The notes under the pieces were generated by a model. The model did not search any database. It saw only the letters and a list, made by a program, of their open reading frames with translations, and was not told the DNA's origin. This document shows, one piece after another, positions 1-64,000 of a stretch of 64,000 nucleotides of DNA (position 1 is the first letter of the stretch; every line of letters starts with the position of its first letter). The position numbers and the translations under genes were made by a program. Location: IMG/VR virus record IMGVR_UViG_3300044667_000075, positions 32,001-96,000 of that record; one strand, written 5' to 3'. Source of the stretch: a virus. Taxonomy: Duplodnaviria > Caudoviricetes.

Positions 1-1
1 G

Positions 2-217
2 TCATGTCTGCTCCTCGAATCCCGGCCCGTCTGGGACGCGGGCCTTCAGTGTCCTCGCATAGCCGATGGCACGCTGGATGTCCGCCCACGCCTCACCCAT
101 CGCGGCCTGAAGGGAATCCCACTCGCGGGTCCGCGCCCCACGTTCCAGTGCGCTGGTGGCGCTCGTCAGCGCGCCCTCGATCGCATCGAAGTGGCCCATC
201 GTGACGTTGCCGCTCAT
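2..217 (-). CDS. hypothetical protein
   Basis: ORF coupled to upstream gene by ATGA overlap. Confidence 0.55.
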   Translation of the reverse strand: MSGNVTMGHFDAIEGALTSATSALERGARTREWDSLQAAMGEAWADIQRAIGYARTLKARVPDGPGFEEQT

Positions 218-681
218 GACCAGTCCAGGGCGTCAAGCGCGTCCGATGCCATCTCCAGTTCCTTGTCCGTCAGCTCGCTGGCCGGGATCTGCCCGCGTCC
301 GTAGGCGCGGATCTTCTCGTCGTCGGGTTCCCGCAGGTGGGTGACGATCAGCGCATAGCCGTCCTGTCCGCCCGGCCGGCCGCCTTTGCCGACCTCAACG
401 GACACCTGGGCAGGCCAAGCGTCGGCCGGGAACTCCCGGGCGACTAGCTCGCCGTCATCGACGCGGTTCGGGCGTGAAGGGGCGGCGGCGATACCCGCTC
501 CTCCGCCGCCTCCGCTGGGGAAGAAGCTGAACGAGGTGCCGCCGCCTTCGTAGCCGTTGTCGGTGCCGTCCGCGTTGATCGTGCTGCCGCCGCCCTTGAG
601 GACCACCGTCAAGCGGGCGGCGCCTGCTGGCTTCACCCAGGTCCCGTCTCGGCCGAAATACTGGATGTCAGGCTCGCTCAT
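214..681 (-). CDS. glycine-rich domain protein
   Basis: GTWVKPAGA..V.LKGGG and GGGGG motifs like phage glycine-rich domains; start moved to ATG 681 (ATGA overlap). Confidence 0.55.
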   Translation of the reverse strand: MSEPDIQYFGRDGTWVKPAGAARLTVVLKGGGSTINADGTDNGYEGGGTSFSFFPSGGGGGAGIAAAPSRPNRVDDGELVAREFPADAWPAQVSVEVGKGGRPGGQDGYALIVTHLREPDDEKIRAYGRGQIPASELTDKELEMASDALDALDWS

Positions 682-1121
682 GGCCGCACAGCCTCCCACT
701 GCCCTGCTAGGTGCGGGTCCGTCCACGCTGCCAGGTCATCCCTGGTCCACGTGCCGACCAGCAGCCATGTCTCCGGCTGGCCGCAGTCCTTGCAGCGGCC
801 GAGGACCGCGGTGTGCGGGGCGGAGAACGGGAACTTCGGGGTGGAGTCCTGGGCCTTGAGGATGGCCCAGTCATGCTCGCAGGCGGGTGGCACCGGCTCG
901 TCTTCCTCGGCCGTGTCCGGTTCGCTATCCCAGCCTGCGGCCTGGTAAGCGGCGTACACGATCGCGGTGATGTCAGACATGTCGATCGATCGGCCGCGAG
1001 CGGGCTGGTTGGCGATACCGAGATGGCCTGCTTGCTCCCATGCGGCCTTAACTGCGGCCTTGCCCTGCTCGCTGCTGGCCCACAGCACCTCTGCGGCCTC
1101 AGCGTCAGTGATGTCCGTCAC
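678..1121 (-). CDS. hypothetical protein with C-terminal Zn-binding motif
   Basis: CEH...CKDC; GTGA overlap. Confidence 0.6.
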   Translation of the reverse strand: MTDITDAEAAEVLWASSEQGKAAVKAAWEQAGHLGIANQPARGRSIDMSDITAIVYAAYQAAGWDSEPDTAEEDEPVPPACEHDWAILKAQDSTPKFPFSAPHTAVLGRCKDCGQPETWLLVGTWTRDDLAAWTDPHLAGQWEAVRP

Positions 1122-1606
1122 CGGGTGCCCCCTTCGTTGTTGTCGTAGACCTGCGCCATGATCCTCAGCAGCCGCTCCACCCGCTGGTCCCGGCCGCAAT
1201 CACAGGGCTGGCCTGCCCGGTCAGGGTCGGAGCAGCCTGAGCCGGGCTGGCCGCTGTAGAAGTTCTCGGCGATGTAGGTGTGCGGTTCGGCGAGGATCGC
1301 GGCCATCAGGTCACGCTTGGCCTTCACCTCGCGCTCCGTGCGGGCCGGGTCCTGGCGGGCGATGTGCTCAGCAAGCACCGTGTCGAGCGCGCCCTGGCCA
1401 GTGAACAGGCCGCCTCCGCGCCTGCCGCCCAGGTCGGCCCGCATGGTGCGGCCATCTTCCTGGAACTGGCCGTCATACCAGGGCTCGACGTACCACTCCC
1501 GCCATGCGGGGCGCGAAGTGGCCCGAGCTGCCGCGTCGTCGGCGTCGAGTCCGGCGTTTAGCTTGGCAACCAGGGCCTCGATCGCTGCTGCCCGGACCTC
1601 AGTCAT
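1118..1606 (-). CDS. DUF6221-like actinophage protein
   Basis: HIARQDPARTEREVKAKR motif. Confidence 0.65.
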   Translation of the reverse strand: MTEVRAAAIEALVAKLNAGLDADDAAARATSRPAWREWYVEPWYDGQFQEDGRTMRADLGGRRGGGLFTGQGALDTVLAEHIARQDPARTEREVKAKRDLMAAILAEPHTYIAENFYSGQPGSGCSDPDRAGQPCDCGRDQRVERLLRIMAQVYDNNEGGTR

Positions 1607-1784
1607 CGAGCTTGTCCGCGATAGTGAGGGTGACACCTTCCTTGCCCATGCGCTGCGCGGCGCTCTCGGCCACCCGCAGCATGGGCTCGGTCCTGACGAT
1701 CACCGTGTCCCCTGGGACTGCATCGCGTAGCGCATCGGCCAGCGCGCCCATCCAGCCGTCCGGCGGGATCCTGAACTCAGTCAT
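1599..1784 (-). CDS. hypothetical protein
   Basis: coupled ORF MTEFRIPP. Confidence 0.5.
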   Translation of the reverse strand: MTEFRIPPDGWMGALADALRDAVPGDTVIVRTEPMLRVAESAAQRMGKEGVTLTIADKLDD

Positions 1785-1987
1785 TATTGCTCTCCTCTCG
1801 TGCGGCGACCGGAAACCGGGTCCGTCCCGCGCTGTGCCTCGATGGCGTCGCGGACAACACGGATCGGGACGCGGAACGCGCGGGCCACCTGCATGAGCGG
1901 GCTCGCTCCCTCCCCGTTGCGGTAGTCGTGGTTCTTGCGTACGGACTTCCACGTCAGGAACATGCGGCGTTCCGGGGTCTGGGTCAT
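1784..1987 (-). CDS. hypothetical protein, possible HTH
   Basis: PLMQVARAFRVPIRVVRDAI. Confidence 0.5.
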   Translation of the reverse strand: MTQTPERRMFLTWKSVRKNHDYRNGEGASPLMQVARAFRVPIRVVRDAIEAQRGTDPVSGRRTRGEQ

Positions 1988-2298
1988 CGCTTGACCTCCT
2001 TCGTCACCCATTCCTGGCAGTCCGGGCAGACGCCCTTGGACATGCGCATGTTGCGGTGCTTGCAGTTGCGGGCCTGCTGGGGCGGGTCTTCCAGGGCAGC
2101 GACAGGAGGAGGAGGAGGAGGAGGAGGGTCGGCGAGGCCGTCGAGCCGGTCTAGCTCTAGCGTGATCCCCCGGACGCTGATGTCAGTGATTGTCTGCCCG
2201 TGCCGTTCGGCCCCGTCTTTGAGCCGGGTCAGCAGGTCTGGGGGGATCCGGACGTTGAGCTGGGCCTTGGCGTGGCGGTCTCCGGTACGAGAGGCCAT
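1984..2298 (-). CDS. ribbon-helix-helix DNA-binding protein
   Basis: QLNVRIPPDLLTRLKDGAERHGQTITDI; poly-Pro linker; C-terminal CxH/CxxC. Confidence 0.7.
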   Translation of the reverse strand: MASRTGDRHAKAQLNVRIPPDLLTRLKDGAERHGQTITDISVRGITLELDRLDGLADPPPPPPPPVAALEDPPQQARNCKHRNMRMSKGVCPDCQEWVTKEVKR

Positions 2299-2522
2299 CA
2301 GGCCGTCCATGCGGCGGGGCAGGAGATCGTGGCGTTCAGCGCGTCGGCGGGGACGTCGGCGAAGGTGTGGCGGATCCACGGGCGGCCCATGCGCTCGAAG
2401 CGCTCAACCTCAGCCGCGGGGACCTGGACCAGCACGCGCCCGGCAGCGTCGGTAACGCCATGGTTGCGCGTGACCCATGCCGCGTCGTCGGTGCGGACCG
2501 CGAAGGTGGCTGTTTTGCTCAT
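2298..2522 (-). CDS. hypothetical protein
   Basis: RBS GGGGAG; first gene after promoter. Confidence 0.55.
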   Translation of the reverse strand: MSKTATFAVRTDDAAWVTRNHGVTDAAGRVLVQVPAAEVERFERMGRPWIRHTFADVPADALNATISCPAAWTA

Positions 2523-2542
2523 CTTGTCTCCCCTGCTCAGTG

Positions 2543-2596
2543 CGTATAGCCATCGTATAGCCACCAGCGCAGGAAGTCAAGCCGGAACGTATAGCC
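2543..2596 (-). promoter_or_regulatory. sigma70-type promoter with three CGTATAGCC operator-like repeats
   Basis: TTGACT-17-TACGAT on minus strand; CGTATAGCC at 2543, 2554, 2588. Confidence 0.7.
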
Positions 2597-2930
2597 GCCA
2601 GAGCCGCCGGATGTGCTTTAACGCCGCCGCCTGCCCGCCTCCGTCAGCCCTCCACCGCAGCCCCAGGTAGCTGACCCCGCCCGGCCGGAACGCAAGCGCC
2701 GCCAGCACGCACGCCAAGGTCGTCAGCCCCTCGCTCGACTCATGCACCCGCAGCTGCACCCACGTCCCCGCGTCCAGCCGGAACCCCTCCGTCACCGCTG
2801 CCAGCCTGGCAGGGTCCGCGCCCCGGAGCTTGTCGATCTCCAGGGGGACGCACCACTCCAGGTTGGCCGCGGCGAGGGACCGGGCGGCGTTCATCGGCTG
2901 GTCGTTCCGGCCGATGATGAACCTCGCCAC
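2577..2930 (-). CDS. hypothetical protein
   Basis: ORF with RBS. Confidence 0.55.
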   Translation of the reverse strand: MARFIIGRNDQPMNAARSLAAANLEWCVPLEIDKLRGADPARLAAVTEGFRLDAGTWVQLRVHESSEGLTTLACVLAALAFRPGGVSYLGLRWRADGGGQAAALKHIRRLWRLYVPA

Positions 2931-3025
2931 GGCATCTCTCCCGTTCCCGCTGGTCAGACAGGGCTGTTACGCGAGATGGTAACGGGACACGGTTGCACAT
3001 CTGGGGCATGACGCGCCGGGACGCG

Positions 3026-3232
3026 TCACTCGCCGGGGATCACCACCGTGATGGACTTCAGCCGGCCATTCATCCGGGACCGCGCCGACGGCTTCAGCGC
3101 CTCGGCAGCCTCAGCCTCGGCACCTGCAGCGCTGGCGGTGGCCTTGTCGAACTCGGCGAGGAACTGTCGGAGTTCGCCGATGGTCAGCTCGCCATCCGGG
3201 GCCCTGACGGTGATCGTGCGCTCGGTGCTCAC
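3026..3232 (-). CDS. hypothetical protein
   Basis: GTGA overlap. Confidence 0.55.
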   Translation of the reverse strand: MSTERTITVRAPDGELTIGELRQFLAEFDKATASAAGAEAEAAEALKPSARSRMNGRLKSITVVIPGE

Positions 3233-3885
3233 CGCCGCCACCCCTGCGCGCAGACCAAGGCCAGCGCGGTGATGAATAGCCAGGACAGCAGGTGGATGTC
3301 CACGGTGATGATCGCGACGGTGATGAGGCTGACCTGCGCAGCCAGCGTTGGCCAGCGGAAGTACCCGCCGTGCCGTGCCGGGGCGTCCAGCCTGGGGGGC
3401 GGGACCAGAGTGCGCAACTCCTCGCAGTACGGGCACAAGCGCCGGCCCCTCGGGCCGGACAACGGCAGGTCAGACAGGCCGCACCCGGAGCAGGTCTCGT
3501 CGCGCCAGGCCGGGCCGCCGCAGAACAGGCACGGCTGCCACGGATGCCGGCAGGAACCCGTGATCCCCGGATACCGGCATTCGGTTCCACACCCCTCACA
3601 CCAGTGCGAATGCCCGACGGCGGGGCCGAGACTGTACGAGGCGGGCAGGAACATGCGCGCAACCGGGCCGAAGGTCTGCGGCTCCAGCGCACGCCGGCTC
3701 GCATCCTCGTACGCCTCCCGCTTCCAGCCGTGGACCAGGCCCGCGTACATCCCGCTGTCCGGGTATCCCTCCGGGCTGAGCGCCTGCCGCTTAGCCTCGG
3801 TGTATGACGGGAGGCGGATACAACGCGGGGACATGCACGGCAAGCCGCCGTTCACCACGTTGCAGATGCACCCCGGATCGTTCAT
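3229..3885 (-). CDS. Cys-rich protein with C-terminal TM helices
   Basis: several CxxC motifs, hydrophobic C-terminus. Confidence 0.6.
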   Translation of the reverse strand: MNDPGCICNVVNGGLPCMSPRCIRLPSYTEAKRQALSPEGYPDSGMYAGLVHGWKREAYEDASRRALEPQTFGPVARMFLPASYSLGPAVGHSHWCEGCGTECRYPGITGSCRHPWQPCLFCGGPAWRDETCSGCGLSDLPLSGPRGRRLCPYCEELRTLVPPPRLDAPARHGGYFRWPTLAAQVSLITVAIITVDIHLLSWLFITALALVCAQGWRR

Positions 3886-4130
3886 CCGCTACCGCCTTCG
3901 ATCACGGCCGGCTCCCGGAGCACCTCACCGGCCATCACGGGCCGGTAGTCCTCGCCGCCAGCGTCATGGACCGGGCGGACGCTCACCTGGATCTCGGCAG
4001 CGGCAGCCTCCGCGGACTGCTGGTCGGCGAACGGGACGCGGATCTCACGGACGTTCGCCACGAACACACCCTGGCCGGTGAGGATGTCGAAGGGGCGGCC
4101 GAAGCGAATAACAACCTCACGCGCGGCCAT
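3882..4130 (-). CDS. hypothetical protein
   Basis: coupled ORF. Confidence 0.5.
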   Translation of the reverse strand: MAAREVVIRFGRPFDILTGQGVFVANVREIRVPFADQQSAEAAAAEIQVSVRPVHDAGGEDYRPVMAGEVLREPAVIEGGSG

Positions 4131-4131
4131 G

Positions 4132-4416
4132 TCAGCATCCGGTCGGCGGCAGAAGGCCCGGCAGGGCGACCGGCGTGACCATCGGCCAGTCGAACGCCGG
4201 CAGGCAGCGCGGCGGATCTGCCGTGAACTCGAACTCGGGCAACTCGAACACTGGAGGGTTCAGCAGGATCACGTCCGAGGAACGCGCCAGGAAGCGGGTC
4301 GGCCGGATCTCTGTGACCCTCTCGCCGGCGCGGAATAGGGCCACCGTGGCGTCCGTCTCACGGTCGGGCGCGCACAAGGCCAGAGCCCAGCGGCCAGGCT
4401 TACGATTCTTGCTCAC
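4132..4416 (-). CDS. hypothetical protein
   Basis: coupled ORF. Confidence 0.45.
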   Translation of the reverse strand: MSKNRKPGRWALALCAPDRETDATVALFRAGERVTEIRPTRFLARSSDVILLNPPVFELPEFEFTADPPRCLPAFDWPMVTPVALPGLLPPTGC

Positions 4417-4595
4417 TGCACCTGCTCCCTCTCGCAGATCAGCCTCAGCTCCAGGGTGTCGGCATACGGCATCTGCGCCCGCATCCGGTCCAGCTCGATC
4501 AGGACCGCCTGCTGCCAGCCGATCACGGCGTTGTCGGCCATCGTGGCCAGGTCGATGCGGCGGCGCAACTCCGCGTGCGCGGTCTCGTCAGCCAT
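4413..4595 (-). CDS. hypothetical protein
   Basis: RBS GGGAGG, ATG 4595. Confidence 0.5.
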   Translation of the reverse strand: MADETAHAELRRRIDLATMADNAVIGWQQAVLIELDRMRAQMPYADTLELRLICEREQVQ

Positions 4596-4872
4596 CGATC
4601 CTCCCGCTCTTGAGTACCTGGCCGTGCTCAAGTAGTTCCCACCCGCCAGAGCCGAGCGCCGGATCGACCTCAACCGCCGCTGAGCCGTACGCGCCGACAG
4701 GGCTGGCGACGGGACCGCCTGGAGCAGCCCAGTCGAGCGGCTCGTTCGCGGCGGCCTTCCTGATCGCCGCGGCCACGTCCGGGTGGCAGCGGAACGTGTA
4801 CCGCCGCATCTCCCGTGGCAGGCCCTCCACTACCGTGAGTAGCCACTCGTCAAGGTCCGGGATCACGGGCAT
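4588..4872 (-). CDS. hypothetical protein
   Basis: ORF with RBS. Confidence 0.55.
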   Translation of the reverse strand: MPVIPDLDEWLLTVVEGLPREMRRYTFRCHPDVAAAIRKAAANEPLDWAAPGGPVASPVGAYGSAAVEVDPALGSGGWELLEHGQVLKSGRIDG

Positions 4873-4913
4873 GCCTGCACGCCTCTCACGTTGCCGCTGC
4901 TTATGCTGGGAAG

Positions 4914-5174
4914 ATGGGGTATGCCGTGGGCCCGTGGGTCCCTGTCCTTCTGGTCGCGCTGAAGCCGCTCGGCCAGCAGTCGTGGGCCGGGAAGCTCCCG
5001 GACATCGCCATCGGCGAGCCCTTCTGGGCCAGCAGCAGGGACGCGCCCTCGCTCATCGCCGCGGGACTCGCGGAGAACGCCCCGCCAGGGACCGTGGCGC
5101 CGCCCGTCGAGCCGCGCTATACGGCGAACGGCACAGCAGGGTTCGCGGCGGGGACGAGCAACAGTAGCCATTAG
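4914..5174 (+). CDS. hypothetical protein
   Basis: isolated plus-strand ORF with high GC3. Confidence 0.5.
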   Translation: MGYAVGPWVPVLLVALKPLGQQSWAGKLPDIAIGEPFWASSRDAPSLIAAGLAENAPPGTVAPPVEPRYTANGTAGFAAGTSNSSH

Positions 5175-5398
5175 GCGGTCACGAGCCCTGACCTGCTGAC
5201 CGTGCCGAGCTGGGCCTTCCGGCAGGCCGTGCACACGCCGATCAGGCATGGGGCGGCCACCTGCTGCCCGCCGCCAGCAGGGAACTGCTGGACCACCGTG
5301 ACCAGGACCACCGCGTCAGGGGCCGACCCCTCCGGGTCCGGGTCACCATCGGTGATCGCCCGGTCAAAACATGGCGCGCACTTCCCAAGGGCGCCCAT
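5171..5398 (-). CDS. small Zn-ribbon-like protein
   Basis: CAPC...CTAC. Confidence 0.55.
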   Translation of the reverse strand: MGALGKCAPCFDRAITDGDPDPEGSAPDAVVLVTVVQQFPAGGGQQVAAPCLIGVCTACRKAQLGTVSRSGLVTA

Positions 5399-5685
5399 CA
5401 GTAACGCTCCCCGTAACGCTTCACCACGTCCTCGACCTCCTGCAACCTCAGCTTCTCCGGCAAGGTCATCATTTCGTCATCGCCGAACGCGTTGACATAG
5501 AGCGTGGCGACGGCCAGCAGGACGTCCAGGTCATACCGGGGAATCGTGACGGACTCCTTGTCTAGCCTCGCCTGGACGGCCGCGACGGTGAACGCGCTCA
5601 TCGATGTGTCCGCGTCGAAGGCGGCCTTGCGCAGCTGGCGGTGCAGGTCCGGCGGAAAGCCTATGGGCACGCGCTGAAGACTCAT
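5398..5685 (-). CDS. ribbon-helix-helix DNA-binding protein
   Basis: RVPIGFPPDLHRQLRKAAFDADTSMSAF. Confidence 0.65.
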   Translation of the reverse strand: MSLQRVPIGFPPDLHRQLRKAAFDADTSMSAFTVAAVQARLDKESVTIPRYDLDVLLAVATLYVNAFGDDEMMTLPEKLRLQEVEDVVKRYGERY

Positions 5686-5795
5686 GATGCCATGATATCG
5701 CCAACTAGGCCGTCAGGCTTGGGACGACACGCCGCACCGCACTGCCCGAAGTGTCGCGAACGTTCCGATGCACATGCACGGGTTACCCTGACATC

Positions 5796-6581
5796 ATGAG
5801 CACCCCCGAGAAACTCCAGGTAGACACCATCACAGGCCACATCACAGGCCCCGCGAACATCAAATACAACTCGCCCTTCCCCTGCGTCAACGGATCATGG
5901 GGCTCCGGCGCCATGTCCGGGGTCCTGATGCACACGATGGTCGGGGACCTTCCCGGCACCGTCCAGGTCTTCAACGACCCGTCGTTCCAGGCCAGCGCCC
6001 ACTTCGGGATCTCCCAGGACGGCGAGATATGGCAGTTCGGACCGATCGGCAAAGGATGGATCGCCTGGCACGCCGTCAGCGCCAACCGCCAGTGGTACGG
6101 CATCGAGCACGCCGACGCCGGCAACCCCGACAACCCGCTCACCCCGCAGCAGATCGCGGCCAGCGCCCAGCTCGTCGAGCTCCTGTCCCGGTTCGCAGGG
6201 TTCCCCCTCCAGGTCACGGACTCCCCGTCAGGGCGCGGGTACGGGACGCACAACATGGGCGGCCAGGCGTGGGGAGGGCACACCTGCCCGGACCTGCCGC
6301 CGAACCACGTCCGGTCGGCGCAACGGGCCGGGATCATCGCCCTGGCCGGGCAGATCCGCAACCCCGCCCCCGCCCCGCATGGCCCCTACCGTCACGTTGC
6401 CGACGGCACCCTCTCTTTGGCCCAGATCGCCCGGCAGCGCAATACCACCGTGCAGCACCTCGTGGAAGTCACCGCGGGGGCGCTCAAGCCCGCCGACCTC
6501 GCCGCCATCGCCGCCGTCCTGGACGGGGCGATGAACACGCCGCTGCCGAAGGGCTTCGTCTTCTACACCACGAACCCCTAA
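5796..6581 (+). CDS. N-acetylmuramoyl-L-alanine amidase (Amidase_2) endolysin with LysM-like C-terminus
   Basis: HTM, SAHFGI, AWHA, GIEH, H...CP zinc-amidase motifs; SLAQIARQRNTTVQHL. Confidence 0.85.
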   Translation: MSTPEKLQVDTITGHITGPANIKYNSPFPCVNGSWGSGAMSGVLMHTMVGDLPGTVQVFNDPSFQASAHFGISQDGEIWQFGPIGKGWIAWHAVSANRQWYGIEHADAGNPDNPLTPQQIAASAQLVELLSRFAGFPLQVTDSPSGRGYGTHNMGGQAWGGHTCPDLPPNHVRSAQRAGIIALAGQIRNPAPAPHGPYRHVADGTLSLAQIARQRNTTVQHLVEVTAGALKPADLAAIAAVLDGAMNTPLPKGFVFYTTNP

Positions 6582-6591
6582 CATCAGCACC

Positions 6592-6858
6592 GTGCGACTA
6601 CCGAGGCGCGAAGACCCCGCCCGTGAGGCAACCGCCGCCCGCAGGCTCGAGCGGACCGCGGCCATGCTCCGCCAGTACGCCCGCAACGGCCTGACCATGG
6701 TCGCGATCGAGGATGTCCTGCAGCTCCTCGGGACCGGCGAACCCGCAGCGCCCTCTCCCCCCCTCAAGGAACCGCCCCGCGACCCGCTCGACGACCCGCT
6801 CACCGGAGCCCGGTGGGCCGGCCCTCCTGGGAGCATGCCGCCGGGACCGCCGCACTGA
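6592..6858 (+). CDS. hypothetical protein
   Basis: ORF directly after lysin. Confidence 0.45.
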   Translation: MRLPRREDPAREATAARRLERTAAMLRQYARNGLTMVAIEDVLQLLGTGEPAAPSPPLKEPPRDPLDDPLTGARWAGPPGSMPPGPPH

Positions 6859-6987
6859 ACACGGGGGCATCCGGGAACAGGCCGCCGAGACGCCACGCCG
6901 CATAGAACAGATCCGCCGTGTCCAGTCCCGGCCGGGGCTCATCCCGCAGCGGCACGGCAGCGGTCACGGCTTCGCACAGCCCGCACA

Positions 6988-7185
6988 TCAAGCCACCAGC
7001 CCAACGTCTCGCCGACAGGATCTCCGCGGCGGCTCCTCGACCTGCTCACCGCTCCCCGGCTGCGGCTCGTCCTCGCTGCCCGACACGATCGCGTTGTCAG
7101 GTTCGTCGTCACCCGCGAACAGGCGCATGATCACGGCGATGACAAGGCCAGCGAAAGGGATAGCCCAGGGGAGCCACGAAGACAT
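6988..7185 (-). CDS. small membrane protein
   Basis: N-terminal TM WLPWAIPFAGLVIAVIM. Confidence 0.45.
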   Translation of the reverse strand: MSSWLPWAIPFAGLVIAVIMRLFAGDDEPDNAIVSGSEDEPQPGSGEQVEEPPRRSCRRDVGLVA

Positions 7186-7288
7186 GGTGAAACGCACGCG
7201 CCGATCTAGTGAGGCTTGAGGGAGACGGGGCCGAGTGGCCACAGGTCCAAGCCTACCGGCCTGGAGTGTCAAGCCTGCGGAGGCGCGC

Positions 7289-7837
7289 TCAGAGCGCCGT
7301 TTCCATCGCCCCGCGATCGGGCCAGAGCACGGACCAGAAACCTGTTGCGGGCGGTGTCCAGCCACGGGCGTACGGCCGGACAGGAATCCCCGCCTGCCAG
7401 GCGAGAGTCGCGCAATCCGCCCCGCCGTGGGAGCCGTGGGGCTGCCGTCCGCGGCATCTGAACTCGTCGCAGGCGGCGAGGAAGGCTAGGCACTCATCGG
7501 CGCCGGGGGCCACAAGCTTGTCCCTGTTCCGGTAGTGGCCTGCGGCGGGACAGAACTCCCGGCCGTTGCGGCGCTTGCGGCGGTGGCCCGGCTGGCATTC
7601 TTCCCGGCACGGGGCATCCCAGTCGGCCGGGTGGCGTTCGCTGCGGACGCTAGCACCCTGCCGGAGCTGGCGTCTCACCCAGGCGTGGGCCATGACGTCG
7701 GCGCCCTCCGGGCAGGCCCCCTCAATCACGGTCAGGACCGGGTGGGCGGCGAGGATGCCGTCTAGCACGCCGCAGAGGAACGAGTAGTCGCGCCAAGACC
7801 TCGAGCCGGTCACGAGCACACGCCAAGCATCACCCAT
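7289..7837 (-). CDS. SLOG/YspA (DUF2493)-family protein
   Basis: RVLVTGSR, EGACPEGAD, HPADW, AAGHYRN. Confidence 0.8.
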   Translation of the reverse strand: MGDAWRVLVTGSRSWRDYSFLCGVLDGILAAHPVLTVIEGACPEGADVMAHAWVRRQLRQGASVRSERHPADWDAPCREECQPGHRRKRRNGREFCPAAGHYRNRDKLVAPGADECLAFLAACDEFRCRGRQPHGSHGGADCATLAWQAGIPVRPYARGWTPPATGFWSVLWPDRGAMETAL

Positions 7838-8174
7838 CAGTCGCCCTCCGTTCGCCGGAGAGGTCGCCCAGGGCTTCGATGAGTGCGTCAGCCATCGACT
7901 CGGCCGAGACCTTCCCCGCGACCGGGTGCAGCTCAAGGCGGGCCAAAGCCTCGATCAGTCCGTCACGGGTGAAGGCGTGCAACTCGGGATCGCCGGACGG
8001 GACCCGCCCCCCGGTTAGCCTGTCAATCGTCGCGACCAGTACCGCCACGAGGAAGGGCGGCGGGTCCACGCTGTTGTCCAGCCTCTTCCGCACTAGGGTC
8101 AGCGCGCAACGCTCGGCCGGGAGCAACCCGCTCGGCAGCGGTTCCCGGTCGCTCGGCACGTAGGCATCAGCCAC
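7830..8174 (-). CDS. hypothetical protein
   Basis: coupled ORF. Confidence 0.5.
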   Translation of the reverse strand: MADAYVPSDREPLPSGLLPAERCALTLVRKRLDNSVDPPPFLVAVLVATIDRLTGGRVPSGDPELHAFTRDGLIEALARLELHPVAGKVSAESMADALIEALGDLSGERRATDG

Positions 8175-8436
8175 TGGAACCCTCCTCGCCGAGCGGAGGC
8201 TGCGGGGGCGGCCAGCCGAGAAGGCCGGTCTGGATGATCTCAAGCGCCTCCGAAAGTTTCCTCTCGGCCTCGCCTGCGGCTGCGTCGGCCCTGCGTACGA
8301 TCTCCCACTGCTCATCGGTGACCGTGACCTCCAGATCCGGCAGGGGCGCGGCCCACTGCATCAGGCTGGCACGTGCCGCCAGGATGCCCAGACGGGCCCG
8401 GTCATACAGCCGTTCGGCGTCTTCAGCGGTCGTCAT
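8167..8436 (-). CDS. hypothetical protein
   Basis: RBS GGAGG. Confidence 0.55.
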   Translation of the reverse strand: MTTAEDAERLYDRARLGILAARASLMQWAAPLPDLEVTVTDEQWEIVRRADAAAGEAERKLSEALEIIQTGLLGWPPPQPPLGEEGSSG

Positions 8437-8827
8437 CTGCCGTTCCCTCCATGCCGCTTGTGATGTTCGCCGCGACGCCGAGCCTGTCCTGCAACTGCAT
8501 CGCCAGCGCCGCCGCCTGATCGAGAGCCTGCCACGTGGCAGTGACAGCGGCGTCCACCCGGCCCTCGTACGCGATACCAGCCATCGCCACCCTGCCCGCC
8601 GCGTTCTCCACGGCAAGCCACTGGGACACCTGGCCGAGCAGCTGGGGGAACCGGGACGCCGTGGTCGCTAGGCAGCGGACCAGCCGGTCAACCTCGGACG
8701 GGTACCGGAACGCCTCATGACTCATGGTGGCGTGGTTGAGCACCCGGGCAGCCTCGGCCAGGGCGTCGGCCACCTCCTGGACGTACTCGGGGGTACGAGG
8801 GGCGTCAGTGTCGAGGTTGACGTTCAT
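8423..8827 (-). CDS. hypothetical helical protein
   Basis: ATGA overlap; LAEAARVLNHAT. Confidence 0.6.
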   Translation of the reverse strand: MNVNLDTDAPRTPEYVQEVADALAEAARVLNHATMSHEAFRYPSEVDRLVRCLATTASRFPQLLGQVSQWLAVENAAGRVAMAGIAYEGRVDAAVTATWQALDQAAALAMQLQDRLGVAANITSGMEGTADDDR

Positions 8828-9537
8828 GGGTTCGTTCCTATCGCGGTGTGGACGTGGGCGGCCAGCCCGGACCCTCGCCAGAGGAAGTACCCGAGCACGG
8901 CCAGCAGGAGCAGCAGCCCCGGCGTGACGAGCCACCGCTCAGCAGCATGCCCAGTAGTGAACCGTAGCGGCCGGGGAAGCGCATGGAAGTCCCGCAGGGT
9001 CACGGGCCAGAGCAACGGGATCCCGCAGTCGGTCATGGCGTCGCCGGCAAGGTGCGTCGCCGCGCCCAAGGCGGCGGCGAGCGGGACCAGGGCCAGCCCG
9101 TAGCCGGTCACCATCATGGCCGCAGCCGCGCCGATGCCGAGCACGGACTCGAACGTGGCCGGGCCGGGACGCAGAGCGTCCGCCGCAGCGGCTATGCCCG
9201 CGGCGAGGAACACGGCCAGGGCGATCCGACCGGGCCAGGTGCCCCGGAACGCGCAGGCAAGCCACGCCGCACCTGTGAACGCGGCGACACCAGCGAGTGA
9301 GTGGGTTCCGTGACGATGACCGCCGCTGACCGCGCGGACCACCCAGGCGAGAACGTAGGTCACGAAGCCGTACGACCGGGCCTCAGTCGAACCACAGGAG
9401 TCCAAATCGGGTGCCAGGGCGTAGGCGGCAGTCAGGCCAGCCAGCACCGCCAGTTGGCCCGCAGGCTCATGCATGACCAGGGAACCGGCAGCGAGTCCTG
9501 TGACGACGCCGCTAAGGCAATGCGATCTTCCTAGCAT
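8824..9537 (-). CDS. membrane-bound metal-dependent hydrolase (YdjM-like)
   Basis: GRSH, PDLD, HRHGTHS, HLAGD..T..GIPLLWP. Confidence 0.85.
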   Translation of the reverse strand: MLGRSHCLSGVVTGLAAGSLVMHEPAGQLAVLAGLTAAYALAPDLDSCGSTEARSYGFVTYVLAWVVRAVSGGHRHGTHSLAGVAAFTGAAWLACAFRGTWPGRIALAVFLAAGIAAAADALRPGPATFESVLGIGAAAAMMVTGYGLALVPLAAALGAATHLAGDAMTDCGIPLLWPVTLRDFHALPRPLRFTTGHAAERWLVTPGLLLLLAVLGYFLWRGSGLAAHVHTAIGTNP

Positions 9538-10106
9538 CAGGACTCACCGCCAGCAGCGGCGAGGGCCGGACGCTTGCAGCCCAGATCGCCATAGTGCAGG
9601 TTGAGCCAGCAGGCAAACCGGTAAATCCACGGCGTGCACATGATCAGGGTGAGGGCTGCCATCGGAAGCAGCGTGCTCAGCATAGGAACCAGAGCTACGC
9701 GGGCGATCACTAGAACATAGGCGGCGGCCACCGAATGCGCAGGCAGCGCCGTCCAGAGGGCGGCGGCCACTAGGCCCGGCAATGCGCCCGCGATGATCCA
9801 GGCCGCGCAGATGCTGATCACCTTCTCGGAGTCGGGCAGGCCCTCCGGCTCAGGTGGCCGGACTGCGCCCGCGACATTGAACCGTGGACTCTCGCCACGG
9901 ATCGCACGGGTCTCAGCGGCCCGCGCCGCTCGCTCGCTGTCATACCAAGTGACGGCCTGATGCTGGACCTGCGGGTACCACGGCGCGTTCAGTACGTGCT
10001 CGCGCCATCTGCGCCACGGGTCGTTACTGATCCCGACGTAGAGCAGATCTTCGTGGTCATCGTAGAAGCGGTACAGCGCGTATCTGGTCTCAGTGGCGCA
10101 GATCAT
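9537..10106 (-). CDS. GIY-YIG nuclease fused to C-terminal TM helices
   Basis: ALYRF...LLYVGIS...R..EH...E..AI..E.P.FN then two hydrophobic segments. Confidence 0.75.
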   Translation of the reverse strand: MICATETRYALYRFYDDHEDLLYVGISNDPWRRWREHVLNAPWYPQVQHQAVTWYDSERAARAAETRAIRGESPRFNVAGAVRPPEPEGLPDSEKVISICAAWIIAGALPGLVAAALWTALPAHSVAAAYVLVIARVALVPMLSTLLPMAALTLIMCTPWIYRFACWLNLHYGDLGCKRPALAAAGGES

Positions 10107-10975
10107 CGTGCCGGCTCCTGGCTATCGACGGCATCCGCCGGGGCAGGTTTCCGTAGCCGGGCGATCTGCCGCCCACGGCTGTCGGTGAGCCCCGCGCGGA
10201 TGCCAGCCTTCGAAGCGCTCAGGCCCTTGTCGAGATACCAGAGCACCTTAGCCTCGCTGTCAAGATCGGCCGGAGCGTCCTCATCGGGGGTATCTGCGGG
10301 GGCGGTAATGGTGCCCGGCTCCGGGGCGGTAGCGGACCCGGTAACGGGGTCCGGTTTCCGGCCGGTAGCGCGAGGGGATTTCCGGCCGGTAGCGGCACGC
10401 CGTTTCTGGGTGGTAGTGGCCTCCAGTTTCCGGGCCAGCGTTTCCGCCTTCGCTACCGCCTCATCCCGTTCCCCGCTCACGGCAGTGAGTCCGGAAACGG
10501 CCTCGGCGAGATCGGCCCTGAGCGCGTCCATCTCGGCTTGCACGGCGGTCCGCTCACCGGTCGCTGCGGCGGCTTCCCGGTCAAGCCGCCGCAGGTGTAT
10601 CAGGACCGCGATAAGCGCCAGCACGACCACCGGGAGATCCTTGACGAACACTGACAGCCATAGCGGAGGCTTGGCTGTCGCCGCGAGAATGGACGCCCCC
10701 TGGCCGACCAGGCTGAGGGTGAGCGTGGCGATTGCCGACCACATGGCACACCGCCGGGACCGGAGGCCGGGGGCGTCGAACCAGGCGAACAGGAAGTACC
10801 CGGCCGCAGCCTCCACGATGACGGTGAGAGTCCATCCGGTGCCGGTATGGCCGACTGCGAACCCCGACTTGTCACCGACCTGGGCCCACGCTCCCCACAC
10901 ATCAAACAGGGCGAAGGCTGCGATGACGAACAGCACCCATAGGTGATCTCTGCGCTTGGGTGTCATGGCGTTCAT
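10103..10975 (-). CDS. Spd-like membrane protein (4 TM, coiled coil, C-terminal HTH)
   Basis: architecture and position downstream of traB. Confidence 0.6.
   Translation of the reverse strand: MNAMTPKRRDHLWVLFVIAAFALFDVWGAWAQVGDKSGFAVGHTGTGWTLTVIVEAAAGYFLFAWFDAPGLRSRRCAMWSAIATLTLSLVGQGASILAATAKPPLWLSVFVKDLPVVVLALIAVLIHLRRLDREAAAATGERTAVQAEMDALRADLAEAVSGLTAVSGERDEAVAKAETLARKLEATTTQKRRAATGRKSPRATGRKPDPVTGSATAPEPGTITAPADTPDEDAPADLDSEAKVLWYLDKGLSASKAGIRAGLTDSRGRQIARLRKPAPADAVDSQEPAR
10304..10433. repeat. phased 8-bp repeat array GGTARYGG plus a 16-bp direct repeat
   Basis: copies at 10304, 10328, 10340, 10364, 10388, 10412; TTTCCGGCCGGTAGCG at 10355 and 10379. Confidence 0.75.
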
Positions 10976-11011
10976 GGTCGTCCTGTCTGGGTCGTCGGGC
11001 AGGTAGGCGTG

Positions 11012-11167
11012 CTAGATGCTGCTGGCGAACGTGCCGAGGGCGTTGGCGGCGTGGCTGGCCAGCGTGCCGAGGTTGTGGACCGCCCCGGCTGCGGCGTGGG
11101 GCTGCTCGATGACCCACCACAGGGCGAAGGCGATGGCGACCCACCAGCCGATCCGCTTGAGGTTCAC
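11012..11167 (-). CDS. 51-aa membrane protein (not in ORF track)
   Basis: MNLKRIGWWVAIAFALWWVIEQPHAAAGAVHNLG...; RBS GGGAGG. Confidence 0.75.
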   Translation of the reverse strand: MNLKRIGWWVAIAFALWWVIEQPHAAAGAVHNLGTLASHAANALGTFASSI

Positions 11168-11185
11168 GGCCGGTCCTCCCTTGCT

Positions 11186-11380
11186 TGTCAGACAGCTCGT
11201 GTCTTGTTTGTCATGGTTTGCGGGTGGCTGTCAGACAGCGACCCGAGCCGGTCGGCGTCCTGTTTGCACCGATTTGTCCGGGCCGTCTGACGGTGTATCC
11301 TCGCGCGCGCGCGCGTACGCGGGATCGCACGTAGGGCGGGTCATTCTCTGGACCGCGCCGTCTCTCCCGCTGTCAGACAC
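11186..11380. repeat. four YGTCWGACR palindromes
   Basis: TGTCAGACA at 11186, 11229, 11371; CCGTCTGACGG at 11283. Confidence 0.65.
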
Positions 11381-11614
11381 CGCCACACGGCCACGCCCCT
11401 GCGCGAGCCCGGCCGCCCGCTCGTCCAGCCGCTCAGCCGCGCCCGCGATCTGACGCGCCACCGCGTCCGTCACCGCATCCGACGGATGCGCCGCGCGCAG
11501 CCAGTCGTAAGCCGCGGACAGCCGCGCCGCGGGTGTCGCCGCGGCCTCGTACCGCGCCCGCATGTCCTCCATCCGGCGCTCGGCCCGTGCTCGCGCCCTG
11601 GCCGACCCACTCAT
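11231..11614 (-). CDS. hypothetical protein
   Basis: ATGA-coupled to traB; RLSAAYDWLR. Confidence 0.55.
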   Translation of the reverse strand: MSGSARARARAERRMEDMRARYEAAATPAARLSAAYDWLRAAHPSDAVTDAVARQIAGAAERLDERAAGLAQGRGRVAVSDSGRDGAVQRMTRPTCDPAYARAREDTPSDGPDKSVQTGRRPARVAV

Positions 11615-14055
11615 GCCGCCACCCGCTCGGTCACCGTGTAGATGCCTTCCAGGCGGTCGTTCTCAACCAGGCCCTCGATCGCAAGGGTGGTGGACAGCTC
11701 GCCGCGGATCCACGCCGGGGACTTGCCGGTCGCCGCGCACGCCCGCTCATAAATGTCCCGCGGCCGGAACTCCCGGCCAGGACCAAGCTCGGCGAGCAGG
11801 TGCCGCAGCGCGGCCAGCGCATCGTCCCGGCTGACCTGCGGCCTGGCCGGGCGGGAGAAGTCCAGGGCGTCCACGTCCGGGTCACCGGGCGGGATGGGCT
11901 TGCGGGGGTCGATGTCGTCATCCTCGCCGAGCCCGGCCATCAGGTCCGCGTCATCGATGTCCAGTTCGTCAAAGGTCACGGGAGGGTCCTCTCCGTCGTC
12001 TACGAGCTCGGCCACGAAAATCTCGTCCTCGTCTTTCATCCGCTCGGGGCCGCGGCGGGGGAGGTCCCGCACCTCGGCAAGCGGCTCGTCATCTTCGGGC
12101 TCCACGTCCACAGCCGGGGCAGCCTTGGGGGTGCTGCGGGCGGCCTTGCGCCGGTCGGCGGCGGCCATCTTCTCCAGCACCGCCGCGCCGGTCGTCCGGT
12201 TCGCGTACACCCCGTTCGCGTCGAGCCGGGACAGCATCTCCGCCCAGTCGGGGCAGTTCTCCGCGATCCACGCGTCCCGCGCGGGGGCATACTCGGCGAC
12301 CGTCTCGGAGCAGAATTCCCTGTCGACCTGGAACGAGCGGGGAGCCATCAACTGCCGCTGGAAGTCAATTCCAGCCGCTGACCGGTAGTGCATGCCAGGC
12401 TGGCGGTCCTGCCACATCGACGGGTCGGCGCCAGCGTGCAGCAGTTCGTCCGGCAGGACGAACACGTCGCCCATGTCTTTCACGCCGAACGACAGGGACT
12501 CACCGAACGCCGCGCGGACGTTCGGGTCGACAACCTGGTGCTGGGCCCGCTGGAACGACGCGCGGATCTTCACGCCCGCCGACCGTGCCGAGTTCAGCAC
12601 CTTGTCCAGGTCATCGAGCTCGTTGGCGATGATGCCGCCTTCCTCGATCGTGACCCGCAGGAACGGCAGCCCGCACCCCGGCTCCCAGTTGTCGTAGCCG
12701 TGCATGCCGAGGTAATTGGCCCGCTCGGGGATGACGTAGCGGGCAAGGAAGCGGACCATCGCCTTGGATTCAGCGACGTCGGGCGCGAACCAGTCCAGCG
12801 CGCCGGCGACGCAGCCGAGGGTCTGGAACTTCTTCACCGGGTCCGCGGCCCAGTCCACCACGTCGAGGCGGGTGGCCCCGTCAGCGATGACGATGCGGAC
12901 CACCGTGGACTTCCCGGATCCGGTCATGCCCTCCGAGATGATATGGCTCAGGTTCCGCTCGGGTATGCCGAGACGGCGCGACATGTCCTCGGTGACCGCG
13001 GTCTCCCACGACTCCTCGTACATCCGGTCCTCATAGATCCCGATCCGGACGGGGGCGTCCGCAATCGACTTCCCGACCGCTTGCGGGCCGGGCCAGTGCC
13101 GGACGGTCTCCAGAACGTTCTCCAGGACGAAATCCAGGAACACGCGGGAATGGTTCAGCGGGTCCGGGCGGATGATCACCGATGACGCCGGGAGGGCCAT
13201 CTGGGAAGCCATGTGCTCCCGGTAGTCGGTCAGGTGCTTGGGGATCTGCACGCCGCGGATCAGGTTGACCTGGGTGCGGATCCGCCATGGCTTCACGTCG
13301 AGGAGCTTGATCCGGGCGCCGTTCAGGTCGGTGACCTTCCGGGCGGTGAAGTCCCTGAAGTTCTTCAGGATCGCCTGCGCCGCCTGGTCGGCCCGCACTG
13401 CGGCGGCAGCGTCCACGTGGTCGGCGGACGGCCCGGCCGTGATCGCCTTCGGCGAGCCCGCGGCCTCGAGCGGTTCCGGTGCCGGCTCCCGCCACGGCGA
13501 CGCCAGCGCCGGGACGACCTTGCCGCCCTTCTCGGCGAGCATGCGGATGTGCGGGACGCGCCCGGCGAGGACCCGGATCACGTAGTCCACGTCGACCCGC
13601 TTGCCGCGCAGCTGCCGGTGCTGGCCGATGACGTCTTCCACGCCGTCGCTGTGCTGGGAGTACCGCAGGTTCCACGTCAGGGTCATGACCAGGCCGACGA
13701 TGAACCACAGGACCAGCAGCAGGCCATGGCCGGCGGTCCAGCCGAGCCCGGTCACCGCAGCGACCCAGCCGACCCCGAGCAGGGAATTCAGGGCGTGATG
13801 CACCCGGCCGAACCCGCGGGAATGGGTGAGCCGCCACGTCAGGTGCGCCAGCAGCAGCGACGAGCACGCCAGCAGCCACGCGACCAGCGTCCCGTACCCG
13901 GTGCCCTTCGCCAGCCCCGACGCCGCGGCGGCGGCGACCGGCTCCCCGATCAGCCACACGATCCACGGGGTCAGGCCGCGGGCGAACTTCGCCCACTGCT
14001 CCTCAGCCGCGCTGGACAGGTTGACGTTCAGCGCGGCGCTCCTGCGAGCGGCCAT
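11611..14055 (-). CDS. traB: TraB-like FtsK/SpoIIIE conjugative DNA translocase
   Basis: N-terminal 4 TM, Walker A GMTGSGKS, Walker B VTIEEG, ARSAG..QR, C-terminal winged helix. Confidence 0.8.
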   Translation of the reverse strand: MAARRSAALNVNLSSAAEEQWAKFARGLTPWIVWLIGEPVAAAAASGLAKGTGYGTLVAWLLACSSLLLAHLTWRLTHSRGFGRVHHALNSLLGVGWVAAVTGLGWTAGHGLLLVLWFIVGLVMTLTWNLRYSQHSDGVEDVIGQHRQLRGKRVDVDYVIRVLAGRVPHIRMLAEKGGKVVPALASPWREPAPEPLEAAGSPKAITAGPSADHVDAAAAVRADQAAQAILKNFRDFTARKVTDLNGARIKLLDVKPWRIRTQVNLIRGVQIPKHLTDYREHMASQMALPASSVIIRPDPLNHSRVFLDFVLENVLETVRHWPGPQAVGKSIADAPVRIGIYEDRMYEESWETAVTEDMSRRLGIPERNLSHIISEGMTGSGKSTVVRIVIADGATRLDVVDWAADPVKKFQTLGCVAGALDWFAPDVAESKAMVRFLARYVIPERANYLGMHGYDNWEPGCGLPFLRVTIEEGGIIANELDDLDKVLNSARSAGVKIRASFQRAQHQVVDPNVRAAFGESLSFGVKDMGDVFVLPDELLHAGADPSMWQDRQPGMHYRSAAGIDFQRQLMAPRSFQVDREFCSETVAEYAPARDAWIAENCPDWAEMLSRLDANGVYANRTTGAAVLEKMAAADRRKAARSTPKAAPAVDVEPEDDEPLAEVRDLPRRGPERMKDEDEIFVAELVDDGEDPPVTFDELDIDDADLMAGLGEDDDIDPRKPIPPGDPDVDALDFSRPARPQVSRDDALAALRHLLAELGPGREFRPRDIYERACAATGKSPAWIRGELSTTLAIEGLVENDRLEGIYTVTERVAA

Positions 14056-14061
14056 GACGGG

Positions 14062-14424
14062 TCAGTCCTTCCAGGAGAACGAGCGCTTGGCGTGGCCGCC
14101 GGCGGACTTGGCGCGGGACAGTTCCTCGGCGAACGCCTTAAGGAACAGCCGGTACACCATGACGCACCGTTTAGCGGCCATCAGGTCCAGGGACACGGCG
14201 TGCTTCAGGGGCCGGGTCACCTGCTTGGCGCGGCGGCGGGAACCCATGTCCAGGTGCCGCAGCGCCTCGGACACTTCGAACTCGGCGTACCCGGTGACCT
14301 CGGCGACCTGGATGTGCAGGACGCGGAGCAGCTCGGACAGGTAGCGGAGGTCGGCGGGGCTCGTGACGGTGAGCGACCCGATCTCCTTGGCGACCTGCCC
14401 GATGTCGGAGGGGATGTCAGGCAT
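14062..14424 (-). CDS. TraA-like plasmid transfer protein
   Basis: small basic helical protein (RRAKQVTRPLKHA...F..EL) immediately upstream of traB. Confidence 0.55.
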   Translation of the reverse strand: MPDIPSDIGQVAKEIGSLTVTSPADLRYLSELLRVLHIQVAEVTGYAEFEVSEALRHLDMGSRRRAKQVTRPLKHAVSLDLMAAKRCVMVYRLFLKAFAEELSRAKSAGGHAKRSFSWKD

Positions 14425-14713
14425 GGCAGGGCTCCTTTGCATAAGCGGGGATGGTCCCGGCCGCGGCACGGTCGGACATGTCAGAAACGAACCGGGCGGC
14501 AGCGGCTAGGAGGACCCCGGCGCCGCCCGCTGCGCACGCCGCGCAGGCTGCGAGGGTCACCGCCAGGCCAGCGGCGGCCTCGGCAGGTCCGGCGGCATAC
14601 CGGACGCGGGACCAGGCCACGGTGACGGCAAGGTTCAGGTCAGGGACCGACAGCCCGGCAGCAAGGCACGCCAGGACGGCCAGCAGCGTGACCACGACGG
14701 CGAGGGCGTCCAT
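14417..14713 (-). CDS. hydrophobic membrane protein
   Basis: two Ala/Val/Leu-rich segments. Confidence 0.6.
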   Translation of the reverse strand: MDALAVVVTLLAVLACLAAGLSVPDLNLAVTVAWSRVRYAAGPAEAAAGLAVTLAACAACAAGGAGVLLAAAARFVSDMSDRAAAGTIPAYAKEPCHA

Positions 14714-15366
14714 CAGGCACCATCCCTGAGGACGACCTCGGCCACCCGCACGCGCTTCGACGCCAGCATGACGCGGCGGTAAGCCCTCACGAGCGGCCCG
14801 GCGACGTTCCCCGACTCCCGGCCACGCCGCAGGTCCTCGTACGCGCCGTCAATGAGGACGGCCTCATGCGACAAGGCCGACGACAGGCCTGTGAGCATCC
14901 GCTGAAGCGCGGCAGCGATCCGGGCATGTGACTCCGCCGCCATTCCCGGGCCGTGACGGAACCCCGGGATAGCCTCCAGGGCCTCCGCCGCGGCGCGGGC
15001 GGCGGTCGCGGCGGCGGGTTCACGGCGGGACGCCTGACCGCGCGTGTCCCGCACCGTCTCCGCGAGGGCATGCTGCGCGGCGGTTACCTCGCCGGCTGCC
15101 GCGCCCGCGTCGTGGGACGCGTCGCACAGGACCGCGAACAGGTCACTTCCCGCGGTGCTGCGCATGTCCCGTACGGCGACCGCCGCGCATTCCAGGGCGT
15201 CCCGTACGCCCTGGGCGCAGCGTTCCAGGCCGAGGACGACCGGTTCGTGGCCGGCGAGGCTCAGCGCGCGGTTCCGCGCGGACGGCTGCGCCTTCCGGGC
15301 GAGATCCGCCAGGGCTTCCGCCGCAGCGTCGTACATGCCGGTCACGTTGACGGCCGTGCTGGTCAT
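14713..15366 (-). CDS. hypothetical helical protein
   Basis: own RBS GAGGAG and ATG at 15366 inside long track ORF. Confidence 0.6.
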   Translation of the reverse strand: MTSTAVNVTGMYDAAAEALADLARKAQPSARNRALSLAGHEPVVLGLERCAQGVRDALECAAVAVRDMRSTAGSDLFAVLCDASHDAGAAAGEVTAAQHALAETVRDTRGQASRREPAAATAARAAAEALEAIPGFRHGPGMAAESHARIAAALQRMLTGLSSALSHEAVLIDGAYEDLRRGRESGNVAGPLVRAYRRVMLASKRVRVAEVVLRDGA

Positions 15367-15605
15367 CGCGTGCTCCTCACGGTTGTCCGGGCGGGGATCC
15401 TCCATGCCGGCGCCTTCCGCCTGCGGGGCTTGCGGGCGTGGCGCAGCACCACGATCAGCGCCCGGTCTGTTGCCACTCCCGCCAGGAACAGCCCGGCCGC
15501 GTGGCCCGCCACGCGGGGCAGCAGCAAGTACGCCGCTATCCCCGCCAGGGCGATGATCGCCGCCTCGAGGACGAGGAACTGCCAGGGCAGGCGACGACGG
15601 GACAT
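15363..15605 (-). CDS. 2-TM membrane protein
   Basis: RBS GAGGAG; two TM and basic tail. Confidence 0.6.
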   Translation of the reverse strand: MSRRRLPWQFLVLEAAIIALAGIAAYLLLPRVAGHAAGLFLAGVATDRALIVVLRHARKPRRRKAPAWRIPARTTVRSTR

Positions 15606-16164
15606 CAGGGTTCTCCTCGGGTCGTTCAAGCGCGGCCGTCAGGGTCGGCCACAGCAGGTCATTACGGCCCGGCTCCAGGTCCTCGACATAGACCCACCAG
15701 GCATCAGCGAGTACGAGAGAAGCCCACTCCCCGCGCGCCCCCTTGCCAGGGCACTGCCAGGGGGAGGGATACGGGAACCGGGGGAACCGGCTGCCGCACT
15801 CGTGGACCCGGCCCCGGCACGCGGACAGCTTCAGCGGAGTCCCCGCAACCGCAGCACGCATCCGGGCCACGGCGCCATCAGAGGCGAAACCCGCCACCCA
15901 CGTGTTCCACGACTCGCCATCCACGGTCTCCGCGAGCTGGGAGTTCTCCGTGACGAACCCGTTCCGGTTCAAGGTCGTGAGGGCATCCTTCAGCGGGCCC
16001 GTTTCCGGGTCGGCCGGGGCCGGGTGGCTTGGCGTCCCGCCGACCTCGCCGCGCATCCACGCGATGACAAGCTCGCCGAGATCGGCCATGGACTGCGCGC
16101 CCTTCCACCGGGCGGCGTCCTGCCTGCGCTTGCGGAAGGCGGCAAGGAGATCGCGGGCGCTCAT
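15605..16164 (-). CDS. DUF6919-like protein (stop probably lost to a 1-nt indel)
   Basis: ADLGEL..W, DPET, LNR.GFVT.NSQ, GRNDLLW. Confidence 0.6.
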
Positions 16165-16544
16165 GCTGCTTGCTCCTCTTGCTGGCAGGCGGCCTGGTTG
16201 CGGGCCTGCTTGGCTGCGTCTTTCCGTGCCTGCGCCTCGAGCAGGGCTTCCCGCCGGGCGTAGTACGCCGCGTCGTCCGCGGCGATGATGTCTTCGAGGG
16301 TCTCGCCAGCCTTGAGCCGCTTGGGCATGGCGCGGCGGGGGAATTCGGCGAACCCGCCCCAGATCCCGACGTCGATCGCGTGGTCCAGGGCGTAGGCGAG
16401 GCACGTGACCCGGGATGGGCAGCGGCGGCACACTGACGTGGCCCGGGTCACGTTCTCTCCCGGGCCGGGGAAGAACAGCTCGGGGTCGGTGAACTCGCAG
16501 GGAAGGCCGGTCTGCAGGGCGGCCAGGCTCACGTCGGCGGTCAT
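16161..16544 (-). CDS. whiB: WhiB-family Fe-S transcription factor
   Basis: C..DPELFF..CxxCx5C..GIWGG. Confidence 0.9.
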   Translation of the reverse strand: MTADVSLAALQTGLPCEFTDPELFFPGPGENVTRATSVCRRCPSRVTCLAYALDHAIDVGIWGGFAEFPRRAMPKRLKAGETLEDIIAADDAAYYARREALLEAQARKDAAKQARNQAACQQEEQAA

Positions 16545-16774
16545 TTCTTGCCTCCGCCCTTCTTGCGCAGAGGTGTCAGCGACGCGGACGTCTCGGCCAG
16601 TTTCCCCCGCAGCTTGCCCGCCGCGCGGCGGGCGGAGTCCCGGTCTTCACGGCGGGCTTCCGCTGCGGCGGCCCCGGCGATCCGGCCGAGGCCTCGCCGG
16701 GCCTGGTCGCGGGTGACCAGGCCGCGGTCGATGAACACCTGGAGGGCTGCCCCAAGGTCGGTGGTATCGGCCAT
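16541..16774 (-). CDS. hypothetical protein
   Basis: coupled ORF. Confidence 0.55.
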   Translation of the reverse strand: MADTTDLGAALQVFIDRGLVTRDQARRGLGRIAGAAAAEARREDRDSARRAAGKLRGKLAETSASLTPLRKKGGGKK

Positions 16775-17007
16775 CACGCGGCCCTCCTCTGGGCGGGGAC
16801 CGCGGGCGTCACCGAGAACCTGACTATGACCTTGACCGCCGCGGCGAACTCCTCCTCGGTGATCAGGCCAAGGCGGGACGCCTCGATGATCCGGTCCACG
16901 TGCGGGACGTCCGGGGCATCGGACAGGACGCACGCCCGCTGAGGACGGACCCCGCACAGGCCGCAACGGGCGCCGAGGGCCTTGGTGAAGATCTCGCGGA
17001 GGTCCAT
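16774..17007 (-). CDS. phage zinc-finger protein
   Basis: CGLC..PQRAC..H..R. Confidence 0.6.
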   Translation of the reverse strand: MDLREIFTKALGARCGLCGVRPQRACVLSDAPDVPHVDRIIEASRLGLITEEEFAAAVKVIVRFSVTPAVPAQRRAA

Positions 17008-17234
17008 CACGGCACCGACGCGGCCCTGATCGCGGCCAGGGACCGGTCCAGATGAGCGGCCAGACCAGGACAGGCCAGTTCCGCGGCGGCCAGGTCCGGC
17101 AGGCCGAACTCCTCCAGCAGCGTCTCCGGGTGACCGGAGGACGACAGCAGGACGGACAGTCCCGCAGCGGTCGTCTCCTCGCTGGCCGGGCGTGGCGTCC
17201 GCCGGTAGTCGGCCAGGCGTGTTATGGTGCCCAT
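17007..17234 (-). CDS. hypothetical protein
   Basis: RBS GAAAGG; ITRLADYR. Confidence 0.55.
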   Translation of the reverse strand: MGTITRLADYRRTPRPASEETTAAGLSVLLSSSGHPETLLEEFGLPDLAAAELACPGLAAHLDRSLAAIRAASVP

Positions 17235-17321
17235 GAGTCAGCCTTTCTGTAGGGCTACGGTCGGCATGGCTTCCAGCGGCGCGAGTGTTTCCGGCACCCG
17301 CGCCGCTCTCGTTTGCAGTGA

Positions 17322-17462
17322 CTACCCGTGCACCGGGCAGGGCAGCGGCTTCCCGCACAGCCAGCCCTTCGCGATCTCCGCCGGGCAGTACCCTCCGCAC
17401 TGGACGGGCGGCGGGACCGGGACCTGGGCAGGCAGCGTGGTCAGGGTCATACGGGAGTACAT
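17322..17462 (-). CDS. 46-aa Cys-rich microprotein (not in track)
   Basis: MYSRMTLTT...CGGYC...C...CPVHG; RBS GAAGGGG. Confidence 0.6.
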   Translation of the reverse strand: MYSRMTLTTLPAQVPVPPPVQCGGYCPAEIAKGWLCGKPLPCPVHG

Positions 17463-17570
17463 GGCAATCCCCTTCCTGTGGGTGCCCGCGGAAAAGGCGA
17501 GCTGACGAGGCTCGGGGAAGCTTCGTCATCAGCCCGGCTCTTACGAAGGCACCCGCCAGCAGGGAGGACG

Positions 17571-17678
17571 CTACTTGCCCTTGCTGTTCGGGCACGGGGG
17601 CAGCTTGTCCCCGTGCTTGATGCCGCTGGTGCCGTACTTGCTGTCGCACGACGGGCAGGGCTTCATTCCCATGGTCAT
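17571..17678 (-). CDS. 35-aa CxxC/H/C microprotein (not in track)
   Basis: MTMGMKPCPSCDSKYGTSGIKHGDKLPPCPNSKGK; RBS GAGAGGA. Confidence 0.6.
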   Translation of the reverse strand: MTMGMKPCPSCDSKYGTSGIKHGDKLPPCPNSKGK

Positions 17679-18264
17679 TTCCTCTCGGGGGGATCGTGTA
17701 CGGGGTGCGGGACATCACGGCCACCGCCTGCATTACGGGCTCTGCGATCTCGCGGACCACGGCACCGGGCAGGACCCGGCCGGGCTCCAGCAGCGCGGCG
17801 ACCTGGCCTATCACCGGCCACATCCGCCGGACCAGCGCGCGTGCGCTCTTGCGGGCCGACGCCATCGTCATGTAACCCGAGCACTTCAGGTCCTCGGCGG
17901 CGGCGCGGATATCATCGAGACCGCCCGTCGCATCCGCTTCGGCGCGGGCCGCAGCCAGCGTCATCCCGGACACCTCATGCAGGCGGCGGGCCTCAGCCTC
18001 AGGGCCGGCCAGGCCGGCGACCGCGTGCCACTCCAGTTGGGAGTCCTGGAGCCACGCTCCGCGGCGGCTCGCGGTCATCCGGGTCAGGCCGGACACCTTC
18101 CACTGCCTGCCGCCACGCCACCGGGACTCGATCGTGACGCTGACGGAGTGCAGCGGCAGGCCCGCGACCACGTAGGCAACAGCGTGACCGGCCTCATGCC
18201 AGCACGTCAGGTCCACCTCCGGCGCGAGGTGCTCAGCCACGTGAAGCGGAACGATGGGGGACAT
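17675..18264 (-). CDS. HExxH zinc metallopeptidase (M41/M50-like); 3' end uncertain
   Basis: WHEAGHAV, LAGPEAE, DD; expected stop out of frame at a G6 run. Confidence 0.7.
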
Positions 18265-18266
18265 CC

Positions 18267-18488
18267 TCACCGGCCCCGCTCGCGGTTCGCGGCGATGATC
18301 TGGGCCTTGCGGGCGTCGCGGGCGATCCGCCCGGCCCGCGTGCGGGTGTCGCCGCCGTTCCGCTCCCGGTCCTCGGTGCACACGACACGGTGGCCGCGCT
18401 CGATCAGGTCACCGGGGAGGCTGCCGTAACCCTCATGCATGTCGCCCTGATCCCAGCGGTCGTCACGGGTCTGGGGGGTGCGGGACAT
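18267..18488 (-). CDS. hypothetical protein
   Basis: coupled ORF. Confidence 0.5.
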   Translation of the reverse strand: MSRTPQTRDDRWDQGDMHEGYGSLPGDLIERGHRVVCTEDRERNGGDTRTRAGRIARDARKAQIIAANRERGR

Positions 18489-18489
18489 C

Positions 18490-18684
18490 TCAGGCCGCCC
18501 TCTCTTCTAGCTCGGCCGCGACGCCCGTGAGCCGCGACGCCAGTTCATCGGCTGGGGGAAGCGCCTCATCCAGCAGGCCGGTCAGCACGTGGCTCAGCGC
18601 CTCGCCCTTGACAAGGGCCAGCATGCGCAGGCGCCGGTCAACCGCGGCGGTGATCCGCGTCGCCAGCCGAACGTCGTATGCCAT
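18490..18684 (-). CDS. ribbon-helix-helix protein, first gene of the leftward transfer operon
   Basis: VRLATRITAAVDRRLRMLALVKGEALSHVL. Confidence 0.65.
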   Translation of the reverse strand: MAYDVRLATRITAAVDRRLRMLALVKGEALSHVLTGLLDEALPPADELASRLTGVAAELEERAA

Positions 18685-18738
18685 GGAGCGAGGCCCCTCC
18701 TCGGACGGTGACAGCGTTCCTGTTCGCTGCCTTGCTTG

Positions 18739-18776
18739 CATGTCGCCATGGTGGCACAATGGCGGCATGGAGTCAA
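18739..18776 (-). promoter_or_regulatory. leftward promoter overlapped by an inverted repeat
   Basis: TTGACT-17-CACCAT; CATGTCGCCAT-N9-ATGGCGGCATG. Confidence 0.55.
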
Positions 18777-18853
18777 CCCCCACGCCAGAAGGGAATGCTG
18801 TACCGTGGCGACTATGTGCACAGTGATGCACAGAGTCACGGAAAGGCCCCTAT

Positions 18854-19246
18854 GTGAGCGGACCGAAATACCAGCAGGTCGCGGATGCGGTCCTGGCGAT
18901 GATCGCGTCAGGCGAGATCGGCGACGGGATCACCCTCGGCCGGATCCGGGAACTGACCGGCGCGACGGACGCCACATCCCGCAAGGCCGCGAACGAGCTC
19001 GTGAGCGCAGGGATCCTGGAGAACCACCCCGGAGCCCCCTACACGGTGCGGGTCACCGCCGAAGAGGCCGCTGCGGCGCGGCTGGACAACCGGCCGCTCA
19101 AAGACCAGATAGCCGAGATGCGGCACGAACTGGGCGACCTGCGCCGACGTCTCGGTCACATGGAGGCCGAGCTCGCCACCATGACCGGGAAACCACGCGG
19201 AGGCACCCGTGAGCAGGCAAAGACGGCCAGCGGCGGTCACCGGTAG
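18854..19246 (+). CDS. GntR-family regulator (TraR/KorA-like position)
   Basis: PKYQQVADAV...I.SG...T.RKA..EL...G; divergent from tra operon. Confidence 0.75.
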   Translation: MSGPKYQQVADAVLAMIASGEIGDGITLGRIRELTGATDATSRKAANELVSAGILENHPGAPYTVRVTAEEAAAARLDNRPLKDQIAEMRHELGDLRRRLGHMEAELATMTGKPRGGTREQAKTASGGHR

Positions 19247-20012
19247 CGCCGAGGTCGTCAGTATCGGGGCGGGCGGAACGCACCGGCCCAACTACTTCCG
19301 CCTCGCCTGCGGTCAGGTCGCCGCGGCCCGCCGGAACCTCGGCCTAAGCCGCGAGGGCTTCGCCCGGCACATCTACGAGGAGACCGGCTGGGATGTCCTG
19401 CCGGAAACCATCACCGCGTGGGAAGACGACGTGCGGCCACCTGGTGACGTAGTGCTCGCCTGCATGGCCGCAGCGCAAGGGCTGGCGGCGACCGACACGC
19501 CCCTGCTGGATGACGTGCCGCCCGCCTTCCCCGTCGAGGCCCTGGCCGGGCCGTGGGTTAGCACCTACCGGTTCAGCCACGCTGGCCGCCCCCAGCACCA
19601 CGCCGACATCGCCCACGTCACCGCGCTGCCAGGCAACCGGGTGCGGATCGTGAACCACCCGCCGGAGCCTCGAAGCGAAGGGCGGCGCCGGTCGTTCCGC
19701 AACGAGATCCACGCGGCGCTGTACGGCCGGCACCTCATCGGGCAGTGGCGGAACGTCAGCGACACCCGCTACTACGGCACCGTGCAGCTGGCCGTCCTCC
19801 CCGGCGAGATCGTCATGGAAGGGTGCTACGCGGGGGTAGCCAGCGACATTGAGGTGTCGTCCGGCGACTGGAAGTGGGTCCGGCTCGACCCCGGTGACGC
19901 CGAACTCGCCGCGGTCACCTTGCGGGGGCCGGCGCAGCTGTACGAGATCGTGATGGAGCACACCCAGTTCGACGCGCCGCTGACGCTGGCCGAGATCAGA
20001 GAGGACACCTAG
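19209..20012 (+). CDS. XRE-HTH protein with C-terminal beta-rich domain
   Basis: ARRNLGLSREGFA...TITAWE; LAGPWVSTY...LIGQW...YYG.VQL. Confidence 0.7.
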   Translation: MSRQRRPAAVTGSAEVVSIGAGGTHRPNYFRLACGQVAAARRNLGLSREGFARHIYEETGWDVLPETITAWEDDVRPPGDVVLACMAAAQGLAATDTPLLDDVPPAFPVEALAGPWVSTYRFSHAGRPQHHADIAHVTALPGNRVRIVNHPPEPRSEGRRRSFRNEIHAALYGRHLIGQWRNVSDTRYYGTVQLAVLPGEIVMEGCYAGVASDIEVSSGDWKWVRLDPGDAELAAVTLRGPAQLYEIVMEHTQFDAPLTLAEIREDT

Positions 20013-20432
20013 ATGGGGCTGACCAAGGACGACGTGCGCGGAGTCATCGACGTGTACATCAAGGCGTGGGAGGAGCAAGATCCGGACCTCATCGTTACGA
20101 TCTTCACCCCCAGTGCGACTTACCACGAGCGAGTGCTCCGCGATCCGATACCTGGCCGGAACGCGATCCACGACTACTGGGTGTCGAAGGTGGTCGGGGC
20201 GCAGGCGAACATCACCTGCCGGCTGCTGAGCCTGTACCTGGACGGCGACACCGCGATAGCCGAATGGCTGGCCGAGTTCGACGACATAGTGGAGGGCGTG
20301 CGGAAGCGGATGAAGGAGATCGCGGTCCTCGAGTTCGACGGCCACCTGATCTCCGGCCTCCGCGAGTACTGGGCGAGTGAGGAGATCGGCCCGGTGGCCA
20401 GCCTGCGGGAGGAAGGTAATCATGGACTTTGA
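20013..20432 (+). CDS. SnoaL/NTF2-like protein
   Basis: YIKAWEEQD..FTPSATY..GRNAI..YW..DGDTAIAEW..LREYW. Confidence 0.85.
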   Translation: MGLTKDDVRGVIDVYIKAWEEQDPDLIVTIFTPSATYHERVLRDPIPGRNAIHDYWVSKVVGAQANITCRLLSLYLDGDTAIAEWLAEFDDIVEGVRKRMKEIAVLEFDGHLISGLREYWASEEIGPVASLREEGNHGL

Positions 20433-20670
20433 CTGTGAGGCTTACGGGGCGGGTGCCCGCGAGGCCGGGGCACTGTGCTTCTTCGCGGGTGCCCTAAACG
20501 CTCGGGTGTGTGACTCGCCGGACGAGTGCCGCCAGAGGATGACCGCCGAGCGGCAGCGCGTGTTCGGCCTGATCCACGAAAAGGCCGCCGCGGGTGACCC
20601 GGACATGGCCTACCTTTGCAAGCGAGTTCACCAACCCGGACCAGATCCTCGGCGGGGGCGAGACTTCTGA
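20422..20670 (+). CDS. small Cys-containing hypothetical protein (possible frameshift near 20615)
   Basis: RBS GGAAGG; coupled to SnoaL gene. Confidence 0.55.
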   Translation: MDFDCEAYGAGAREAGALCFFAGALNARVCDSPDECRQRMTAERQRVFGLIHEKAAAGDPDMAYLCKRVHQPGPDPRRGRDF

Positions 20671-20690
20671 TGCCTGAGGTTCAGGGGTGC

Positions 20691-21035
20691 CTAACGCCAC
20701 TCCCCCCGGCTCCTGGCGGCCTGCCGGATGCTCACGTTCCTGGCGTGCTCGTTCCGGATGTGGCCCTTGCCGAGGTGGCGGGCACCCCACCGGATGATCC
20801 GGCCCCCGTCGCAGTGAGGGGACTGGCAGCGGTGACGGGTCCAGGTGAACACCGCCCCGGGGTACCAGCCCCTCCCCTTGCATCTCCAGTGTGTCATCCT
20901 CGGGTTGAGCCGCAGCGAGATGAAGTACGACACGAACAGGCCGAGGGCGGCGAGGACCAGGCCCAGGCCGTGGCCGAGGATCCAGCCGAACAGCAGGATC
21001 CCGCAGAGGATCCAGGGAAAATGCGACTTCTGCAT
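20691..21035 (-). CDS. membrane protein with DnaJ-like Zn motif
   Basis: 2 TM then RCKGRG...C...CDGG. Confidence 0.7.
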   Translation of the reverse strand: MQKSHFPWILCGILLFGWILGHGLGLVLAALGLFVSYFISLRLNPRMTHWRCKGRGWYPGAVFTWTRHRCQSPHCDGGRIIRWGARHLGKGHIRNEHARNVSIRQAARSRGEWR

Positions 21036-21133
21036 GCCGGATCGTACGTCGGCCCGTGGCCGCTGGGAACTTACCTGAGGGTTAGGGGCGTGTGGCCCCG
21101 TGTCACCAGCACCAGAGGCGGGAGAATGGTCTT

Positions 21134-21871
21134 GTGACTGAACCGTACTACCGGGACGACCTGGTAGCGCTGTACCACGGGGATTGCCGGGAACTGCTCC
21201 CGTTGCTGCCCGCTGCGGACGTCTTTATCACCGACCCGCCGTACGCCTCGGCCGCAGCAACGGTGACCACAGGACGCGGAAAGCAGACATGGGGCGGTAA
21301 CTGGGGTGACATGAGCCTCGTCACCCTCATGGCCGAAGCCACGCTAGGCGCGGCCATGCTGCGGACCGAGCATGAGGTCTACTGGTTCGCCGACCACCTG
21401 AGCTACGCCGCGCTGATGCCGCTGTTCTTCCGCCGGTACCCAGTTGCGCAGTCAATCGTATGGGACAAGGACGCGATTGGCATGGGCGCGTACTACCGGA
21501 AGCAGACCGAGTTCATCGTGTATTGCCGGACCCGGAACGCACCGGAGTTCGCCAGCAAGAACGCGCGGGACCTGATCCGGATCAAGCCTGACTACTCCGA
21601 ACGCGAACACCCCGCGCAGAAGCCGCTGAGGCTCATGCTCGGACTATTGTCCAACAGCGCCACAGGCATCGTACTCGACCCGTACGCGGGCGCCGGGACG
21701 ACTCTCGTCGCTGCCCGGATGCTTGGCCGCTCAGCGATCGGCGTTGAGATCGAGGAGCGGCATTGCGAGACCATCGCGCGGAGGCTGTCTCAAGCCGTCC
21801 TGCTCCCGGTGCCCGAACCGGCCGAGGTCGCGCCCGAGGATCCAGGCCTGTTCGACCTGGAGGCATCGTGA
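21134..21871 (+). CDS. DNA N6-A/N4-C methyltransferase (beta class)
   Basis: GDC, TDPPY, HPAQKP, VLDPYAGAGTT, GVEIEE. Confidence 0.9.
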   Translation: MTEPYYRDDLVALYHGDCRELLPLLPAADVFITDPPYASAAATVTTGRGKQTWGGNWGDMSLVTLMAEATLGAAMLRTEHEVYWFADHLSYAALMPLFFRRYPVAQSIVWDKDAIGMGAYYRKQTEFIVYCRTRNAPEFASKNARDLIRIKPDYSEREHPAQKPLRLMLGLLSNSATGIVLDPYAGAGTTLVAARMLGRSAIGVEIEERHCETIARRLSQAVLLPVPEPAEVAPEDPGLFDLEAS

Positions 21872-21972
21872 ACGCGCGACACGCCGGCTTGCCCGGTAAC
21901 TGTGCGGATACGGTCAGGATGCGGAATGATGGGACGGCAGACGATCCGTCTACGGAGGGTCACCCAATGACA

Positions 21973-22008
21973 TAAAAACCAGCCCCCCGGCTCTCTTGGC
22001 CGAGGGGC
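21973..22008 (-). terminator. intrinsic terminator-like hairpin
   Basis: GCCCC.CGGC/GCCG.GGGGC stem with A5 run on its left (U-tract on minus strand). Confidence 0.45.
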
Positions 22009-22009
22009 G

Positions 22010-22830
22010 CACGTTCTAACTGAATCCCGAGCTACCGGCCGAGGGGCGGCAACCTAACCGCCGGTTCGCTCTCATCTCGCAGTACCCCGCTAAGCGGGGC
22101 CTCTGCTGTACCCGAAGGTGAGTCCAAGATAGCACCGACCACCGTCGCTGGTGAAGCACGCCCGAAAAACGGCGTGTCGCTGGCGATCCCCGCTCGCGCA
22201 CCACCGCGCATCCTCCTAGCACGGCCAGGCATCCCCGCCTGGTGCCAGTTAGGAGGCCCTGTGCGCATCCTCCTGCTGGCGAGCCTCGGCTGATCCCCGT
22301 GGCGCGTCGCCCGTCAGAGGGGCAGGTCCCGTCATCCCTGATGTCTCTGGGGTGGAGCGCTCGCCCGCTCGTCAACACGCTGGGCCTGGCGAGGGTTCGC
22401 GGGAAGGCCGGGACGATCCGAGGTCCGGTGAGTCTGGTCCCCGCCGAGACGAGCGCACTTGGCGCCCATCCGTGCAGTAGCTCGCACGGCTGTCGCAGAC
22501 GGGACCCATACCGTGGCTCCGGCCGGGGAGGTTGCCTCCTCCCTCCTGCTGACTGGTCTATCTCCGGGGTAGGCCAGTCACTCCCCACCCGTCCACGCAA
22601 CCGGGGAGGGGGGTAAGACCTCAACCCCGGACCCGCAAACCCAAGGACCTGACAGAACCGAAGTACGGACCCTGAAGGAGCTGCCGGGGAAGTTGCGGTG
22701 GCGTTCGGGCGGCTGGACGCCAGGCTCTGTTCCGGGCGCACCCCGCTTCCTTCGAGCTGACAGCTCGCACACCGTCACCTTATCGGCGAGCGCGCCGCAC
22801 CTCGTTTGCAACCTGGGGATGGCAGGCTGA
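22010..22830. ncRNA. long structured non-coding region, candidate RNA-type replication origin or large ncRNA
   Basis: about 820 bp with no credible ORF, many hairpins, G4AG6 tract at 22603. Confidence 0.45.
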
Positions 22831-22834
22831 TCCC

Positions 22835-23035
22835 ATGAGTGGCGTACTGTGCTCGGCACACCAGCGGGAACTCTACGAAGACGTGCACGACGGCGAGCCG
22901 ATGGGACGGTTCCTGTGCCCGGAACCCGGATGCACGTCGGTCCTTTCTGTGGACCATCTGGCGGCAGTGCGGGATCAGGCGTGGGCAGAGGATCACGGTA
23001 TCCTCGCGCCGGGCTGGCAGACGCTGGGCGGCTGA
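22835..23035 (+). CDS. small Cys/His-rich protein
   Basis: CSAH...CPEPGC. Confidence 0.55.
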   Translation: MSGVLCSAHQRELYEDVHDGEPMGRFLCPEPGCTSVLSVDHLAAVRDQAWAEDHGILAPGWQTLGG

Positions 23036-23039
23036 CGAG

Positions 23040-23225
23040 ATGGCCGCCGCTCCGAAGCCTTCCCCGTTCGACCTGTGGCAGCAAGCCGGAGGCGACGGGG
23101 AACACTACCGGGACCTGCTCCGCGAGCATGGCCTGGTGCTGCGTCCGGGTGATGAGGGCTACGACGAGGCCGCGCGTAACCTGCCGTGCGGGTGGCCGGG
23201 GAACCGGGAGGGACTGACGCCATGA
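23040..23225 (+). CDS. hypothetical protein
   Basis: coupled ORF. Confidence 0.55.
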   Translation: MAAAPKPSPFDLWQQAGGDGEHYRDLLREHGLVLRPGDEGYDEAARNLPCGWPGNREGLTP

Positions 23226-23392
23226 CCGAGACCACTACTGAGCCGTGCATCTGCGGGACGCCGCTGGACACCTGCCCCCGGTGCGGTGAGCTGATCTGCC
23301 TGGAGTGCGACGACTGGCGTGTGCATCACAGCCTTCGCGGCTGGTTCGGGCGGAACTGGCGGCGGTACGTCAGCAAGTGGTTCGTGCCATGA
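23222..23392 (+). CDS. small Zn-finger protein
   Basis: CxC, CxxC, CxxC. Confidence 0.55.
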   Translation: MTETTTEPCICGTPLDTCPRCGELICLECDDWRVHHSLRGWFGRNWRRYVSKWFVP

Positions 23393-23625
23393 CTAAGACC
23401 GCTAAGGTGATCCCGCTCCAGCCCGGCCGCCCGGCCCCGCTCACCTGCGGCGGCTGCGGCGGCGTGGTAGACGACTGGGTGTGGCTTGACGACGAGTTCG
23501 CCTGGGAGAACGACTTCGAGTGGTGGCGTCACCCTGCGTCGGGCCATGACTTCCTGTGCTCCCGTGGCTGCTGGGTGAAGGTCCACCAGGCGCACTGCGG
23601 CAGCGGAGTCCCGTGCCGTGGCTGA
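23389..23625 (+). CDS. small Zn-finger protein
   Basis: CGGC...CSRGC. Confidence 0.55.
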   Translation: MTKTAKVIPLQPGRPAPLTCGGCGGVVDDWVWLDDEFAWENDFEWWRHPASGHDFLCSRGCWVKVHQAHCGSGVPCRG

Positions 23626-24019
23626 TCCCGACGCCGCTTTCCGTGAGCTGGTCGAGCTCACTGAGGAGATGGGCCTGTACGACCCTCCCCCGCGTCCCTG
23701 CTGCCCTGAGTGCGGGTACCGGGTGACGTACGACCTGGACTGCCACACCTGGCCCCGGCGGGACGGCAACGGCGCTGAGCGGTGGATGGCCTGCATGTCA
23801 TGCGACTCGGCCATCAGGTACATCTGCATGCGGGACCTGGACGACGCCGGGGAATGCGGGTGGCGGTACACGCACGGGCTCAACCCTCGCAACCCGCGGG
23901 CGGCGGCGAACGAGGAACGCCGCCCGCCGTGGATACCGGCGGGCCAGGAACTCGGCCCGGCCCTGTCTGCCTGGGTCTGCCCAGGGGTGCCGATGCTCGG
24001 CAGCGACGACGGCCTGTGA
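23618..24019 (+). CDS. Cys-rich hypothetical protein
   Basis: CPEC, CMSC. Confidence 0.6.
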   Translation: MADPDAAFRELVELTEEMGLYDPPPRPCCPECGYRVTYDLDCHTWPRRDGNGAERWMACMSCDSAIRYICMRDLDDAGECGWRYTHGLNPRNPRAAANEERRPPWIPAGQELGPALSAWVCPGVPMLGSDDGL

Positions 24020-24192
24020 CCGCGGGACGCTGGCTGTGGGTCAGTGAACGTCGCCTCATGGTTCTGCGGCTCGCGTTGTCCCAGCTCGCCATGACCACCG
24101 ACACCGGGCAGGAACGGGCGGACATCGCGGAGATCCCGGCCGACCTCGCGGAGATCCCGGCCACCGGACCCGGGCCGGTCAGCCCAGGCTAG
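24016..24192 (+). CDS. hypothetical protein
   Basis: GTGA overlap. Confidence 0.45.
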   Translation: MTAGRWLWVSERRLMVLRLALSQLAMTTDTGQERADIAEIPADLAEIPATGPGPVSPG

Positions 24193-24290
24193 GGCCATCC
24201 CGCACGCGCGTACCCGCGTACGTGCGCGCGTGAATATACGCCACAGGGCATCCCAGCACAAGCACCGAGATGCCCATACGTGCGAGGACG

Positions 24291-24686
24291 TTACTCCGGG
24301 GGTTCCGGGATGGGCAGGTCCGCGTCGGAGGCCGCGGCGACGATCAGGCGACGGGGTACGCCTGCGGCGGCTGCGTCCGTGCACAGCCGCTCCCAGTCCT
24401 GCTCGGATTCGCTAGCCCGCCGCTTCGCCGCCGCTGCCTTCCGCGCGCTGGCTCCCAGCTGCCAGCGCCACCGGCCAAGCTCAGCGCCGCTGAGTTCCGG
24501 GGCAGCCTCAGGTGCGGGGCCGGGCGGTTGAGGCCGTGTACGGCGTCCTGACGGCTTCCTGGGCCGTGCTGGCGCGGCGTCGGCCTCCGCCGGGGGAGCG
24601 GCCTCCCCGGCCCCGTCATCGTCTTCTGCGGCGATCTGCTGCTTGAGGAGGTCTCCCATGCCCCGCCGCTGCCGGGCCGCGTTCAC
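24291..24686 (-). CDS. ParA partner protein (atypical ParB-like adaptor)
   Basis: coupled to parA; N-terminal RRGMGDLL. Confidence 0.6.
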   Translation of the reverse strand: MNAARQRRGMGDLLKQQIAAEDDDGAGEAAPPAEADAAPARPRKPSGRRTRPQPPGPAPEAAPELSGAELGRWRWQLGASARKAAAAKRRASESEQDWERLCTDAAAAGVPRRLIVAAASDADLPIPEPPE

Positions 24687-25411
24687 GACGCACCACCGAG
24701 GTTGCGACGGCCGAGGTCAATCAGGAGCTCGGTATGCAGGGCGGCGATGTCCTCCCGGAGTTTCGGCGCGTACCGTTCGTTCCACCGGGTGATCGGCACC
24801 CCCGCCTGGAGGCTGTTGGGCCACGCCCGGTACAAGCGGATCACGGTGCGGAAGTGGCGGATGCCCTGCCGGTCGAGCAGGTCCCACGCGTCCTGGACGA
24901 ACCCGGCGCCATCGGGCCCGATGAGGCGGGGGTCCACCTTGGTCAGCACGACCGCGTACGGCACCCCTGCGGCGGCGACCCGCTTGGCGGTGCGGACGGT
25001 CGGCATGACCGACTCCGGCACGTGGTCGTAGGGGATCAGCACGAACGTGGCCCGCTCGAGCACCTCGTCGAGGACACCCCCGGCATGGTCGAGGGTGCCG
25101 GGGGTGTCGACGTAGATCGAGTCGTAGTCGCGGACTTGGCTGATCCGGGTCAGCTGCTTCGGGTCGAGCTCGTGGATCACGTCGTAGCCGGGGTCGCTCA
25201 TGGCCTGGGTGAGGTCGTAGGCGTTGGCCTGGGGGTCGGTGTCCGCGACGAGGGCCCGGCCGTGGGCGGCGGACGTGTGGGCGGCCAGCTGCATGATGGT
25301 GGCGGTCTTGCCTGAGCCGCCTTTGCCGTTGAGGGCCGCGATGACATAACTGTCCGTTTGCCGGGCATTCCCGGGGAGTGCGCCGCTCTGGGCGGTGGCA
25401 TGGGTTGTCAT
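24683..25411 (-). CDS. parA: ParA partition ATPase
   Basis: NGKGGSGKT, DTDPQAN, VDTPG. Confidence 0.92.
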   Translation of the reverse strand: MTTHATAQSGALPGNARQTDSYVIAALNGKGGSGKTATIMQLAAHTSAAHGRALVADTDPQANAYDLTQAMSDPGYDVIHELDPKQLTRISQVRDYDSIYVDTPGTLDHAGGVLDEVLERATFVLIPYDHVPESVMPTVRTAKRVAAAGVPYAVVLTKVDPRLIGPDGAGFVQDAWDLLDRQGIRHFRTVIRLYRAWPNSLQAGVPITRWNERYAPKLREDIAALHTELLIDLGRRNLGGAS

Positions 25412-25548
25412 GGGCGGCATCGTCGCATAGCGCGGCGGCCAGGTGAAGGCGTGCGGTAAGGTTTCGGGCTGGATACCGGGACCCTTGGCGGCCCTCTGTC
25501 TCGTTCCTGCGGAGGGCCGCCGCGGGGGTCTGAACCGTGGGGGGTTCG

Positions 25549-25731
25549 ATGGGCGAGGATGAGCGGTCAGCCGAGACACCGGAAGAGACGCACGTGGCCG
25601 GCCTGCTGTCGGGATTAATCCGAGGCGACAGCGACAGTGAAGTCACCCTTTCGGGCCGCTGCGGGCAGTGCGGGTACCAGAGGGGATCGCGGTCGTGCGT
25701 GGTGGTGTGCGGCGAGGAACCGCAGCCTTAG
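25549..25731 (+). CDS. small Cys-rich protein
   Basis: CGQCGY...C...C. Confidence 0.45.
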   Translation: MGEDERSAETPEETHVAGLLSGLIRGDSDSEVTLSGRCGQCGYQRGSRSCVVVCGEEPQP

Positions 25732-25913
25732 CCTTCCTGCTCCCTGGCGGCACGCTCTGCGTTGATCCGCTGCTGCGCCTCGGCCTGGACGCGGCGCATG
25801 GCCTCGGGCTGGGCTGGCGGGGAGTTGCGGCAGGCGCGGTGTTCGAGCCAGAGGACGGCCAGGCCGGTGAGAATGAGGCCGGTGAACACCCCGGCAAGCT
25901 GCCATAGTGACAT
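25728..25913 (-). CDS. small membrane protein
   Basis: N-terminal TM; RBS GAGGGGG. Confidence 0.55.
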   Translation of the reverse strand: MSLWQLAGVFTGLILTGLAVLWLEHRACRNSPPAQPEAMRRVQAEAQQRINAERAAREQEG

Positions 25914-25990
25914 TGCGTACCCCCTCAATCACTTAGCGTACCGGCCCGGCGTGCCCGGTGCCTGACAGAGGGGGGCGTTACCGTGCGGGC

Positions 25991-26314
25991 ATGATTGACG
26001 CAGCCCCGGCCACGAGGGGGCGGCACCGGGCCCCAGAACAGCGGCAGGACGCCGTGATCCGCGTTGCCCTGCCGCTGCCGCCCGGTGATCCCAGCAACTT
26101 CGACGTGCTCGCGCTGAAGATGGCGATTGAGGAGATCTCCGCGGCGCTGTACTGCGCGGACCTGGAGGACGCGGTGAGCGCCGCGGGGCTTGTCGTGGAG
26201 TTCACGGTCCCTGAGGCGGAGTGCGAGCGGGTGCTGTGGGTGCTGGCGGAGGCGGTGCGGGGTGCGGCAGGGGTGTGCCCCGAGATGGGCGGGGCGACTG
26301 TAACCGGAGGGTGA
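25991..26314 (+). CDS. hypothetical protein
   Basis: ORF with high GC3. Confidence 0.5.
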   Translation: MIDAAPATRGRHRAPEQRQDAVIRVALPLPPGDPSNFDVLALKMAIEEISAALYCADLEDAVSAAGLVVEFTVPEAECERVLWVLAEAVRGAAGVCPEMGGATVTGG

Positions 26315-26331
26315 GAGTTCCGTCACCTGCA

Positions 26332-26360
26332 TTGAAACGGCCCCGTGGTAATGCTACGAT
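26332..26360 (+). promoter_or_regulatory. promoter for a probably leaderless mRNA
   Basis: TTGAAA-17-TACGAT, ATG 6 nt after the -10 box. Confidence 0.7.
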
Positions 26361-26366
26361 GGCCCC

Positions 26367-26693
26367 ATGAAGCAGATCAACCTACGGCTAGACGACGAAC
26401 AGCACGCCCACCTCGTCGCTGCGGCCAAGCGGGACCGGCGCTCGCTCAATGCCGAAATCGAATGGTGCATCGACAGAGCGCTCAGCGACAGGCCCGCTGG
26501 CCTGGAACTCTCCGACATCAAGGCAGGGATGCGCCTCCGGTCATACAACGAGGAGACCGGGGAGCCTGTCGAGGGTGTCGTTGAGGACATCCACCGGGGC
26601 TATCCCATCTGCCGTACCGACATCGGATCGTTTTTCATGGCAGATCTGCGCAGAAGCGAAATCGTCGACACCACCCCAGAGGGGGAGCAATGA
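26367..26693 (+). CDS. Arc-like ribbon-helix-helix protein with SH3-like C-domain
   Basis: KQINLRLDDEQHAHL..AAKRDRRSLNAEI. Confidence 0.8.
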   Translation: MKQINLRLDDEQHAHLVAAAKRDRRSLNAEIEWCIDRALSDRPAGLELSDIKAGMRLRSYNEETGEPVEGVVEDIHRGYPICRTDIGSFFMADLRRSEIVDTTPEGEQ

Positions 26694-26833
26694 ACGGGAC
26701 CGGAAGCCTCGCGCTGTACGCCGTGGACTGCTCCGAGTGCGGACGGCCGACTGTCACGTCTGAGATCTGCACCCGGCCGGACCTGTGCCACCCGTGCTTT
26801 GCTGCGACTCTCGCCACGAGGAGCCCGTCATGA
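26690..26833 (+). CDS. 47-aa Zn-finger protein
   Basis: CSEC...CHPC; ATGA overlaps at both ends. Confidence 0.5.
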   Translation: MNGTGSLALYAVDCSECGRPTVTSEICTRPDLCHPCFAATLATRSPS

Positions 26834-27162
26834 CCAGCACTACGGCGAATTCCGCCTGGAGGCGAGACCAGCGCCGGGAATCGGCACTGACAAACGTCGA
26901 GCAGATCAAGGCGTACGCCGACCTCGTGTTCTCCCGGCTCGCCACAGGCCAGCCCATCGGCCCGGTGCAGGTCCAGTCGATCCTGCGGAACGCCGAGGAA
27001 CTCCTGGCCGCTGTCGCGGTCATCGAGGAACTTGACGCCATCGCCGAGGCCGCCGTGAGCGACCTCGGTACGAACAGAGACCTGACCGAGCATCGCGGGA
27101 TGGGTATCTGTAACAAGAGTCGCAAGCATCCCGGCCCTTGCGACTACGGAAGTGGGGTGTAG
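26830..27162 (+). CDS. hypothetical protein
   Basis: RBS GAGGAG. Confidence 0.6.
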   Translation: MTSTTANSAWRRDQRRESALTNVEQIKAYADLVFSRLATGQPIGPVQVQSILRNAEELLAAVAVIEELDAIAEAAVSDLGTNRDLTEHRGMGICNKSRKHPGPCDYGSGV

Positions 27163-27167
27163 GAGCG

Positions 27168-27317
27168 GTGAGCGGGTTCTTCCGGCGCGTCATCGCCGCA
27201 TCCCGCCCACGTCCGTGGCTGACCGTTGACGCGTCGTCTCCGCTCGGCCGCCTGATCCTCGCGCTGCGCCGCGACAATACCTACGACCGCACCACCACCC
27301 CAGGGGGCAAGAAATGA
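27168..27317 (+). CDS. hypothetical protein
   Basis: RBS AGGAG, coupled. Confidence 0.45.
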   Translation: MSGFFRRVIAASRPRPWLTVDASSPLGRLILALRRDNTYDRTTTPGGKK

Positions 27318-27724
27318 TCGTCTCCAGCAGCACGCCCACGAGAACGACTTACGCCGAGTGCCTGTCCCGGAATCTCATCGTCTCCGACGCATCCGCCCGG
27401 CAGGTCCCGGACCGCGACCCCGCCAGGATCGCCCGTGAAGCCGGGCCCGGCGTGTACGCCTTCCGGTTCTACGACATCATCACGACGACCGCCGGGGGCA
27501 CCTCCTGCCGGAGCAACCCTGTGGACGTGTCCCCGTGGTACTTCATCGACGCCCGGCGCCTTACCGCCGAGGACGTCGAGGCGCTCCCCGGAGACCACTC
27601 GGTCCTGCTGGCCAACATGCGGGGCAACGGGTGGGCGTTCGTGGCCGGGTGCCGGACAGGCGGCTACCAGCCGATGGGCCCCCAGGACAAGATCATCGAC
27701 AGCGAGACGGGACGGCTGTCATGA
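27314..27724 (+). CDS. hypothetical protein
   Basis: coupled ORF, high GC3. Confidence 0.65.
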   Translation: MIVSSSTPTRTTYAECLSRNLIVSDASARQVPDRDPARIAREAGPGVYAFRFYDIITTTAGGTSCRSNPVDVSPWYFIDARRLTAEDVEALPGDHSVLLANMRGNGWAFVAGCRTGGYQPMGPQDKIIDSETGRLS

Positions 27725-27750
27725 CCGCCGCCAACCACGAGGAAGCAGTA

Positions 27751-27960
27751 ATGGCCAGCTACGACAACCTGACCGCAGAACAGGAAGCCTGGTTCGACGA
27801 CTTGATGACCATGCCGACGAGCCAGTGGCCGCCGGAACTGATCGCCCACGTCCGCAGCCAGCCAGGCCCGTTCTGCGGTGACGCCCTCGCAGATGCGGTC
27901 GCGGGCTGGGTCCGCACCACCTCAACCGAAACCACCACCACGACCCAAGGGGGGAACTGA
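27751..27960 (+). CDS. hypothetical protein
   Basis: RBS GAGGA. Confidence 0.55.
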   Translation: MASYDNLTAEQEAWFDDLMTMPTSQWPPELIAHVRSQPGPFCGDALADAVAGWVRTTSTETTTTTQGGN

Positions 27961-27962
27961 CC

Positions 27963-28340
27963 ATGACCGCCACCAAGACCTTCCACCTCGGCGACATCCT
28001 GTCCATCACCACGGGATGCCTCGTCTCACCCCGCCACATCGACGGCGTGTACGACATCCTCAACCACATGACCGGCGACAGCCTGTCCACCCACCAGCTC
28101 CCGCGCGCCTCCCGCGAATGCGAGGGCCCGCTGCTCGCCCAGCACCCCGACCTGGCGGGGATTGAGGTTCCCGACTTCAGCGTCTACGCCAGGGACGACG
28201 TTGAGCGCGCCGTCGCAGACTGGCTGGCGGCGCAGGTGGCGGTTTACGGAGAGACCCGTGAAGTCGCCCCGCTCGGCGAGCATGACCACACCAGGATCGA
28301 CCCGATCGACGAGATGCACATGAGCAGGCCCCGATTCTGA
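27963..28340 (+). CDS. conserved phage hypothetical protein (probable 3' frameshift)
   Basis: FHLGDILSITTG.LVS..H.DGVY.ILN.MTG..L.THQLPR. Confidence 0.7.
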   Translation: MTATKTFHLGDILSITTGCLVSPRHIDGVYDILNHMTGDSLSTHQLPRASRECEGPLLAQHPDLAGIEVPDFSVYARDDVERAVADWLAAQVAVYGETREVAPLGEHDHTRIDPIDEMHMSRPRF

Positions 28341-28373
28341 AGTCATCGTGATCGAGATGCCGACGGATGAGTC

Positions 28374-28580
28374 ATGACCACCGAGACCAGCCTGCCCCCT
28401 GACGCCCAGTTGCGGGCAGACCTCACGGACTGGGCGATCGCCAACGGCGGCATCCAAGTCCTCGCCAGCAAGGCGGATGTACCCGTGGAGGACATCCGCA
28501 GGTTCCTCGCCGGGGAGAGGCTCTACTGGACCGCCCTGGCGAAGCTGGCCGCGGCTGTGCGGGACGGGGGATCATCGTGA
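28374..28580 (+). CDS. XRE-like HTH protein
   Basis: GIQVLASKADVPVEDIRRFLAGE. Confidence 0.6.
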   Translation: MTTETSLPPDAQLRADLTDWAIANGGIQVLASKADVPVEDIRRFLAGERLYWTALAKLAAAVRDGGSS

Positions 28581-28789
28581 GGTTCCCGTGGGCACGCGAC
28601 GGCGAACAGGACCGGTACGCGCGAGCCGCCTGGGACATCTGGCAGAAGGCAGTCGTCGTCAAGGCGACAGGCCGGGAGGGCATCGCGGAGATGTACGACC
28701 AGGGGAACGACCGGGCGCTGGTCAGGTTCAGCGACGGCAGCAGCGAGGTCGTGCATATCGACGGCTTGCAGGTCAGGGAGCGGCCGTGA
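28577..28789 (+). CDS. small SH3-like protein
   Basis: coupled ORF, beta-rich. Confidence 0.55.
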   Translation: MRFPWARDGEQDRYARAAWDIWQKAVVVKATGREGIAEMYDQGNDRALVRFSDGSSEVVHIDGLQVRERP

Positions 28790-29148
28790 TCCCTGTCGTC
28801 CTCAGCGTCATCCTGGGCGTCTTGTTCGCCTCGCTTACCGCGGCCCGTGTCCGGTACGGGGGACTTCGGGTGTCCGAGTTCCCCGTGCTGCTGTGGTGCG
28901 TGCTCGCCGGCCGGGAGCACAGGCGGCAGTTGAAGGGCATCCTGGAACGGCGGGAGCAGCGGCCGTCCATGCTGGTCAAGGCCGCATTCCCGGGACAGGT
29001 GGAGCTTTCAAGCAGGTTTCGAGTACCGCCTGGGGCGGCCCTGCACGGCGGCGTGATCATCCTGTCGTCGGCCGTGACGCTCGTCCCGGTCGAGGCCGGG
29101 GACGACGACCACGAGTTCCCTCGCTGCGGCCGTGGCTGGGATGGCTGA
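28786..29148 (+). CDS. membrane-anchored hypothetical protein
   Basis: N-terminal TM. Confidence 0.5.
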   Translation: MIPVVLSVILGVLFASLTAARVRYGGLRVSEFPVLLWCVLAGREHRRQLKGILERREQRPSMLVKAAFPGQVELSSRFRVPPGAALHGGVIILSSAVTLVPVEAGDDDHEFPRCGRGWDG

Positions 29149-29528
29149 TAGCCCCCGGTCAGGATGTCACCACGGGGTTAGATTATTATCACTATGTGAG
29201 AGTCCGCAGGCAGCGGACGTGCGGACGAATCATGCGCTCTTGCTGGGATTCCGCCGCGCATGTCCGCCCGGCGCGATTGCACCCCGCCGAGGTTAACGGC
29301 GGGTAACTGTAGCATGACTGACTGGCCTGCGGTTACGCTCCCGTCTGTCGGCGTGTCCCGCACGGTGCGGGACGCACAGATCGCCTGGCGGGTTCGGAAG
29401 GCAGCCCGCCGAGGGGGGACGGCAGCGATGCCCTGCTATAGGCATCCCCAGCCCGCGGCCATGCCGTCGCGGCATCACGCCCGCACCATCTCCTGGACCC
29501 GGCAGCGCCGGACAGGGGGGTGGGCTCG

Positions 29529-29819
29529 ATGACCTGCAACAGGCATCCGAGGCACGCGGAAAGCCCGCTGAAACACCTGGCCCGGAACCCGTTCGGGGCC
29601 CTCCCGCCGGACGTCGGGGAACGGCTGCGGCAGTGGCGCGAGAGCCCCGCAGTCGACGGCCCGTTCCGCGGCAGCAGCGGGGAATGGCGGGCGTGGATCC
29701 CCGCCGACGGGGATCCGGTCAGCGGCGAGCAGCTCACCGAGTTCGACGCCGAAGACCCCGGAGTCGCCGCGGTGCGGCTGATGGACACGCTCGAGGACCG
29801 GCTGGGACCGCCCGGCTGA
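29529..29819 (+). CDS. hypothetical protein
   Basis: ORF with high GC3. Confidence 0.5.
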   Translation: MTCNRHPRHAESPLKHLARNPFGALPPDVGERLRQWRESPAVDGPFRGSSGEWRAWIPADGDPVSGEQLTEFDAEDPGVAAVRLMDTLEDRLGPPG

Positions 29820-29825
29820 CACCAG

Positions 29826-30083
29826 GCTTGCGCGGCCGGGAGAAACGCAGCCAGCACCGCCCCCGAGGAGCAGCTGCGGGGCCGCGCGAGAGCCCGTGCC
29901 GGGCCGGCCGTCGCCCTGCTCCCCAGGAAGCCGCAGGGCTGACCCTCCTTGCGGCTGGCTGCCGGTCCCGGCACGGGCACCACGAACGTCGCGCCGGGAG
30001 GCCGGCGGGGATAACAGGCCGGGTCCCTCTGATCCAGGGGAACCATCTACCCCGGTTTGAGTCCCTGCACCTCCTGGCGCGGC
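29826..30083. ncRNA. structured intergenic RNA candidate
   Basis: three long nested stems, e.g. 29892-29903/29967-29978 and 29988-30001/30070-30083. Confidence 0.4.
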
Positions 30084-30147
30084 CCAGCGTTCCTGTCCCC
30101 CACGTGTTACGGCGCGGCACCCCGGCGGAGAAAACCGGCGTTTCCGG

Positions 30148-30384
30148 TCAGCAGGAACGCAGGTGCCGGCCGGCCGGCTGAGGTGCCGTGACACCCCGCG
30201 CCGCACTGATGCCGACGCTCAGGACCGTCTCCTCGAGGCTGGCGATGCGGCGTTCAAGCGCGGTGAGGATCTCGCCGGCCAGCCCGGCGGCGGCGGCTTC
30301 GGCGAGCGCGCCGCTCACCGTGGCCAGCATCCTGAGCAGTTCCGCGAGCAGGAGAGCTAGTGACTCCTTCGCCTGGTCGGCCAT
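30148..30384 (-). CDS. hypothetical protein
   Basis: downstream of repressor; RHLRS tail. Confidence 0.55.
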   Translation of the reverse strand: MADQAKESLALLLAELLRMLATVSGALAEAAAAGLAGEILTALERRIASLEETVLSVGISAARGVTAPQPAGRHLRSC

Positions 30385-30493
30385 CGTGCCTCGTCCCTGG
30401 AGCCCGTAACGGGCTCACCGTGCTTTGCTGTGGTCCCTCCCGCACATCTTGGCGCAAAGATAACCCTGAGTACCACATGCGCCACGATGGGAT

Positions 30494-31135
30494 TCACGGC
30501 GTGGCGCGCGGTAAGCCTGCCGCGCTGCACCCGCCGGGACGCCCCCCGATCAGGTGGGCCCGCACCTCGGGAGACATCGTGTCGACGGCGCGGTGGAACG
30601 CCAGGGTCGCGGCGGCCTGCCACAGGCTCCACCCGGCCGTCATGAGGAAATCCCACCGCGCCTGGGTGTCGGGGCCGAAACCGGGCACGCCGGCGAGGTC
30701 CGGGGGGAACACCTGGTTCGCGGTGAGGGCCGCGGACGGGTCGGTGAGGTCTGCGCCGTGCTCGCGTGCCGCTTTCTCCACGAGGGCGCGGAGCTGGCCG
30801 AAGTACAGCGTCGCCTCAGGGTTGATCGTCTCGATGAGCTGCTGGGGGAACGGGGCGCCGCGTCGTTCCAGCCGCTGCGGTTCCGGCCGGAGCGGGGCCG
30901 ACAGCGGCTCCTCCCCGGTGAGGATGCGGGCAGCGGTGCCGCGTTCCCAGCGCAGGCCCTTGTCGATCGCCGCGAGGGTGCGGGGTGTCAGTTCCTGCTC
31001 CCCGGTGCGGGCCCTGACGAGAGCCCGCAGCGAGACGCCGCCAGCCGTGGCCACGTCCTGCCACCGGAGCCCGAGCTCGATGAGCCGGTCTTCCATCGCT
31101 TCGGCGAGCCGTCTCCGTGCTTGTGTCTGTGCCAA
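30494..31135 (-). CDS. XRE-family immunity repressor
   Basis: LGLRWQDVATAGGVS...TLAAIDKGLRWERGTA..IL.G; TTG start with GGAGG. Confidence 0.75.
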   Translation of the reverse strand: MAQTQARRRLAEAMEDRLIELGLRWQDVATAGGVSLRALVRARTGEQELTPRTLAAIDKGLRWERGTAARILTGEEPLSAPLRPEPQRLERRGAPFPQQLIETINPEATLYFGQLRALVEKAAREHGADLTDPSAALTANQVFPPDLAGVPGFGPDTQARWDFLMTAGWSLWQAAATLAFHRAVDTMSPEVRAHLIGGRPGGCSAAGLPRATP

Positions 31136-31285
31136 CGATCCTCCGCGTGCGTTCCGGCGCTCCCCGGCACGAAGGTACACGCGTTTGCGCGCATCGGGGA
31201 GGCCTAAAACCCTTACGGCATAGGCGTTTCGTGACGCGCGGGGCGCGTGGGGCGCAAGTTCAGCAGCGAGAAGGCGCGTCATGTC

Positions 31286-31314
31286 TTGCGCTGTCGCGTC
31301 TCGGCGCGTATTCT
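31286..31314 (+). promoter_or_regulatory. early rightward promoter (leaderless cro)
   Basis: TTGCGC-17-TATTCT, ATG at 31321. Confidence 0.65.
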
Positions 31315-31320
31315 TAAGTC

Positions 31321-31545
31321 ATGAATTCCGGCACGATCTGCCCAGGCCGCAAGTTGCGGGTCGCACGCGTCATCGCAGACCTGAGCCAGGACGAGCTGGG
31401 GACGCAGGTCGGATACCACCAGACCTACATCTCGATGCTGGAACGCGGCAAGTGGGCCACCAGCATGGACGTCATCGAGAAGCTGGCCAGGGCCTGCGGC
31501 TGCAAGGTCGCCGACCTCCTGCCGGACGAGCAGGCAGCGGCCTAG
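31321..31545 (+). CDS. Cro-like XRE HTH protein
   Basis: LRVARVIADLSQDELG..VG..QTYISMLERG; divergent from repressor. Confidence 0.85.
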   Translation: MNSGTICPGRKLRVARVIADLSQDELGTQVGYHQTYISMLERGKWATSMDVIEKLARACGCKVADLLPDEQAAA

Positions 31546-31628
31546 ACAACGAAAAAATGCGGTCCTCGCCGGGCGAACGGCAGAGGACCGCAGAGAAGCA
31601 AGCAAGTCCATTATAGAGGAGCAAGCAA

Positions 31629-32000
31629 ATGGACTACCCAAGTGCCTGCGAGCACAGCGGCTGGTTCCGCGACGTGCGCGCGATCATCGACCTCAGCGAG
31701 GTCGTCCACGGCCTCCCGCTGCCGACCATCAGCCCCGACCGGGCCACGTTCCGGTTCACGGGCATCACCCATGCCGAGGACGCCCGGTCAGCGCTGGACT
31801 GCGCGAAGACCATCCTGGAGGCCGGGCTGGGGGTCGTGTTCCCCGAGGACCCGGTGCCTTTCGAGGCGGGTTCGGCGAAGCGCAGCGTGTACACCGCACT
31901 GATGCCGTCCGGGCTGGAGATCTGCCTCGTGGCGTGGACGAAGCACCTCGACGGCGGAGAAGCCCCCCAGGATGTGCGCCCCCTGGTGAAGGCCGCGTAA
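31629..32000 (+). CDS. hypothetical protein
   Basis: RBS GAGGAG. Confidence 0.65.
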   Translation: MDYPSACEHSGWFRDVRAIIDLSEVVHGLPLPTISPDRATFRFTGITHAEDARSALDCAKTILEAGLGVVFPEDPVPFEAGSAKRSVYTALMPSGLEICLVAWTKHLDGGEAPQDVRPLVKAA

Positions 32001-32115
32001 CAGCATGAACACGACTGCCGCCGGGATACGTGATCATGGCCCCCACCTCGGTCTACTGTCAGCGTCAACAACTGACAGCACGCGCCGTGTCACGGCGCGC
32101 GACCAAGGGGGGCTC

Positions 32116-32730
32116 ATGAGCTTCTTCCGCCGTACCCACGCACCAGTCACCACGCCGGCCGAGACGCAGCCCGCCGACGCGCCCGCGACCGTCATGACCC
32201 CGGCCGCGCCCGACTGGCGGACCGACACCATCACGAGCTTCCCGGCCATCACCGACCAGCCCGCCCCGGCCGAGGCGCCCGCCCCGTGCAAGTGCGGTGA
32301 CCCGCGCTGCCCCGACGCCCCGCCCGTCCCCGCGGTCCCCGACGTCCGCGTCGTCCTGGCCTACGGGCCCGGCGTGGTGTCCCGCATGTGGCGGCACCGG
32401 GTCGGGACCGGCGAATGGGAGAACATCCACGCCGCCGCCGCCGAAGCCGGCGCCCGCGTCCACCAGCCGGCCGTCCGGGCACGGCAGCGGATCCGCGCGC
32501 AAGTCGCCACCCGCATCCACGACGAGGCCGCCGTGTTCGCCGCCGACCGGGACGCCCTGTCCGACCCTGCGATCAGCGCCGGCCTGGCGTCCCTCGCCGA
32601 CCGTCTGCACCGGATCCAGGGCGAGCTTTTCAGGGAGTCCGCCGAGCGCCGCGAGCGGGCCGCGCGGGCGTGGGCCGAGCACATGGCCGCGGAGTTCGGC
32701 TGGGACGAAACCAGGGAGAGAACACCATGA
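32116..32730 (+). CDS. hypothetical protein
   Basis: RBS AAGGGGGG. Confidence 0.6.
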   Translation: MSFFRRTHAPVTTPAETQPADAPATVMTPAAPDWRTDTITSFPAITDQPAPAEAPAPCKCGDPRCPDAPPVPAVPDVRVVLAYGPGVVSRMWRHRVGTGEWENIHAAAAEAGARVHQPAVRARQRIRAQVATRIHDEAAVFAADRDALSDPAISAGLASLADRLHRIQGELFRESAERRERAARAWAEHMAAEFGWDETRERTP

Positions 32731-33050
32731 CCACCATGCTCTCAGATCTCACGGAGCAGGAGGCCGCCGCCGTCCTCGACGACGCCTGGCGTCTCCTCGA
32801 CATCGCCGACCGCGCCAACTGGCCTGACTCTGGCTACGACGACATCGCCGACGCAGCCCAGGAACTCAGGGACTCCCTCGAACTCCACGAGGAGGCCGCC
32901 GGGCTGGGCTGGGGCCAGGACTCCGTGCTGGCCGGGTACGCGGCGGGCGTCGCGGAAGACATCACCAGGCTGTCCGCCGCCCTCGTCTCGGCGATGCGCC
33001 GGCACGGGGTCGGCGAGACAGCCAGCAGCATCACGCACCAAGCGGCATGA
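32727..33050 (+). CDS. hypothetical protein
   Basis: ATGA overlap. Confidence 0.6.
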   Translation: MTTMLSDLTEQEAAAVLDDAWRLLDIADRANWPDSGYDDIADAAQELRDSLELHEEAAGLGWGQDSVLAGYAAGVAEDITRLSAALVSAMRRHGVGETASSITHQAA

Positions 33051-33068
33051 CAAACGGGGGGAACTGAA

Positions 33069-33377
33069 ATGAACACGACCGAGGACATCTACGCCGGGGT
33101 CATCTCACACGCCAGATGCGTCCTGGCCAGGGCGGGGGAACTGCCCGGCAGCGACATCCTCGACGCGGCCAAGGCAGACCTGGAGCAGGCGCTGGCGGAC
33201 TACGTGACCATCCGGGGCGCCGATGACGTCCTCAGCTGGAGCGCGTGGACCGCCGCGACTGCAGGGGCTCGTGAGGGCGTCATGACGGCTGCCACGCTGC
33301 TGGCGCGCGCCGTCGGGGAGGAGCAGGGGCCGTCCGCTGAGGCGTACGTCCGCGGCGACGAGAGCGAGGCGGCATGA
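33069..33377 (+). CDS. hypothetical protein
   Basis: ORF with RBS. Confidence 0.6.
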   Translation: MNTTEDIYAGVISHARCVLARAGELPGSDILDAAKADLEQALADYVTIRGADDVLSWSAWTAATAGAREGVMTAATLLARAVGEEQGPSAEAYVRGDESEAA

Positions 33378-33595
33378 GCCGGGTCCTCGCGGCTGTCACC
33401 GCGTGGCGGGACCGGCGGGCAGCGGCACGTCTCGCCGCCGCACCCGCCGGGGTCCGCGCCCTCGCTGCCGCCCTGGCCAACGGGGGTCCGTTCAACCTCG
33501 CCGACCCGTCCCTGCCGGGCACGTGGCAGGCACTGAAGGAGACCGGGGCCCTGCGGCCCGACGGGTCCATCCGCACCGGGAGGAGCGGGTCATGA
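33374..33595 (+). CDS. hypothetical protein
   Basis: ATGA overlap. Confidence 0.55.
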   Translation: MSRVLAAVTAWRDRRAAARLAAAPAGVRALAAALANGGPFNLADPSLPGTWQALKETGALRPDGSIRTGRSGS

Positions 33596-34530
33596 ACGAG
33601 AAGCCGAGCATCTTTGAGATCTTCGCCGCCGTCAAGCGGGAAGTCGCGCCTGTCGGCAAGAACAGCACGAACACCCAGCAGAACTTCAAATACCGCGGTG
33701 TCGACGCCGTGGTCAACGCCGTAGCCGAAGCACTCGACAAGTACGGTGTCATCCCCGTCCCGATACTGGACCGGTACGACTATGACGGCAACGTCGAGGT
33801 CGGCAAGAACCGGTCGCTGATGGGCCACGTCAAGGTTGAGGTGACCTACCGGTTTTACGGGCCGGCGGGGGACTACTTTGATGCCAAGGTGCCCGGTGAG
33901 GCGATGGACAGCGGTGACAAGGCCACCGCCAAGGCGATGAGCGTGGCCTACCGGATCGTGCTGCTCCAGACCCTCAACCTGCCCACCGGAGACCCAGACC
34001 CTGACTCGCAAACCTATGAGCGTTCCTCCCGCGCCTCATCGGCTGGGGATGCGTGGGATAGCGCCGCGCCTGCACCTGCCCGGCAGGGCAGCGGCGACGG
34101 GGCCGGGCAGCGGCGGTCCCGGGAACAGCGCCCCGCCGCGCAACAGCCGCAGGCGGCCGAGACAGTCTCCCCGGACGCTGACGAGGACGCCCAGGCGTTC
34201 GCTGACGAGGCGTACCAGGCTCTCACGATGGCGACGCTGGAGGACATCCACCGCCGGGCCCGCGAAGCGGGCAAGGTCAACGCGCTCGTCCGGAACCCCA
34301 CGTCCGGGAAAACCGGCAAGCTCGCCCTCTACCTGAACTGGCGCCGCCAGCAGGTCAAGGACCTGGAGGACGCCCTCACCGACCTGACCGCCGCCGCGTC
34401 GGAACGGGGGGTCGCCGACCTGGACGGCTGGTTCAAATCGGCTGCGGGCGCAGAGATCGACGGGGCGACCGCGAGCCAGTTGCGGGACGCGGCCAAGACC
34501 CTGCGGGGGCAGAAGGGGGCGGCGGCATGA
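33592..34530 (+). CDS. ERF-family ssDNA-annealing recombinase
   Basis: FKYRGVDAV, GEAMDSGDKATAKAMSVAYR, PTGDPDPD. Confidence 0.88.
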   Translation: MNEKPSIFEIFAAVKREVAPVGKNSTNTQQNFKYRGVDAVVNAVAEALDKYGVIPVPILDRYDYDGNVEVGKNRSLMGHVKVEVTYRFYGPAGDYFDAKVPGEAMDSGDKATAKAMSVAYRIVLLQTLNLPTGDPDPDSQTYERSSRASSAGDAWDSAAPAPARQGSGDGAGQRRSREQRPAAQQPQAAETVSPDADEDAQAFADEAYQALTMATLEDIHRRAREAGKVNALVRNPTSGKTGKLALYLNWRRQQVKDLEDALTDLTAAASERGVADLDGWFKSAAGAEIDGATASQLRDAAKTLRGQKGAAA

Positions 34531-35039
34531 CCGGCCCGTCTTTCCGGCAGCGGATCACGCTCGCCGAGTTCCTCGCCGGGCACTTCGCCGCCGCCCGCAA
34601 GGGCCCGCTCAAGGCGGAAGCCGTCGAGGAGATGACCCCGGGGGAGCGCCTGGCCGCCACGTTCGGCGGCCAGGTCGCCGCCTGGGTGTCCCTCCCGAAA
34701 CCCGCCACGTACGCCAAGGTGAAGAACCCGGCCGCGTTCCTCGCGTGGATGGAGAAACACCACCCGGAAGGCGTGGAGACCGTCCGCCAGGTCCGCCCCG
34801 AGACGCAGAAGGCGTTCCTCGACGCGGCCAAGGCGAACGGCGGCCGGTGGATCAGCCCGGACGGCGAGGCCATCCCGGTCGACGGCGTTGAGGTCACCCC
34901 CGGTGACCCGGCACCCCGGGTGGAACTGACCCCGGACGCTGCGGAGGTCATCGGACGGGCGTGGCGTGCCGGGCAGATCGACCTGAGCCCGATGCTGGCG
35001 CTCCCCGCCCCGGAGGAGGCCCCCGATGCCGCAGCATGA
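34527..35039 (+). CDS. conserved phage hypothetical protein (recombination module)
   Basis: V.NP.AFLAW...HP...V; PDGE.IPVDGV. Confidence 0.65.
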   Translation: MTGPSFRQRITLAEFLAGHFAAARKGPLKAEAVEEMTPGERLAATFGGQVAAWVSLPKPATYAKVKNPAAFLAWMEKHHPEGVETVRQVRPETQKAFLDAAKANGGRWISPDGEAIPVDGVEVTPGDPAPRVELTPDAAEVIGRAWRAGQIDLSPMLALPAPEEAPDAAA

Positions 35040-35220
35040 GCCGCCCGAGGGCGGCAACGAGGGTCCTGGGTTCGACACCTGGCAGGACGGCATCGAGTCC
35101 GCCCTGTGGGACGCCAGGCACGAAGACCATGGCGGGTGGACGATCGACAGCCGCGACCACGCCATCACCTGCGCATGCGGCGGGACGGTACCGTTCCCGG
35201 CCCTGAGGCGGGCAGCATGA
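35026..35220 (+). CDS. hypothetical protein
   Basis: RBS GGAGG. Confidence 0.55.
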   Translation: MPQHEPPEGGNEGPGFDTWQDGIESALWDARHEDHGGWTIDSRDHAITCACGGTVPFPALRRAA

Positions 35221-35414
35221 ACGAGCACACTTCTGTCAGGACCGGCCAGACATGCCCGTTCGTGTCCTGCCTCGTCACCGAACCCCACACGCACCCGGTG
35301 TGCCCGGACTGCGGCGCCGTCCGTTACGGAAACGTCTGCTGCGACACCTGCCGCCAGCTGCGCGGGAACGACCCGAACCCGCACACCATCGTCAGGCCGG
35401 AGGCGGCACCGTGA
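35217..35414 (+). CDS. small Cys-rich protein
   Basis: multiple CxxC. Confidence 0.55.
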   Translation: MNEHTSVRTGQTCPFVSCLVTEPHTHPVCPDCGAVRYGNVCCDTCRQLRGNDPNPHTIVRPEAAP

Positions 35415-35499
35415 ACGAGAACCGGTTCTGGTGGTGGCTCCTGCGCCTCATCGCCCGCCGCCAGGAACGCCACCTTGAGCGGGACGCCTGGAGGGCGCC

Positions 35500-35751
35500 G
35501 TGAGGACCCGCAAGGCCGACACCGGCCACCCAGACGGCCTGTATCGCGTCCTCCAGCACCAGGACGGCCACGTCGTCCTGTTCGCCAGCAAAGCCGCGGA
35601 CGTGCCCCGCCTGGAAGCCACTGCCGCCGCGCTCACCGAGACAGGCCAGGACGGGTACACGCTCGGCTGGCTCCCCCTGGACGAGGCCGTGGACCAGTTC
35701 ACAGACAGCATCAACTGCGGCACCTGCGCCACGGAAAGCCCGGTGGCGTGA
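35500..35751 (+). CDS. hypothetical protein
   Basis: coupled ORF. Confidence 0.55.
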   Translation: MRTRKADTGHPDGLYRVLQHQDGHVVLFASKAADVPRLEATAAALTETGQDGYTLGWLPLDEAVDQFTDSINCGTCATESPVA

Positions 35752-36113
35752 TGCGCACCTACGACATCTCACGCGAGGCACAGTCCCGGCGGCTGGACGA
35801 ACTCGAGGACGAGCTAGAGGCCGCCGTCAAGGAGTACGAGCGCCTCGGCACCGAAGCCGCCAAGAAGACGACCAGGGCAGAAACCGACTTCGCCAAGGTA
35901 TTCCTCAACACTGAGGGGCCGGAAGGCGTGCGCCGGCAGACCGCGATCCGGGACGTGGCGATGCAGCGTTACGAGGCCCGCATCGCTGAGCATCTCGTGA
36001 CCACCCAGAGGGAAGCGCTCCGCAAGCTCCACGCGAAGATCGACATGCAGCGGACCAGGGTGGCGAACGCCCGCAAGGAAGTCGAGCTCGCGCAGTCCGG
36101 GGGGCGGCCATGA
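35751..36113 (+). CDS. coiled-coil phage protein
   Basis: TGATG overlap; helical. Confidence 0.65.
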   Translation: MRTYDISREAQSRRLDELEDELEAAVKEYERLGTEAAKKTTRAETDFAKVFLNTEGPEGVRRQTAIRDVAMQRYEARIAEHLVTTQREALRKLHAKIDMQRTRVANARKEVELAQSGGRP

Positions 36114-36589
36114 CCGGCCCCCGTCCCCGCGCGTGGAATTCCACGCTTCCCGCCCGCACGGAGTACATGACCCGGACGCCGTTCCGGCCGCGTGAACCCC
36201 GGCAACAGAGGAGGCGCGCGACCGCCAAGCCGTTCCCGCAGCGGGTGGCCGCCCTGCTCGATGCTCGCGACTCCTGGTGCGCGTTCTGCGGGACGCCGTT
36301 CAACCTGCACCGCCACCACCGCCGCCTGAAGGGCGCCGGGGGAGATCCTCGCCCCCACGCGCAATGCAGCTGCAACGGAGTCCTGTTGTGCGCCGCGCAC
36401 CATGCATGGATTCACGACACGGCCGAGGGGCGGCGCGAGGCCGAGCACGACGGGCTGATCATCCCCCGCTCCACCCTGGAGCCGTGGACCGTCGGCGTGC
36501 TCGTCCGCACCGCTGACGGGGGGCTGCTGCAGTACCCCGGCTGTGACGGGCTGTGGCATGACGCCGCGCCGATGGGAGCTGCCGCATGA
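36110..36589 (+). CDS. HNH endonuclease
   Basis: RD..CAFCG..HHRR..G...N...LC..HH.WIH. Confidence 0.8.
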   Translation: MTGPRPRAWNSTLPARTEYMTRTPFRPREPRQQRRRATAKPFPQRVAALLDARDSWCAFCGTPFNLHRHHRRLKGAGGDPRPHAQCSCNGVLLCAAHHAWIHDTAEGRREAEHDGLIIPRSTLEPWTVGVLVRTADGGLLQYPGCDGLWHDAAPMGAAA

Positions 36590-36888
36590 ACAGTTTCACC
36601 GGGGCCAAGGCCGCTCTTGACGCGGCCACTGACCAGGCCCTCGCCATCGCCAGGGATAACCGCCGCGACCCGGCCGCAGGACACCTCGCCCCGGCCGTCG
36701 AATGGCTGGCTGACCTGATCGGCGAGCAGTTCCCCGGCAGCCAGGAGATCGCCGGGCGTGTCCTGATGGCCGTCTCGCAGTTCGTCTGCGCCGCCGAGTT
36801 CGACACTCCCGGCATTGATGTCGCCACGATCGGGACCGTGCTCGCGTTCGCCGCCGAGCAGGTCGTCCGGGAAGCGGGGCAGCCGTGA
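36586..36888 (+). CDS. hypothetical protein
   Basis: ATGA overlap. Confidence 0.6.
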   Translation: MNSFTGAKAALDAATDQALAIARDNRRDPAAGHLAPAVEWLADLIGEQFPGSQEIAGRVLMAVSQFVCAAEFDTPGIDVATIGTVLAFAAEQVVREAGQP

Positions 36889-37139
36889 GCACCCTCACCC
36901 GCGTCGTGTTCCTGACCGCCGCCCTGGGTTCCCTCGCCTGGGCCATCCGGGCGATCGCCGCCGCCTTCTCCCGCCGCGCCACCGGGTTCGACGACCACGC
37001 AGAGGACGCCCTCGCCGTCGTCGCGGAACCCGCGGGAGCACCCGAGGACGAAGACGACGAGGAACCGGACGACGCCTTCGACGAGATCATCCGGTTCAAC
37101 TTCATCACCGACGAGCACGCGACGGGGGAAACGCTATGA
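36885..37139 (+). CDS. small membrane protein with acidic tail
   Basis: N-terminal TM. Confidence 0.6.
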   Translation: MSTLTRVVFLTAALGSLAWAIRAIAAAFSRRATGFDDHAEDALAVVAEPAGAPEDEDDEEPDDAFDEIIRFNFITDEHATGETL

Positions 37140-38263
37140 GCGACAACACGGCCATCGAATGGGCCGACACCACCTGGAATCCCGTGCTCGGATGCACCCG
37201 CGTCTCGCCCGGGTGCGATGCCTGCTATGCGATCGCCCAGGCCACCATCCGCGCCGGGAATCCGAGCCCGAAGGTAGCCACCGCGTTCGCCGGGCTGACG
37301 GAACGGCGTGAAGGACGCGCCGACTGGACCGGGCGCGTCAACCTGCTGCCCGAACGGCTGGAGCAGCCGCTGCACTGGCGCAAACCGCGCAAGGTGTTCG
37401 TCAACAGTCTCTCGGACTTGTTCCACGAGGACATTCCCGACGAGTTCATCGCCAGGGTCTTCCTCATCATGACCATGACGCCGCAGCACACATTCCAGGT
37501 GCTCACCAAGCGCCACGGACGCATGCGGTCGCTGCTGAACTCGCCGCGCTTCCACGCCCTGATCGCCGACGTCGCCGAGCGGAACAATGTTCCCCTTGAA
37601 GGCACCCCGTGGCCACTACCTAACGTGTGGCTTGGCGTCAGCGTCGAAACCCAGAAATGGGCTGACGTGCGCATCCCGGCGCTCATCGGCACGCCGGCCA
37701 CTGTCCGGTTCCTGTCTTGCGAACCGCTCCTCGGCCCCGTCGACCTGACCCGGTGGATGCCCGCAGGGGTCGCCCGCTGGCAATGCGGCGGATGCCGGGC
37801 GTTCTTCAGCGGCCCGTGGCAGGAGACGTGCCCTCAATGCGGCCGGACCGGGTACTGGTGCGGCAGCCACACCGGGAACGGCAGGACGGGCGGCCAGCCG
37901 TTGTCCTGGGTGATTGTCGGTGGCGAATCAGGACCCGGCGCTCGGCCGATGCATCCGGCGTGGGCCAGGGCGCTCCGCGAGCAGTGCGATGCCGCCGACG
38001 TCCCGTTCTTTTTCAAGCAGTGGGGCGAATGGGGCCCGAAGAACGCCGCGACGTGGCCGCTCGGGGATGCCTGGCAGAACCAGCAGCGCCACCGCTGGGT
38101 CAGTCCCGACGGCACGCGGACTAAGCCGTTCGGCGAGTTCACCGGTACCGACGACATGGACTGGGCGCTCATGCGGCGCGTCGGCAAGAAGGTTAGCGGT
38201 CGCGAACTGGATGGCCAGGTCTGCGACGAGTTCCCCCTCACCGCTGAGGCGGTGACCGCATGA
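37136..38263 (+). CDS. DUF5131 / phage Gp37Gp68 family protein with Zn-ribbon insertion
   Basis: IEWADTTWNPVLGC..VSPGCDACYA, VNSLSDLFH, SCEPLLG, IVGGESG, FFFKQWG. Confidence 0.9.
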   Translation: MSDNTAIEWADTTWNPVLGCTRVSPGCDACYAIAQATIRAGNPSPKVATAFAGLTERREGRADWTGRVNLLPERLEQPLHWRKPRKVFVNSLSDLFHEDIPDEFIARVFLIMTMTPQHTFQVLTKRHGRMRSLLNSPRFHALIADVAERNNVPLEGTPWPLPNVWLGVSVETQKWADVRIPALIGTPATVRFLSCEPLLGPVDLTRWMPAGVARWQCGGCRAFFSGPWQETCPQCGRTGYWCGSHTGNGRTGGQPLSWVIVGGESGPGARPMHPAWARALREQCDAADVPFFFKQWGEWGPKNAATWPLGDAWQNQQRHRWVSPDGTRTKPFGEFTGTDDMDWALMRRVGKKVSGRELDGQVCDEFPLTAEAVTA

Positions 38264-38400
38264 CCACCTGGATGATCCTGCTCGCCCTCGCTGCCGTCTT
38301 TATCGCCGGCTGCTTCACAGGTGCCAAGTGGGTCAAGGCCGGTCATGTCCTGGACGCCATCCTGCGGGAAGACGTCCGCGACCGTGAGGACGCGACCTGA
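38260..38400 (+). CDS. 46-aa membrane protein
   Basis: MTTWMILLALAAVFIAG; coupled at both ends. Confidence 0.55.
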   Translation: MTTWMILLALAAVFIAGCFTGAKWVKAGHVLDAILREDVRDREDAT

Positions 38401-39035
38401 TGTCCCCCGCCAAGACGTCCCCTCCAGGCCCCAGCGCGGCTCTCCCCGTCGCCGCCGCTGCTGCCCGAGGGGACCGCTCCCCGGAGACCCGTCCGCCCGC
38501 ATCCCCCGTAGCGGGCGGGCGGGTCCGGGGAGCCCCACAGACTCCGGCCGGGGTCGGGCGTGAACGCCGTAACCCTGCAAGCGGCGGACGGACCGCGGCA
38601 CCGGCCGGGCAATCCCTCGTCGCAGACCAGATGACCGAAGACCGCGGCCGGGACTCTCTCGAAGCCCACATCCGCAGGCTGATGAAAGATCTTGGCTTGT
38701 GGGGATACCACCCTCGCCGGAGTGAGCGCAGCGAGAAAGGCTGGCCGGACTGGGCGATCATCGGCACCCGGATCATCTACCGCGAGCTCAAGACCGAGCG
38801 CGGCAAGGTGACGCCCGAACAGCAAGCGGTCGGGGAGCGGATCCGGGCGGCGGGCGGAGACTGGGCCGTCTGGAGGCCCCGGCATCTCCTGTCGGGCTGC
38901 ATCGCGCGGGAACTGCAGGCCATCACTCCCGGCCCTCTGGGGCTCGCCCAGCGGAGGCTACCTGAGGACACGCAGGATGCCGCTCCAGGCCCGCAGAGGC
39001 GCGCTGAGACGCGCACAGGCGGCGATGCGGCATGA
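38400..39035 (+). CDS. VRR-NUC nuclease (start may be 38631)
   Basis: GWPD...RELK..RGKVTPEQ. Confidence 0.8.
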   Translation: MSPAKTSPPGPSAALPVAAAAARGDRSPETRPPASPVAGGRVRGAPQTPAGVGRERRNPASGGRTAAPAGQSLVADQMTEDRGRDSLEAHIRRLMKDLGLWGYHPRRSERSEKGWPDWAIIGTRIIYRELKTERGKVTPEQQAVGERIRAAGGDWAVWRPRHLLSGCIARELQAITPGPLGLAQRRLPEDTQDAAPGPQRRAETRTGGDAA

Positions 39036-40784
39036 GGATCGGCAGCGTTTGCAGCGGCTATGAGGGCATCGGCCTCGCCGTCCACGAAGTGCTGGGCGGC
39101 GAGCTCGCCTGGGTCGCGGACAACGATGAGGGGGCCTCGGCCATCCTGGCCCACCGCTTCCCCAGCGTGAAGAACCTCGGGGACATCACGGCCGTGGACT
39201 GGGCTGCGGTCGAACCCGTGGACGTGCTGACGGCAGGTTTCCCCTGCCAGGACGTGTCGCAGGCCGGTGCCCGCGCCGGGCTCCGGGCCGGCACGCGATC
39301 CGGTGTCTGGCTCGAAGTCGTCAAGGCCATCCGCGCGCTGCGCCCGCAGCTGGTCCTGATCGAGAACGTCCGCGGGCTGCTGACCGCTCGTGGCGACGAG
39401 CCTACCCCGGAGCACCTAGCCGCAGAGGCCGCCCGGGACCTGACCGTGAACCTGCTGGACTGGCTGGCGACCGCGGAGGCCGTCGCCAGGTCGAAGGGGG
39501 ATGTGCGACGTGCCAAGCAATGCCGGGCGCGCACCGCTCGCGTCATGGGACTGCGAAAGCGGGCAGTGGCTCGATGCCAGTGGCATGAGCGGCGACTTGT
39601 TCGGGCAATCGGAACCGTTCTCGGGTCGCTGGCCGGTCTCGGGTTCGATGCGGAATGGTGTGTCGTCTCTGCCGCTGAGGCGGGGGCACCGCACAGGCGC
39701 GAGCGGGTATTCATCGCCGCCTGGCCTGCTGCCGACGCCGCGGACTGCGGACGGCCTGAACGAGACCATGGAAGTCACGCGGTCACGGCTGGACGGCGGC
39801 GCGCGGTGGCGGGGGACGATCGAGGAGGCCGTCTCGCTGCTGCCGACCCCGAACGCATCCGATGTGAAGGGGGCGGGTCAGCCACCGGGACGGGTCAGGG
39901 ACGGCCGGGAGCGCCCGGCGTCGGATGCGGACCTGCCGACAGCGGTCTCGCTCTTGCGGACGCCAACGTCGCAGCTGGCGACGAACGGGGGCTCGCAGCA
40001 CCCGGACAAGCGGAAAGCGGGCGGTCATGGGCCGACGCTGGCGGACGAGGTGGAACACCTGCTGCCGACACCTGCGGCAAGGGACTGGAAGTCCGGCCAG
40101 TCAAACATCATGGACCGCAACGCCAGGCCGCTCAACGAGGTCGTGGAGATGACGCTCCTGCCGACGCCGAATGCGACCGACAGCCAGGGCGGCCCGAGAG
40201 CGCTGCCAGAACGCCGGACGAGCCGGGGCAAGGATCACGGGCCGAGACTGCGGGATGTTGCCCCGGTGCTGTTGCCGACGCCGTGCGTGGCGGACGCGGA
40301 AGGCACTCGTGCGACGAGGGGGGGGGGACCGATCCGGCGAGCTACTGCTGACGGGGATAGCGCGGCAGGTATCAACCCTGCTGCCGACCCCGACTGCGAT
40401 GGACTCTCGCGGGTCCAGGAACGCGACCTCGGGCAGGGGCAAGGGGGAAGCGTCGGAGCATCACGACGGGTGGACCCTCATGGACGTGTTCTGGACTGGG
40501 GACCTTACGAGCTCGCCATCCGCCGCTGGGAGCACGCCACCGGCCGCCCCGCGCCACGCCCAACTGAGCCTGGACGAACCGGAGAGCGCCTGAGCCCGGC
40601 CTTTGTCGAATGGATGATGGGTCTCCCTGAGGGATGGGTGACTGACGTGCCGGGGCTGTCCCGCAACGCGCAGCTGAAGGCTTTGGGAAATGGCGTGGTC
40701 CCCGCCCAAGCGGCTATGGCGTTGCGGATCCTGTTGGACCGCGCCGACATCCCGGCCCTTGTCATCACTGAGGAGGTCGCATGA
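39032..40784 (+). CDS. C5 DNA cytosine methyltransferase, frameshifted at G10 (40318-40327)
   Basis: motifs SVCSGYEG, GFPCQD, ENV, HRRERVF, then EWMMG and LGNGVVP in the next frame. Confidence 0.85.
39501..40593 (+). CDS. overprinted LLPTP-repeat protein nested in the MTase gene (start uncertain)
   Basis: seven LL(P/R)TP units in the +1 frame; continuous if one G is removed from G10. Confidence 0.65.
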
Positions 40785-41078
40785 TGCGGCAGGCAGTACC
40801 CCCGTCACCCTCCCCGGTTCTCGGGCTTGCACCTGAGCCGGGACCAGCCGGGGGGACGCTCGAGCAGGGGGAACTGTTCGAGCTCGAGCACATCACCTCG
40901 AGGGCCGCCGCATGAGCGCCGACATCATCGCCTGGCTCCGCAGCGACGAGGGCGAGAAATGGTCCAGGGATCACCACAACCGCCCGTCGGGGGTGCCGAA
41001 CAGCCCGGTCATCATCGCCACTACGGGCGTCGTGGACCTGACTCAGGACCCGTGCGGGGGACCTCCCCTGGAGGCCGC

Positions 41079-41384
41079 ATGAGACTCCGCCAGGGACGGA
41101 AAGTCCCCCGCAACCTGTACCTCCACCAGGACGACGACCCGGACGGGGACGGCGTGGACGTGGGCCGGGTCGATCACTCCGCGGGACTCGCATGGCTGGT
41201 CTGCGTCGCGTTCAACGCCCTACCCGGGTGCGTGGAACTGTGCGACGAGGACTGCGAAGTCGGACCAGCGCACTGCTACTGGGTCCACGAGCCCAGCCAC
41301 AAGCCGGGATGGCACAGGCCGGACGAGTGCCCGTTCGCGCGGATACAGGCCACCCAGGCAGCGACGGGAAGGGGTGGCGAATGA
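41079..41384 (+). CDS. hypothetical protein
   Basis: R.GRKVPRNLY; RBS GGAGG. Confidence 0.6.
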   Translation: MRLRQGRKVPRNLYLHQDDDPDGDGVDVGRVDHSAGLAWLVCVAFNALPGCVELCDEDCEVGPAHCYWVHEPSHKPGWHRPDECPFARIQATQAATGRGGE

Positions 41385-41902
41385 ATGGGGTCTGGGTGAC
41401 GAGCGGGCCGGGCCTGCCGTGCGGTGCGCGGAGGATGGGCGACGGCGTGCTCGGTCCCGCGCCGCCGGGCCGGACCTGGCTGGACGTGTGCATCCTGGGC
41501 CAGCACCTGCCGCAGATGTACCAGGACGGCGAACTGAACGACCTGACGGCGGAGGACTGCTCCCGGCTGGGCCTGTGCCCTGACTGCCTCGGGTTCGGCG
41601 ACACGAACCCCGTGAAGCTGGGCGCAGGCGAGGCGCTGATGGCCGCCCGCGGCATCGACGAGATGAAACGGCCGTGCCCGAACTGCGGCGGCTCGGGCCG
41701 CCCTGCGCTGCGTGTCACCGTCCGGCGCGACGCGTCCGGCGTCCAGGGCGGCATCCGGCCGCTGCCGCACGCCTACGTGCCGCCACTGGACGGCGCCGAC
41801 CCTGAGTTCACTGCCCTGTTCGGCGCGGCGGAGGACATGTGCCTGGCGTGCGGGATGCCCCCGGACGGCACCGGGCCGCGAGGGGAGGCGCTGCACCCGT
41901 GA
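41381..41902 (+). CDS. DnaJ-type Zn-finger protein
   Basis: CPDCLGFG...CPNCGGSG. Confidence 0.65.
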   Translation: MNGVWVTSGPGLPCGARRMGDGVLGPAPPGRTWLDVCILGQHLPQMYQDGELNDLTAEDCSRLGLCPDCLGFGDTNPVKLGAGEALMAARGIDEMKRPCPNCGGSGRPALRVTVRRDASGVQGGIRPLPHAYVPPLDGADPEFTALFGAAEDMCLACGMPPDGTGPRGEALHP

Positions 41903-42315
41903 AGGCCGTCATCTGCTCCTACGCCGGAGGCGTCCACATCCACACGCCGGGCGTGGACCGGTGGGAGATCTGCCAGTGCGGCAACGCCGGGGCGAGGTGG
42001 GAAGACCCGCAGGCCGGCCGCCTCATCGTCGCCTGCCGGCATGACCGTGACGCGGTGCGCGGCCTCGGGCTGAACAACCAGCTCCTGCTGCCTGCCCTCA
42101 CGACGCGAGGGCAGGCGTGGGAGACGTTCCGGGAATGGCACGGCAAGGCCACCGACGCGCCCGGCTACGTGTTCGACAAGGCAAGGGCCGGATGCTGGGC
42201 CGTCGTGTTCCGTATCAGCTCTACCGGCGACACGAGGTGGGCTACTGAGGACGAGCGCGCGGAGTGCTTCCCTGTCTCACCGACTCCGGCAGCATCAACG
42301 GGAGGCACATCATGA
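41899..42315 (+). CDS. hypothetical protein
   Basis: GTGA overlap; CQCGN. Confidence 0.6.
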   Translation: MKAVICSYAGGVHIHTPGVDRWEICQCGNAGARWEDPQAGRLIVACRHDRDAVRGLGLNNQLLLPALTTRGQAWETFREWHGKATDAPGYVFDKARAGCWAVVFRISSTGDTRWATEDERAECFPVSPTPAASTGGTS

Positions 42316-42396
42316 TGCCGTCCGTTTGCCGTGTGCCGCTGAGCGCGGCGAGATCAGCCGTCCCGCCTGGCGCGCTTCTCGGTAAGGCCCACGGCC

Positions 42397-42636
42397 TCAA
42401 ACCTCGAGCGACTCGCCCTCGTGGTCACGCACCCAGTCGCGGTATGCCTGCTCGTAGGCGCGGACCTGCTGCGGCCCGATGCCCATCTTCTTGGCGATCG
42501 TGGACTGCGACTCGGCCTTGCTCTCCCGGGCCCGGATCATCGCCAGCCCTAGTAGTGCCCGCTTGCGGGCAACCATGGCATTGGCCTGCTCGCGGGCCTC
42601 GTCAAGAGCCTGCCGCGCTTCGAGTACCTGTGTCAT
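42397..42636 (-). CDS. small HTH regulator
   Basis: SQSTIAKKMGIGPQQVR; RBS GGAGGTG. Confidence 0.7.
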   Translation of the reverse strand: MTQVLEARQALDEAREQANAMVARKRALLGLAMIRARESKAESQSTIAKKMGIGPQQVRAYEQAYRDWVRDHEGESLEV

Positions 42637-42689
42637 GGCGCTGCTCACACCTCCACTATCGCACGGTGCTCGTGCTGTACGACAGCACC

Positions 42690-42771
42690 GTTGCACATCA
42701 GCATAACCGATTGCGCTTAGCTGTGCATCACTATGGCTGCACATCTGCTATGGTGCTATACATAGCAGGTG
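42690..42771. promoter_or_regulatory. divergent control region with inverted repeat
   Basis: CATCTGCTATG-N8-CATAGCAGGTG; TGCACATC twice. Confidence 0.45.
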
Positions 42772-42810
42772 ACTAGTGATCACCTGAGTTCCGGAAGGGA
42801 CGGCCCTGCC

Positions 42811-43392
42811 ATGAGAGACAGCAGCATCCCAGCGATCCCGACCCTCTACTCCGGGGTGCTGTTCAGGTCCAGGACCGAGGCCAGGTGGGCGCGCTTCTGG
42901 GACGCGCTGGATATCCGGTGGGAGTACGAGCCGCAAGGCTTCGTCGCGGCCGGGATCCCCTACCTCCCAGACTTCGCCGTGTTCCCGGCGCTCGGGCTGC
43001 TGTGGGTCGAGATCAAGCCCACGTGGCAGGCAGACCCGGACGGCGTACGCAAGTGGCGCGGCTTCGCCACGCGGCGCCCGCAGCGCGACCGGTCCCGCGC
43101 CGCCCTGTTCGCCGGCCCCCCCTCGCTTGAGGGTGACTACCTAGTCATCGGCGGCGATGACGACCAGGACGACCCGCTCAAAGGCACCTGGGAAGATGAC
43201 ACCCAGCAGTGGCGCCCATGCGACAGCGGCCACCACTACGACCTCACCTACCCTGGGCTGTTCCGCGCCAAGTTCGTCCAGGACGGCTGCGAGGACCTGT
43301 TCGGCGGCTCCGGTGAGGACCGGCTCCGCAAAGCGGTAGAGGCCGCCTTGTCGGAGCGGTTCGACGGCAGTGGCAGCGGAACGGTGGCGTAA
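42811..43392 (+). CDS. PD-(D/E)xK nuclease
   Basis: FRSRTEARWA.F.D...WEYEP..YLPDF...VEIK. Confidence 0.8.
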   Translation: MRDSSIPAIPTLYSGVLFRSRTEARWARFWDALDIRWEYEPQGFVAAGIPYLPDFAVFPALGLLWVEIKPTWQADPDGVRKWRGFATRRPQRDRSRAALFAGPPSLEGDYLVIGGDDDQDDPLKGTWEDDTQQWRPCDSGHHYDLTYPGLFRAKFVQDGCEDLFGGSGEDRLRKAVEAALSERFDGSGSGTVA

Positions 43393-43395
43393 GCC

Positions 43396-44319
43396 ATGCC
43401 GGCGGGGGAGCTTCACATCCAGCTCGCGGTCAACTTCCCGAACAACCCGAAGGTCCGCAGCCTGGTCCGCCACGGCCGCGACGTGAGGGCGCTCCGGGAC
43501 CTGTACGTCGGGATGCTCCTGTACTGCAAGGGGTCACTGACGGACGGCTTCGTGCCCGACGAGCAGATAGGGCTGCTGGTCTACCCGGACACCGAGAAGA
43601 ACGGGCAGCGGGACGCCGGGCGCCTGGCCGAGGCGGGGCTCTGCGAACGGGGTGTCAATGGCTGGCAGGTCACAGGGTGGTTCGACCGTAACCCGAGCCG
43701 GGCCGCAGTGGAGGAGAAGTCCGCAGCGAAGGCCCGCGGGGCCAAGCTTGCCAACCATCGCCGCTGGCACGTCGAGCAAGGCCACTTTGATGGCCGCTGC
43801 CAGTGGTGCCTGGCGGAGGTGGATCAGTACACCGATCAGACTACTGATCAGAACACTGATCGAAGTAGAGATCAGAGTACAGATCAGAACAGTGTCAGTA
43901 GCCGGATCGGTGCTGTGAAACGGTCTGACTCCACAGAGACAGAGTCAGAGACAGAGTCAGAGAAAGAAGAAAAACATCTTGGCCGGCCAGAGCCGGCCGG
44001 CAGCCGGATCGAACCTGGCTCAGACGACGATCCAGACTTCGCCGCGTTCTGGGAGGCATACCCGCGGAAGGTCGCCAAGGGCCAGGCCCGCAAGGCGTGG
44101 AAGACCGCGGTCGTCAAGCGGGGCGTAGACCCGAAGGTCGTCATCCTCGGCGCCGAACGCTACCGCGACGACCGGGACCGGCTGTCACAGCCGATTAACT
44201 ACACCAAGCACCCCGGCACATGGCTCAATGCCGAATGCTGGCTCGAACAGCAGGACGACGAGCAGGCCGGTAACGGCCAAGTCCGGTTCAGCTACCCGAC
44301 CTCACCCTGGGCGAACTGA
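43396..44319 (+). CDS. phage replication initiator (Rep/O-like)
   Basis: FWEAYPRKVAK..A.KAW, HPGTWLN; internal iterons. Confidence 0.8.
   Translation: MPAGELHIQLAVNFPNNPKVRSLVRHGRDVRALRDLYVGMLLYCKGSLTDGFVPDEQIGLLVYPDTEKNGQRDAGRLAEAGLCERGVNGWQVTGWFDRNPSRAAVEEKSAAKARGAKLANHRRWHVEQGHFDGRCQWCLAEVDQYTDQTTDQNTDRSRDQSTDQNSVSSRIGAVKRSDSTETESETESEKEEKHLGRPEPAGSRIEPGSDDDPDFAAFWEAYPRKVAKGQARKAWKTAVVKRGVDPKVVILGAERYRDDRDRLSQPINYTKHPGTWLNAECWLEQQDDEQAGNGQVRFSYPTSPWAN
43822..43962. repeat. iterons / putative lytic origin inside rep
   Basis: GATC at exact 12-bp period (43822, 43834, 43846, 43858, 43870, 43882), then (ACAGAG/TCAGAG)n and an A-rich tract. Confidence 0.75.
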
Positions 44320-45983
44320 TGGCCGCCGACGTAGACGTGCTCCGCGAGATACTCCTGCCGAAGTTCAGCGAGCTGGGCCCCGTCAGGAAAACCGCCAACG
44401 GGTACGACGTGTGCTGCCCGGTCCACGGTGACGCCAAGCCGTCGCTGAGCATCGCCCGCGGGAAAACTCACCCTGTCGTCATGGACTGCAAGGTCAAATG
44501 CGCGACAGATGACATCCTCGCCAAACTCGGGCTCACCTGGGATGACCTGTGCGCGCCGCGGGACCGCGAGCAGCGGCAGCAGCCGCGCGGCGAGTGGACC
44601 CCGCACGGCGAGGCCGTCGCCGTCTACAGCTACACCGACGAGACCGGAACCCTGCTGTTCCAGGTGTGCCGCACCGCCGACAAGCAGTTCCCGCAGCGGA
44701 CCCCCGACGCCACCAAGAAAAGCGGGTGGCGGTGGACGCTCGGCGACACCCGCCGCGTCCTGTACCGGCTCCCGAAGGTCATCGAGGCGGTCAGCAACGG
44801 CGAGATGATCTACATCTGCGAAGGCGAAAAAGACGTCCACGCAATCGAGAGCGCCGGGATGACCGCCACCTGCAACCCTGGTGGCGCCGGCAAGTGGCGG
44901 GAGGAATACTCCGGGTTCTTCCGGGACGCCATCGTCGTGATCATCGCCGACCGGGACAAGCCCGGCCAGGCGCACGCCAGGCAGGTCGCGACCAGCCTGC
45001 GAGATGTCGCCAGGGCCGTCGAGATCGTGGAGCCAGCCGGCGAAGGCACCGTGGGCGGCCATGCCATCAAAGACGTTTCCGACCATCTCGCCGCAGGGTA
45101 TGCCCTCCGTGACCTGGTGCTCACCTGGACTTCTGACGAGGAAGCCCCGGTGGACCTGGCCCCCGACCTGCACGAGTTCCTCGCCGGGACCGACCCGCCT
45201 TACGACTGGATCGTGGAAGGCATCCTAGAGCGCGGGGACCGGCTCGTCTGGACAGGCTTCGAGGGTCTCGGCAAGTCCGTGACCATGCGGCAGATAGCCA
45301 TCGCCGCCGCGGCGGGCATCCACCCGTTCACCTGCGACCCGATGACGCCGCGCAAGGTGCTGTGGATCGACTGCGAGAACTCCGACCGTCAGGGGCGGCG
45401 GCACTTCCGCAAGCTCGAGCGCATCACCGTCGCGAAGGGCTGCCGGGTACCGGACGGCGGGATGCGGCTCATCCACCGGCCCGAGGGCCTGGACCTGATG
45501 AGCGACGAGGGCGCCGCGTGGCTGCTCGAGCGCGTCACCGCGCACAAACCGGACCTGCTGTACATCGGCCCGCTGTACCGGCTGCACGACGGCGACATCA
45601 ACGAAGAACGGGTGATGCGCCACATCGTCCGGACTCTAGACCAGGCCCGCGTCAAGGCCGACTGCGCGCTGATGGTCGAACACCACTCACCCCACGGTGA
45701 GGGGCTGAACCGCTCCGTGCGCCCGATCGGCTCGAGCCTGCTGCGCCGCTGGCCCGAACTCGGCTACGGCATCGCCCCGGCGACAGACGGCGACCCGTGC
45801 ACGGAGGTGCGCGTGCTGCCATGGCGCGGCAACCGTGACGAACGGCACTGGCCGCGGTTCCTCTGCTGGGGCACTAAGGCGGACGACTTCCCGTGGATCG
45901 TCCCGCCTGATTCGGTCGCTGAGGCCGAAGGTGCGGTGCGGCAGTCATGGACCCCATCAGGAGCTATCGGAGGTGCGGCATGA
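44319..45983 (+). CDS. primase-helicase (Zn finger, TOPRIM, RecA-type ATPase)
   Basis: CPVHGD.KPSLSI..C...C; ICEGEKD; ADRD; GFEGLGKS. Confidence 0.88.
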   Translation: MAADVDVLREILLPKFSELGPVRKTANGYDVCCPVHGDAKPSLSIARGKTHPVVMDCKVKCATDDILAKLGLTWDDLCAPRDREQRQQPRGEWTPHGEAVAVYSYTDETGTLLFQVCRTADKQFPQRTPDATKKSGWRWTLGDTRRVLYRLPKVIEAVSNGEMIYICEGEKDVHAIESAGMTATCNPGGAGKWREEYSGFFRDAIVVIIADRDKPGQAHARQVATSLRDVARAVEIVEPAGEGTVGGHAIKDVSDHLAAGYALRDLVLTWTSDEEAPVDLAPDLHEFLAGTDPPYDWIVEGILERGDRLVWTGFEGLGKSVTMRQIAIAAAAGIHPFTCDPMTPRKVLWIDCENSDRQGRRHFRKLERITVAKGCRVPDGGMRLIHRPEGLDLMSDEGAAWLLERVTAHKPDLLYIGPLYRLHDGDINEERVMRHIVRTLDQARVKADCALMVEHHSPHGEGLNRSVRPIGSSLLRRWPELGYGIAPATDGDPCTEVRVLPWRGNRDERHWPRFLCWGTKADDFPWIVPPDSVAEAEGAVRQSWTPSGAIGGAA

Positions 45984-46195
45984 ACGAGTGTTCCCGTCTC
46001 CCTGACCTGTGCCGGTGTGCCCTGGCCAGCCCGGCGACGATCGCCACGGCGGAACCGGTCCTGCCGTACCTCGTGGGCCCGGCGGTCAACGGGAGTCTTA
46101 AGGCCCGGTACTTGTGCACAGCGTGCGGCAGGCGGTGGGCCGTGTGGTGGGACCGTCGTGCTGCTGGCTGGCCCGAGCTTGGGAGCGCGGCATGA
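45980..46195 (+). CDS. small Zn-ribbon protein
   Basis: CRC...ARYLCTACGRRW. Confidence 0.55.
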   Translation: MNECSRLPDLCRCALASPATIATAEPVLPYLVGPAVNGSLKARYLCTACGRRWAVWWDRRAAGWPELGSAA

Positions 46196-46425
46196 TCCCC
46201 GCTCCTCGCTGCGGTAAGCCCATGACACCCTACGAGCCCGCAGGCGGCCCCCCAGTCGTGGACCCGGTGTGCGGCCGTCCCGAGGGCCACAATCCCCCCT
46301 GCAGGCGCGCGGACGCGGTGGAGCGCTACTACCGGGCCTCGGCTCGCCGCCTGATCGCCGTCCGGCGTGTCAATGGCCGCTGGTACGGCAGGCCAGGACA
46401 AGCCCCGGAAAGGCGGGCGGCATGA
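46192..46425 (+). CDS. hypothetical protein
   Basis: RCG...CGRPEGH. Confidence 0.55.
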   Translation: MIPAPRCGKPMTPYEPAGGPPVVDPVCGRPEGHNPPCRRADAVERYYRASARRLIAVRRVNGRWYGRPGQAPERRAA

Positions 46426-46769
46426 ACGAGCCACACGGTGCCCATACGGTCGCCTGCTACGCCATGGAGGAGCACGTCTGCCCGTCCTGCCACGTGGCGT
46501 CGGTCTTCCAGTACAGGCGCCAGTGCGGGCCGGACACGGCCCCGCTGTCCGAATGCCTCACGTGTGAGCTGGCCTGCCCGGACTGCCTGTCCGAGGTGCG
46601 GGTCACTGAAGGCGCGCGGGGCTACCGGGCACGCGTGATCCACACGGACTCCTGCCCGTGGTACCGGCGCCACCAGGCCGGGCAGGTGACCGGGCCTGTG
46701 CCGTGCGGCACTGTCGTGGCGCACCGCGGGCCGTACAAAAAGGACCCGGAAGCGAGGCAGCCGCGATGA
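46422..46769 (+). CDS. Cys-rich hypothetical protein
   Basis: three CxxC. Confidence 0.6.
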   Translation: MNEPHGAHTVACYAMEEHVCPSCHVASVFQYRRQCGPDTAPLSECLTCELACPDCLSEVRVTEGARGYRARVIHTDSCPWYRRHQAGQVTGPVPCGTVVAHRGPYKKDPEARQPR

Positions 46770-46990
46770 TCACCATCCTGTATCCGCGAGACGCCTGCCC
46801 TTCCCCGGACTGCGCCCCGTTCGACCGTGACCCGTGCCTCCCCCTGTGTGTTGAGCCCCTGGAGGGCGGTGGTGTCCTCGGCTCGTACGAGTGCGGGTGT
46901 GGTCTCGGGTGGCAGCGGGAGTTCGACCGGCACGGCTGGCAGGGCCCGGCGCTCATCGCGGACATGGCCGAGCGGAGGGCGGCGGCGTGA
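46766..46990 (+). CDS. small Cys-rich protein
   Basis: YECGCG..W. Confidence 0.55.
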   Translation: MITILYPRDACPSPDCAPFDRDPCLPLCVEPLEGGGVLGSYECGCGLGWQREFDRHGWQGPALIADMAERRAAA

Positions 46991-47109
46991 TGCGATTCGC
47001 GTATGCAGACCCGCCGTACTTCGGCAAGTGCGGGAAGTACTACAAGCACTACCATCCGGACGGCCGGTGCTGGGATGACCTGCTCGTGGCGCAGGGGGTG
47101 CTGGTATGA
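46990..47109 (+). pseudogene. N-terminal fragment of an adenine MTase-like gene
   Basis: MRFAYADPPY, stop after 39 aa. Confidence 0.55.
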
Positions 47110-47384
47110 GCGGCGCCGGTTTCTGCATCACCCCCGGCCACGAGGACCGCCCCGCCCGCCTGTACCCGCACGGCGCGTACTGCGGGGGCTGCATCAAGCC
47201 GCCCCCGCCCGTCCCCCCGCCCCCGGCTGCCGTGGTACTGCCGACGTGCGCGGACTGCGGAACCCCGATGGTCCCCCTGGGGCCAGGGCAGAGGTACCAC
47301 CCGCTCTGCCAGCCGGCGGACGACCTGGACCCCCTGTTCAGGCGGTATGAGCGGCTGGCCCTGCGTGCGAGCAGGGCGGCCTGA
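47106..47384 (+). CDS. Cys-rich hypothetical protein
   Basis: ARLYP.G.YC..C; CADC...HPLC. Confidence 0.6.
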   Translation: MSGAGFCITPGHEDRPARLYPHGAYCGGCIKPPPPVPPPPAAVVLPTCADCGTPMVPLGPGQRYHPLCQPADDLDPLFRRYERLALRASRAA

Positions 47385-47416
47385 GACAGGACCAAACCAT
47401 CAGCGAGGAGAAGACC

Positions 47417-47797
47417 ATGATCGGCACGAGAGCCACGGCGATAAGACGCAACTCCGGCTGCCTGCTGCTCGCCGTCGCGGCGGCAGTGGTGCTGGCCGCC
47501 ATCGCGATCCCGTTCTGGCACTACGAGTACGGCACCCAGCGCACCGTCACGTTCACTGTCAAGAGCCTGGACGACCAGCCGAACGGTAACCGGGGCCACC
47601 AGTACCTGGTGTTCACCACGGACGGCCGGGTGTTCAAGAACACCGACTCGTGGCTGCACGGCAAGACGGATTCGTCCAGTGTGCAGGCCATGTTCACGCC
47701 CGGTGACACATACCGGTGCCCCGTGTTCGGGTTCCGGCTGTTCTGGGCCAGCGGCTACCCGGACATCCTGGACGGCTGCAAGCAGGTCCAGCCGTGA
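47417..47797 (+). CDS. membrane-anchored OB-fold-like phage protein (DUF1523-like)
   Basis: signal/TM then YLVFT..VFKNTDSW..K.DSS. Confidence 0.65.
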   Translation: MIGTRATAIRRNSGCLLLAVAAAVVLAAIAIPFWHYEYGTQRTVTFTVKSLDDQPNGNRGHQYLVFTTDGRVFKNTDSWLHGKTDSSSVQAMFTPGDTYRCPVFGFRLFWASGYPDILDGCKQVQP

Positions 47798-47970
47798 CCT
47801 GGCTGAACTGGCGCCCTGCCGAGGACTGGGAGGAGCCCGTGGTCGCGCACGGCCTTGAATGCGAGCTCGACAAGGACCGGGCCCTGGTGTCAGGTGTCAA
47901 GTCCGAGCAGGAGCGGCCGGTCCCGGTCGCCGACCTGACGCTACCGGCCGTGTACGTCGACCGGGGCTGA
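47794..47970 (+). CDS. hypothetical protein
   Basis: GTGA overlap. Confidence 0.5.
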   Translation: MTWLNWRPAEDWEEPVVAHGLECELDKDRALVSGVKSEQERPVPVADLTLPAVYVDRG

Positions 47971-48002
47971 CCGGCTAGACCATCAGCGAGGAGAGAGGAA
48001 CC

Positions 48003-48473
48003 ATGACCACCGAGACGACAGCCGATTACGGGTCCGCCTGGCAGCAGGAGATGATCCGCAAGGCCGAGAAGGGCCTGCGGGTGGCTCAGGAGATGGCGGG
48101 GCTGCCGGCCATCCCGTCCATCGTGTGCCTGTGCGGCTCCACGCGGTTCTACGACGAGTTCCAGCGGGTGAACTACGCGCGGACCATGGCCGGGGAGATC
48201 GTGCTGTCCGTGGGCTTCTACCCGCACGCTAAAGCCGTCCATGGCCACGGCGAGGGAGTTGGCCACGACTCCGCAGAGAAGGCCGCGCTGGACGAACTCC
48301 ACAAGCGGAAGATCGATCTGGCCGACAAGGTGCTCGTGGTGTCCGATGAGACCGGGTATTTCGGGGAATCGACCTGCGGCGAGATCGCGTACGCGGTCGC
48401 GCACGGCAAGCCGGTCGAGTTCGCGGTTGCCGCGTCGGAGGCGCGGGCGCGGGACATGGGGCTGATCCCGTGA
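48003..48473 (+). CDS. nucleoside deoxyribosyltransferase-like fold protein
   Basis: VCLCGSTRF..LDELHKRKIDLAD.V.V..GY.GEST..EI.YA...GK. Confidence 0.65.
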   Translation: MTTETTADYGSAWQQEMIRKAEKGLRVAQEMAGLPAIPSIVCLCGSTRFYDEFQRVNYARTMAGEIVLSVGFYPHAKAVHGHGEGVGHDSAEKAALDELHKRKIDLADKVLVVSDETGYFGESTCGEIAYAVAHGKPVEFAVAASEARARDMGLIP

Positions 48474-49069
48474 GCACCGAGGCGTCGCCGGCCGGGCAGC
48501 TGGGCCCGATGACAGCAGAGCAGATCGAGACGCGCCTCCGGGAGATCGCCCCGCCTCCCGAGTGGGGCACGACGGTGACCCCGCGCGATCTTGCCCGCTA
48601 CCTCGCGGTGTGCGCGGACCTGGGTTTCTGCCGGAACGTCACCCCGTTCATCCGCGACGACCAGGAAATCCCGGCGTCCCTGCTGCTCGCGGAGTTCACG
48701 GCGGCGCATGCCTTGCTGGCGCTGGCCGAGGCTGCCCCGGAGGCGGCGGCCGAGACGGTCAGGCGGATCGTGGACGCCTGGGCGGACGGCAATAGCCTGG
48801 GCGCCTACCTGTGGGCGGACCTGACCGAGCTCGGCGTGAACCCGGCCGAGGTGGAGCAGCTGGACAGGGCGCGGCTGGCCCTGGATGGCGCCGCGCCCGC
48901 AGAGCCGTCTCCCGTGGCCGACGCTGAGAGCCTGGAGGCCGCCGCCTCGGTCCTTGAGCGCCGCTTCTCCGGCACCCGCCCCGAGGTGCTCGACAGCACC
49001 GTCAGGATGCTGCACTCCCTCGCCCGCGCGTGGCGGCGGGACGCAGGCGAGGAGGCCAGCCGTGGCTGA
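48470..49069 (+). CDS. hypothetical protein
   Basis: coupled ORF. Confidence 0.65.
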   Translation: MSTEASPAGQLGPMTAEQIETRLREIAPPPEWGTTVTPRDLARYLAVCADLGFCRNVTPFIRDDQEIPASLLLAEFTAAHALLALAEAAPEAAAETVRRIVDAWADGNSLGAYLWADLTELGVNPAEVEQLDRARLALDGAAPAEPSPVADAESLEAAASVLERRFSGTRPEVLDSTVRMLHSLARAWRRDAGEEASRG

Positions 49070-49310
49070 GGACGCCCGGACAGTCTTGTGCCCCACCTGC
49101 TTGCATGATGGCGTACTGGAGCTCGCCCTGGCACGGGCTGAGGTGGCAGAGGCCCGCGTTCGCCACCTTGAGGGCGTCTTGGCCCACTTCGCTGCTGAGG
49201 CTCACCGCCGCAAGTGGGCCTTCGAAGGCATCCCGGAAGCGTTCGACGCCCTGGACCAGTTCGGCAACGAGATGCTCGCCGCGAGCAAGAGGGAGGCGGC
49301 CGGTGGCTGA
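49062..49310 (+). CDS. hypothetical protein
   Basis: RBS GGAGG. Confidence 0.55.
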   Translation: MAEDARTVLCPTCLHDGVLELALARAEVAEARVRHLEGVLAHFAAEAHRRKWAFEGIPEAFDALDQFGNEMLAASKREAAGG

Positions 49311-49503
49311 ACGTCCCCGCTGCGGCAGGCTCATGCAGCGCTACGACTGGCCGGGCCAGGTCGAGGGAGCCGTCTGCGGCATGCCTGCCGGTCACCGGGG
49401 GTACTGCCTGTCTGAGGCGGCGTGGAGACGGAAGCTTGACGCGAACAAGCGGGGAGTGCAGGCAGCAAGGCGGGCAAGGCAGGAGGCTGGCCGTGCAGCC
49501 TGA
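49303..49503 (+). CDS. hypothetical protein (similar pattern to 46192 gene)
   Basis: PRCG..M...CG.P.GH. Confidence 0.55.
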   Translation: MAERPRCGRLMQRYDWPGQVEGAVCGMPAGHRGYCLSEAAWRRKLDANKRGVQAARRARQEAGRAA

Positions 49504-49981
49504 CCGCCCCGGCCGCCTCCGCCGAGCTGGTGCCCGCTGGCGGGTCCTGGTCCACGAGAGGACCGGTGAGCGCCGCTCCCACGACATCACCAGCGACCCT
49601 CGCTCGCCCGCCCGGCACGCAGAGACGCTGAAACGACTCGCCGCGATGCGCCCGGACCTCCCGCCACCACCCGACCTCACCAGTCACGTGGTCCTGGAAG
49701 GCGCCGAGTTCGACGAGCTGGTCGTCGGGTCGTGGATTCACCTGGAGCAGATGGACACGGGCCGTTGGTGGATGAACGTCGGCGGGGTGACGGTCAACAT
49801 CACGGCGGACAGGGACGGGCGGCCCAGGGTGGTTGACGTGTACGGGCCCGGCGACTACGCCGATCCGGTTGAGGGATGCCGGTACTCACTGACGTGGAGC
49901 GACGGCGGCGGCGGTCCTGCTGTGGTCCCGTCAGAGCGGGCAGCGACAGAGGAGGCCGGGTTATGCGCGCCGCGCGTGTAG
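49493..49981 (+). CDS. hypothetical protein
   Basis: EFDELVVGSWIHLEQMD..WW. Confidence 0.6.
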   Translation: MQPDRPGRLRRAGARWRVLVHERTGERRSHDITSDPRSPARHAETLKRLAAMRPDLPPPPDLTSHVVLEGAEFDELVVGSWIHLEQMDTGRWWMNVGGVTVNITADRDGRPRVVDVYGPGDYADPVEGCRYSLTWSDGGGGPAVVPSERAATEEAGLCAPRV

Positions 49982-50141
49982 TTATGCGCTCCGGTGGGCC
50001 CGGGGCGGGGAGTGCGCATACGGGGGACGGACGGAGCGCTGGGCGGTCACCCCGTACGCCGCCTACCGGCGGGAATGACTTTAGCACGACTAGGCAAACT
50101 TTCGTCAAATCGTTCGCAATGAGCTGTCTACCTGCAATTTT

Positions 50142-50238
50142 GTCCGAACTCTCGGACTTGTCAGACACCCCCCTGACGCCTGACCGAGTCCGAGTTCTCG
50201 GACTAGCGCGACCTGGGTCTTTGTCCGAGGATTCGGAC
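50142..50238. repeat. three GTCCGA-N4-TCGGAC palindromes
   Basis: at 50142, 50188, 50223. Confidence 0.85.
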
Positions 50239-50658
50239 TGCGTCGTAGTAGGTGGAGCGGGGCATCTCCAGCGCGCGGGTGATTTCCTTCATGTCCATGC
50301 CGAGCGCGAGCAGTGCGCCGATGCGGAGGGCGTTGGGCGGCAGGGACTTGTCGAGCAGCAGTTCGCGCGCCAGCTCCAGGTCCGGGCCGCGTTTTGGCCG
50401 CCGCGGCGACCACGTGTAGCACGCCACCTTGGCGGCTATCGCCCGGCCGATGAGCTCGTCTGTGCATCCGCAGTGGCAGTTCCAGACAGGACGCCCGTGC
50501 TTGACCTGAATGGACAGCGGCGCACGGTCGCTCTTGTGCTCACGGACCGGGCACCACGCCCGGATTCCGGCTGGCTCAGACCACCCGTTCAGCGGCTTCG
50601 CCCAGTGATCAGTAATGCAGTCCTTGGCGTCGAAACCGACGATGCAGGACCAGCCCAC
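50203..50658 (-). CDS. primase-type Zn-finger plus HTH protein
   Basis: WCPV.EH.SD..PLSI...WNCHCGC; MKEITRALEMPRSTYY. Confidence 0.65.
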   Translation of the reverse strand: MGWSCIVGFDAKDCITDHWAKPLNGWSEPAGIRAWCPVREHKSDRAPLSIQVKHGRPVWNCHCGCTDELIGRAIAAKVACYTWSPRRPKRGPDLELARELLLDKSLPPNALRIGALLALGMDMKEITRALEMPRSTYYDAVRILGQRPRSR

Positions 50659-50799
50659 AGGGCTAACCGCCTGACGGCATGCGAAGTCACGGCAGGGTCA
50701 GATGGCATACTCAAAGGCGCTCCTGATGAGGGAGTAGGCGGGCCGGCGTTCGGCTTGGCGGTTGGGCGCCGGTCCCGCTCTTTCTGGGTTGGTGACGCG

Positions 50800-51033
50800 C
50801 TAGGCGTCCGTGCGCTTGCCTCTCACGGCTGGCGGTATCCCCGCATCGCGCGCAAGCTGGCGAAGGTGGGCGTCACTGAACGGCGAAAGTTCCGCAACGC
50901 GCTTCGGCGGTCTGCCGGCGCGGAGCGCATCGAGCACCGCCGTGATGTGTTCGCCCTTCGCCTTCTCGACCGCCGACTGAGCGCGCCGCAAGCGCCGGGC
51001 TGTCGCATCAACGGCTTCCTCATGCTGATCCAT
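50800..51033 (-). CDS. small HTH regulator
   Basis: ALRAGRPPKRVAELSPFSDAHLRQLAR. Confidence 0.7.
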   Translation of the reverse strand: MDQHEEAVDATARRLRRAQSAVEKAKGEHITAVLDALRAGRPPKRVAELSPFSDAHLRQLARDAGIPPAVRGKRTDA

Positions 51034-51139
51034 AGCGCAAAGAGTATCGCAATCGGCTTGCGTTGTCACGGGAACTGCGATAGCGTAAGTCCAGAGCGCA
51101 ATCCTTAGCGCAGATGACTTCCGTGAAACGGAGGATCCG

Positions 51140-51340
51140 ATGACCACCGCCACCACCGCCGCGCGGGCTGTGAACATCCAGACCCGCTTGTCCGTCGCAG
51201 CGGGCATAGCCTCGCGGTTCGAGATCGAGAGCGAGGTCATCGAGATCACCCTCGATGACGCTGAGAGACTGCTCGCCATCCTAGAGGCCGGGCCGTCCGA
51301 CGACCCGGCCGGTTACGCCAAGCAGAACCCGGAGGGCTGA
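51140..51340 (+). CDS. hypothetical protein
   Basis: RBS GGAGG. Confidence 0.55.
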   Translation: MTTATTAARAVNIQTRLSVAAGIASRFEIESEVIEITLDDAERLLAILEAGPSDDPAGYAKQNPEG

Positions 51341-51343
51341 ACC

Positions 51344-51610
51344 ATGACCACTCCCGATCCCGTCACTGGCCCGCTCCGCGTCTTTGACCTGTTCGACCCC
51401 GGAAAGCCTGATCCGGTCCGTGAGGCTGAGGTGGCCGCGCATCACGCCGCCCACCCGGACCCGCGCAGTTACGAGGCGACGAGGGCATGGAAGGACGCCC
51501 ACCCGGACGAGCGGGCACCCGTCCGGCGCCGCGGCCGGGGCCTGTTCGCTGACCTGCGTGACGCGCTCGACCCCGAGAGGGAGCGGCTGGCCCGAGAGCA
51601 GAGGGACTGA
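51344..51610 (+). CDS. hypothetical protein
   Basis: RBS GGAGG. Confidence 0.55.
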   Translation: MTTPDPVTGPLRVFDLFDPGKPDPVREAEVAAHHAAHPDPRSYEATRAWKDAHPDERAPVRRRGRGLFADLRDALDPERERLAREQRD

Positions 51611-51613
51611 CGG

Positions 51614-51859
51614 ATGGCCCTCAAGGACACCCGCCACGGCCGGGACATCCTCCGCATCCTCGCCGATGACGACCCCGAGAGGCTCGCACGCCTGCGGGAA
51701 GCCATGGCCGCGGAGACCGGCCACACGGTCACCGAGACCGGGGACCTCAAGCCTTACGACACCTGCGGCCAGCCCGTAGACCAGGACCCGTCCGGCCGGC
51801 TGGTCACGATCGTCGGCAGGAACGCCGAGTGCTACGGAAGCAGGAGGACTGGGCCGTGA
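51614..51859 (+). CDS. hypothetical protein
   Basis: coupled ORF. Confidence 0.55.
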   Translation: MALKDTRHGRDILRILADDDPERLARLREAMAAETGHTVTETGDLKPYDTCGQPVDQDPSGRLVTIVGRNAECYGSRRTGP

Positions 51860-52212
51860 CCGAGACCATCCCCGGCAGCTTGCGCCGCGCCGCGAAACTG
51901 ATGCGGGAGCGCGCCGCACTGGTGCCGCCAGCGCCGTGGTTCCCGGCGGTACACGACGTGACCACGTACGACGGCCTCGACGTGATCGCGTCGTCCGGGC
52001 TGACCGTACGCGCCCAGTACGTTGCCTCCTGGCATCCCCTCGTCGCTGCCGCGGTCGCCGACTGGCTGGACGAGGTAGCTGACGACCGTCACGCCTGCCT
52101 GGACGCCTGGGTGGAAGTTGCCGCGCTCAGGATCGCCCGCGCCTACCTCAGCGAGTCCGGGCAGGTCCCGGAGCCCGTCAGGGCCGAGGCCGAGGAGGGC
52201 ACCGATGGGTAA
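51856..52212 (+). CDS. conserved actinophage hypothetical protein
   Basis: LRRAAKLMRERA..PW..YVASWHP.VA.AVADWL. Confidence 0.65.
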   Translation: MTETIPGSLRRAAKLMRERAALVPPAPWFPAVHDVTTYDGLDVIASSGLTVRAQYVASWHPLVAAAVADWLDEVADDRHACLDAWVEVAALRIARAYLSESGQVPEPVRAEAEEGTDG

Positions 52213-52567
52213 CGCCGCAACTGTCCGCCATGCGGCAGCCGTCCGCGCCGCCGTCCGCGCCGCGATCCGTGAGGGAGCCTTCGGTGAACTGCCCGCCGGG
52301 ATCAAGATCGGCGTCCGCTCCGGCGTTGACATGATCTACGTCGAGATCGACGGCGCTCCGGACGGCTGGTCCGCAGAAGCCGGCCCGTCCGACGGTTTCC
52401 CGTTCGGGCGGCGAGCCGGGTCGGATGAGGCGTGCGCGCTGGCCGCCAAGCTGGCCGGCGTTGCCCGCGAGCAGGCTCCCGGCTGGACTGTGCGCATCCT
52501 GCTCTGCCTCCCCGACGGCGATGTCGCCTACCTGCCCTGGCCGCGTTCAGGAAACGAGGAGAGCTGA
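52205..52567 (+). CDS. hypothetical protein
   Basis: coupled ORF. Confidence 0.6.
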   Translation: MGNAATVRHAAAVRAAVRAAIREGAFGELPAGIKIGVRSGVDMIYVEIDGAPDGWSAEAGPSDGFPFGRRAGSDEACALAAKLAGVAREQAPGWTVRILLCLPDGDVAYLPWPRSGNEES

Positions 52568-52569
52568 CG

Positions 52570-52833
52570 ATGCCCCCCAAGCCCAAGCCCCCGACCCCGG
52601 CGAGAGTCTCCGCCACCCTCCGCGCCCACGACTTCCGCGCCTGCCGGGACGGCCGCGACGAGGGATTCCAGGTTGAGTGGAGCCAGGGCCCCGGCTCGGC
52701 CGTCCGAGTCGGCTTCGAGGCCGTCACCACCGAGATACACGACCTGGCCATGCGGACGATGACCACGATCCTCCAGCGCAAAGGCTGGGACGTGAGAGAT
52801 GTCGGCTACCTGCTGGTGAAGGAGAAGCCATGA
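52570..52833 (+). CDS. hypothetical protein
   Basis: RBS GAGGAG. Confidence 0.6.
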   Translation: MPPKPKPPTPARVSATLRAHDFRACRDGRDEGFQVEWSQGPGSAVRVGFEAVTTEIHDLAMRTMTTILQRKGWDVRDVGYLLVKEKP

Positions 52834-53222
52834 CCGGGTTGATCGTCAACCCCGGCTCCGGTGAGATCGCCGCAGCAGGCGACCACTGGACGAACACCGA
52901 GGCCACCGCCCGAGCCGAAGCCGGGAAGTGGCTGGCGAACATGCACGCCGAAGGCATGACCGACGTCGAGTTGCTCGACGGCTGCCGGGAGCGCGCGGGC
53001 CGCTGGCTGTTCACCTTCCGCCACAAGGTCACCGGGGTCACGGTAGAGCTCGAAACGCACGGCATCGACAACCTGGAGGCGTACGGGCGGGACCACTTCA
53101 GCCCGCGCGTCTGGTGGAACGGGTCGAGCACCGCGGAGCCCAAGCTGGAGGACTTCGCCGCACCCGGCTTCACCCCGCTCCGCACGTTCGTTCCTGTCGC
53201 CACAGAGGAAGACCAGCCATGA
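52830..53222 (+). CDS. hypothetical protein
   Basis: ATGA overlap. Confidence 0.65.
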   Translation: MTGLIVNPGSGEIAAAGDHWTNTEATARAEAGKWLANMHAEGMTDVELLDGCRERAGRWLFTFRHKVTGVTVELETHGIDNLEAYGRDHFSPRVWWNGSSTAEPKLEDFAAPGFTPLRTFVPVATEEDQP

Positions 53223-53563
53223 CCGACCACCCCGAAGCCCTCCCCCTCCGCGCCCGCACCATAGGCCAGATCTACGCCGACGCCAGCGACACCGACATCA
53301 CCGTCGAGCACGTCTACCTCCCCGAAGGGGCCTTCCACTGCGATGGCTGCGGCTCCGGCCACGACCCCGGCATGGTCGGCCTGGTGGTCGCAGGCGCCGG
53401 GGAGGGCGACCCCGCGGTGAGCGCGATGCTGACCGCCGAAGAGGCCCTCGTGCTCGCCAACAGGCTCACCCGCGCGGCCTCACTGGTGCTGGAGGCGGGG
53501 GAGCAGGTCCCGGACATCGAGCGGGAGGCCGCCCGGTTCAGCGGCCGGGAGGAGCCGGCATGA
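53219..53563 (+). CDS. hypothetical protein
   Basis: ATGA overlap. Confidence 0.65.
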   Translation: MTDHPEALPLRARTIGQIYADASDTDITVEHVYLPEGAFHCDGCGSGHDPGMVGLVVAGAGEGDPAVSAMLTAEEALVLANRLTRAASLVLEAGEQVPDIEREAARFSGREEPA

Positions 53564-53859
53564 GCAGCGACTACTACGGCGGCATCGCCGGCGAGGAAGC
53601 CGACCGGGGGGCAGCACGCCGCCCCGCCGTATCCGGCCGTGCCGCCCGCGACCGTGCCGCCAAGGCCGGCTGCCGGCCGGGTGTCGCCCAGGTCCGCCTG
53701 GTCGGCCCGCCCGAGGTGATCGACGCCGCTAACGCCCTGCTGGCCGACCTGTGCGGCGACGCCTGGCAGCCATCCACCCGCAAGGCAGGCCGCCACGAGG
53801 GCGGCGACCACCTGCAGTACGGAACCCTGATCGTCCCGATACCCCGGAGCGAACCATGA
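53560..53859 (+). CDS. hypothetical protein
   Basis: VRLVG.PE; ATGA overlap. Confidence 0.6.
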   Translation: MSSDYYGGIAGEEADRGAARRPAVSGRAARDRAAKAGCRPGVAQVRLVGPPEVIDAANALLADLCGDAWQPSTRKAGRHEGGDHLQYGTLIVPIPRSEP

Positions 53860-54038
53860 GCAATGACGCCGGCCCCATCTGCGGGGTTCAGTGGCCGAAC
53901 CTGGGGCCAGCAGGAGGCCTGTGGACCTGCACGCTCGACGCGGGCCACGACGGCGACCACGAGGCGCACGGCCCGGCCGGCCTGTGCGCTGACCGCAGCG
54001 CCGTCATCCCGCAGGGGCACGAGGAGATCCTGCCGTGA
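53856..54038 (+). CDS. small C..C..GH.GDH protein
   Basis: CTLDAGHDGDH. Confidence 0.55.
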   Translation: MSNDAGPICGVQWPNLGPAGGLWTCTLDAGHDGDHEAHGPAGLCADRSAVIPQGHEEILP

Positions 54039-54289
54039 CGACGACCGACACCGGTTTCTGCCGGGCGATGACCGGCACCGGCACCCTCGTAACCGTGTAC
54101 GCCCACGGCCGGGCCGCGCTGAGGATCATGCGGAAAGGCGACGAGACTCTGATCTGCACCCAGGACCAGGGCCACGACCGGAGTCACGCGGCCTGCGACG
54201 GCCAGGGCCACATCCTGGCCCGGTGGCCGCAGTCGGCTGTCGAACGCTACTGGCAGCCCGGCGACTGCAAGGAGCACGACCATGAGTGA
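54035..54289 (+). CDS. small Cys/His protein
   Basis: CTQDQGHDRSH. Confidence 0.55.
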   Translation: MTTTDTGFCRAMTGTGTLVTVYAHGRAALRIMRKGDETLICTQDQGHDRSHAACDGQGHILARWPQSAVERYWQPGDCKEHDHE

Positions 54290-54557
54290 CACAGAGGCGA
54301 AGGCGATTCTTGCCGCCCTGAACCGTGTCCGGCGCGAGCGCGAGGAGCAGCCTCCGGCTGACACCCCGCCCGAGACCACCGAGCTTCCGAGGCTTCACGT
54401 CGGCCAGCAGTGCCCCGACTGCCTGCACCCGTGGTGGGCACACGAGACCCGCGCGCCATCTGGGCCGCTGGCGTCATGGCAGGTCCCGCTCCGGTGCTGC
54501 ATCGGCCAGGAGTGCCGCTGCACGCGCCTCGGCCCGGCATCCGGAGGTGCCCGGTGA
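54282..54557 (+). CDS. Cys-rich hypothetical protein
   Basis: CPDC.H...C....CRC. Confidence 0.55.
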   Translation: MSDTEAKAILAALNRVRREREEQPPADTPPETTELPRLHVGQQCPDCLHPWWAHETRAPSGPLASWQVPLRCCIGQECRCTRLGPASGGAR

Positions 54558-54721
54558 TGACAGCGCCCGAGACGCCCCAATCGCTTGATGATCTCGTGGA
54601 TCGATGGCACGAAGGCGACGGCGAAGGCGTGGAACTGCACGAGTATCTCGGCATGAGCTGGGACGAGTACTGCAAATGGGTCGGGAGCGCCCATGGCTGA
54701 CACCCCGCCCGAGACCACCGA
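54356..54721 (+). repeat. 27-bp direct repeat
   Basis: GGCTGACACCCCGCCCGAGACCACCGA at 54356 and 54695. Confidence 0.85.
54557..54700 (+). CDS. 47-aa conserved phage protein
   Basis: DD.VD.WH...LHEYLGMSWDEY..W. Confidence 0.65.
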   Translation: MTAPETPQSLDDLVDRWHEGDGEGVELHEYLGMSWDEYCKWVGSAHG

Positions 54722-55136
54722 CCCGCTGGCACTCCTGGAGGAGATGGCCGCCCGCGCAGGGATCTTCGCCAGGTTCGGGCCTCCGCGCCACGCCCAGGGT
54801 TTCGGCAGCGAGATCTACAACGCCGCGATCTCCTCAGCCGAGGACGTTCCGGCCCTCCTCGCTGCCCTCCGGGCGGTACTGGAATTGCACGTTCGCAGCG
54901 ACAAGCCGGTCAGGACGCACAATCTCTGCCGCGACCACTCGGCCCTCCATCACCACTCTGGCCGTTTCCCTCGTGAGGTCATCGAGATCTGCCCGGAGTG
55001 CGTCGCTACCGAGAAGTACGTGTGTGCGCACTGCCACCACGAGTGCCCCGACGACGACCAGTGGCCCTGCCCGACCGTCCAGGCCATCACCCGCGAGCTC
55101 GGGAAGGGAGCTGGCGATGCGACAGTGGAACGCTAA
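54693..55136 (+). CDS. hypothetical protein
   Basis: AVLELH...C..C...WPCPTVQAI. Confidence 0.65.
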   Translation: MADTPPETTDPLALLEEMAARAGIFARFGPPRHAQGFGSEIYNAAISSAEDVPALLAALRAVLELHVRSDKPVRTHNLCRDHSALHHHSGRFPREVIEICPECVATEKYVCAHCHHECPDDDQWPCPTVQAITRELGKGAGDATVER

Positions 55137-55359
55137 CCAGTTGGCCGCCGCCCTGAAGGCCGTACGAGAGTACGGCGGTACCGCACGCTCGCTGAGCGAT
55201 CACATCCTCACCAGCAAGGGGGAGCCTGTGACGCCCAATCGCGCTATGGGGCTGCTGCGGGAACTGGAGCGGCGGGGATCGGTGCGCCGGTGGAAGCGGC
55301 CGGGGACCAGGGCGTGGCTGTGGACGGTGGCCGGGGAAGGGGCTGGCGATGACAGGTGA
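55117..55359 (+). CDS. winged-helix-like protein
   Basis: GTARSLS...LLRELERRG.V...W. Confidence 0.5.
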   Translation: MRQWNANQLAAALKAVREYGGTARSLSDHILTSKGEPVTPNRAMGLLRELERRGSVRRWKRPGTRAWLWTVAGEGAGDDR

Positions 55360-55508
55360 CCTCATCTCCTCTACCGCCGCCATGATCGTGGCCGTCTGTA
55401 TCGCCTTCGCCGGAGGCTGGTCCCTCCGGCGGCTGCGTGACCAGCACCGGGCAGACGTCCGGCGCGACCAGGAATGGGACGCTGGGCACGGGATCACCAG
55501 GAGGGGCG

Positions 55509-55874
55509 ATGACCGGTAGCTACGACCCGCTCCACGACATAGCCCTGCTCCTCGCCGCCGTAACCCAGACCGCAGGCTCCCAGGTACGCGTCGCCACGGA
55601 CCCGCTGATGCGGATCTCCTCCCGGCTCGGCTTCACCCACAAGACCGACCCGTCCGAGATCGAGGACGCCCTCCGCGGGACCATCGAACGCCGGGTACGC
55701 CGCGAGACGGCACGGGAAGTCCTGGAACTGGCCGAAGCCGAGCGGAAACTGTCGATCGCCGGGGCGCCGAACAAGGGCCCCTGGGGTGACGCGGTGACAA
55801 GCCTCCGCAGGCTCGCACGAGGGGAACCGCTTCCGAGACCGGAGGAACTGAGGGGAGGGGTGGCCGGTGAATGA
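55509..55874 (+). CDS. hypothetical protein
   Basis: RBS AGGAGG. Confidence 0.6.
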   Translation: MTGSYDPLHDIALLLAAVTQTAGSQVRVATDPLMRISSRLGFTHKTDPSEIEDALRGTIERRVRRETAREVLELAEAERKLSIAGAPNKGPWGDAVTSLRRLARGEPLPRPEELRGGVAGE

Positions 55875-56091
55875 GCCGAGATCCTGGCAGCCGGGCGACC
55901 GGGTGATCGTGCGCCTGCCGGACAGGTCTGCGCCCTATGGGCGCCGGGTTGATGTTCACGGGACAGTGCGTGCTGTCGATGAGCCCGACCTGCCGCCCGG
56001 TGTCCGCGTCGACCTGGACCGCGAGGTCAACGGCGTCCGGGACTGCTACGCAACGCACGGCGAGCTCCGGCCGGAGGTGCCCGGTGCCTGA
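55867..56091 (+). CDS. small SH3-like protein
   Basis: WQPGDRVIV...GTV..V. Confidence 0.55.
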   Translation: MNEPRSWQPGDRVIVRLPDRSAPYGRRVDVHGTVRAVDEPDLPPGVRVDLDREVNGVRDCYATHGELRPEVPGA

Positions 56092-56344
56092 CGTGCCGGA
56101 GGCCGCCGTAGAGCCCGCCACCCAAGCCCTGCTCGCAGATTTCCCCGACGACCCGGAGTTCGCCCGGCATCTCGCCAGGACGGCACTGGAAGCCGCCGCC
56201 CCCGTCCTGGCTGAAGCATGGGGAGTGACCGAACGCGAGCAGATGCAGGAACTGATCCGGCAGAACAACCAGAACCTGCTCGCCGCGGCGTCCGAGTATT
56301 ACCGGCTGGCCTACCCGGAGACAGCGACGAAGGAGAAGCCGTGA
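56084..56344 (+). CDS. hypothetical protein
   Basis: ALEAAAP motif; coupled. Confidence 0.55.
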   Translation: MPDVPEAAVEPATQALLADFPDDPEFARHLARTALEAAAPVLAEAWGVTEREQMQELIRQNNQNLLAAASEYYRLAYPETATKEKP

Positions 56345-56565
56345 GCGAACCCGACCTGACCGCTGAACTGGACGCCGCCGAGGACATAGTGATGGGCCGC
56401 GTTGACGCCGTGGTGACCGAGTGGGGAGTCCGCTACGAGAACCACGACCTTCCCTACGGCACCAGCCACCTGTCCGAGCAGATGGCCCGCCGTGACGCCC
56501 GCACCGATCAGGCGGTAGTCATCCGCCGCACGGTGACCTACAGCCCGTGGGAGGAAACCGAGTGA
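56341..56565 (+). CDS. hypothetical protein
   Basis: EWGVR...RRTV..SPW. Confidence 0.6.
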   Translation: MSEPDLTAELDAAEDIVMGRVDAVVTEWGVRYENHDLPYGTSHLSEQMARRDARTDQAVVIRRTVTYSPWEETE

Positions 56566-56873
56566 GCACCGACCGCCCGCGCTACCGGTACAAGTTCGGG
56601 CATCCCGTCCCGCTCTGCGAGACCTGCGGGGCGGATGTGTACCCGGAGCGAGAGTGCCCGCGCTGCCAGTTCCCCCGGTTCACGATGCTCGGCGGCATGC
56701 GGATGCTCGCCCGCGGGCTGCTGCTCCACCAGGGCTATGACCCGGACGCCTATCCCGATCTCGTCGCTGAGCTTGAGGACACGATCGGCGAGGAACTGCT
56801 GGACATCGGCAGGGAGACGCTTGCCGAACACCACATGGCGATACTTGGCCCGCTGGAGGTGTCTGATGCCTGA
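56562..56873 (+). CDS. Zn-finger hypothetical protein
   Basis: CETC...CPRC. Confidence 0.6.
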   Translation: MSTDRPRYRYKFGHPVPLCETCGADVYPERECPRCQFPRFTMLGGMRMLARGLLLHQGYDPDAYPDLVAELEDTIGEELLDIGRETLAEHHMAILGPLEVSDA

Positions 56874-57192
56874 CATCCACGCACTGACCTTCAACGCCAT
56901 CACCTGCGCGCTCTCCGAGGCTGGCCGGTTCGTCAAACTCAGCGAGCGGGAAGCCATCGCCGCGGCAGTCGAGGCGGCCATTGAGCCCGAGATCCGCAGC
57001 GACGAGCAGCAGCGGATCGCAGCCGAGATCCTCGCGTTCAAGACGCCCTGCCCGGTTCACGGGGACACGCTGATCGCCGTCACGGGGATGCCGTGCTGGC
57101 ATTGCAGCTACAACGCGGCGCTCCACAAGGCGGCGAGGGTGGCGTACGGACAGCCGTGGCCAGCGGAACTCCCGGAGGTGCCCGGTGCCTGA
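56866..57192 (+). CDS. hypothetical protein
   Basis: RBS GGAGGT. Confidence 0.6.
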   Translation: MPDIHALTFNAITCALSEAGRFVKLSEREAIAAAVEAAIEPEIRSDEQQRIAAEILAFKTPCPVHGDTLIAVTGMPCWHCSYNAALHKAARVAYGQPWPAELPEVPGA

Positions 57193-57427
57193 CCTGTGGC
57201 ATCCGACCGTGCCCGGATTCGACTGCCTGTCCCGCGGCCACATCTGGGTAGAGCAGCACGTCGGCCACGCCTACGGCTCCTGGTGCCTGTGGTGCGGGAG
57301 CGGCGTGACCAACGAGCACGAACCGGAAGCGATCCCCGACTGGCGGCAGGTGTACGGATCCGACTGGGAGCCGACGCGTTGCGACTTCCCGCCATGCCGT
57401 CTGTGCTTCCCGGAGGCGACCGAGTGA
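57185..57427 (+). CDS. Cys-rich hypothetical protein
   Basis: C..RGH.W...CLWC. Confidence 0.55.
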   Translation: MPDLWHPTVPGFDCLSRGHIWVEQHVGHAYGSWCLWCGSGVTNEHEPEAIPDWRQVYGSDWEPTRCDFPPCRLCFPEATE

Positions 57428-57597
57428 GCACTGAGACCCGCGACGAGCTGGAGCAGTACATAGCCGAAGCAGGGGAGCCCTTCCGCCGTCTGCTGATCTG
57501 GCTGGACCGGGGAAGGCCCGGCAGGCTCTGCATCAACGGCAGGGAGTACCGGCGCAGGCTGAAGGCGAGACGGCGCCGGAAGCGTGTCGGTGCTTGA
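57424..57597 (+). CDS. small basic protein
   Basis: INGREYRRRLKARRRR. Confidence 0.55.
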   Translation: MSTETRDELEQYIAEAGEPFRRLLIWLDRGRPGRLCINGREYRRRLKARRRRKRVGA

Positions 57598-57624
57598 CAG
57601 AGGCTCCTCAACTTGAGGAATGCT
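57594..57624 (+). promoter_or_regulatory. promoter with operator palindrome
   Basis: TTGACA then TCCTCAA-C-TTGAGGA; weak -10 box. Confidence 0.5.
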
Positions 57625-57689
57625 GATCTGTAACGTCCCCGGAGAAGAGTCCGGTCCGCGGGCTCCCAGCCAGAAGGGACGTACCCGAA

Positions 57690-57791
57690 GTGAGCAGCAA
57701 GACAATCGCCATCCTGAACCTGCTCCTCGCAGCCGCAGGCGTGGTGATCGGCTACCTGCAGCTCCAGGCCGCACGCCAGCAGGTAGCCTGA
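57690..57791 (+). CDS. 33-aa single-TM peptide, type I toxin-like (not in track)
   Basis: MSSKTIAILNLLLAAAGVVIGYLQLQAARQQVA; SD GAAGGGA within an ACGTCCC/GGGACGT stem. Confidence 0.65.
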   Translation: MSSKTIAILNLLLAAAGVVIGYLQLQAARQQVA

Positions 57792-57808
57792 CAACAGGAT
57801 CCCCGTTA

Positions 57809-58100
57809 GGGGTGACCGTCCGAGCGGTGGGGCATTGCCCGTAAGGGCGAGCTTGCCGGTGCTCCGAGACCGGCCCGCGAGGTCACCCCGCCAACAGAAG
57901 CGGAGCCCGGCAGTACCCGCGCCCATTCTCAACGGGGCACGGTGGCAGCCGGGCTCCGCACGCCAGCTAGCATGTAACTGCGGACGTCCTAGGCTAGGCC
58001 AAGGTTCCGGTTCCGCTGCGAGGCAGGCCGCGGGGACAACGCTTGATCCGCTGCCGGGTCCTTTCCGGGATTGACCGGACTGACGCTCCCCGGGCCTGCC
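57809..58100. ncRNA. structured RNA region downstream of the peptide
   Basis: stems 57809-57817/57881-57889 and 57900-57911/57948-57959, plus a third long stem. Confidence 0.45.
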
Positions 58101-58213
58101 GCCCGCATTCAGCCCCCCACGCGGGGCCGTGGAGCTCAAGACAGGCACGGGCCATCAGTCAGCGTCGGACTCAGACGACCTCGCGAGCAGCGCGGCCAGC
58201 TTGTAGACAGGGC

Positions 58214-58549
58214 TCATAGCTCGTCTTCTCGGCCGGTGGCCATGAGGTTGATCGCCAGGGCCATGCGGCGTGCATCCAACTGGCCGCCGTACCAGCGTTC
58301 GGTGATCACGTCGTTCGGCTGTGTCAGCACGTCATAGACGAATCGCTGCTCAAGAGTCTCCATGCCTTCGCGATGCCAGTAGCTCCGCACGGTCTCGAAC
58401 GGATCCGAGTGGCCGAGGTTGGAGGAGATGGCGCCGAGCTGGATCAGCACCTCACCCAGCCTGAAAGGGTCGAGGCGAAACACCGGCATGTGATGGTCTG
58501 GCGCTACAGCCATGGAGGACGGTTCAGGCTGGCAGGTCATGTCGGTCAC
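58214..58549 (-). CDS. hypothetical protein
   Basis: GTGA-coupled to recombinase. Confidence 0.55.
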   Translation of the reverse strand: MTDMTCQPEPSSMAVAPDHHMPVFRLDPFRLGEVLIQLGAISSNLGHSDPFETVRSYWHREGMETLEQRFVYDVLTQPNDVITERWYGGQLDARRMALAINLMATGREDEL

Positions 58550-59607
58550 AGGCCGACTCCTCTCATCGGGTGGTTCTTCCATTTGTCGACGGCCCGGACG
58601 TAGCCGAGCACGACGGGGGAGTTCTCGGCCCACCGTCCGTGCCCGGCGATACCGGAGACTGGTGCCCCGGTCGCGTAGGCGGCGGACGCTCCGCCGCTGC
58701 GCAGTGAGTGGCCCTTGTACTTGGAGGCGTTTTCCAGCCCGGCGGCGAGCGCGCGGCGGCGGATGATCTCGGCGACGGAGTGACCGGTCAGCCGGTCGCC
58801 TCCCTTGCCTGCCGCTTTCGGCTCGTTGCCGATCCGGCCGTGCCGGTCGACGGGACGGAACAGGGCGCCGGACGTGATGCCACGGTCGGCCAGGAGCGCG
58901 ATCCATGCTTGCGTGGCGCGGACGGGGCATGTCTCGGGGTGCTGGCCGTTCAGGACCGGCACCTCTTGCCCCTTGGCTTCCTGGTCGGTCTTGGACTGTC
59001 GGATGGTGACGTCGAGTCCTTCCTGGCCGGGCCGAATGTCGGCGATGTCCAGCGCGGCGAGCTCGGAGCGGCGGGCCATCAGGGCGAAGCCGAGCAGCAG
59101 GAGCGCCCGGTCCCGGACACCGATCGGGGTGGCCGGGTCGCAGGTGTCCACCATGGCGCGGAGGGCGTCGATCATGACGGGGGGTGCTTTGCGGACCCGG
59201 TTGCCTGCCTTGACCCACTGGCGGCGGTAGGCGCGGAGGACCCGGCGGGATGGCTTGATGCCGGGCTGGTCCTCGTAGCCGCGTTCGGCGTGGATGGCAC
59301 GGATGGAACCCATGGCCCGGTCGATGCTCGCGGGTGCGGCGGGCTTGGGTTTCTCCATCATCCAGGTCACGTAGTCGAGGAGCGTCTGGGCGGTGGCGGG
59401 GAGCGCGACCCGGCCGTGCTGCTCGCACCATGTGGTGAAGTTGCCCCAGTCGTAGCCGTGGGCGAGGAGGGTGTTCTCGGCGGGGGCGGCGAGGAGCCGT
59501 TCGGCGGCGGCGGCGCTGATGGTGAAGTCGGCGTCGGTGTACCCGGCCGGGGCTGGCTCTGCCGGGCGGATGACGACCGGTCGCGCGGCCGGTACGAGTT
59601 CGCTCAT
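58546..59607 (-). CDS. Cre-like tyrosine recombinase/resolvase
   Basis: RDRALLL.G...RRSEL, SKTDQ, GHSLRSG, HGRW, GY; no arm-binding N-domain. Confidence 0.92.
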   Translation of the reverse strand: MSELVPAARPVVIRPAEPAPAGYTDADFTISAAAAERLLAAPAENTLLAHGYDWGNFTTWCEQHGRVALPATAQTLLDYVTWMMEKPKPAAPASIDRAMGSIRAIHAERGYEDQPGIKPSRRVLRAYRRQWVKAGNRVRKAPPVMIDALRAMVDTCDPATPIGVRDRALLLLGFALMARRSELAALDIADIRPGQEGLDVTIRQSKTDQEAKGQEVPVLNGQHPETCPVRATQAWIALLADRGITSGALFRPVDRHGRIGNEPKAAGKGGDRLTGHSVAEIIRRRALAAGLENASKYKGHSLRSGGASAAYATGAPVSGIAGHGRWAENSPVVLGYVRAVDKWKNHPMRGVGL

Positions 59608-60350
59608 GTCGCCGCCTTGCTGCATGGCCTCTCGGCGAGCAGGCTGGTCCCGTCGCATCCGCAGTGTCGGCAGATCGGCCTCCCTTCTTCCGGGTACTCG
59701 TGGCCGAACTGGTTGAGCGACGGCACCTCTGTGCCGATGACCAGCCAGCCCCCGTGGACGCGCCGTCTGCCGTCCCCATCGGCTGCGAAGATGCCCGGAT
59801 CCGGGCAGGGGAAGCCGTCCGGCACATCCCAGGTCTTGCGGTAACGACCCTCGCCGCGGCAGCGCGGGCAGTTCCACCACCGGCACCACTGGCCGTCGAC
59901 CGACTTTTCCAGCGGCCCGTCGGGGTGCTTGCCGCACTGGATCGAGTCCTCGTGCAGAAAGTCCTCTTCCATGTAGTCGGCGTTGTCCAGGTCAATATGC
60001 CCGTCTGCCATAAGCGGGCCGTGGACGAGCACCCCCGCCCAGACGATCAGGTTGTCGCCGTGACCGCATTCGGCGCAGCGGTAGATGCCGACCTCGTGAG
60101 GCCATGCCTTCGCGCACGCGGCCCGGCCGCAGCGGAGCGCCGGAACAACGGAGACTGGCGGGCAGGCCCGGTCGAGGATAAGCGGGGCACCACTGCACGC
60201 CGCGCCACCATCCGGCGCGACGATGTGATAGCAGCGCCCGCGGCCCGGCTTGTTGAAGAGACTGGCGTCCCGCCAGGCCGCCATCCCGGCTTGCGGGACG
60301 CGCTCGCCGTCTGATGCGACCGGACGGTTCCGGTAGATGCGCTGCGCCAT
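59604..60350 (-). CDS. multi-Zn-finger hypothetical protein
   Basis: many CxxC motifs. Confidence 0.6.
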   Translation of the reverse strand: MAQRIYRNRPVASDGERVPQAGMAAWRDASLFNKPGRGRCYHIVAPDGGAACSGAPLILDRACPPVSVVPALRCGRAACAKAWPHEVGIYRCAECGHGDNLIVWAGVLVHGPLMADGHIDLDNADYMEEDFLHEDSIQCGKHPDGPLEKSVDGQWCRWWNCPRCRGEGRYRKTWDVPDGFPCPDPGIFAADGDGRRRVHGGWLVIGTEVPSLNQFGHEYPEEGRPICRHCGCDGTSLLAERPCSKAAT

Positions 60351-60363
60351 CCGCGCCTCCGAG

Positions 60364-60399
60364 TCTGGGTTTCGTTAAGCTCACTTATCACAACCCAGA
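60364..60399. other. lox/res-like recombination core site
   Basis: TCTGGGTTTCGTTAA-GCTCAC-TTATCACAACCCAGA, upstream of the recombinase operon. Confidence 0.6.
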
Positions 60400-60490
60400 A
60401 TACCAGGTGACGGGCCTGTGATCCTGCCGCCTCGCCGCCGTGATGCGAGCCTCACGTACCGCTTACCTACGCTCACGTAACCTGAGCCTC

Positions 60491-60778
60491 ATGGACAGCA
60501 GCGACCTCGCGCTCATCTCTGCTGTCCGCCGTGCCCTCCGTGACGGCTCTGCCCGTGCTGCCCGTGAGGCGGCCGGGGTGACGCAGAAGGAGATGGCTGC
60601 GGTGGTCGGCTGCGTGCCGTCGGCGATCAGCCAGTACGAGTCCCTTGACCCGGTGACTGGTCGGCCGTTCAGGGTGCCGGGGACGGAGAAGGCGCTGGCG
60701 TACGGTCGGGAGCTCGTTGCGCTGGGATGGCAGGTGCCGGAGCCGCGCGGCGCGTCGCCCCGCCCGTCCCCTATGTAG
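60491..60778 (+). CDS. XRE HTH protein
   Basis: REAAGVTQKEMAAVVG...SAISQYE. Confidence 0.8.
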   Translation: MDSSDLALISAVRRALRDGSARAAREAAGVTQKEMAAVVGCVPSAISQYESLDPVTGRPFRVPGTEKALAYGRELVALGWQVPEPRGASPRPSPM

Positions 60779-60797
60779 CTATGCTAAACTAGCTTGT

Positions 60798-61097
60798 GTG
60801 CAGGACATTGAGCTGACCCTCAAAATGGCCCGGCTGCTGAACCCGTTCCTCGCTGACCCGGCCCGTCCCCGGTACGGGATGGAACTCATGCAGGCGACGG
60901 AACTGCCCAGCGGGAGCTTGTACCCGATGCTGGCCAAGTTCACCCAGGCGGGGTGGCTTACCCGCACCAAGGAAGACATCGACCCGAGGGCTGAGGGCAG
61001 GCCGCGCCGGTACCTGTACACGCTGACCGCTGAGGCGCTGCCGGTTGCACGGGAACGGCTGGCCGCCATCGGCGCCGAGTTTGGAGGGGGATCGTGA
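60798..61097 (+). CDS. PadR-family regulator
   Basis: YGMELM..T.L.SGSLYPML......GWL...GRPRRY.Y.LT. Confidence 0.88.
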   Translation: MQDIELTLKMARLLNPFLADPARPRYGMELMQATELPSGSLYPMLAKFTQAGWLTRTKEDIDPRAEGRPRRYLYTLTAEALPVARERLAAIGAEFGGGS

Positions 61098-61471
61098 CCG
61101 AGACCGCCGACCTGGCATGGCAGAAGTACCTAGCCGCCGTCGATGCCACGCCGGATGCGCTGGCGGGTAAGCGCTACCACCAGTGGGTAGACGCGGGTCG
61201 GCCGCCGCTCCACGTCGAGGATGGCGCCACGTGCGGCTACGGCGTTGAGACCGGCGAGACCGTGGCCCTGGTGGAGGGCGACGCCCCGACCTACGAGGAT
61301 TGCGGGAAGCCGTCCCGGTTCGTCGTGGAGCGCTCCGACGGTGATGAGTCGTTCGGGCTGCTGGGGGGCGGCGAGGAGTCGTGTGAGGAGCACCTGGCCG
61401 AGACGGTCGCGGGGATGATCGGCGGCGATGAGGTACGCGCGGTTGTCTCGATCCGGTGGGACAAGCCATGA
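61094..61471 (+). CDS. hypothetical protein
   Basis: GTGA overlap. Confidence 0.6.
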   Translation: MTETADLAWQKYLAAVDATPDALAGKRYHQWVDAGRPPLHVEDGATCGYGVETGETVALVEGDAPTYEDCGKPSRFVVERSDGDESFGLLGGGEESCEEHLAETVAGMIGGDEVRAVVSIRWDKP

Positions 61472-61638
61472 GCGAGATCGTCCACCACTGCCCGCTAGAC
61501 GGCTGCGGGGTTACCCCCTGCTGCGGGATGACGCCGTTCGAGCTCCCCCGTACCGACCGGATGACCTCGGACCCGTCGCTGGTGACATGCCACTCGCGGC
61601 TGACCGTGCCTGACGAGCCCGCCGGAGGGACGCCATGA
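61468..61638 (+). CDS. small Cys-rich protein
   Basis: H.CP...TPCCG.TPFELP..D.MT.DP..VTC. Confidence 0.6.
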   Translation: MSEIVHHCPLDGCGVTPCCGMTPFELPRTDRMTSDPSLVTCHSRLTVPDEPAGGTP

Positions 61639-61823
61639 CCGGCAACGTCTACCTTGATCCCGGTTCCCGCCAGTCGGGCCGTTTCGACCCTCCCCGCCGC
61701 TGCATGGTCCTGACCCGCTGGGGTCCGGGTGGCGGTCCCCGGAACGTCGCCGTCCGCTATGAGGATGACGGCAGCGAGGCCGTGGTCCCGTTCCCGCGAC
61801 GGCTGCGGAAGGAGCGCTCATGA
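61635..61823 (+). CDS. hypothetical protein
   Basis: GPRNV.V..EDG..VVP. Confidence 0.6.
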   Translation: MTGNVYLDPGSRQSGRFDPPRRCMVLTRWGPGGGPRNVAVRYEDDGSEAVVPFPRRLRKERS

Positions 61824-62218
61824 GCGACCGCCACATGCACATCACCGGGTTCCTCCACCCGCACGCGGACGGCGTGGACCGGTTCATAGAGACAGCCTCA
61901 CGCATGGACTTCTTCGCCGAGGTGTACCCAGTCCGCCGCGCTGACGGGACGGTGATCGCGGTCGCGTTCCTCAGCAAGGACCTGGACGGCATCAGCGACG
62001 AGCTGGGCATGCCGGAGGTGTGCGAGAAGCTGTCGGGGATCTTGGATGAGGACATCGTGATCGCGTCGGCGTGGCAGCATCCCCAGCGGGAGGCGTCGTC
62101 GTTCGCCCGAAAGTACGACGAGCGTGAGAGCGTCTGGCTGGTGCGCGGCCGGGACCGGGCAGTTCCCGGGGAAGTCGTCAGCGGGAATCGCGAACTGGAG
62201 GTGGCCGATGGGGGCTGA
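61820..62218 (+). CDS. hypothetical protein
   Basis: ATGA overlap. Confidence 0.6.
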   Translation: MSDRHMHITGFLHPHADGVDRFIETASRMDFFAEVYPVRRADGTVIAVAFLSKDLDGISDELGMPEVCEKLSGILDEDIVIASAWQHPQREASSFARKYDERESVWLVRGRDRAVPGEVVSGNRELEVADGG

Positions 62219-62411
62219 TCTTAGCTGGGGGCATGTCCCGGAGCCGGAGGAGACCGCTGCGATCAGGCGGCTCAATGCCGTGAAGGCGGCCAAGTGGGAC
62301 AGGATCGCGGCGGCGTGGGAAAGGTACTGCACCGGGGGTGCGGGTGCTTTCGACTGGGACTATGACAGCCGGGACCTGATGCGCGAGCTGACCGCAGGGG
62401 ATCAGCCGTGA
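62208..62411 (+). CDS. hypothetical protein
   Basis: RBS GGAGGT. Confidence 0.55.
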   Translation: MGADLSWGHVPEPEETAAIRRLNAVKAAKWDRIAAAWERYCTGGAGAFDWDYDSRDLMRELTAGDQP

Positions 62412-62472
62412 GCCTGTTCTGGAGCGAGCACGACACCTGGGAGCCGCAGGGCGGCCAGCGGAAGGCGCCGAT

Positions 62473-62685
62473 GTGACGAGCACCAGGACCGACCTGATCC
62501 TCGGCACTGTCACGGCCCTGGTTGACCGGCTCCTGATCGTGGACCGCGAGAACGACGACGAACTGCCGCCGGGCGCGATCGAGCAGGCCCTCATCCACGG
62601 CGAGGTCACCGTGGAGTGGATGGCTGCCCGGTTCAAGCAGGAACTCGGGGCGCGGCTGGAGGAAGCGACGGGGCTGACCGGGTGA
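62473..62685 (+). CDS. hypothetical protein
   Basis: DRE.DDELP.GAIE.A..GE.TV. Confidence 0.6.
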   Translation: MTSTRTDLILGTVTALVDRLLIVDRENDDELPPGAIEQALIHGEVTVEWMAARFKQELGARLEEATGLTG

Positions 62686-62746
62686 GTCGCGCTGACTGCG
62701 TGCTCGTTGCCGGCCTAGACTTACTCCCCGTGAGGGGGGCACGCTG

Positions 62747-62992
62747 ATGGGCCGGGGCCGTGGTGGTCCGCGCGGACGAGGACCGAGCATCCTTGACCCC
62801 TGGAAGGACGCCCTTGAGGCGGAGGTCGCGGCGGACGAGGGCAGGGTCCCGAGGTCTGCGAAGGTGATAGCCGAGCAGGTCGGCGTGACCGGCGTGTCCT
62901 CCGACACGGTGGCACGGTACGTGGGCGGGTTGCGGCGGGCGCAGCGGGCCCGCGTCAGGGCGGAAGCCCGCAGCGAGGACACCTACCTATGA
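62747..62992 (+). CDS. small HTH protein
   Basis: SILDPWK...SAKVIAEQ.G..G.S.DTVARYV, like the IS21-type transposase N-terminal HTH. Confidence 0.55.
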   Translation: MGRGRGGPRGRGPSILDPWKDALEAEVAADEGRVPRSAKVIAEQVGVTGVSSDTVARYVGGLRRAQRARVRAEARSEDTYL

Positions 62993-63454
62993 GGCTGGCC
63001 CGCGCTCTGGCTGCTCGTCGAGCCCGTGATCAAGCAGAGTGATCGCGGCGGCGTTGAGCGTCAAGCCGCGGTCCCGTGCATACACAGCAAGGCGATTCTT
63101 CAGCGACGGGACAACGCGCGGAGTGATGGTGACCGTCTGGAGAGAAGTCTTCGTAGCAAGCCCGCGCGTCGGCCCAAGATCCTCAACGGCGCACGGCTCG
63201 CAATCCGGGCAGCGGCCCGCGTAGGCAACCAGCGCCGCAAGGGTGAGCGGTGGCGTGATGGTCGACTTCCTGAGCGATGCCCGCCGGTCGATGAAGGCCA
63301 TGAGCGTGTTGCACCGTGGGCAGAGCACGCCACGAACCCATCCGTGCGCATGGCAGTGGTCGGTTCTCGGCAGAGGTGACGGGTCGGCGCAGAGTTCGCA
63401 AGGCGTTCCGGGTTCGGCCACGGTGTGCTCGCCATAGCGGACGGGCGTCGTCAC
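62987..63454 (-). CDS. endonuclease VII domain fused to a RHH/HicB-like domain
   Basis: CELC..DHCH..G.VRGVLCPRCN; TITPRVVPSLKNRL..YARDRGLTLN. Confidence 0.75.
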   Translation of the reverse strand: MTTPVRYGEHTVAEPGTPCELCADPSPLPRTDHCHAHGWVRGVLCPRCNTLMAFIDRRASLRKSTITPPLTLAALVAYAGRCPDCEPCAVEDLGPTRGLATKTSLQTVTITPRVVPSLKNRLAVYARDRGLTLNAAAITLLDHGLDEQPERGPAS

Positions 63455-63654
63455 GAGCCCTCCCCGGATGTAAGCGCGGATACCAGTTCGTCTTGGTGTC
63501 GCATGGCGACGTGGATCGCCCTGACGAGCACGTCAGACATTGACAGCCGACGCCCGACCGGGGTGGTCAGGTCCAGGGTCGCTTGCCTCAACTCATCCCG
63601 AGCGGCAAGCGTGAGATTGACGGACACGAAGGCGGTCCGTCTTGGAGTACTCAT
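63451..63654 (-). CDS. ribbon-helix-helix-like protein
   Basis: FVSVNLT..ARDELR...RRLSMSDVL; TACAAT -10 box just upstream (leaderless). Confidence 0.65.
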   Translation of the reverse strand: MSTPRRTAFVSVNLTLAARDELRQATLDLTTPVGRRLSMSDVLVRAIHVAMRHQDELVSALTSGEGS

Positions 63655-63678
63655 GTCCGCTATTGTAGCGGACAGTGT

Positions 63679-63707
63679 TTGACAGTGCCATGATGCTATG
63701 GCAAACT
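63679..63707 (+). promoter_or_regulatory. promoter for ncRNA pair, with operator repeats
   Basis: TTGACA-17-CAAACT; TGCCAT-N6-ATGGCA; GACAGTG x2; TATGGCAA x2. Confidence 0.6.
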
Positions 63708-63754
63708 TATGGCAACGGGAAGCGGCGATCCTGTACCGTGACCCGGAGAGCGTC

Positions 63755-63836
63755 ACCCCTCCCCGGTGCGCAGGCTGCGGCTACTTCACATTTGGGATGC
63801 GATCCGTACCGCTGCCGACCCGATCTCGGGGAGGGT
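63755..63836 (+). ncRNA. Y-RNA-like ncRNA 1 (no tRNA module)
   Basis: terminal stem CCCTCCCCG/CGGGGAGGG; motifs GTGCGCAGG and GCCGACCCGATCT shared with unit 2. Confidence 0.6.
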
Positions 63837-63852
63837 TCACAACTGAATGCTT

Positions 63853-63981
63853 CGCACCTCCCGGTGCGCAGGTGAACGGGTACTTCAAGGTTCGAATCCT
63901 CGTACGGGCTTCCGCAAGGTTCGCCTGTATCGCCCAATTGGCAGGGCTATCCCGGTCGCCGACCTGATCTCGGGAGGAGCG
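63853..63981 (+). ncRNA. YrlA-like Y RNA with permuted tRNA module
   Basis: T arm (63886-63902), closed acceptor stem TACGGGC/GCCTGTA, D arm GCCC-AATTGGCA-GGGC, GCCGA motif on the 3' strand. Confidence 0.75.
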
Positions 63982-64000
63982 CACGTCATAGGACGTGCCC

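Follow-up and report, generated by a model that had tools for sequence, protein, structure and literature searches.

A Streptomyces-plasmid-type DNA transfer module in a temperate phage genome with plasmid-type maintenance genes

The transfer gene array and its translocase

We analysed a window of 64,000 nucleotides (positions 32,001 to 96,000 of the viral record IMGVR_UViG_3300044667_000075), in which a leftward gene array at 8.8-19.2 kb encodes WhiB and DUF6919 proteins, small membrane proteins, a TraA-like protein, TraB, a TM/coiled-coil protein and a YdjM protein. The features are, from right to left:

18854-19246 (+): short GntR-type wHTH regulator, 130 aa (Pfam GntR, E 1e-5)
17700-18264 (-): ORF with an HEAGH (HExxH) motif in its translation
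16161-16544 (-): WhiB-like transcription factor (phrog_472 WhiB, E 1.1e-17)
15640-16164 (-): DUF6919 protein (PF21897, E 2.8e-20)
14417-14713 (-): small membrane protein, 98 aa, with hydrophobic segments
14062-14424 (-): TraA-like gene (NF041213 plasmid_TraA, E 1.1e-6)
11611-14055 (-): TraB, 814 aa, predicted membrane-anchored FtsK-type dsDNA translocase (NF041214, phrog_24831, structural model)
11231-11614 (-): small ORF that overlaps the traB stop (ATGA) and extends into the clt-like site
11185-11380 (no strand): clt-like cis site, with CTGTCWGACAG-type near-palindromes at 11185-11195, 11228-11238 and 11370-11380
11012-11167 (-): hydrophobic small protein, 51 aa (translation; GC3 0.98)
10103-10975 (-): protein of 290 aa; TM segments at the N-terminus, then a coiled coil, and an HTH-like C-terminal end
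9537-10106 (-): fusion protein joining a GIY-YIG domain to a membrane region at the C-terminus (PF01541, E 6.8e-6; TM segments)
8824-9537 (-): YdjM-family membrane protein (PF04307, E 1.5e-18)
7289-7936 (-): SLOG (YAcAr) protein, at the far end of this leftward array (PF10686, E 1.8e-13)

Judged by its sequence and its structural model, the product of 11611-14055 is a plasmid-type TraB with an FtsK-type motor. It matches the NCBIfam model NF041214 plasmid_TraB over profile positions 129-633 of 639 (E 2.9e-90), at 303.6 bits against a curated cut-off of 800 bits, and phrog_24831 at E 2e-61. Hydrophobic (TM) helices lie at its N-terminus, residues 376-383 form a Walker A motif (GMTGSGKS), and E471/E472 are invariant across its clade. 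In its AlphaFold model (pLDDT 79), residues 216-640 make up the predicted motor and residues 743-808 a C-terminal winged helix; Foldseek returned the FtsK motor as the best match to this model (E 4e-14), with TcpA next and then EssC/EccC. By tblastn, TraB matches 51 actinomycete plasmids, many of them with traB annotated, and a tree places it with the plasmid TraB family, in which the clade of TraBs of about 800 aa is monophyletic (SH-aLRT 100). An earlier, sequence-only reading had proposed one leftward array with a TraA-like gene, an 814-aa translocase and small membrane proteins, all of which lie at or near the positions it gave. Sequence motifs and model likewise agree on the TM, Walker A and C-terminal wHTH parts it had described, and its expectation that the translocase would group with TraB, not with FtsK or EccC, is borne out by the NCBIfam match, which is to TraB only, and by the tree.

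The TraA-like gene lies directly upstream of traB, the same arrangement as in pJV1 and pSN22, and shares 8 nt with the 98-aa gene. Its proposed relation to TraA holds in part, as NF041213 does match, but its 28.9 bits fall short of the cut-off (80). Its product is 40% identical to that of the gene at the equivalent position in the related contig L018, and the 117-aa gene at the traA position of L019 has a weak PF28214 TraA-like match. The GntR-type gene is indeed divergent from the array, as it is beside traA-traB in L018, L021 and L022; its Pfam score, 25.5 bits, narrowly misses the gathering score (27), and NCBIfam GntR-family matches are weak. Its product is a candidate TraR/KorA-like repressor, under whose control the array would stand.

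A WhiB homologue also lies upstream of TraB in L018 and in the plasmid pRL1, and a DUF6919 gene upstream of traB in L020, L022 and the P0022 contig. YdjM follows TraB in L018 (48% identity), L019, L021 and L022 as well. Of the small ORF at 11231-11614, the N-terminal ~75 aa are kept in L024, and profile searches gave no family match for it. The 51-aa gene comes after the clt-like site, and L022 has small genes resembling it after its own repeats. The 290-aa protein occupies the position at which DUF2637 proteins are found in L018, L022 and L023, and atlas leads point to DUF2637 / SpdB_N + HTH_23 clusters (~0.8). Neither a Pfam search nor hhalign gave a significant family match (hhalign against SpdB2/DUF2637, E 0.005); the gene and its TM segments are as described before, but the Spd homology claimed for it is not established.

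Frame analysis shows that two genes of the module region end without a stop codon of their own, with the two disruptions located at short C-runs, the pattern expected for assembly indels. The ORF at 17700-18264, which has no family match in Pfam, NCBIfam or PHROG, is read without a stop of its own; adding one base at a C6 run near 17690 would restore it. Two entries of the raw ORF list, 14713-16431 (572 aa) and 16774-18381 (535 aa), were rejected as single genes, being composites of several.

A clt-like site downstream of traB

The CTGTCWGACAG motif occurs three times in the 64 kb window, each time 230-430 bp past traB, and the three repeats flank a GC-rich core at ~11295-11340. This layout of repeats, core and repeats after traB is common to nine elements, the repeat sequences being element-specific, and blind predictions of the repeat type in related elements came true. 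In five of the nine, no small gene separates traB from the repeats, which follow it immediately; the clt of Streptomyces plasmids is likewise repeat-rich and begins at or just past the traB stop, with the published repeats of pJV1 and pSN22 starting 5-7 bp past it. Furthermore, pRL1, pCQ3 and an Amycolatopsis plasmid carry CTGACA[CG]C repeats with the same core, and thus share the TGACA-type repeat and the GC-rich centre with our element. In pWTY27, TGACACC repeats of clt are footprinted by Tra and required for transfer (PMC3583192). By its position and by the TGACA core in common with plasmid clt sites, 11185-11380 appears to be clt-like, and TraB would bind there.

Alternatively, the repeats could be bound by a small SpdA-like protein, as sps sites are (PMC4170104), or by a regulator. 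In the SpdA2/sps system of pIJ101 a short palindrome also recurs, in two or three copies, within or next to a small gene adjoining the transfer genes; its sequence is CGTCACGTGACG, compared with CTGTCWGACAG here, and a search of our element for an SpdA homologue found none. The five elements whose repeats adjoin traB differ from the sps arrangement as well. The repeats are near-palindromic, whereas the 8-bp TRS of pSVH1 is directional. Across the elements, repeat type covaries with the TraB recognition helix, yet only one or two evolutionary switches underlie this pattern.

Virion genes, closure and plasmid-type maintenance

The whole record is about 125 kb long, its two ends join into an intact 744-aa ORF, and CheckV puts its completeness at 100%. 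Besides a major capsid protein (E 1e-71), it encodes a portal, a large terminase (TerL), a minor head protein, a tape measure, and Dit-like and fibre proteins. The portal gene is broken over two reading frames; the tape measure (1488 aa), proteins of 1477 aa and 1068 aa, TerL and the major capsid protein are intact. An ERF gene and one for an AAA_25 helicase-type protein are present too, and the window further contains:

5796-6581: endolysin
24683-25420 (-): ParA-type partition ATPase, plasmid maintenance context (AAA_31, E 3.9e-10; CbiA, E 3.3e-9)
43396-44319 (+): replication initiator, Rep (phrog_270 and others, E 8e-19)
58546-59625 (-): Cre-like tyrosine recombinase (PF00589, E 9e-8)

Within the Rep gene, 12-bp tandem repeats (iterons) span 43822-43967. 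The recombinase, whose solved-structure relatives are P1 Cre variants only (E 1.4e-10), is the one tyrosine recombinase of the genome. The sequence-only reading had listed lysin, ERF, Rep with iterons, helicase-type protein, ParA and Cre-like recombinase, and had left virion genes and circularity to be looked for; the former are all there, and the latter are answered by the head, portal, TerL and tail genes and by the closing ends.

We regard it as probable that the element is a complete, circular (or terminally redundant) genome of a temperate, siphovirus-type phage with a putative high-GC actinomycete host, in which Rep with its iterons, ParA and the Cre-like recombinase would be P1-style plasmid-prophage functions. 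The element would persist extrachromosomally and produce virions. Phage P1, which is tailed, large and temperate, likewise combines plasmid replication with a ParA-type ATPase and a Cre-type recombinase; in contrast to our element, it has no conjugation functions and a host of an unrelated phylum, and homology is shown for the recombinase only. A Cre-like recombinase is still compatible with chromosomal integration.

Probable transmission of the element, and comparable known systems

Our preferred explanation, which we hold with fair confidence, is that a dsDNA transfer module of Streptomyces plasmid type is native to a P1-style temperate plasmid-prophage with two transmission routes. TraB hexamers in the membrane would recognise the repeat cluster (clt) just downstream of traB through their C-terminal winged helix, and would pump the plasmid-prophage, as double-stranded DNA, across septa and into an adjacent hypha, with membrane proteins of the module helping it to spread inside the mycelium. 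Virions would be the other means of transmission.

It is unlikely that the module mainly moves phage or prophage DNA across the septal cross-walls of infected mycelium, and not into a separate recipient, in effect helping a virus of a multicellular host to spread from cell to cell. Thoma et al. have been cited in favour of such a use, the atlas cluster nearest to the 290-aa protein is 91% viral, and the TraB clade is apparently tied to phage contexts. However, the same TraB and clt also drive donor-to-recipient transfer in all studied plasmids (PMC3583192, PMC4447253), conjugation has been reported for pZL12, and the sequence alone holds nothing that separates the two uses. More doubtful is a conjugative plasmid with a decaying, unproductive prophage-like gene set, left with the conjugation route only. 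While the split portal and the two other frame disruptions would fit such decay, and a review (PMC12282955) describes P1-like elements whose phage route was lost, every other large structural gene is intact, two of the disruptions sit at short C-runs as assembly indels would, and CheckV calls the record complete. Because the portal is split and two module genes lack stops, decay may have affected the particle route or some of the module, unless these breaks are assembly indels.

As to a native module, at least seven related contigs carry the TraA-TraB-clt-TM protein-YdjM block amid phage genes. In L018-L023 its neighbours are genes for RecT/YqaJ, ERF, terminase, a Mu-type portal or an amidase, and the contigs with this block and the flanking YdjM, WhiB and DUF6919 genes come from independent samples and sources. 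The module has no integrase or Rep of its own, no att-like repeats flank it, no tRNA lies nearby, the sole recombinase is ~40 kb away, and GC is uniform. Since no second integrase or att repeats were found and the same block recurs amid phage genes, the module is, going by gene content, a native part of the phage backbone. This agrees with the earlier view that it is no att-flanked AICE, and relatives with the linkage that this reading proposed to look for do exist; the use of WhiB as a phage marker falls away, since WhiB is also found next to traB on pRL1, a plain plasmid. That the module arrived recently, as a piece of an AICE or plasmid recombined into one phage genome, or that the assembly is chimeric, is highly improbable: TraA-TraB-clt with a divergent GntR does form a self-contained plasmid module, and phage-plasmids and plasmids exchange genes (PMC12282955), but besides the evidence above, the TraBs of these elements are a clade of their own and a small terminase-like gene is common to our element and L018.

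In pJV1, pSN22, pWTY27, pRL1 and pCQ3, too, GntR is divergent and traA directly precedes traB, whose product has an N-terminal TM part, an FtsK-type motor and a C-terminal wHTH. Identity to these TraBs is 30-35%, in the motor only, and the element's TraB is ~130-170 aa longer and in a separate clade. Unlike those plasmids, the element has near-palindromic 11-mers as repeats, and it carries its module in a phage genome of 125 kb instead of a small plasmid or an AICE.

Conjugating plasmid-phages as a kind are already published, namely pZL12 / phage ZL12 (GQ919031; Zhong et al. 2010) and pFP4 (Chen et al. 2012), for which episomal conjugation and infective particles are reported (PMC3583192, PMC4170104). 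Both resemble our element in being circular, with tailed-phage structural genes, partition genes and a mycelial actinomycete host (particles being reported there, genes alone here), and in an FtsK-like tra gene that has genes for membrane proteins beside it and a GntR regulator divergent from it, pFP4 being likened by its published description. The Tra of pZL12 (pZL12.71c) is a remote P-loop relative of our TraB (BLASTP E 0.02), scoring 20 bits against NF041214 compared with 303; tblastn with the element's capsid and TraB proteins gave no pZL12 match, the terminase being searched against plasmids only. Moreover, pZL12 has ParA and ParB, where only ParA is recognised here.

A 2025 review states that no phage-plasmid is conjugative, which contrasts with the published pZL12 and pFP4. 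The present element is a separate, recurrent lineage, distinct from these two. TraB/clt transfer in an element of phage nature would provide two transmission routes, and the element probably spreads both as virus particles and by pumping its DNA from cell to cell.

A tailed-phage genome with a plasmid maintenance set

The record that carries the module is a single virus record of 125,263 bp (the window being its bases 32001-96000), with a CheckV completeness of 100%. Its terminal 195 bp are repeated at both ends (genome 1-195 and 125069-125263; here, genome coordinates refer to the whole record and plain coordinates to the window) with one mismatch, to which the IMG/VR class 'linear' can be attributed. 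Since joining the ends via this overlap yields one intact 744-aa beta-helix tailspike-like ORF across the junction (GC3 0.90), the genome is circular or terminally redundant, with a length of ~125,068 bp. GC content is ~69% genome-wide, and the module shows no break in composition. The sequence-only reading had described a tra module in a phage-like genome and listed a lysin, ERF, Rep with iterons, a helicase, ParA and a Cre-like recombinase; the observation was confirmed and all genes listed were found. The genes present beyond the window, where virion genes were to be sought, and within it are:

Outside the window: major head protein (phrog_1650, E 1.4e-71)
Outside the window: portal, large terminase and minor head protein
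Outside the window: tape measure, 1488 aa
Outside the window: Dit-like protein, fibre proteins and an Ig-domain major-tail candidate
5796-6581: amidase-type endolysin
43396-44319: replication initiator (Rep), with internal 12-bp tandem repeats (iterons)
In the window: ERF, DUF5131, C5 methylase, AAA_25 helicase-type protein and ParA-type ATPase
In the window: Cre-like tyrosine recombinase, the sole PF00589 match in the genome

In gene content, the virion, packaging and lysis set from which particles could be built is complete, with the portal frame split. It stands next to a plasmid-type maintenance set of Rep with iterons, ParA and, from a PF00589 search of the genome, a single tyrosine recombinase whose relatives of solved structure are P1 Cre variants only (E 1.4e-10). 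The genome is that of a complete tailed phage equipped with a P1-like plasmid-prophage toolkit, and the closed circle of the virus contig fits, rather than proves, a plasmid state in lysogens. The element has a single tRNA gene, for tRNA-Ser (GCT), located just past the right end of the window at genome 95996-96070 (996-1070 of L003, a piece of the record outside the window).

Several reading frames are disrupted. The portal gene lies in two frames, with a plausible N-terminal part at 26310-26615 and the body at 25163-26371 (genome; the region 25163-26615 is 10163-11615 of L002, another such piece), while the DUF6919 gene near 15607 (minus strand, 15600-15640) and an HExxH ORF near 17690 (minus strand, 17680-17715) have no stop of their own, resulting in spurious 572-aa and 535-aa ORFs. 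In these last two, codon bias drops right after a short C-run (CCC, CCCCCC), and one added base at the C-run leads to a stop overlapping the start of the next gene (CCCTGATG, AAATGA). These missing stops are probably homopolymer indels in the assembly, or possibly -1 slippage. As the very long ORFs are intact, the frame disruptions look like assembly indels, with decay as a less probable explanation. Among 19,279 codons of confident genes there are no TTA codons.

The TraB translocase and its gene array

Codon-position GC indicates a continuous leftward gene array from ~18.7 kb to 7.3 kb, in which the stop of one gene often overlaps the start of the next by 1-8 nt. The WhiB and SLOG genes that had been reported for it are indeed present, and its main features are:

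18854-19246, divergent from the array: short GntR-type wHTH protein, 130 aa, no UTRA domain
Within the array: WhiB, DUF6919 and SLOG genes
Directly upstream of traB: TraA-like gene
11611-14055, leftward: TraB
11185-11380: repeat cluster
10103-10975, minus strand: 290-aa TM/coiled-coil/HTH protein
Downstream of traB: 51-aa hydrophobic protein, GIY-YIG-TM fusion and YdjM

The identification of the translocase as TraB holds. It matches the NCBIfam family plasmid_TraB (NF041214, E 2.9e-90, profile positions 129-633 of 639) and no other NCBIfam family, at a score of 303.6 bits that lies far below the NCBI equivalog cut-off of 800, and falls in phrog_24831 ('unknown function', E 2e-61) in PHROGs. 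With tblastn its motor is 30-35% identical to sequences on 51 actinomycete plasmids, many of them annotated traB, and no match turns up in 50,697 phage records. Because a Pfam search gave no match for this protein (nor for the TraA-like one), and a profile search of PDB sequences returned FtsK at E 0.5 only, its fold was tested structurally. The AlphaFold model (pLDDT 79) consists of four N-terminal helices (16-132), an alpha/beta motor (216-640), a disordered acidic linker and a C-terminal winged helix (743-808), and Foldseek places the FtsK motor on top (E 4e-14), followed by the conjugation coupling protein TcpA and, far weaker, EssC/EccC. Furthermore, the Walker A motif GMTGSGKS is present, and E471/E472 are invariant. 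An identity as chromosomal FtsK or T7SS EccC/EssC does not fit: no FtsK/EccC family of NCBIfam or Pfam is matched, the EssC/EccC fold matches are at least five orders of magnitude weaker than that to FtsK and cover one ATPase domain, and the C-terminal domain is instead a TraB-type wHTH adjoining the clt-like site. A TraB hexamer is predicted to transfer double-stranded DNA between hyphae.

The neighbouring genes are assigned more tentatively. The TraA-like gene occupies the place of traA in the TraB-type plasmids pJV1 and pSN22, and its product is 40% identical to that of the gene at the matching place in one relative; its match to NF041213 (E 1.1e-6) scores 28.9 bits, where 80 is the cut-off. 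Divergent GntR, traA and traB have the same layout in pJV1 and pSN22 as here, and the divergent gene, which may control the array, scores 25.5 bits with Pfam GntR, under the gathering score of 27. For the 290-aa protein, position and TM architecture fit those of Spd proteins, as had been claimed, but homology to DUF2637/SpdB is not established: DUF2637/SpdB_N gives no Pfam match, hhalign to the relatives' proteins is weak (E 0.005, probability 7%), and atlas scores of ~0.8 to DUF2637/SpdB_N clusters are a lead only.

A clt-like site behind traB

With one mismatch allowed, CTGTCWGACAG has only three matches in the 64 kb window, all at 11185-11380, where they lie 230-430 bp past the traB stop around a GC-rich core. 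Eight relatives likewise carry repeats, a core near CCCTAYGCGCGNGCGCGAGG and again repeats directly after traB, the repeats being TGTCWGACA in most, of the CTGCCTAGGCAG-type in two of the relatives' contigs (L020 and L022), and CTGTTWAACAG in Planobispora. An initial split into three 'types' proved too fine, the one of contig L019 being a variant of the TGTCWGACA type. For three unseen contigs the repeat type was predicted from the recognition-helix sequence of TraB, and the predictions held. This is weak evidence that repeat type and recognition helix may covary, since switches of repeat type are few and follow the tree.

The comparison with clt, the cis site that TraB-type plasmids carry as repeats next to traB, is the stronger evidence. 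In pJV1 and pSN22 the clt repeat CCGCACA (motif from PMC3583192) begins 5-7 bp past traB, and CTGACA[CG]C repeats surround the same core immediately after traB in pRL1, pCQ3 and an Amycolatopsis plasmid. In pWTY27, transfer requires a 175-bp clt at the 3' end of tra, and footprints of the Tra protein cover its four TGACACC repeats (PMC3583192). The cluster at 11185-11380 matches these plasmid sites in position and motif core, and we infer from its sequence a clt-like site that TraB may bind.

A rival explanation is a stability palindrome of the sps/SpdA2 type, as in pIJ101. The sps sequence of that plasmid, CGTCACGTGACG (PMC4170104), differs from the present repeats, and neither an SpdA homologue nor a constant small gene lies alongside them. 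That the repeats are GntR operators is less likely, given that the motif is absent from the divergent region between GntR and tra, and that the repeats occur in relatives without a nearby GntR gene. A clt-like site is our preferred reading. A different cluster, at 10327-10451 inside the 290-aa gene, contains CGCTACCG three times in direct and once in inverted orientation, twice extended to CGCTACCGGCCGGAAA; CGCTACCG occurs only 12 times in the genome and here encodes a repeated ATGRK peptide. As a clt candidate this cluster was dropped in favour of the conserved site right after traB.

A possible cultured handle on the lineage is contig 52 of Planobispora siamensis NBRC 107568, with a TraB of the same clade (43% identical), an HK97-type capsid gene and a terminase homologue; the contig has no terminal overlap by which a single replicon could be demonstrated. 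Downstream of its traB, at 14249-15019 of L008 (this contig), a separate 257-aa ORF encodes a domain that shares 54% identity with residues 733-834 of the Planobispora TraB, its C-terminal winged helix; the DNA-recognition domain here has a paralogue that stands on its own.

Native module, recurrent lineage

Could the module be an independent element inserted in the phage? An AICE would bring its own integrase/excisionase, an att site at a tRNA gene, and RepSA/RepAM. Neither an integrase nor a Rep belongs to the module itself, the one recombinase being 40 kb away; there are no tRNA genes within ~50 kb of it, and no flanking att-like direct repeats better than chance. As the sequence-only reading had it, there is thus no independent AICE, and its interpretation as the native tra module of a phage-plasmid-like element is supported.

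The relatives provide further evidence. Single-sequence locus searches of viral and genome collections found nothing; an alignment of the clade did find the relatives' loci. A search of 5.8 billion proteins yielded ~36 full-length relatives of TraB, 36-63% identical and mostly metagenomic. With ~800 aa, these proteins form a monophyletic sister clade (SH-aLRT 100) apart from the classical plasmid TraBs. Three members (P0018, P0026 and P0037) measure 1138-1224 aa and match LAGLIDADG_3 (PF14528), which suggests inteins within these translocases. Inteins are a frequent feature of phage genes. In all neighbourhoods examined, a block of TraA-like gene, TraB, repeats, TM protein (DUF2637 in three) and YdjM lies amid phage-type genes, so that the linkage recurs in related genomes:

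Phage-type genes near the block in contigs of relatives
L018: RecT/YqaJ and terminase
L019: Amidase_2
L020: YqaJ
L021: ERF and DUF5131
L022: Endonuclease_7
L023: Mu-type portal, 6 kb from the block

Since these contigs stem from JGI, Logan, ENA and NCBI samples, chimeric assembly is an unlikely source of the linkage. WhiB, on the other hand, is not a phage marker, as the plain plasmid pRL1 also has it upstream of traB. Other viral contigs carry TraB-like proteins as well: those of nine IMG/VR contigs branch at three or more further positions among plasmid TraBs in the tree, and four or five of these records also encode a terminase. A search of five further records with a TraB returned neither the capsid nor the terminase of the present element; they do not belong to its phage lineage. 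With slightly less than even confidence, we propose that TraB and clt form the ancestral core of a family of large temperate phages or phage-plasmids of actinomycetes that has so far gone undescribed and whose clade comprises 29 or more TraBs, some with inteins, and that further viral lineages acquired plasmid-type TraBs independently.

The concept of a conjugative plasmid-phage has already been published (for pZL12, as cited in PMC3583192, PMC4487206 and PMC4170104). The record of pZL12 (GQ919031, deposited as Streptomyces phage ZL12) combines phage structural genes, ParAB and a divergent GntR gene with an FtsK/SpoIIIE-like gene next to membrane-protein genes. Its Tra is a remote relative only of the TraB described here (E 0.02; 20 bits on the TraB model), and it was not among the matches when the phage collection was searched with capsid and TraB. 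SpdB2 homologues on actinophages have been noted by Thoma et al. 2015 (PMC4447253), and we found no paper treating TraB-bearing phages as a group. The present element is from a recurrent lineage, with a clt-like site in evidence. Such phage-plasmids may have gone unnoticed due to the way in which plasmids are typed: standard tools miss TraB systems because these have no relaxase or T4SS, and MOB-suite typing in PLSDB of the 51 TraB-matching plasmids (40 'non-mobilizable', 11 'mobilizable') shows that relaxase/T4SS-based tools are blind to TraB-type conjugation.

In plasmid theory, virions and conjugation are alternative transfer strategies, a view that the Streptomyces cases pZL12 and pFP4, both little known, contradict. 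The combination is no one-off: phages of a recurrent lineage have conserved a canonical TraA-TraB-clt module in their genomes. If functional, this module would allow a virus to move through its multicellular host and into phage-resistant neighbours, and up to 125 kb of DNA to be carried between actinomycetes by two routes. If, furthermore, the module is ancestral to the family, contact-dependent pumping of dsDNA would be a regular second route of transmission or spreading for viruses of mycelial bacteria, contradicting the current statement that phage-plasmids and prophages are never conjugative.

Follow-up and report, generated by a model that had tools for sequence, protein, structure and literature searches.

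A phage cytosine-5 methyltransferase locus probably composed of two overlapping genes, and a ten-guanine tract that alters their layout

Results

Organization of the locus

The window (the whole stretch of 64,000 nucleotides that was analysed) is contained in a 125,263-bp virus record of 69% G+C. It carries a C5 methyltransferase locus that, as written, runs through three frames, here called A, B (A+1) and C (A+2), with the ORFs of frames A and B designated alpha and beta (Table 1). The ATG that opens frame A (39032) overlaps the stop of the upstream gene (ATGA), and the stop after motif X overlaps the ATG of the next gene in the same manner (ATGA). The preliminary description placed catalytic motifs I-VIII in a single frame, and this is borne out for frame A, which is matched by Pfam PF00145 (E 5e-30) and in which the C5 methyltransferase motifs I, IV (PCQ), VI (ENV) and VIII (QxRxR-like) are all found in order; the profile built from the family matches M.HhaI (E 1e-28). 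Past motif VIII, frame A becomes a stretch rich in Ala, Gly, Arg, Asp and Pro that terminates at 40349-40351, in agreement with its earlier characterization as low-information sequence over the variable region. Motifs IX and X, which in the relatives align to M.HhaI residues 272-309, are found in the window on a different chain from motifs I-VIII; the two groups of motifs occupy separate ORFs (39032-40351 and 39501-40784), and the split alpha/beta arrangement described earlier is thus what the sequence as written encodes.

Table 1. Features of the methyltransferase locus (positions in the window)
Feature	Position	Strand	Remarks
Alpha catalytic half, frame A	39032..39722	+	motifs I (CSGYEG), IV (FPCQ), VI (ENV/IENV), VII-VIII (HRRERVFI)
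Likely beta gene start	39493..39512	+	SD-like GAAGGGGGA at 39493-39501, ATG 39501, GTG 39510
Frame B (A+1) ORF	39501..40784	+	open throughout
Beta N-terminal segment, frame B	39510..39725	+	W..SGQW...DLF..PFSGRWPVSGSMRNG; overlaps the alpha insert and motifs VII-VIII; covered by phrog_1008
Frame-A continuation over the units	39723..40351	+	low-complexity linker; as written ends at TGA 40349-40351, with G9 continues into IX/X
Units 1-5 and first half of unit 6, frame B	39726..40317	+	unit starts 39726, 39837, 39951, 40059, 40155, 40269
G10 tract	40318..40327	+	one G above the G9 reading (TRGGDRSGELLL) that joins both halves of unit 6
Frame-B read-through as written	40328..40487	+	about 53 codons, no homology, between the first half of unit 6 and IX/X
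Second half of unit 6, unit 7 (start 40378) and C-terminal tail, frame C (A+2)	40328..40593	+	stop 40591-40593
DWGPYE helix, motif IX (RLSPAFVEWMMGLP) and motif X (GNGVVP), frame B	40488..40784	+	80% identity to the closest relative, L006; matches phrog_1008 and phrog_10223

The variable region consists of units starting LL(P/R)TP. Seven of these had been assigned to the +1 frame; six do lie in frame B, while the seventh is in +2 as written, and the frame-C stretch that carries it together with the second half of unit 6 is severed from the remainder of beta. Chance suffices to account for the openness of frame B over 40328..40487 (P 0.52). Third-position G+C (GC3) follows the path A, B, C, B along the gene, with frame C favoured over 40328..40593. 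A megablast search of the 4-kb region against phage records gave no match.

A family with four layouts

Relatives identified by tblastn number 578 actinophage records. For closer comparison 160 loci were taken from viral contigs and bacterial genomes, mostly Streptomyces, and 139 of them could be classified by layout. In the hybrid layout (60 loci) one unit is in +1 and the others are in frame; in the nested layout (44 loci) all units are in +1 and motifs I-VIII share one open frame with IX/X; in the split layout (26 loci) the units and IX/X are both in +1; the remaining nine are single chains. At least one unit is therefore read in the +1 frame in about 130 of the 139 classified loci, while units in +2 are peculiar to the window and were seen in no relative. 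The beta ORF lies wholly inside alpha in all 44 nested loci and in L006, the closest relative, which is 74% identical to the window in its catalytic half, 80% identical in motifs IX/X, and itself follows the frames A, B, A. In the nested relatives motif IX belongs to the outer frame and the LLPTP modules to the nested chain.

The layouts recur in isolated phages under differing annotations: Darolandstone gp38 and Raleigh gp38 are nested and annotated as single genes, DLane gp65 is a hybrid, and the split loci of ArV1 (067a/b), Ovechkin (69/70) and Samy (49/50) are entered as gene pairs. Searches of Pfam and NCBIfam returned no family for the nested chain, which is already present in PHROGs as phrog_1008, and the clusters given by a look-up in the ESM Atlas, all below 0.9, were methylase or hypothetical ones. 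Literature searches pairing LLPTP with methyltransferase retrieved nothing relevant and no paper on the layout of this family, and those pairing ArV1 with methyltransferase retrieved nothing on the 067a/b pair.

Each segment is selected in its own frame

Nucleotide diversity was resolved by frame-A codon phase in seven nested Streptomyces loci that are 87-97% identical. Over motifs I-VIII the diversity at phases 1/2/3 is 0.076/0.043/0.183 and over motifs IX/X it is 0.055/0.038/0.189, while over the units it is 0.192/0.048/0.043, from which it follows that the units are selected in +1 and that frame A is free there. The same transition is visible in 28 hybrid loci from different Streptomyces species, in which the pattern switches to +1 over exactly one unit (0.27/0.04/0.02) and then back, in an alignment that is gapless at this place. 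Selection in both frames across the homologues, in frame A over the motifs and in +1 over the units, is thus supported by codon-phase diversity.

The window follows the same rule along a longer path. Relative to L006, its differences fall at A-phase 3 in alpha (0.46 vs 0.22 and 0.18), at B-phase 3 in units 3 and 4 (0.47 and 0.28), at C-phase 3 in unit 7 (0.53) and again at B-phase 3 in IX/X (0.48 vs 0.11 and 0.09), so that the selected frames run A, B, C, B. A decaying pseudogene whose open frames are a by-product of about 70% G+C might be considered here, given that at high G+C the frame behind the true one stays open and that the gene as written requires three frames. The purifying selection found in each segment in its own frame, the openness of frame A far above the codon-shuffle expectation (below) and the presence of the same layout in viable isolated phages largely refute this reading, and we regard it as highly improbable. 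The two-frame pattern is neither chance nor decay.

The outer frame is kept open across the units

The number of frame-A stops expected beneath the units was estimated by shuffling the +1-frame codons. Frame A is free of stops across the units in all 35 nested loci compared, where 9.0 would be expected, and in all 24 clusters formed at 80% nucleotide identity (5.7 expected; joint P about 1e-20). The split loci, which served as a control, contain 5.7 frame-A stops per locus against an expectation of 5.8. Because frame A is always open in the nested genes, ribosomes must read it on to motifs IX/X, a requirement that points to two products, an inner protein made separately and a full-length outer protein whose tether is unconstrained. 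Frame A evolves freely over the units and need only stay open. Of the overprinting originally proposed, the dual-frame coding is accordingly real, but there is no working variable region beneath the units.

Likely start and N-terminal segment of the beta chain

Two start codons are available to beta in the window (Table 1), and the second of them, GTG 39510, lines up with the GTG at which the nested ORF of L006 starts, where an SD-like purine run, GAAAGGAGA, precedes the GTG and the distance to a conserved Trp is equal. In all 28 of the Streptomyces hybrid loci the +1 ORF starts with an invariant GTG that is formed from a rare GGT Gly codon and stands behind an SD-like GAGGGGAG. The N-terminal segment that follows (W..G.W.T...LF..P.S.TWP.SG..R.G in +1) is common to all nested, hybrid and split forms, where it overlaps motifs VI-VIII. 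Its conservation is in part a passive echo of motif VII, as the codons for DLAxLGYD read one base later give TWPxSGM; upstream of motif VII, the +1 frame of the Darolandstone group nonetheless displays a selected pattern of its own (0.108/0.032/0.038). An AF2 model of the small nested protein places two hairpins in the N-terminal head with moderate confidence (pLDDT 70-83). The single-chain relatives L013 and L007 lack the beta N-terminal gene, and the beta N-terminus is therefore not universally required.

These observations bear on programmed recoding, in which two shifts, one to +1 past motif VIII and one back ahead of motif IX, would yield a single polypeptide, the canonical single-chain enzyme. 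The +1 step does fall at a constant place in about 130 loci, with AWPAAD in one frame and LLPTP in the other, and the single-chain relatives demonstrate that the fused order works. However, the sequence shows no slippery or stall motif, conservation of the return junction over the 28 loci is poor, and recoding needs two compensating shifts, or three in the window. It would also leave unexplained the conserved beta N-terminus, the invariant start codon and the avoidance of stops in frame A. We consider recoding very unlikely. The locus most likely yields two polypeptides, one of them catalytic and the other, started separately, bearing the units.

One G separates two layouts

The tract at 40318-40327, whose coordinates agree with those first reported, is the longest homopolymer of the 125-kb genome, which contains 64 runs of length six, four of length seven and one each of eight (C8), nine (G9) and ten (this G10). 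Removal of one G in silico gives a frame-A ORF of 583 codons that extends from motif I to motif X and shares its stop with IX/X, and a frame-B ORF of 363 codons that contains all seven units, confirming the earlier statement that a single deletion restores both a full-length methyltransferase and a complete nested protein. Beta then lies wholly inside the alpha ORF; as written it does not, since alpha stops at 40351 and beta extends to 40784. With the extra G, a nested pair thus acquires a split-like layout, and unit 7 is left orphaned.

Homology across the tract supports nine Gs. The G9 reading of unit 6 agrees with homologous RGGDR..ELLL units in eight other loci, in which the RGGDR is encoded with G runs of only 2-4 (codons GGC, GGT or GGA) in place of the unusual AGG GGG GGG of the window, and L006 is without a unit of this type altogether. 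Among about 155 loci scanned only one other run of at least eight was found, a G10 in L096 that is in frame, and when contigs of viral, genome and metagenome origin were scanned for the pattern formed by the tract and its flanks, no other copy was recovered. The proposal that the G tract is a conserved switch point is contradicted by these comparisons. The nested ORF of L006 ends in a unit and a tail homologous to unit 7 and the tail of the window. Upstream of the tract, 200 codons of frame A contain no stop against an expectation of 3.1 (P 0.03), and unit 7 gives no sign of decay; the extra G must therefore be recent or not real. In sum, the G10 carries one G more than every conservation signal supports, and what is peculiar to the window is the G tract and the three-frame path that results from it.

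An error of assembly or sequencing may have introduced the tenth G, in which case the phage would truly be G9 with an ordinary nested pair like that of L006; we consider this quite possible, although somewhat short of probable. It would account for the homology of unit 6, for the GC3 phase jump right at the tract and for the frames under selection, as well as for the stop-free frame A before the tract and the undecayed unit 7. The locus of S. tuirus (L090), where two deletions of 1 nt each, within G5 and C5 runs, look like a change of layout, demonstrates that such artefacts or mutations do occur in assemblies. Against an error, over-calling of a homopolymer by one is less usual than under-calling, and the intergenic G9 and in-frame C8 of the same genome disrupt no gene, leaving no systematic homopolymer error visible, although with only two runs this test is weak.

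Alternatively, the tract could be a true slippage switch, by which a nested seven-module and a split six-module form would alternate and both be present in the phage population. The tract is after all the longest homopolymer of the genome and composed of unusual codons, the nested and split layouts are both stable forms among the relatives, and phase variation at homopolymer tracts has been documented for actinobacterial genes such as glpK of M. tuberculosis (10.1101/717272, PMC10334774). On the other hand the tract is confined to the window genome, the other G10 of the family is in frame, no second copy of the locus was found in the three collections scanned, and the G10 form holds about 53 junk codons and is not a clean alternative product. 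We regard phase variation of this kind as unlikely. The fuller proposal, that G9/G10 is a selected switch whose two forms differ in methylation specificity and serve as a hedge against host restriction systems, is somewhat less likely again. As the sequence as written departs from the nested layout, the enzyme may be impaired in the window genome.

The LL(P/R)TP units are discrete types of modules

Single-linkage clustering lumped all units through their shared LLPTP motif, and unit types were defined from per-unit searches. The units fall into discrete types that vary in number and order among the relatives, in accord with their initial depiction as cassette-like. The type of unit 3 occurs in 79 loci with identities of up to 97% and that of unit 4 in 67 loci with identities of up to 100%; the type of unit 6 is mostly the last unit, and that of unit 7 is found at varied positions in four relatives. 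In L096 additional units lie beyond motif X.

Structural comparison gives limited guidance as to what the units do. In an AF2 model of a single-chain relative the catalytic domain is predicted with pLDDT above 90 and the units with about 30, and a profile search of the PDB left the variable region unaligned. Unit 4 alone resembles, and weakly, the TL region of E. coli Dcm (gapless, 7 of 17 residues identical, z 2.5, p 0.027 before correction for nine tests). By analogy, the units could be target-recognition domains that confer multispecificity, a role to which these comparisons lend weak support. Whether the modules contact DNA appears to us an evenly balanced question. The occurrence of two near-universal module types with identities of up to 97-100% in distant phages fits a core role better than variable specificity.

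Discussion

A probable two-chain methyltransferase from overlapping genes

We propose that this locus encodes, as two overlapping genes, an orphan phage DNA (cytosine-5) methyltransferase of a large family in actinobacterial phages and prophages, a reading that we hold to be probable. Frame A encodes the catalytic core with motifs I-VIII. Beta would start inside the alpha gene in +1, at GTG 39510 or ATG 39501 behind the SD-like site; its conserved N-terminal segment, about 70 residues long, would lead into a series of LLPTP modules, each of 32-41 residues. In the nested form frame A continues as an unconstrained tether to IX/X. The window lineage is likewise nested, and the G10 as written causes alpha to end early, at 40351, with a beta that comprises six modules, about 53 meaningless codons and IX/X, module 7 being orphaned. 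Alpha and beta are expected to assemble in trans, like the chains of M.EcoHK31I and M.AquI, and the enzyme probably protects the phage DNA from host restriction.

Several consequences follow for the annotation of such genes. Hundreds of phage and prophage methyltransferase genes carry the annotation of a single gene, or of two overlapping genes left unexplained, but appear to encode a catalytic chain and a hidden +1 partner. The hidden +1 ORFs escape gene callers, and translating only the outer frame yields a variable region devoid of meaning, which would mislead the prediction of specificity. The family is also a clean natural case of dual coding maintained over the long term, where selection on one frame asks only that it remain open. 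In the window a single G decides between two viable layouts, and the length of the tract should therefore be verified before the locus is annotated or expressed.

Comparison with known systems

The C5 methyltransferases of the Bacillus phages SPR, phi3T, rho11s and H2 are multispecific single chains with experimentally assigned tandem TRDs. The present family resembles them in having tandem short modules of discrete types, variable in number and order, between motifs VIII and IX. It differs in that its modules are without a confident predicted fold (AF2 about 30), in that two module types are near-universal, and in that L096 carries modules after motif X.

The two systems to which the locus was likened at the outset, M.AquI and M.EcoHK31I, prove to be the right analogies. 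M.AquI is a naturally split C5 methyltransferase whose alpha chain contains motifs I-VIII and whose beta chain contains IX-X. By layout, the window as written matches it with an alpha ORF (I-VIII) and a beta ORF (variable region and IX/X), as do ArV1 067a/b, Ovechkin 69/70 and Samy 49/50. Unlike M.AquI, the genes of the present family overlap by hundreds of bases in different frames, and beta has a dual-coded N-terminus and repeated modules.

M.EcoHK31I (E. coli HK31, YGGCCR) is a heterodimeric C5 methyltransferase whose beta chain is encoded in another frame inside the alpha gene; both chains are needed, beta contains motif IX and alpha keeps the TRD (PMC2836561). Compared by description, the two systems share a second chain in an alternative frame and an outer frame that is open and contains the catalytic motifs and motif X. 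In the present family the nested chain instead has the whole variable region and a family-specific N-terminus, motif IX of the nested relatives is in the outer frame, and where the two genes overlap the outer frame serves as an unconstrained linker. In addition, the window beta as written (G10) is not nested and continues to IX/X.

In mycobacteriophage ShiLan the methylase gp65 contains a hidden out-of-frame HNH endonuclease (PMC11855218), and there too the host frame of an actinophage methylase is open across a segment that encodes another protein in another frame. That insertion is a mobile homing nuclease unrelated to methylase function, whereas the nested gene described here is a vertically conserved part of the family; we therefore rejected the hidden HNH gene as an instance of the same phenomenon, it being a different kind of out-of-frame gene (PMC11855218).

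Finally, phase-variable mod genes and the 7C tract of M. tuberculosis glpK, a case of homopolymer phase variation (10.1101/717272, PMC10334774), provide the nearest parallel to the G10. Like these systems, the window has a long homopolymer run, here of G, within coding sequence of an actinobacterial replicon, and changing one base there alters the product. It differs from them in that the tract is not conserved and in that the change rewires two overlapping genes and does not act as an on/off switch.

Start codons of the β-chain in related loci

In the L113-like group, Streptomyces loci with an invariant GTG start for the +1-frame β-chain (conserved head plus LLPTP units), the Gly codon at the site where this GTG is made is GGT in 28 of 28 species, and GGT is a rare Gly codon in Streptomyces.

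In the group of the isolated phage Darolandstone, which has the nested layout with all units in the +1 frame (L009, L014, L089, L093, L099, L103 and L001), the β ATG arises within the motif VI codons of the α-chain. There GAG AAT GTN, shifted by one base, supplies the ATG while GTG ATC forms the +1 stop ahead of it, so that the ENV motif also serves as the start of the partner gene.

Changes of layout and gene context

Compared with L091 and L087, the S. tuirus locus L090 (JAGTPG010000002.1) has two single-nucleotide deletions within the universal unit, one in a G5 run and one in a C5 run, that turn a hybrid layout (one unit in +1) into an apparently split one (units and motifs IX/X in +1). 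These deletions could be either an assembly error or real mutation. In the relative L028, LLPTP units are absent from all frames, and motifs VIII and IX lie only about 45 residues apart; set against L024, its sequence looks like that of a deletion derivative. The single-chain L096 places at least four extra LLPTP-type units downstream of motif X, and its G10 run lies in frame, coding for LGGGS.

In the window, the methylase start overlaps the stop of the upstream gene in an ATGA, and a second ATGA joins the stop of IX/X to the start of the gene that follows, an arrangement that suggests translational coupling along the operon. The Pfam match of the DUF5131 gene begins at ORF residue 111, and its real start is probably near MSDNTAIEW and not the listed TTG. 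The second-longest homopolymer of the genome, a G9 run, sits between two minus-strand genes, adjoins an SD-like site and ATG, and breaks no ORF.

Positions of features in the window, the genome and related loci
Feature	Position	Detail
DUF5131 gene (phage Gp37/Gp68-type)	window 36815-38263	Pfam E 7e-96
ATGA, methylase start	window 39032-39035	
ATGA, IX/X stop	window 40781-40784	
G9 run	genome 6020-6028	outside window
L096	1871-3577	MAG contig CAITQY010000171.1
L096 short +1 ORF	2211-2510	β head and one unit
L096 G10 run	2554-2563	
L028	1481-2770	
GGT, L113-like group	locus 2302-2305	
β ATG, Darolandstone group	about locus 2470-2476	

Distant relatives

In distant relatives on viral contigs of lower G+C (L054-L083) the β head differs (..SG.KC.EL...S..G.L.K.L..SS.W.S), and the units and IX/X are likewise kept in the +1 frame; the two-frame habit therefore reaches beyond actinobacteria.

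What the first reader, a model, noticed from the sequence alone, without database searches (positions are those of the whole stretch)
63755..63981. Tandem Y-RNA-like genes, the second carrying a circularly permuted tRNA module
Seen: two units share a terminal stem plus the motifs GTGCGCAGG and GCCGACCYGATCT. Unit 2 contains, in this order, a T arm (AGG-TTCGAAT-CCT), the acceptor 3' strand TACGGGC, a GCAA-capped linker, the acceptor 5' strand GCCTGTA and a D arm, so the tRNA halves are swapped. Unit 1 has a pyrimidine-rich loop and a small hairpin instead. A TTGACA promoter precedes them. Established: bacterial YrlA Y RNAs have this T/acceptor/D order and a GNCGA-type Ro60-binding motif on the 3' strand, occur beside a second Y RNA and rsr, and are known in some phages. 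Inference: a phage-borne Ro60/Y RNA system with a variant motif (GCCGACC). An alternative is a permuted tRNA precursor.
Basis: partly seen in the sequence, partly recalled or inferred. Interest (0 to 1): 0.8.

Follow-up and report, generated by a model that had tools for sequence, protein, structure and literature searches.

The report
Phage Ro60 gene with three Y RNAs
The end of this window holds the first two, and the start of a third, tandem Y-RNA genes that sit directly upstream of a phage Ro60 (TROVE) gene; the module is real and well conserved but of a kind known in phages since 2014, and standard tools miss it or miscall it as tRNA.

Summary
Window 63757-63835 (U1) and 63857-63977 (U2) are two units on one scaffold. 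A third unit (U3) starts at 63995 and runs 108 nt past the window end.

A covariance model built from 16 such units hits exactly these three places in the 125-kb phage. It also hits 2-4 units upstream of rsr in six actinobacterial genomes and 189 units in 78 IMG/VR contigs. Stems covary strongly, including the T, acceptor-like and D arms of the U2-type head.

Corrections:
- There are three units, not two.
- The published Ro60 motif (GNCGAA-type) lies on the 5' strand. Here it is the variant GUGCGCAGG, not the 3' GCCGACC.
- Rfam YrlA scores U2 at only 17.6 bits, against a gathering score of 69.
- ARAGORN calls U3 tRNA-Ser(GCU).

Phage Ro60/Y-RNA modules are already published (Chen 2014; phage phiLo 2025), so this is a divergent new member of a known kind.

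Points of moderate interest are heads that swap between scaffolds in close relatives, a recurrent anticodon-like loop CUGCUAA, and tRNA mis-annotation in GenBank phage records. The scan also noted this array in an overlapping window of the same genome.

The parts
63655..63673 (.). Perfect palindrome GTCCGCTA-ttg-TAGCGGAC between the divergent small ORF (63451-63654, minus strand) and the Y-RNA promoter. Candidate operator.
   Evidence: Read directly. An imperfect copy sits at the same place in L004. The small ORF is 66% identical in L004 and has no Pfam or PHROG hit.
63679..63707 (+). Candidate promoter: TTGACA (63679-84), 17-nt spacer, CAAACT (63702-07). The predicted start is about 43 nt before U1.
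   Evidence: Read directly. L004 has TTGACA-N16-TAAACT and L003 has TTGACG-N17-CATACT at the same place. The consensus scan did not call it. Inference only.
63757..63835 (+). Y RNA unit 1 (79 nt): 8-bp terminal stem, 5' GGUGCGCAGG, second stem, CUACUUC box, small hairpin (loop UUGGG), 3' CCGACCCGAUCUC. It has no tRNA-like arms.
   Evidence: R1 hit at 72.6 bits. MFE -40.7 kcal/mol, z -2.8, 0 of 200 shuffles as good. A near-identical unit is in L004.
63839..63848 (+). Conserved single-stranded spacer ACAACUGAAU between U1 and U2. Candidate processing site.
   Evidence: The same or a near-same decamer lies between units in L003, L004, L005 and Gordonia phage VanLee. Its function is inferred.
63857..63977 (+). 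Y RNA unit 2 (121 nt), YrlA-type. It has the same scaffold plus a tRNA-like head: T arm 63886-63902, closed 7-bp acceptor-like stem 63903-09/63923-29, U8-like T63930, and D arm 63932-47 with A14, G18G19 and A21 equivalents. There is no V hairpin.
   Evidence: R1 86.3 bits. Rfam YrlA 17.6 bits, E 0.4, arms aligned in register. Near-orthologues in Actinomadura (L014 1187-1299, L015 1187-1294) have an identical D arm and a different but still pairing acceptor stem.
63982..63997 (+). Spacer hairpin CACGUC-AUAG-GACGUG overlapping the first bases of U3. Candidate processing or alternative-pairing element.
   Evidence: Read directly. It is kept with sequence changes in L003 (CACGUC-UUAG-GGCGUG) and L004.
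63995..64000 (+). First 6 nt (GTGCCC) of Y RNA unit 3, which continues to window-equivalent 64108 (L001 527-640; genome 95995-96108). U3 has the scaffold, an anticodon-like hairpin CCUGU-CUGCUAA-ACAGG, a T arm GGCGG-UUCGACU-CCGCC and a short hairpin UGGGA-CGGC-UCCCG, but no D arm. Beyond it lie a hairpin that buries the Shine-Dalgarno sequence (L001 652-681) and the Ro60 gene (L001 685-2340).
   Evidence: Sequence. R1 89.2 bits. L004 U3 keeps the loop with two compensatory stem changes. ARAGORN calls it tRNA-Ser(gct). Rfam gives only tRNA-Sec at 19 bits against a gathering score of 47. The hairpin has dG -21.5, z -3.5. Ro60 is TROVE 2e-18 plus VWA_2.

Best explanation
This is the RNA half of a phage Ro60/Y-RNA module.

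One transcript probably starts at the TTGACA-N17-CAAACT promoter. It carries three tandem Y RNAs and ends, or is attenuated, at a hairpin that also buries the Shine-Dalgarno sequence of the Ro60 gene immediately downstream.

All three RNAs share one scaffold:
- a terminal stem;
- an invariant bulged helix formed by 5' GGUGCGCAGG and 3' CCGAYCYGAUCUC;
- a second stem;
- a UACUUC box.

By homology with YrlA and metazoan Y RNAs, this scaffold is the Ro60 docking site. The heads differ. U1 has a small hairpin. U2 has a YrlA-type tRNA elbow mimic (T arm, closed 7-bp acceptor stem, D arm). U3 has an anticodon-like hairpin, a T arm and a mini-stem.

By analogy with D. radiodurans, Salmonella and Thermus phage phiLo, the heads would tether the phage Ro60 ring to host factors, or gate access to the ring. 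Candidate factors are PNPase and tRNA-elbow-binding enzymes. During infection this would redirect host RNA decay or quality control.

Shown here: the sequence anatomy, covariation, linkage to Ro60 and family-wide conservation. Inferred: transcription and processing into separate RNAs, Ro60 binding, and partner recruitment.
For: - The Ro60 gene (TROVE+vWA, 551 aa) lies 45 nt after U3 on the same strand.
- The R1 model gives exactly three hits in the 125-kb genome.
- The same scaffold occurs in 2-4 copies just upstream of rsr in six independent actinobacterial genomes and in four cultured phages. It also gives 189 hits in 78 IMG/VR contigs.
- Of 80 motif-bearing viral loci, 65 have Ro60 downstream on the same strand, a median of 175 nt away.
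- Scaffold covariation: 87% of cells paired, 13 pairs with double changes, 0 of 500 shuffles as good, and slid controls at 39-52%.
- Full YrlA-type fold: 92.6% paired; T arm 98%, acceptor 89-98%, D arm 100%.
- Rfam YrlA aligns U2 arm for arm and hits relatives at E 2e-9 to 5e-3.
- Published precedent: YrlA lies next to and on the same strand as rsr in 254 bacteria and 22 phages. M. smegmatis YrlA and YrlB are cut from one precursor upstream of rsr (PMC4201824). Phage phiLo Ro60 binds two upstream Yrl RNAs and host PNPase (PMC12135203).
Against: - There are no expression, end-mapping or binding data for this phage.
- Rfam YrlA does not reach its gathering score for any unit (17.6 bits for U2; the best relative reaches 54 of 69).
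- All three window units have CGCAG instead of the published CGAA core.
- The invariant scaffold pairs never vary, so covariation cannot test the proposed Ro60-binding helix itself.
- The -10 element is weak.
- The hairpin before rsr has only a 4-U tail and was not called a terminator.
- The PNPase link rests on other systems. In D. radiodurans, deleting the T arm did not change complex assembly (PMC4201824).
Confidence: 0.85

Rival explanations
1. The units are genuine or circularly permuted tRNA genes. On this reading U3 is a tRNA-Ser(GCU), and U2 is a permuted pre-tRNA that is cut in the acceptor loop and used in translation.
For: - ARAGORN calls U3 tRNA-Ser(gct).
- GenBank records annotate homologous units as tRNA-Ser(gct) in Alone3 and tRNA-Arg(tct) in VanLee.
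- U2 has a 7-bp acceptor stem, the feature that lets RNase P cut M. smegmatis YrlA (PMC4201824).
- The U3 hairpin loop CUGCUAA has the Y32-U33-NNN-A37-A38 pattern of an anticodon loop.
Against: - The ARAGORN acceptor stem for U3 pairs at only 4 of 7 positions. U3 has no D arm and no long variable arm.
- Rfam tRNA does not hit any of these units at E<0.01, while every true phage tRNA in the same loci scores 42-70 bits. U3 gets only tRNA-Sec at 19 bits against a gathering score of 47.
- U2 has no anticodon arm; the Y stem takes its place.
- All units share a covarying terminal stem with sequence far 3' of the supposed tRNA.
- The units are linked to Ro60 in 65 of 80 viral loci.
Confidence: 0.03
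2. The array is mainly a cis-acting leader of the Ro60 mRNA. On this reading the repeated Ro60-binding stems in the 5' UTR let Ro60 autoregulate its own synthesis, and they are not stable trans-acting RNAs.
For: - The units lie between the only candidate promoter and the rsr start.
- The hairpin just before the ATG contains the Shine-Dalgarno sequence and has only a short U tail, so read-through is plausible.
- Hairpin and position are kept in L003-L005.
Against: - In M. smegmatis the equivalent upstream RNAs are processed from the precursor and accumulate bound to Rsr (PMC4201824).
- Heads with full tRNA-like folds under strong covariation are not needed for a binding-site leader.
- Conserved spacers and an inter-unit hairpin suggest processing into separate RNAs.
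- The two roles are not exclusive.
Confidence: 0.07
3. The tRNA-like heads act as decoys or sponges for host tRNA-directed enzymes or defence nucleases (anticodon nucleases, modification enzymes). In this reading Ro60 serves mainly to stabilise them.
For: - The anticodon-like loop CUGCUAA is the commonest loop after the UACUUC box: 25 of 230 units. Eighty of 230 have a Y-U-NNN-R-N 7-nt loop.
- The loop is kept while its stem changes by compensatory substitutions.
- In BRock-like Streptomyces phages the module sits inside the phage tRNA gene array.
Against: - There is no functional evidence.
- The triplet in the loop varies (GCU, GUU, UGG, CUG and others).
- U1-type units lack any tRNA feature.
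- No defence or anti-defence gene was identified next to the module.
Confidence: 0.05

Closest known systems
YrlA / YrlB Y RNAs of Mycobacterium smegmatis and mycobacteriophages (Chen et al. 2014, PMC4201824; Rfam RF02553)
   Same: - They lie upstream of rsr on the same strand.
- Several Y RNAs are present in tandem, and in M. smegmatis they come from one precursor.
- There is a 5' Ro60 motif of the (G)NCGAA-G type, a conserved UAY element before the head, and a head in T arm / closed acceptor stem / D arm order.
- The acceptor stem is 7 bp, as in M. smegmatis.
- A second RNA carries only a T arm, like YrlB.
   Different: - The motif core is CGCAG rather than CGAA in all three window units.
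- The 3' strand of the binding helix is also strongly conserved (CCGAYCYGAUCUC), whereas only the 5' strand is recognisable in Salmonella and M. smegmatis.
- U2 has no V hairpin and a weak T stem (A.C mismatch).
- There are three units.
- Rfam score is 17.6 bits, against a gathering score of 69.
Thermus phage phiLo Ro60 with Yrl1 and Yrl2 (NAR 2025, PMC12135203; PDB 9KOP, 9L5Y)
   Same: - It is a phage-encoded TROVE+vWA Ro60 with Y-like RNAs directly upstream.
- It is the best solved relative of this protein (E 3.6e-27).
- In phiLo the RNAs bind Ro60 and host PNPase in vitro, which is the working model used here.
   Different: - phiLo has two RNAs, described as stem-bulge-stem with a CGAA motif. 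The passages I retrieved do not mention any tRNA-like head (the terms 'tRNA-like' and 'YrlA' are absent from its text).
- The host phylum is different.
- Nothing has been tested for the present phage.
Deinococcus radiodurans Yrn1 and metazoan Y RNAs
   Same: - Both strands of the Ro60-binding helix are conserved.
- The 5' GGUGCGCAGGU resembles metazoan GGUCCGAAGGU.
- Yrn1 has a T arm and a possible anticodon-like arm, as U3 does.
   Different: - Arm order and scaffold sequence differ.
- Searches with Yrn1 found no orthologues outside its lineage (PMC4201824).
- No sequence comparison with Yrn1 was run here. The resemblance rests on the paper's description.

Membership tests
YrlA-type bacterial/phage Y RNA (Chen 2014; Rfam RF02553) | Encoded within 4 kb of a Ro60/TROVE gene and on the same strand | tested here: met
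   U1-U3 end 45 nt before a 551-aa TROVE+vWA ORF on the + strand. The same holds for 65 of 80 related viral loci.
YrlA-type bacterial/phage Y RNA (Chen 2014; Rfam RF02553) | GNCGAAN0-1G motif near the 5' end (presumed Ro60 contact) | tested here: inconclusive
   All three units have UGCGCAGG at the equivalent place, with CGCAG in place of CGAAG. Relatives on the same scaffold have UGCGAAGG (L003 U2, L005 U1, L006 U3 and U4). This is one substitution from the published motif, and binding is untested.
YrlA-type bacterial/phage Y RNA (Chen 2014; Rfam RF02553) | Head with T arm, closed acceptor-like stem and D arm in that order, with tRNA tertiary-contact nucleotides | tested here: met
   Met for U2 only. 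It has T loop UUCGAAU, a 7-bp acceptor stem, U8, A14, G18G19, A21 and a possible A15:U48 pair. The arms covary across 21 units. U1 has none of these, and U3 has a T arm but no D arm.
YrlA-type bacterial/phage Y RNA (Chen 2014; Rfam RF02553) | Conserved YUAY element before the head | tested here: met
   The UAC of a UACUUC box is invariant or nearly so in all 16 and 21 aligned units. The first position is C, G and A in U1, U2 and U3, so strict YUAY holds only for U1.
YrlA-type bacterial/phage Y RNA (Chen 2014; Rfam RF02553) | Score at or above the Rfam gathering threshold (69 bits) | tested here: not met
   U2 scores 17.6 bits, E 0.4. U1 and U3 give no YrlA hit. Relatives score 32-54 bits.
YrlA-type bacterial/phage Y RNA (Chen 2014; Rfam RF02553) | Bound by Ro60/Rsr in vivo | not testable with these tools
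   Needs immunoprecipitation or EMSA.
Ro60 / Rsr protein | TROVE (HEAT-repeat ring) domain followed by a vWA domain | tested here: met
   Pfam TROVE 2e-18 (67 bits, cut-off 23). VWA_2 5.5e-5 (24.2 bits, just under its cut-off of 27). PHROG 850 RNA-binding protein 2e-45 over residues 25-536. PDB 9KOP/9L5Y E 4e-27 and 2NVO E 8e-9.
tRNA (genuine) | Cloverleaf with a 7-bp acceptor stem, a D arm and a score above the Rfam tRNA threshold | tested here: not met
   In U3 the acceptor pairs at 4 of 7 positions and there is no D arm. Rfam gives no tRNA hit, only tRNA-Sec at 19 bits against a gathering score of 47. ARAGORN on the window alone found none. Homologous annotated 'tRNAs' in Alone3 and VanLee give no Rfam tRNA hit either.

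The most novel reading that the evidence does not exclude
The heads are exchangeable, functional tRNA-part mimics rather than mere stabilisers. In particular, the hairpin after the UACUUC box is a true anticodon-arm mimic: its 7-nt loop CUGCUAA is conserved while its stem covaries. It would engage a host tRNA-directed factor, such as an anticodon nuclease or a t6A/queuosine-type modification enzyme, or guide Ro60-PNPase to particular tRNAs.

The 5' half of each unit also runs in tRNA order (acceptor-like strand, D-like GCGCAGG, anticodon-like arm, T arm, acceptor strand). That is why ARAGORN of these units tRNAs. It may be a surviving trace of the dimeric-tRNA origin proposed for YrlA.
Probability: 0.12. 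Interest if true: 0.7.

Novelty: new member of a known kind. Interest (0 to 1): 0.4.

Why it matters
Ro60/Y-RNA particles are an old puzzle of RNA biology, and what the phage versions do during infection is untested. This locus adds no new principle, but three practical points follow.

- A large actinophage and actinobacterial branch of the family escapes the curated Rfam model at its threshold. At least 78 IMG/VR contigs carry 1-5 units by motif count per contig.
- tRNA finders routinely call these units tRNAs. Of 97 ARAGORN calls in the loci examined, 49 were Y-RNA units. At least two GenBank phage records carry such annotations, which inflates phage tRNA counts and codon-usage inferences.
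- Close relatives keep the scaffolds but swap the heads. This is a natural experiment for finding what the heads bind. Cultured relatives (Streptomyces phages Alone3 and BRock, Gordonia phage VanLee) make it testable.

Tried and rejected
- Rfam search of 60000-64000 at E<=10 gave no Y-RNA hit. YrlA appeared only when the search was narrowed to 351 nt, and then far below threshold.
- ARAGORN on the window alone found no tRNA, because U3 crosses the window end.
- A gapped DNA pattern for the whole unit was too strict and found nothing.
- No RtcB or other RNA-repair gene was found among the flanking ORFs tested. Pfam and PHROGs gave only endonuclease VII, a tyrosine recombinase and a tail fibre.
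- The 297-aa gene downstream of rsr is not conserved next to rsr in relatives, so it is not part of the module.
- The conserved U1-U2 spacer (TTCACAACTGAAT; TTGACA in L003 and VanLee) was considered as an internal promoter. It was rejected because no -10 element follows at 16-18 nt.
- A tail-region protein gave no tblastn hit among 50,697 cultured phages, so the phage has no close cultured relative and its host could not be named. The closest Ro60 proteins in genomes are from Actinoallomurus, Nocardiopsis and Actinomadura, at 54-61% identity.
- The supplementary tables of Chen 2014 and the 2020 Annual Review were not available. I could not check whether the CUGCUAA loop or arrays of three or more units were already listed there.

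Full report
**What is there**

- Unit 1 (63757-63835) has a perfect 8-bp terminal stem.
- Unit 2 (63857-63977) has a perfect 6-bp terminal stem.
- Inside the stem, each has GGUGCGCAGG on the 5' side and CCGACC(C/U)GAUCUC on the 3' side, then a second stem and a (C/G)UACUUC box.
- Unit 2 then carries a T arm (loop UUCGAAU) and a closed 7-bp stem whose strands run in the order tRNA-3'-acceptor then tRNA-5'-acceptor. After that come a U8-like U and a D arm GCCC-AAUUGGCA-GGGC.
- Unit 1 has only a small hairpin in that position.

The window is G000:C1:32001-96000 of a 125,263-bp virus record rated complete. Reading past the window end shows a third unit of the same design at window-equivalent 63995-64108. 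After it comes a strong hairpin (dG -21.5 kcal/mol, z -3.5) whose 3' arm is the Shine-Dalgarno sequence. Then comes the ATG of a 551-aa ORF.

**The neighbour is Ro60**

- The ORF matches Pfam TROVE (2e-18) and VWA_2.
- It matches PHROG 850 over nearly its whole length (2e-45).
- Among solved structures it matches Ro60 of Thermus phage phiLo (E 4e-27) and D. radiodurans Rsr (E 8e-9).

No rtcB was found among the flanking genes tested.

**More than chance, and conserved**

- In the whole genome the 5' and 3' motifs occur together only at the three units.
- Four IMG/VR relatives found through the Ro60 protein (48-85% identity) each have three or four units in the same place.
- In an alignment of 16 units (A1), 87% of cells pair in the proposed scaffold. 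Thirteen pairs show changes on both sides. None of 500 shuffles reaches this, and slid controls give 39-52%.
- The inner terminal-stem pairs are anchored by the invariant motifs, not chosen by me. The outermost pairs were chosen by extending pairing and are therefore biased.
- A covariance model built from A1 (R1) finds exactly three hits in the phage (72-89 bits).
- In sequences not used to build it, R1 finds 2-4 units directly upstream of rsr in Actinoallomurus, two Actinomadura species, Actinocrispum, Nocardia and Nocardiopsis. It finds 3-4 units in Streptomyces phages Alone3, pSt2308 and BRock and in Gordonia phage VanLee.
- A scan of IMG/VR for the exact motif CGGTGCGCAGG-N5-9-TACTTC returned 99 stretches. 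R1 gives 189 hits in 78 of them.
- Of 80 loci examined, 65 have Ro60 downstream on the same strand. The median distance from the last unit's motif is 175 nt.
- Several of the other 15 loci have the array at the edge of the DNA held.

**The tRNA-like head**

Twenty-one units with T and D arms align well (A2). Over 35 pairs, 92.6% of cells pair.

| Helix | Cells paired | Pairs with double changes |
|---|---|---|
| T arm | 98% | 3 of 5 |
| Acceptor-like stem | 89-98% | all 8 |
| D arm | 100% | 3 of 4 |

Slid controls give 39-48%.

Window U2 has near-orthologues in Actinomadura. They share its terminal stem, its second stem and an identical D arm, but their acceptor stem has a different, still-pairing sequence.

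Rfam YrlA aligns U2 arm for arm but scores it only 17.6 bits, against a gathering score of 69. Relatives score 32-54 bits, with E from 2e-9 to 5e-3. The family link is therefore statistically supported for the scaffold family as a whole, but no member passes the curated threshold.

**Unit 3**

U3 has a 5-bp hairpin with the loop CUGCUAA, a perfect T arm and a short closed stem, but no D arm.

ARAGORN on the whole genome calls it tRNA-Ser(gct). The implied acceptor stem pairs at only 4 of 7 positions. There is no D arm or long variable arm, and Rfam gives only tRNA-Sec at 19 bits.

L004 keeps the same loop with two compensatory stem changes. The same loop occurs in L005 U1 and in the last unit of Alone3.

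Across 241 motif-defined units, CUGCUAA is the commonest loop after the UACUUC box (25 units). CUGUUAA follows with 9. Eighty of 230 scored hairpins have a Y-U-NNN-R-N loop. The hairpin finder is my own simple script, and contigs were not de-replicated, so these counts are rough.

**Annotation pitfall**

Of 97 ARAGORN tRNA calls in the loci collected, 49 begin with the Y-RNA 5' motif and box. Twenty-one are 'Ser-gct' and seven are 'Asn-gtt'.

GenBank annotates such units as tRNA-Ser(gct) in Alone3 (gene 36) and as tRNA-Arg(tct) in VanLee (gene 125). Neither hits Rfam tRNA at E<0.01, while all neighbouring true tRNAs score 42-70 bits. The VanLee unit hits YrlA instead.

**Heads move between scaffolds**

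The terminal stems identify orthologous positions: CCUCCC for U2 and GUGCCC for U3. The full T/acceptor/D head sits in U2 in the window and L004, in U3 in L003, and in both U2 and U3 in L005. L003 U2 has three unrelated hairpins.

**Comparison with what is known**

Chen et al. 2014 (PMC4201824) reported the following.
- YrlA-like RNAs lie beside and on the same strand as rsr in 254 bacteria and 22 phages.
- A GNCGAAN0-1G motif lies near the 5' end.
- There is a conserved YUAY and V, T, AS and D elements.
- M. smegmatis YrlA is cleaved by RNase P and receives CCA, which was attributed to its 7-bp acceptor stem.
- A second upstream RNA, YrlB, has a T arm and is processed from the same precursor.
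- The authors expected variants that their models would miss.

The 2025 phiLo study (PMC12135203) showed that a phage Ro60 binds two upstream Yrl RNAs and host PNPase in vitro. It cites earlier phage examples.

The present locus is therefore a divergent member of a known kind. It differs in four ways:
- a CGCAG core instead of CGAA;
- a conserved 3' strand of the binding helix, more like D. radiodurans and metazoan Y RNAs than like Salmonella or M. smegmatis;
- a V-less U2;
- three units.

The paper places it on the 5' strand.

**Mechanism**

Shown: anatomy, covariation and linkage to Ro60.

Inferred:
- One transcript starts at TTGACA-N17-CAAACT. This promoter is conserved in L003 and L004 by eye but was not called by the scan.
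- The transcript is processed at the conserved spacer ACAACUGAAU and at the U2-U3 spacer hairpin.
- The shared helix docks on Ro60.
- The heads recruit or gate partners such as PNPase or tRNA-elbow binders.
- The hairpin before rsr limits Ro60 synthesis relative to the RNAs.

**Verdict**

The feature is real and correctly interpreted in the main, but it is not new in kind. Earlier notes of this scan on an overlapping window of the same genome describe the same three-RNA array and the buried ribosome-binding site. I reached these points from my own calls.

Noticed in passing
window 63451-63673 (minus-strand ORF 63451-63654; palindrome 63655-63673): A 67-aa divergent ORF sits beside the perfect palindrome GTCCGCTA-ttg-TAGCGGAC, which abuts the -35 of the Y-RNA promoter. 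It has no Pfam or PHROG hit. The ORF is 66% identical in L004 at the same place. Gordonia phage VanLee has an annotated ribbon-helix-helix gene just upstream of its array. This may be a repressor-operator pair controlling the module.
   Followed up: partly
L010 1154-1227 (Streptomyces phage Alone3, gene 36) and L011 826-897 (Gordonia phage VanLee, gene 125): These annotated tRNA-Ser(gct) and tRNA-Arg(tct) genes coincide with Y-RNA units upstream of the Ro-like gene. Neither gives an Rfam tRNA hit. The VanLee one is the only tRNA feature in the 4-kb stretch I retrieved, and its locus tag is gt001. They are probably mis-annotations.
   Followed up: yes
L012 3693-3856 and L010 3347-3579: Rfam manA RNA matches just below threshold (49.7 and 47.8 bits; gathering score 55.2). 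They lie between tRNA-Lys genes downstream of the Ro-like gene in BRock and Alone3.
   Followed up: no
L009, L010, L012 (Streptomyces phages pSt2308, Alone3, BRock): In these 113-116-kb phages the Y-RNA array and Ro-like gene are embedded inside the phage tRNA gene cluster, with tRNAs on both sides. The window phage has no genuine tRNA call at all.
   Followed up: partly
window 62987-63454, minus strand: A 155-aa protein has an N-terminal endonuclease VII domain (Pfam 3.5e-10). Its start overlaps the end of the small divergent ORF by 4 nt. It is 75% identical in L004.
   Followed up: partly
window 58546-59937, minus strand: A 463-aa tyrosine recombinase (Phage_integrase, 1.9e-7) lies mid-genome. 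An earlier first-stage note suggests a phage-plasmid lifestyle. I did not examine this.
   Followed up: no
L007 and L020: The IMG/VR contig UViG_2866649352_000006 has the same length (37,757 bp) and the same partial Ro60 match as Actinomadura sp. KC216 NODE_51. They are probably the same sequence. At least some IMG/VR 'viral' carriers of the module are therefore contigs of bacterial isolate assemblies, possibly prophages or plasmids.
   Followed up: no
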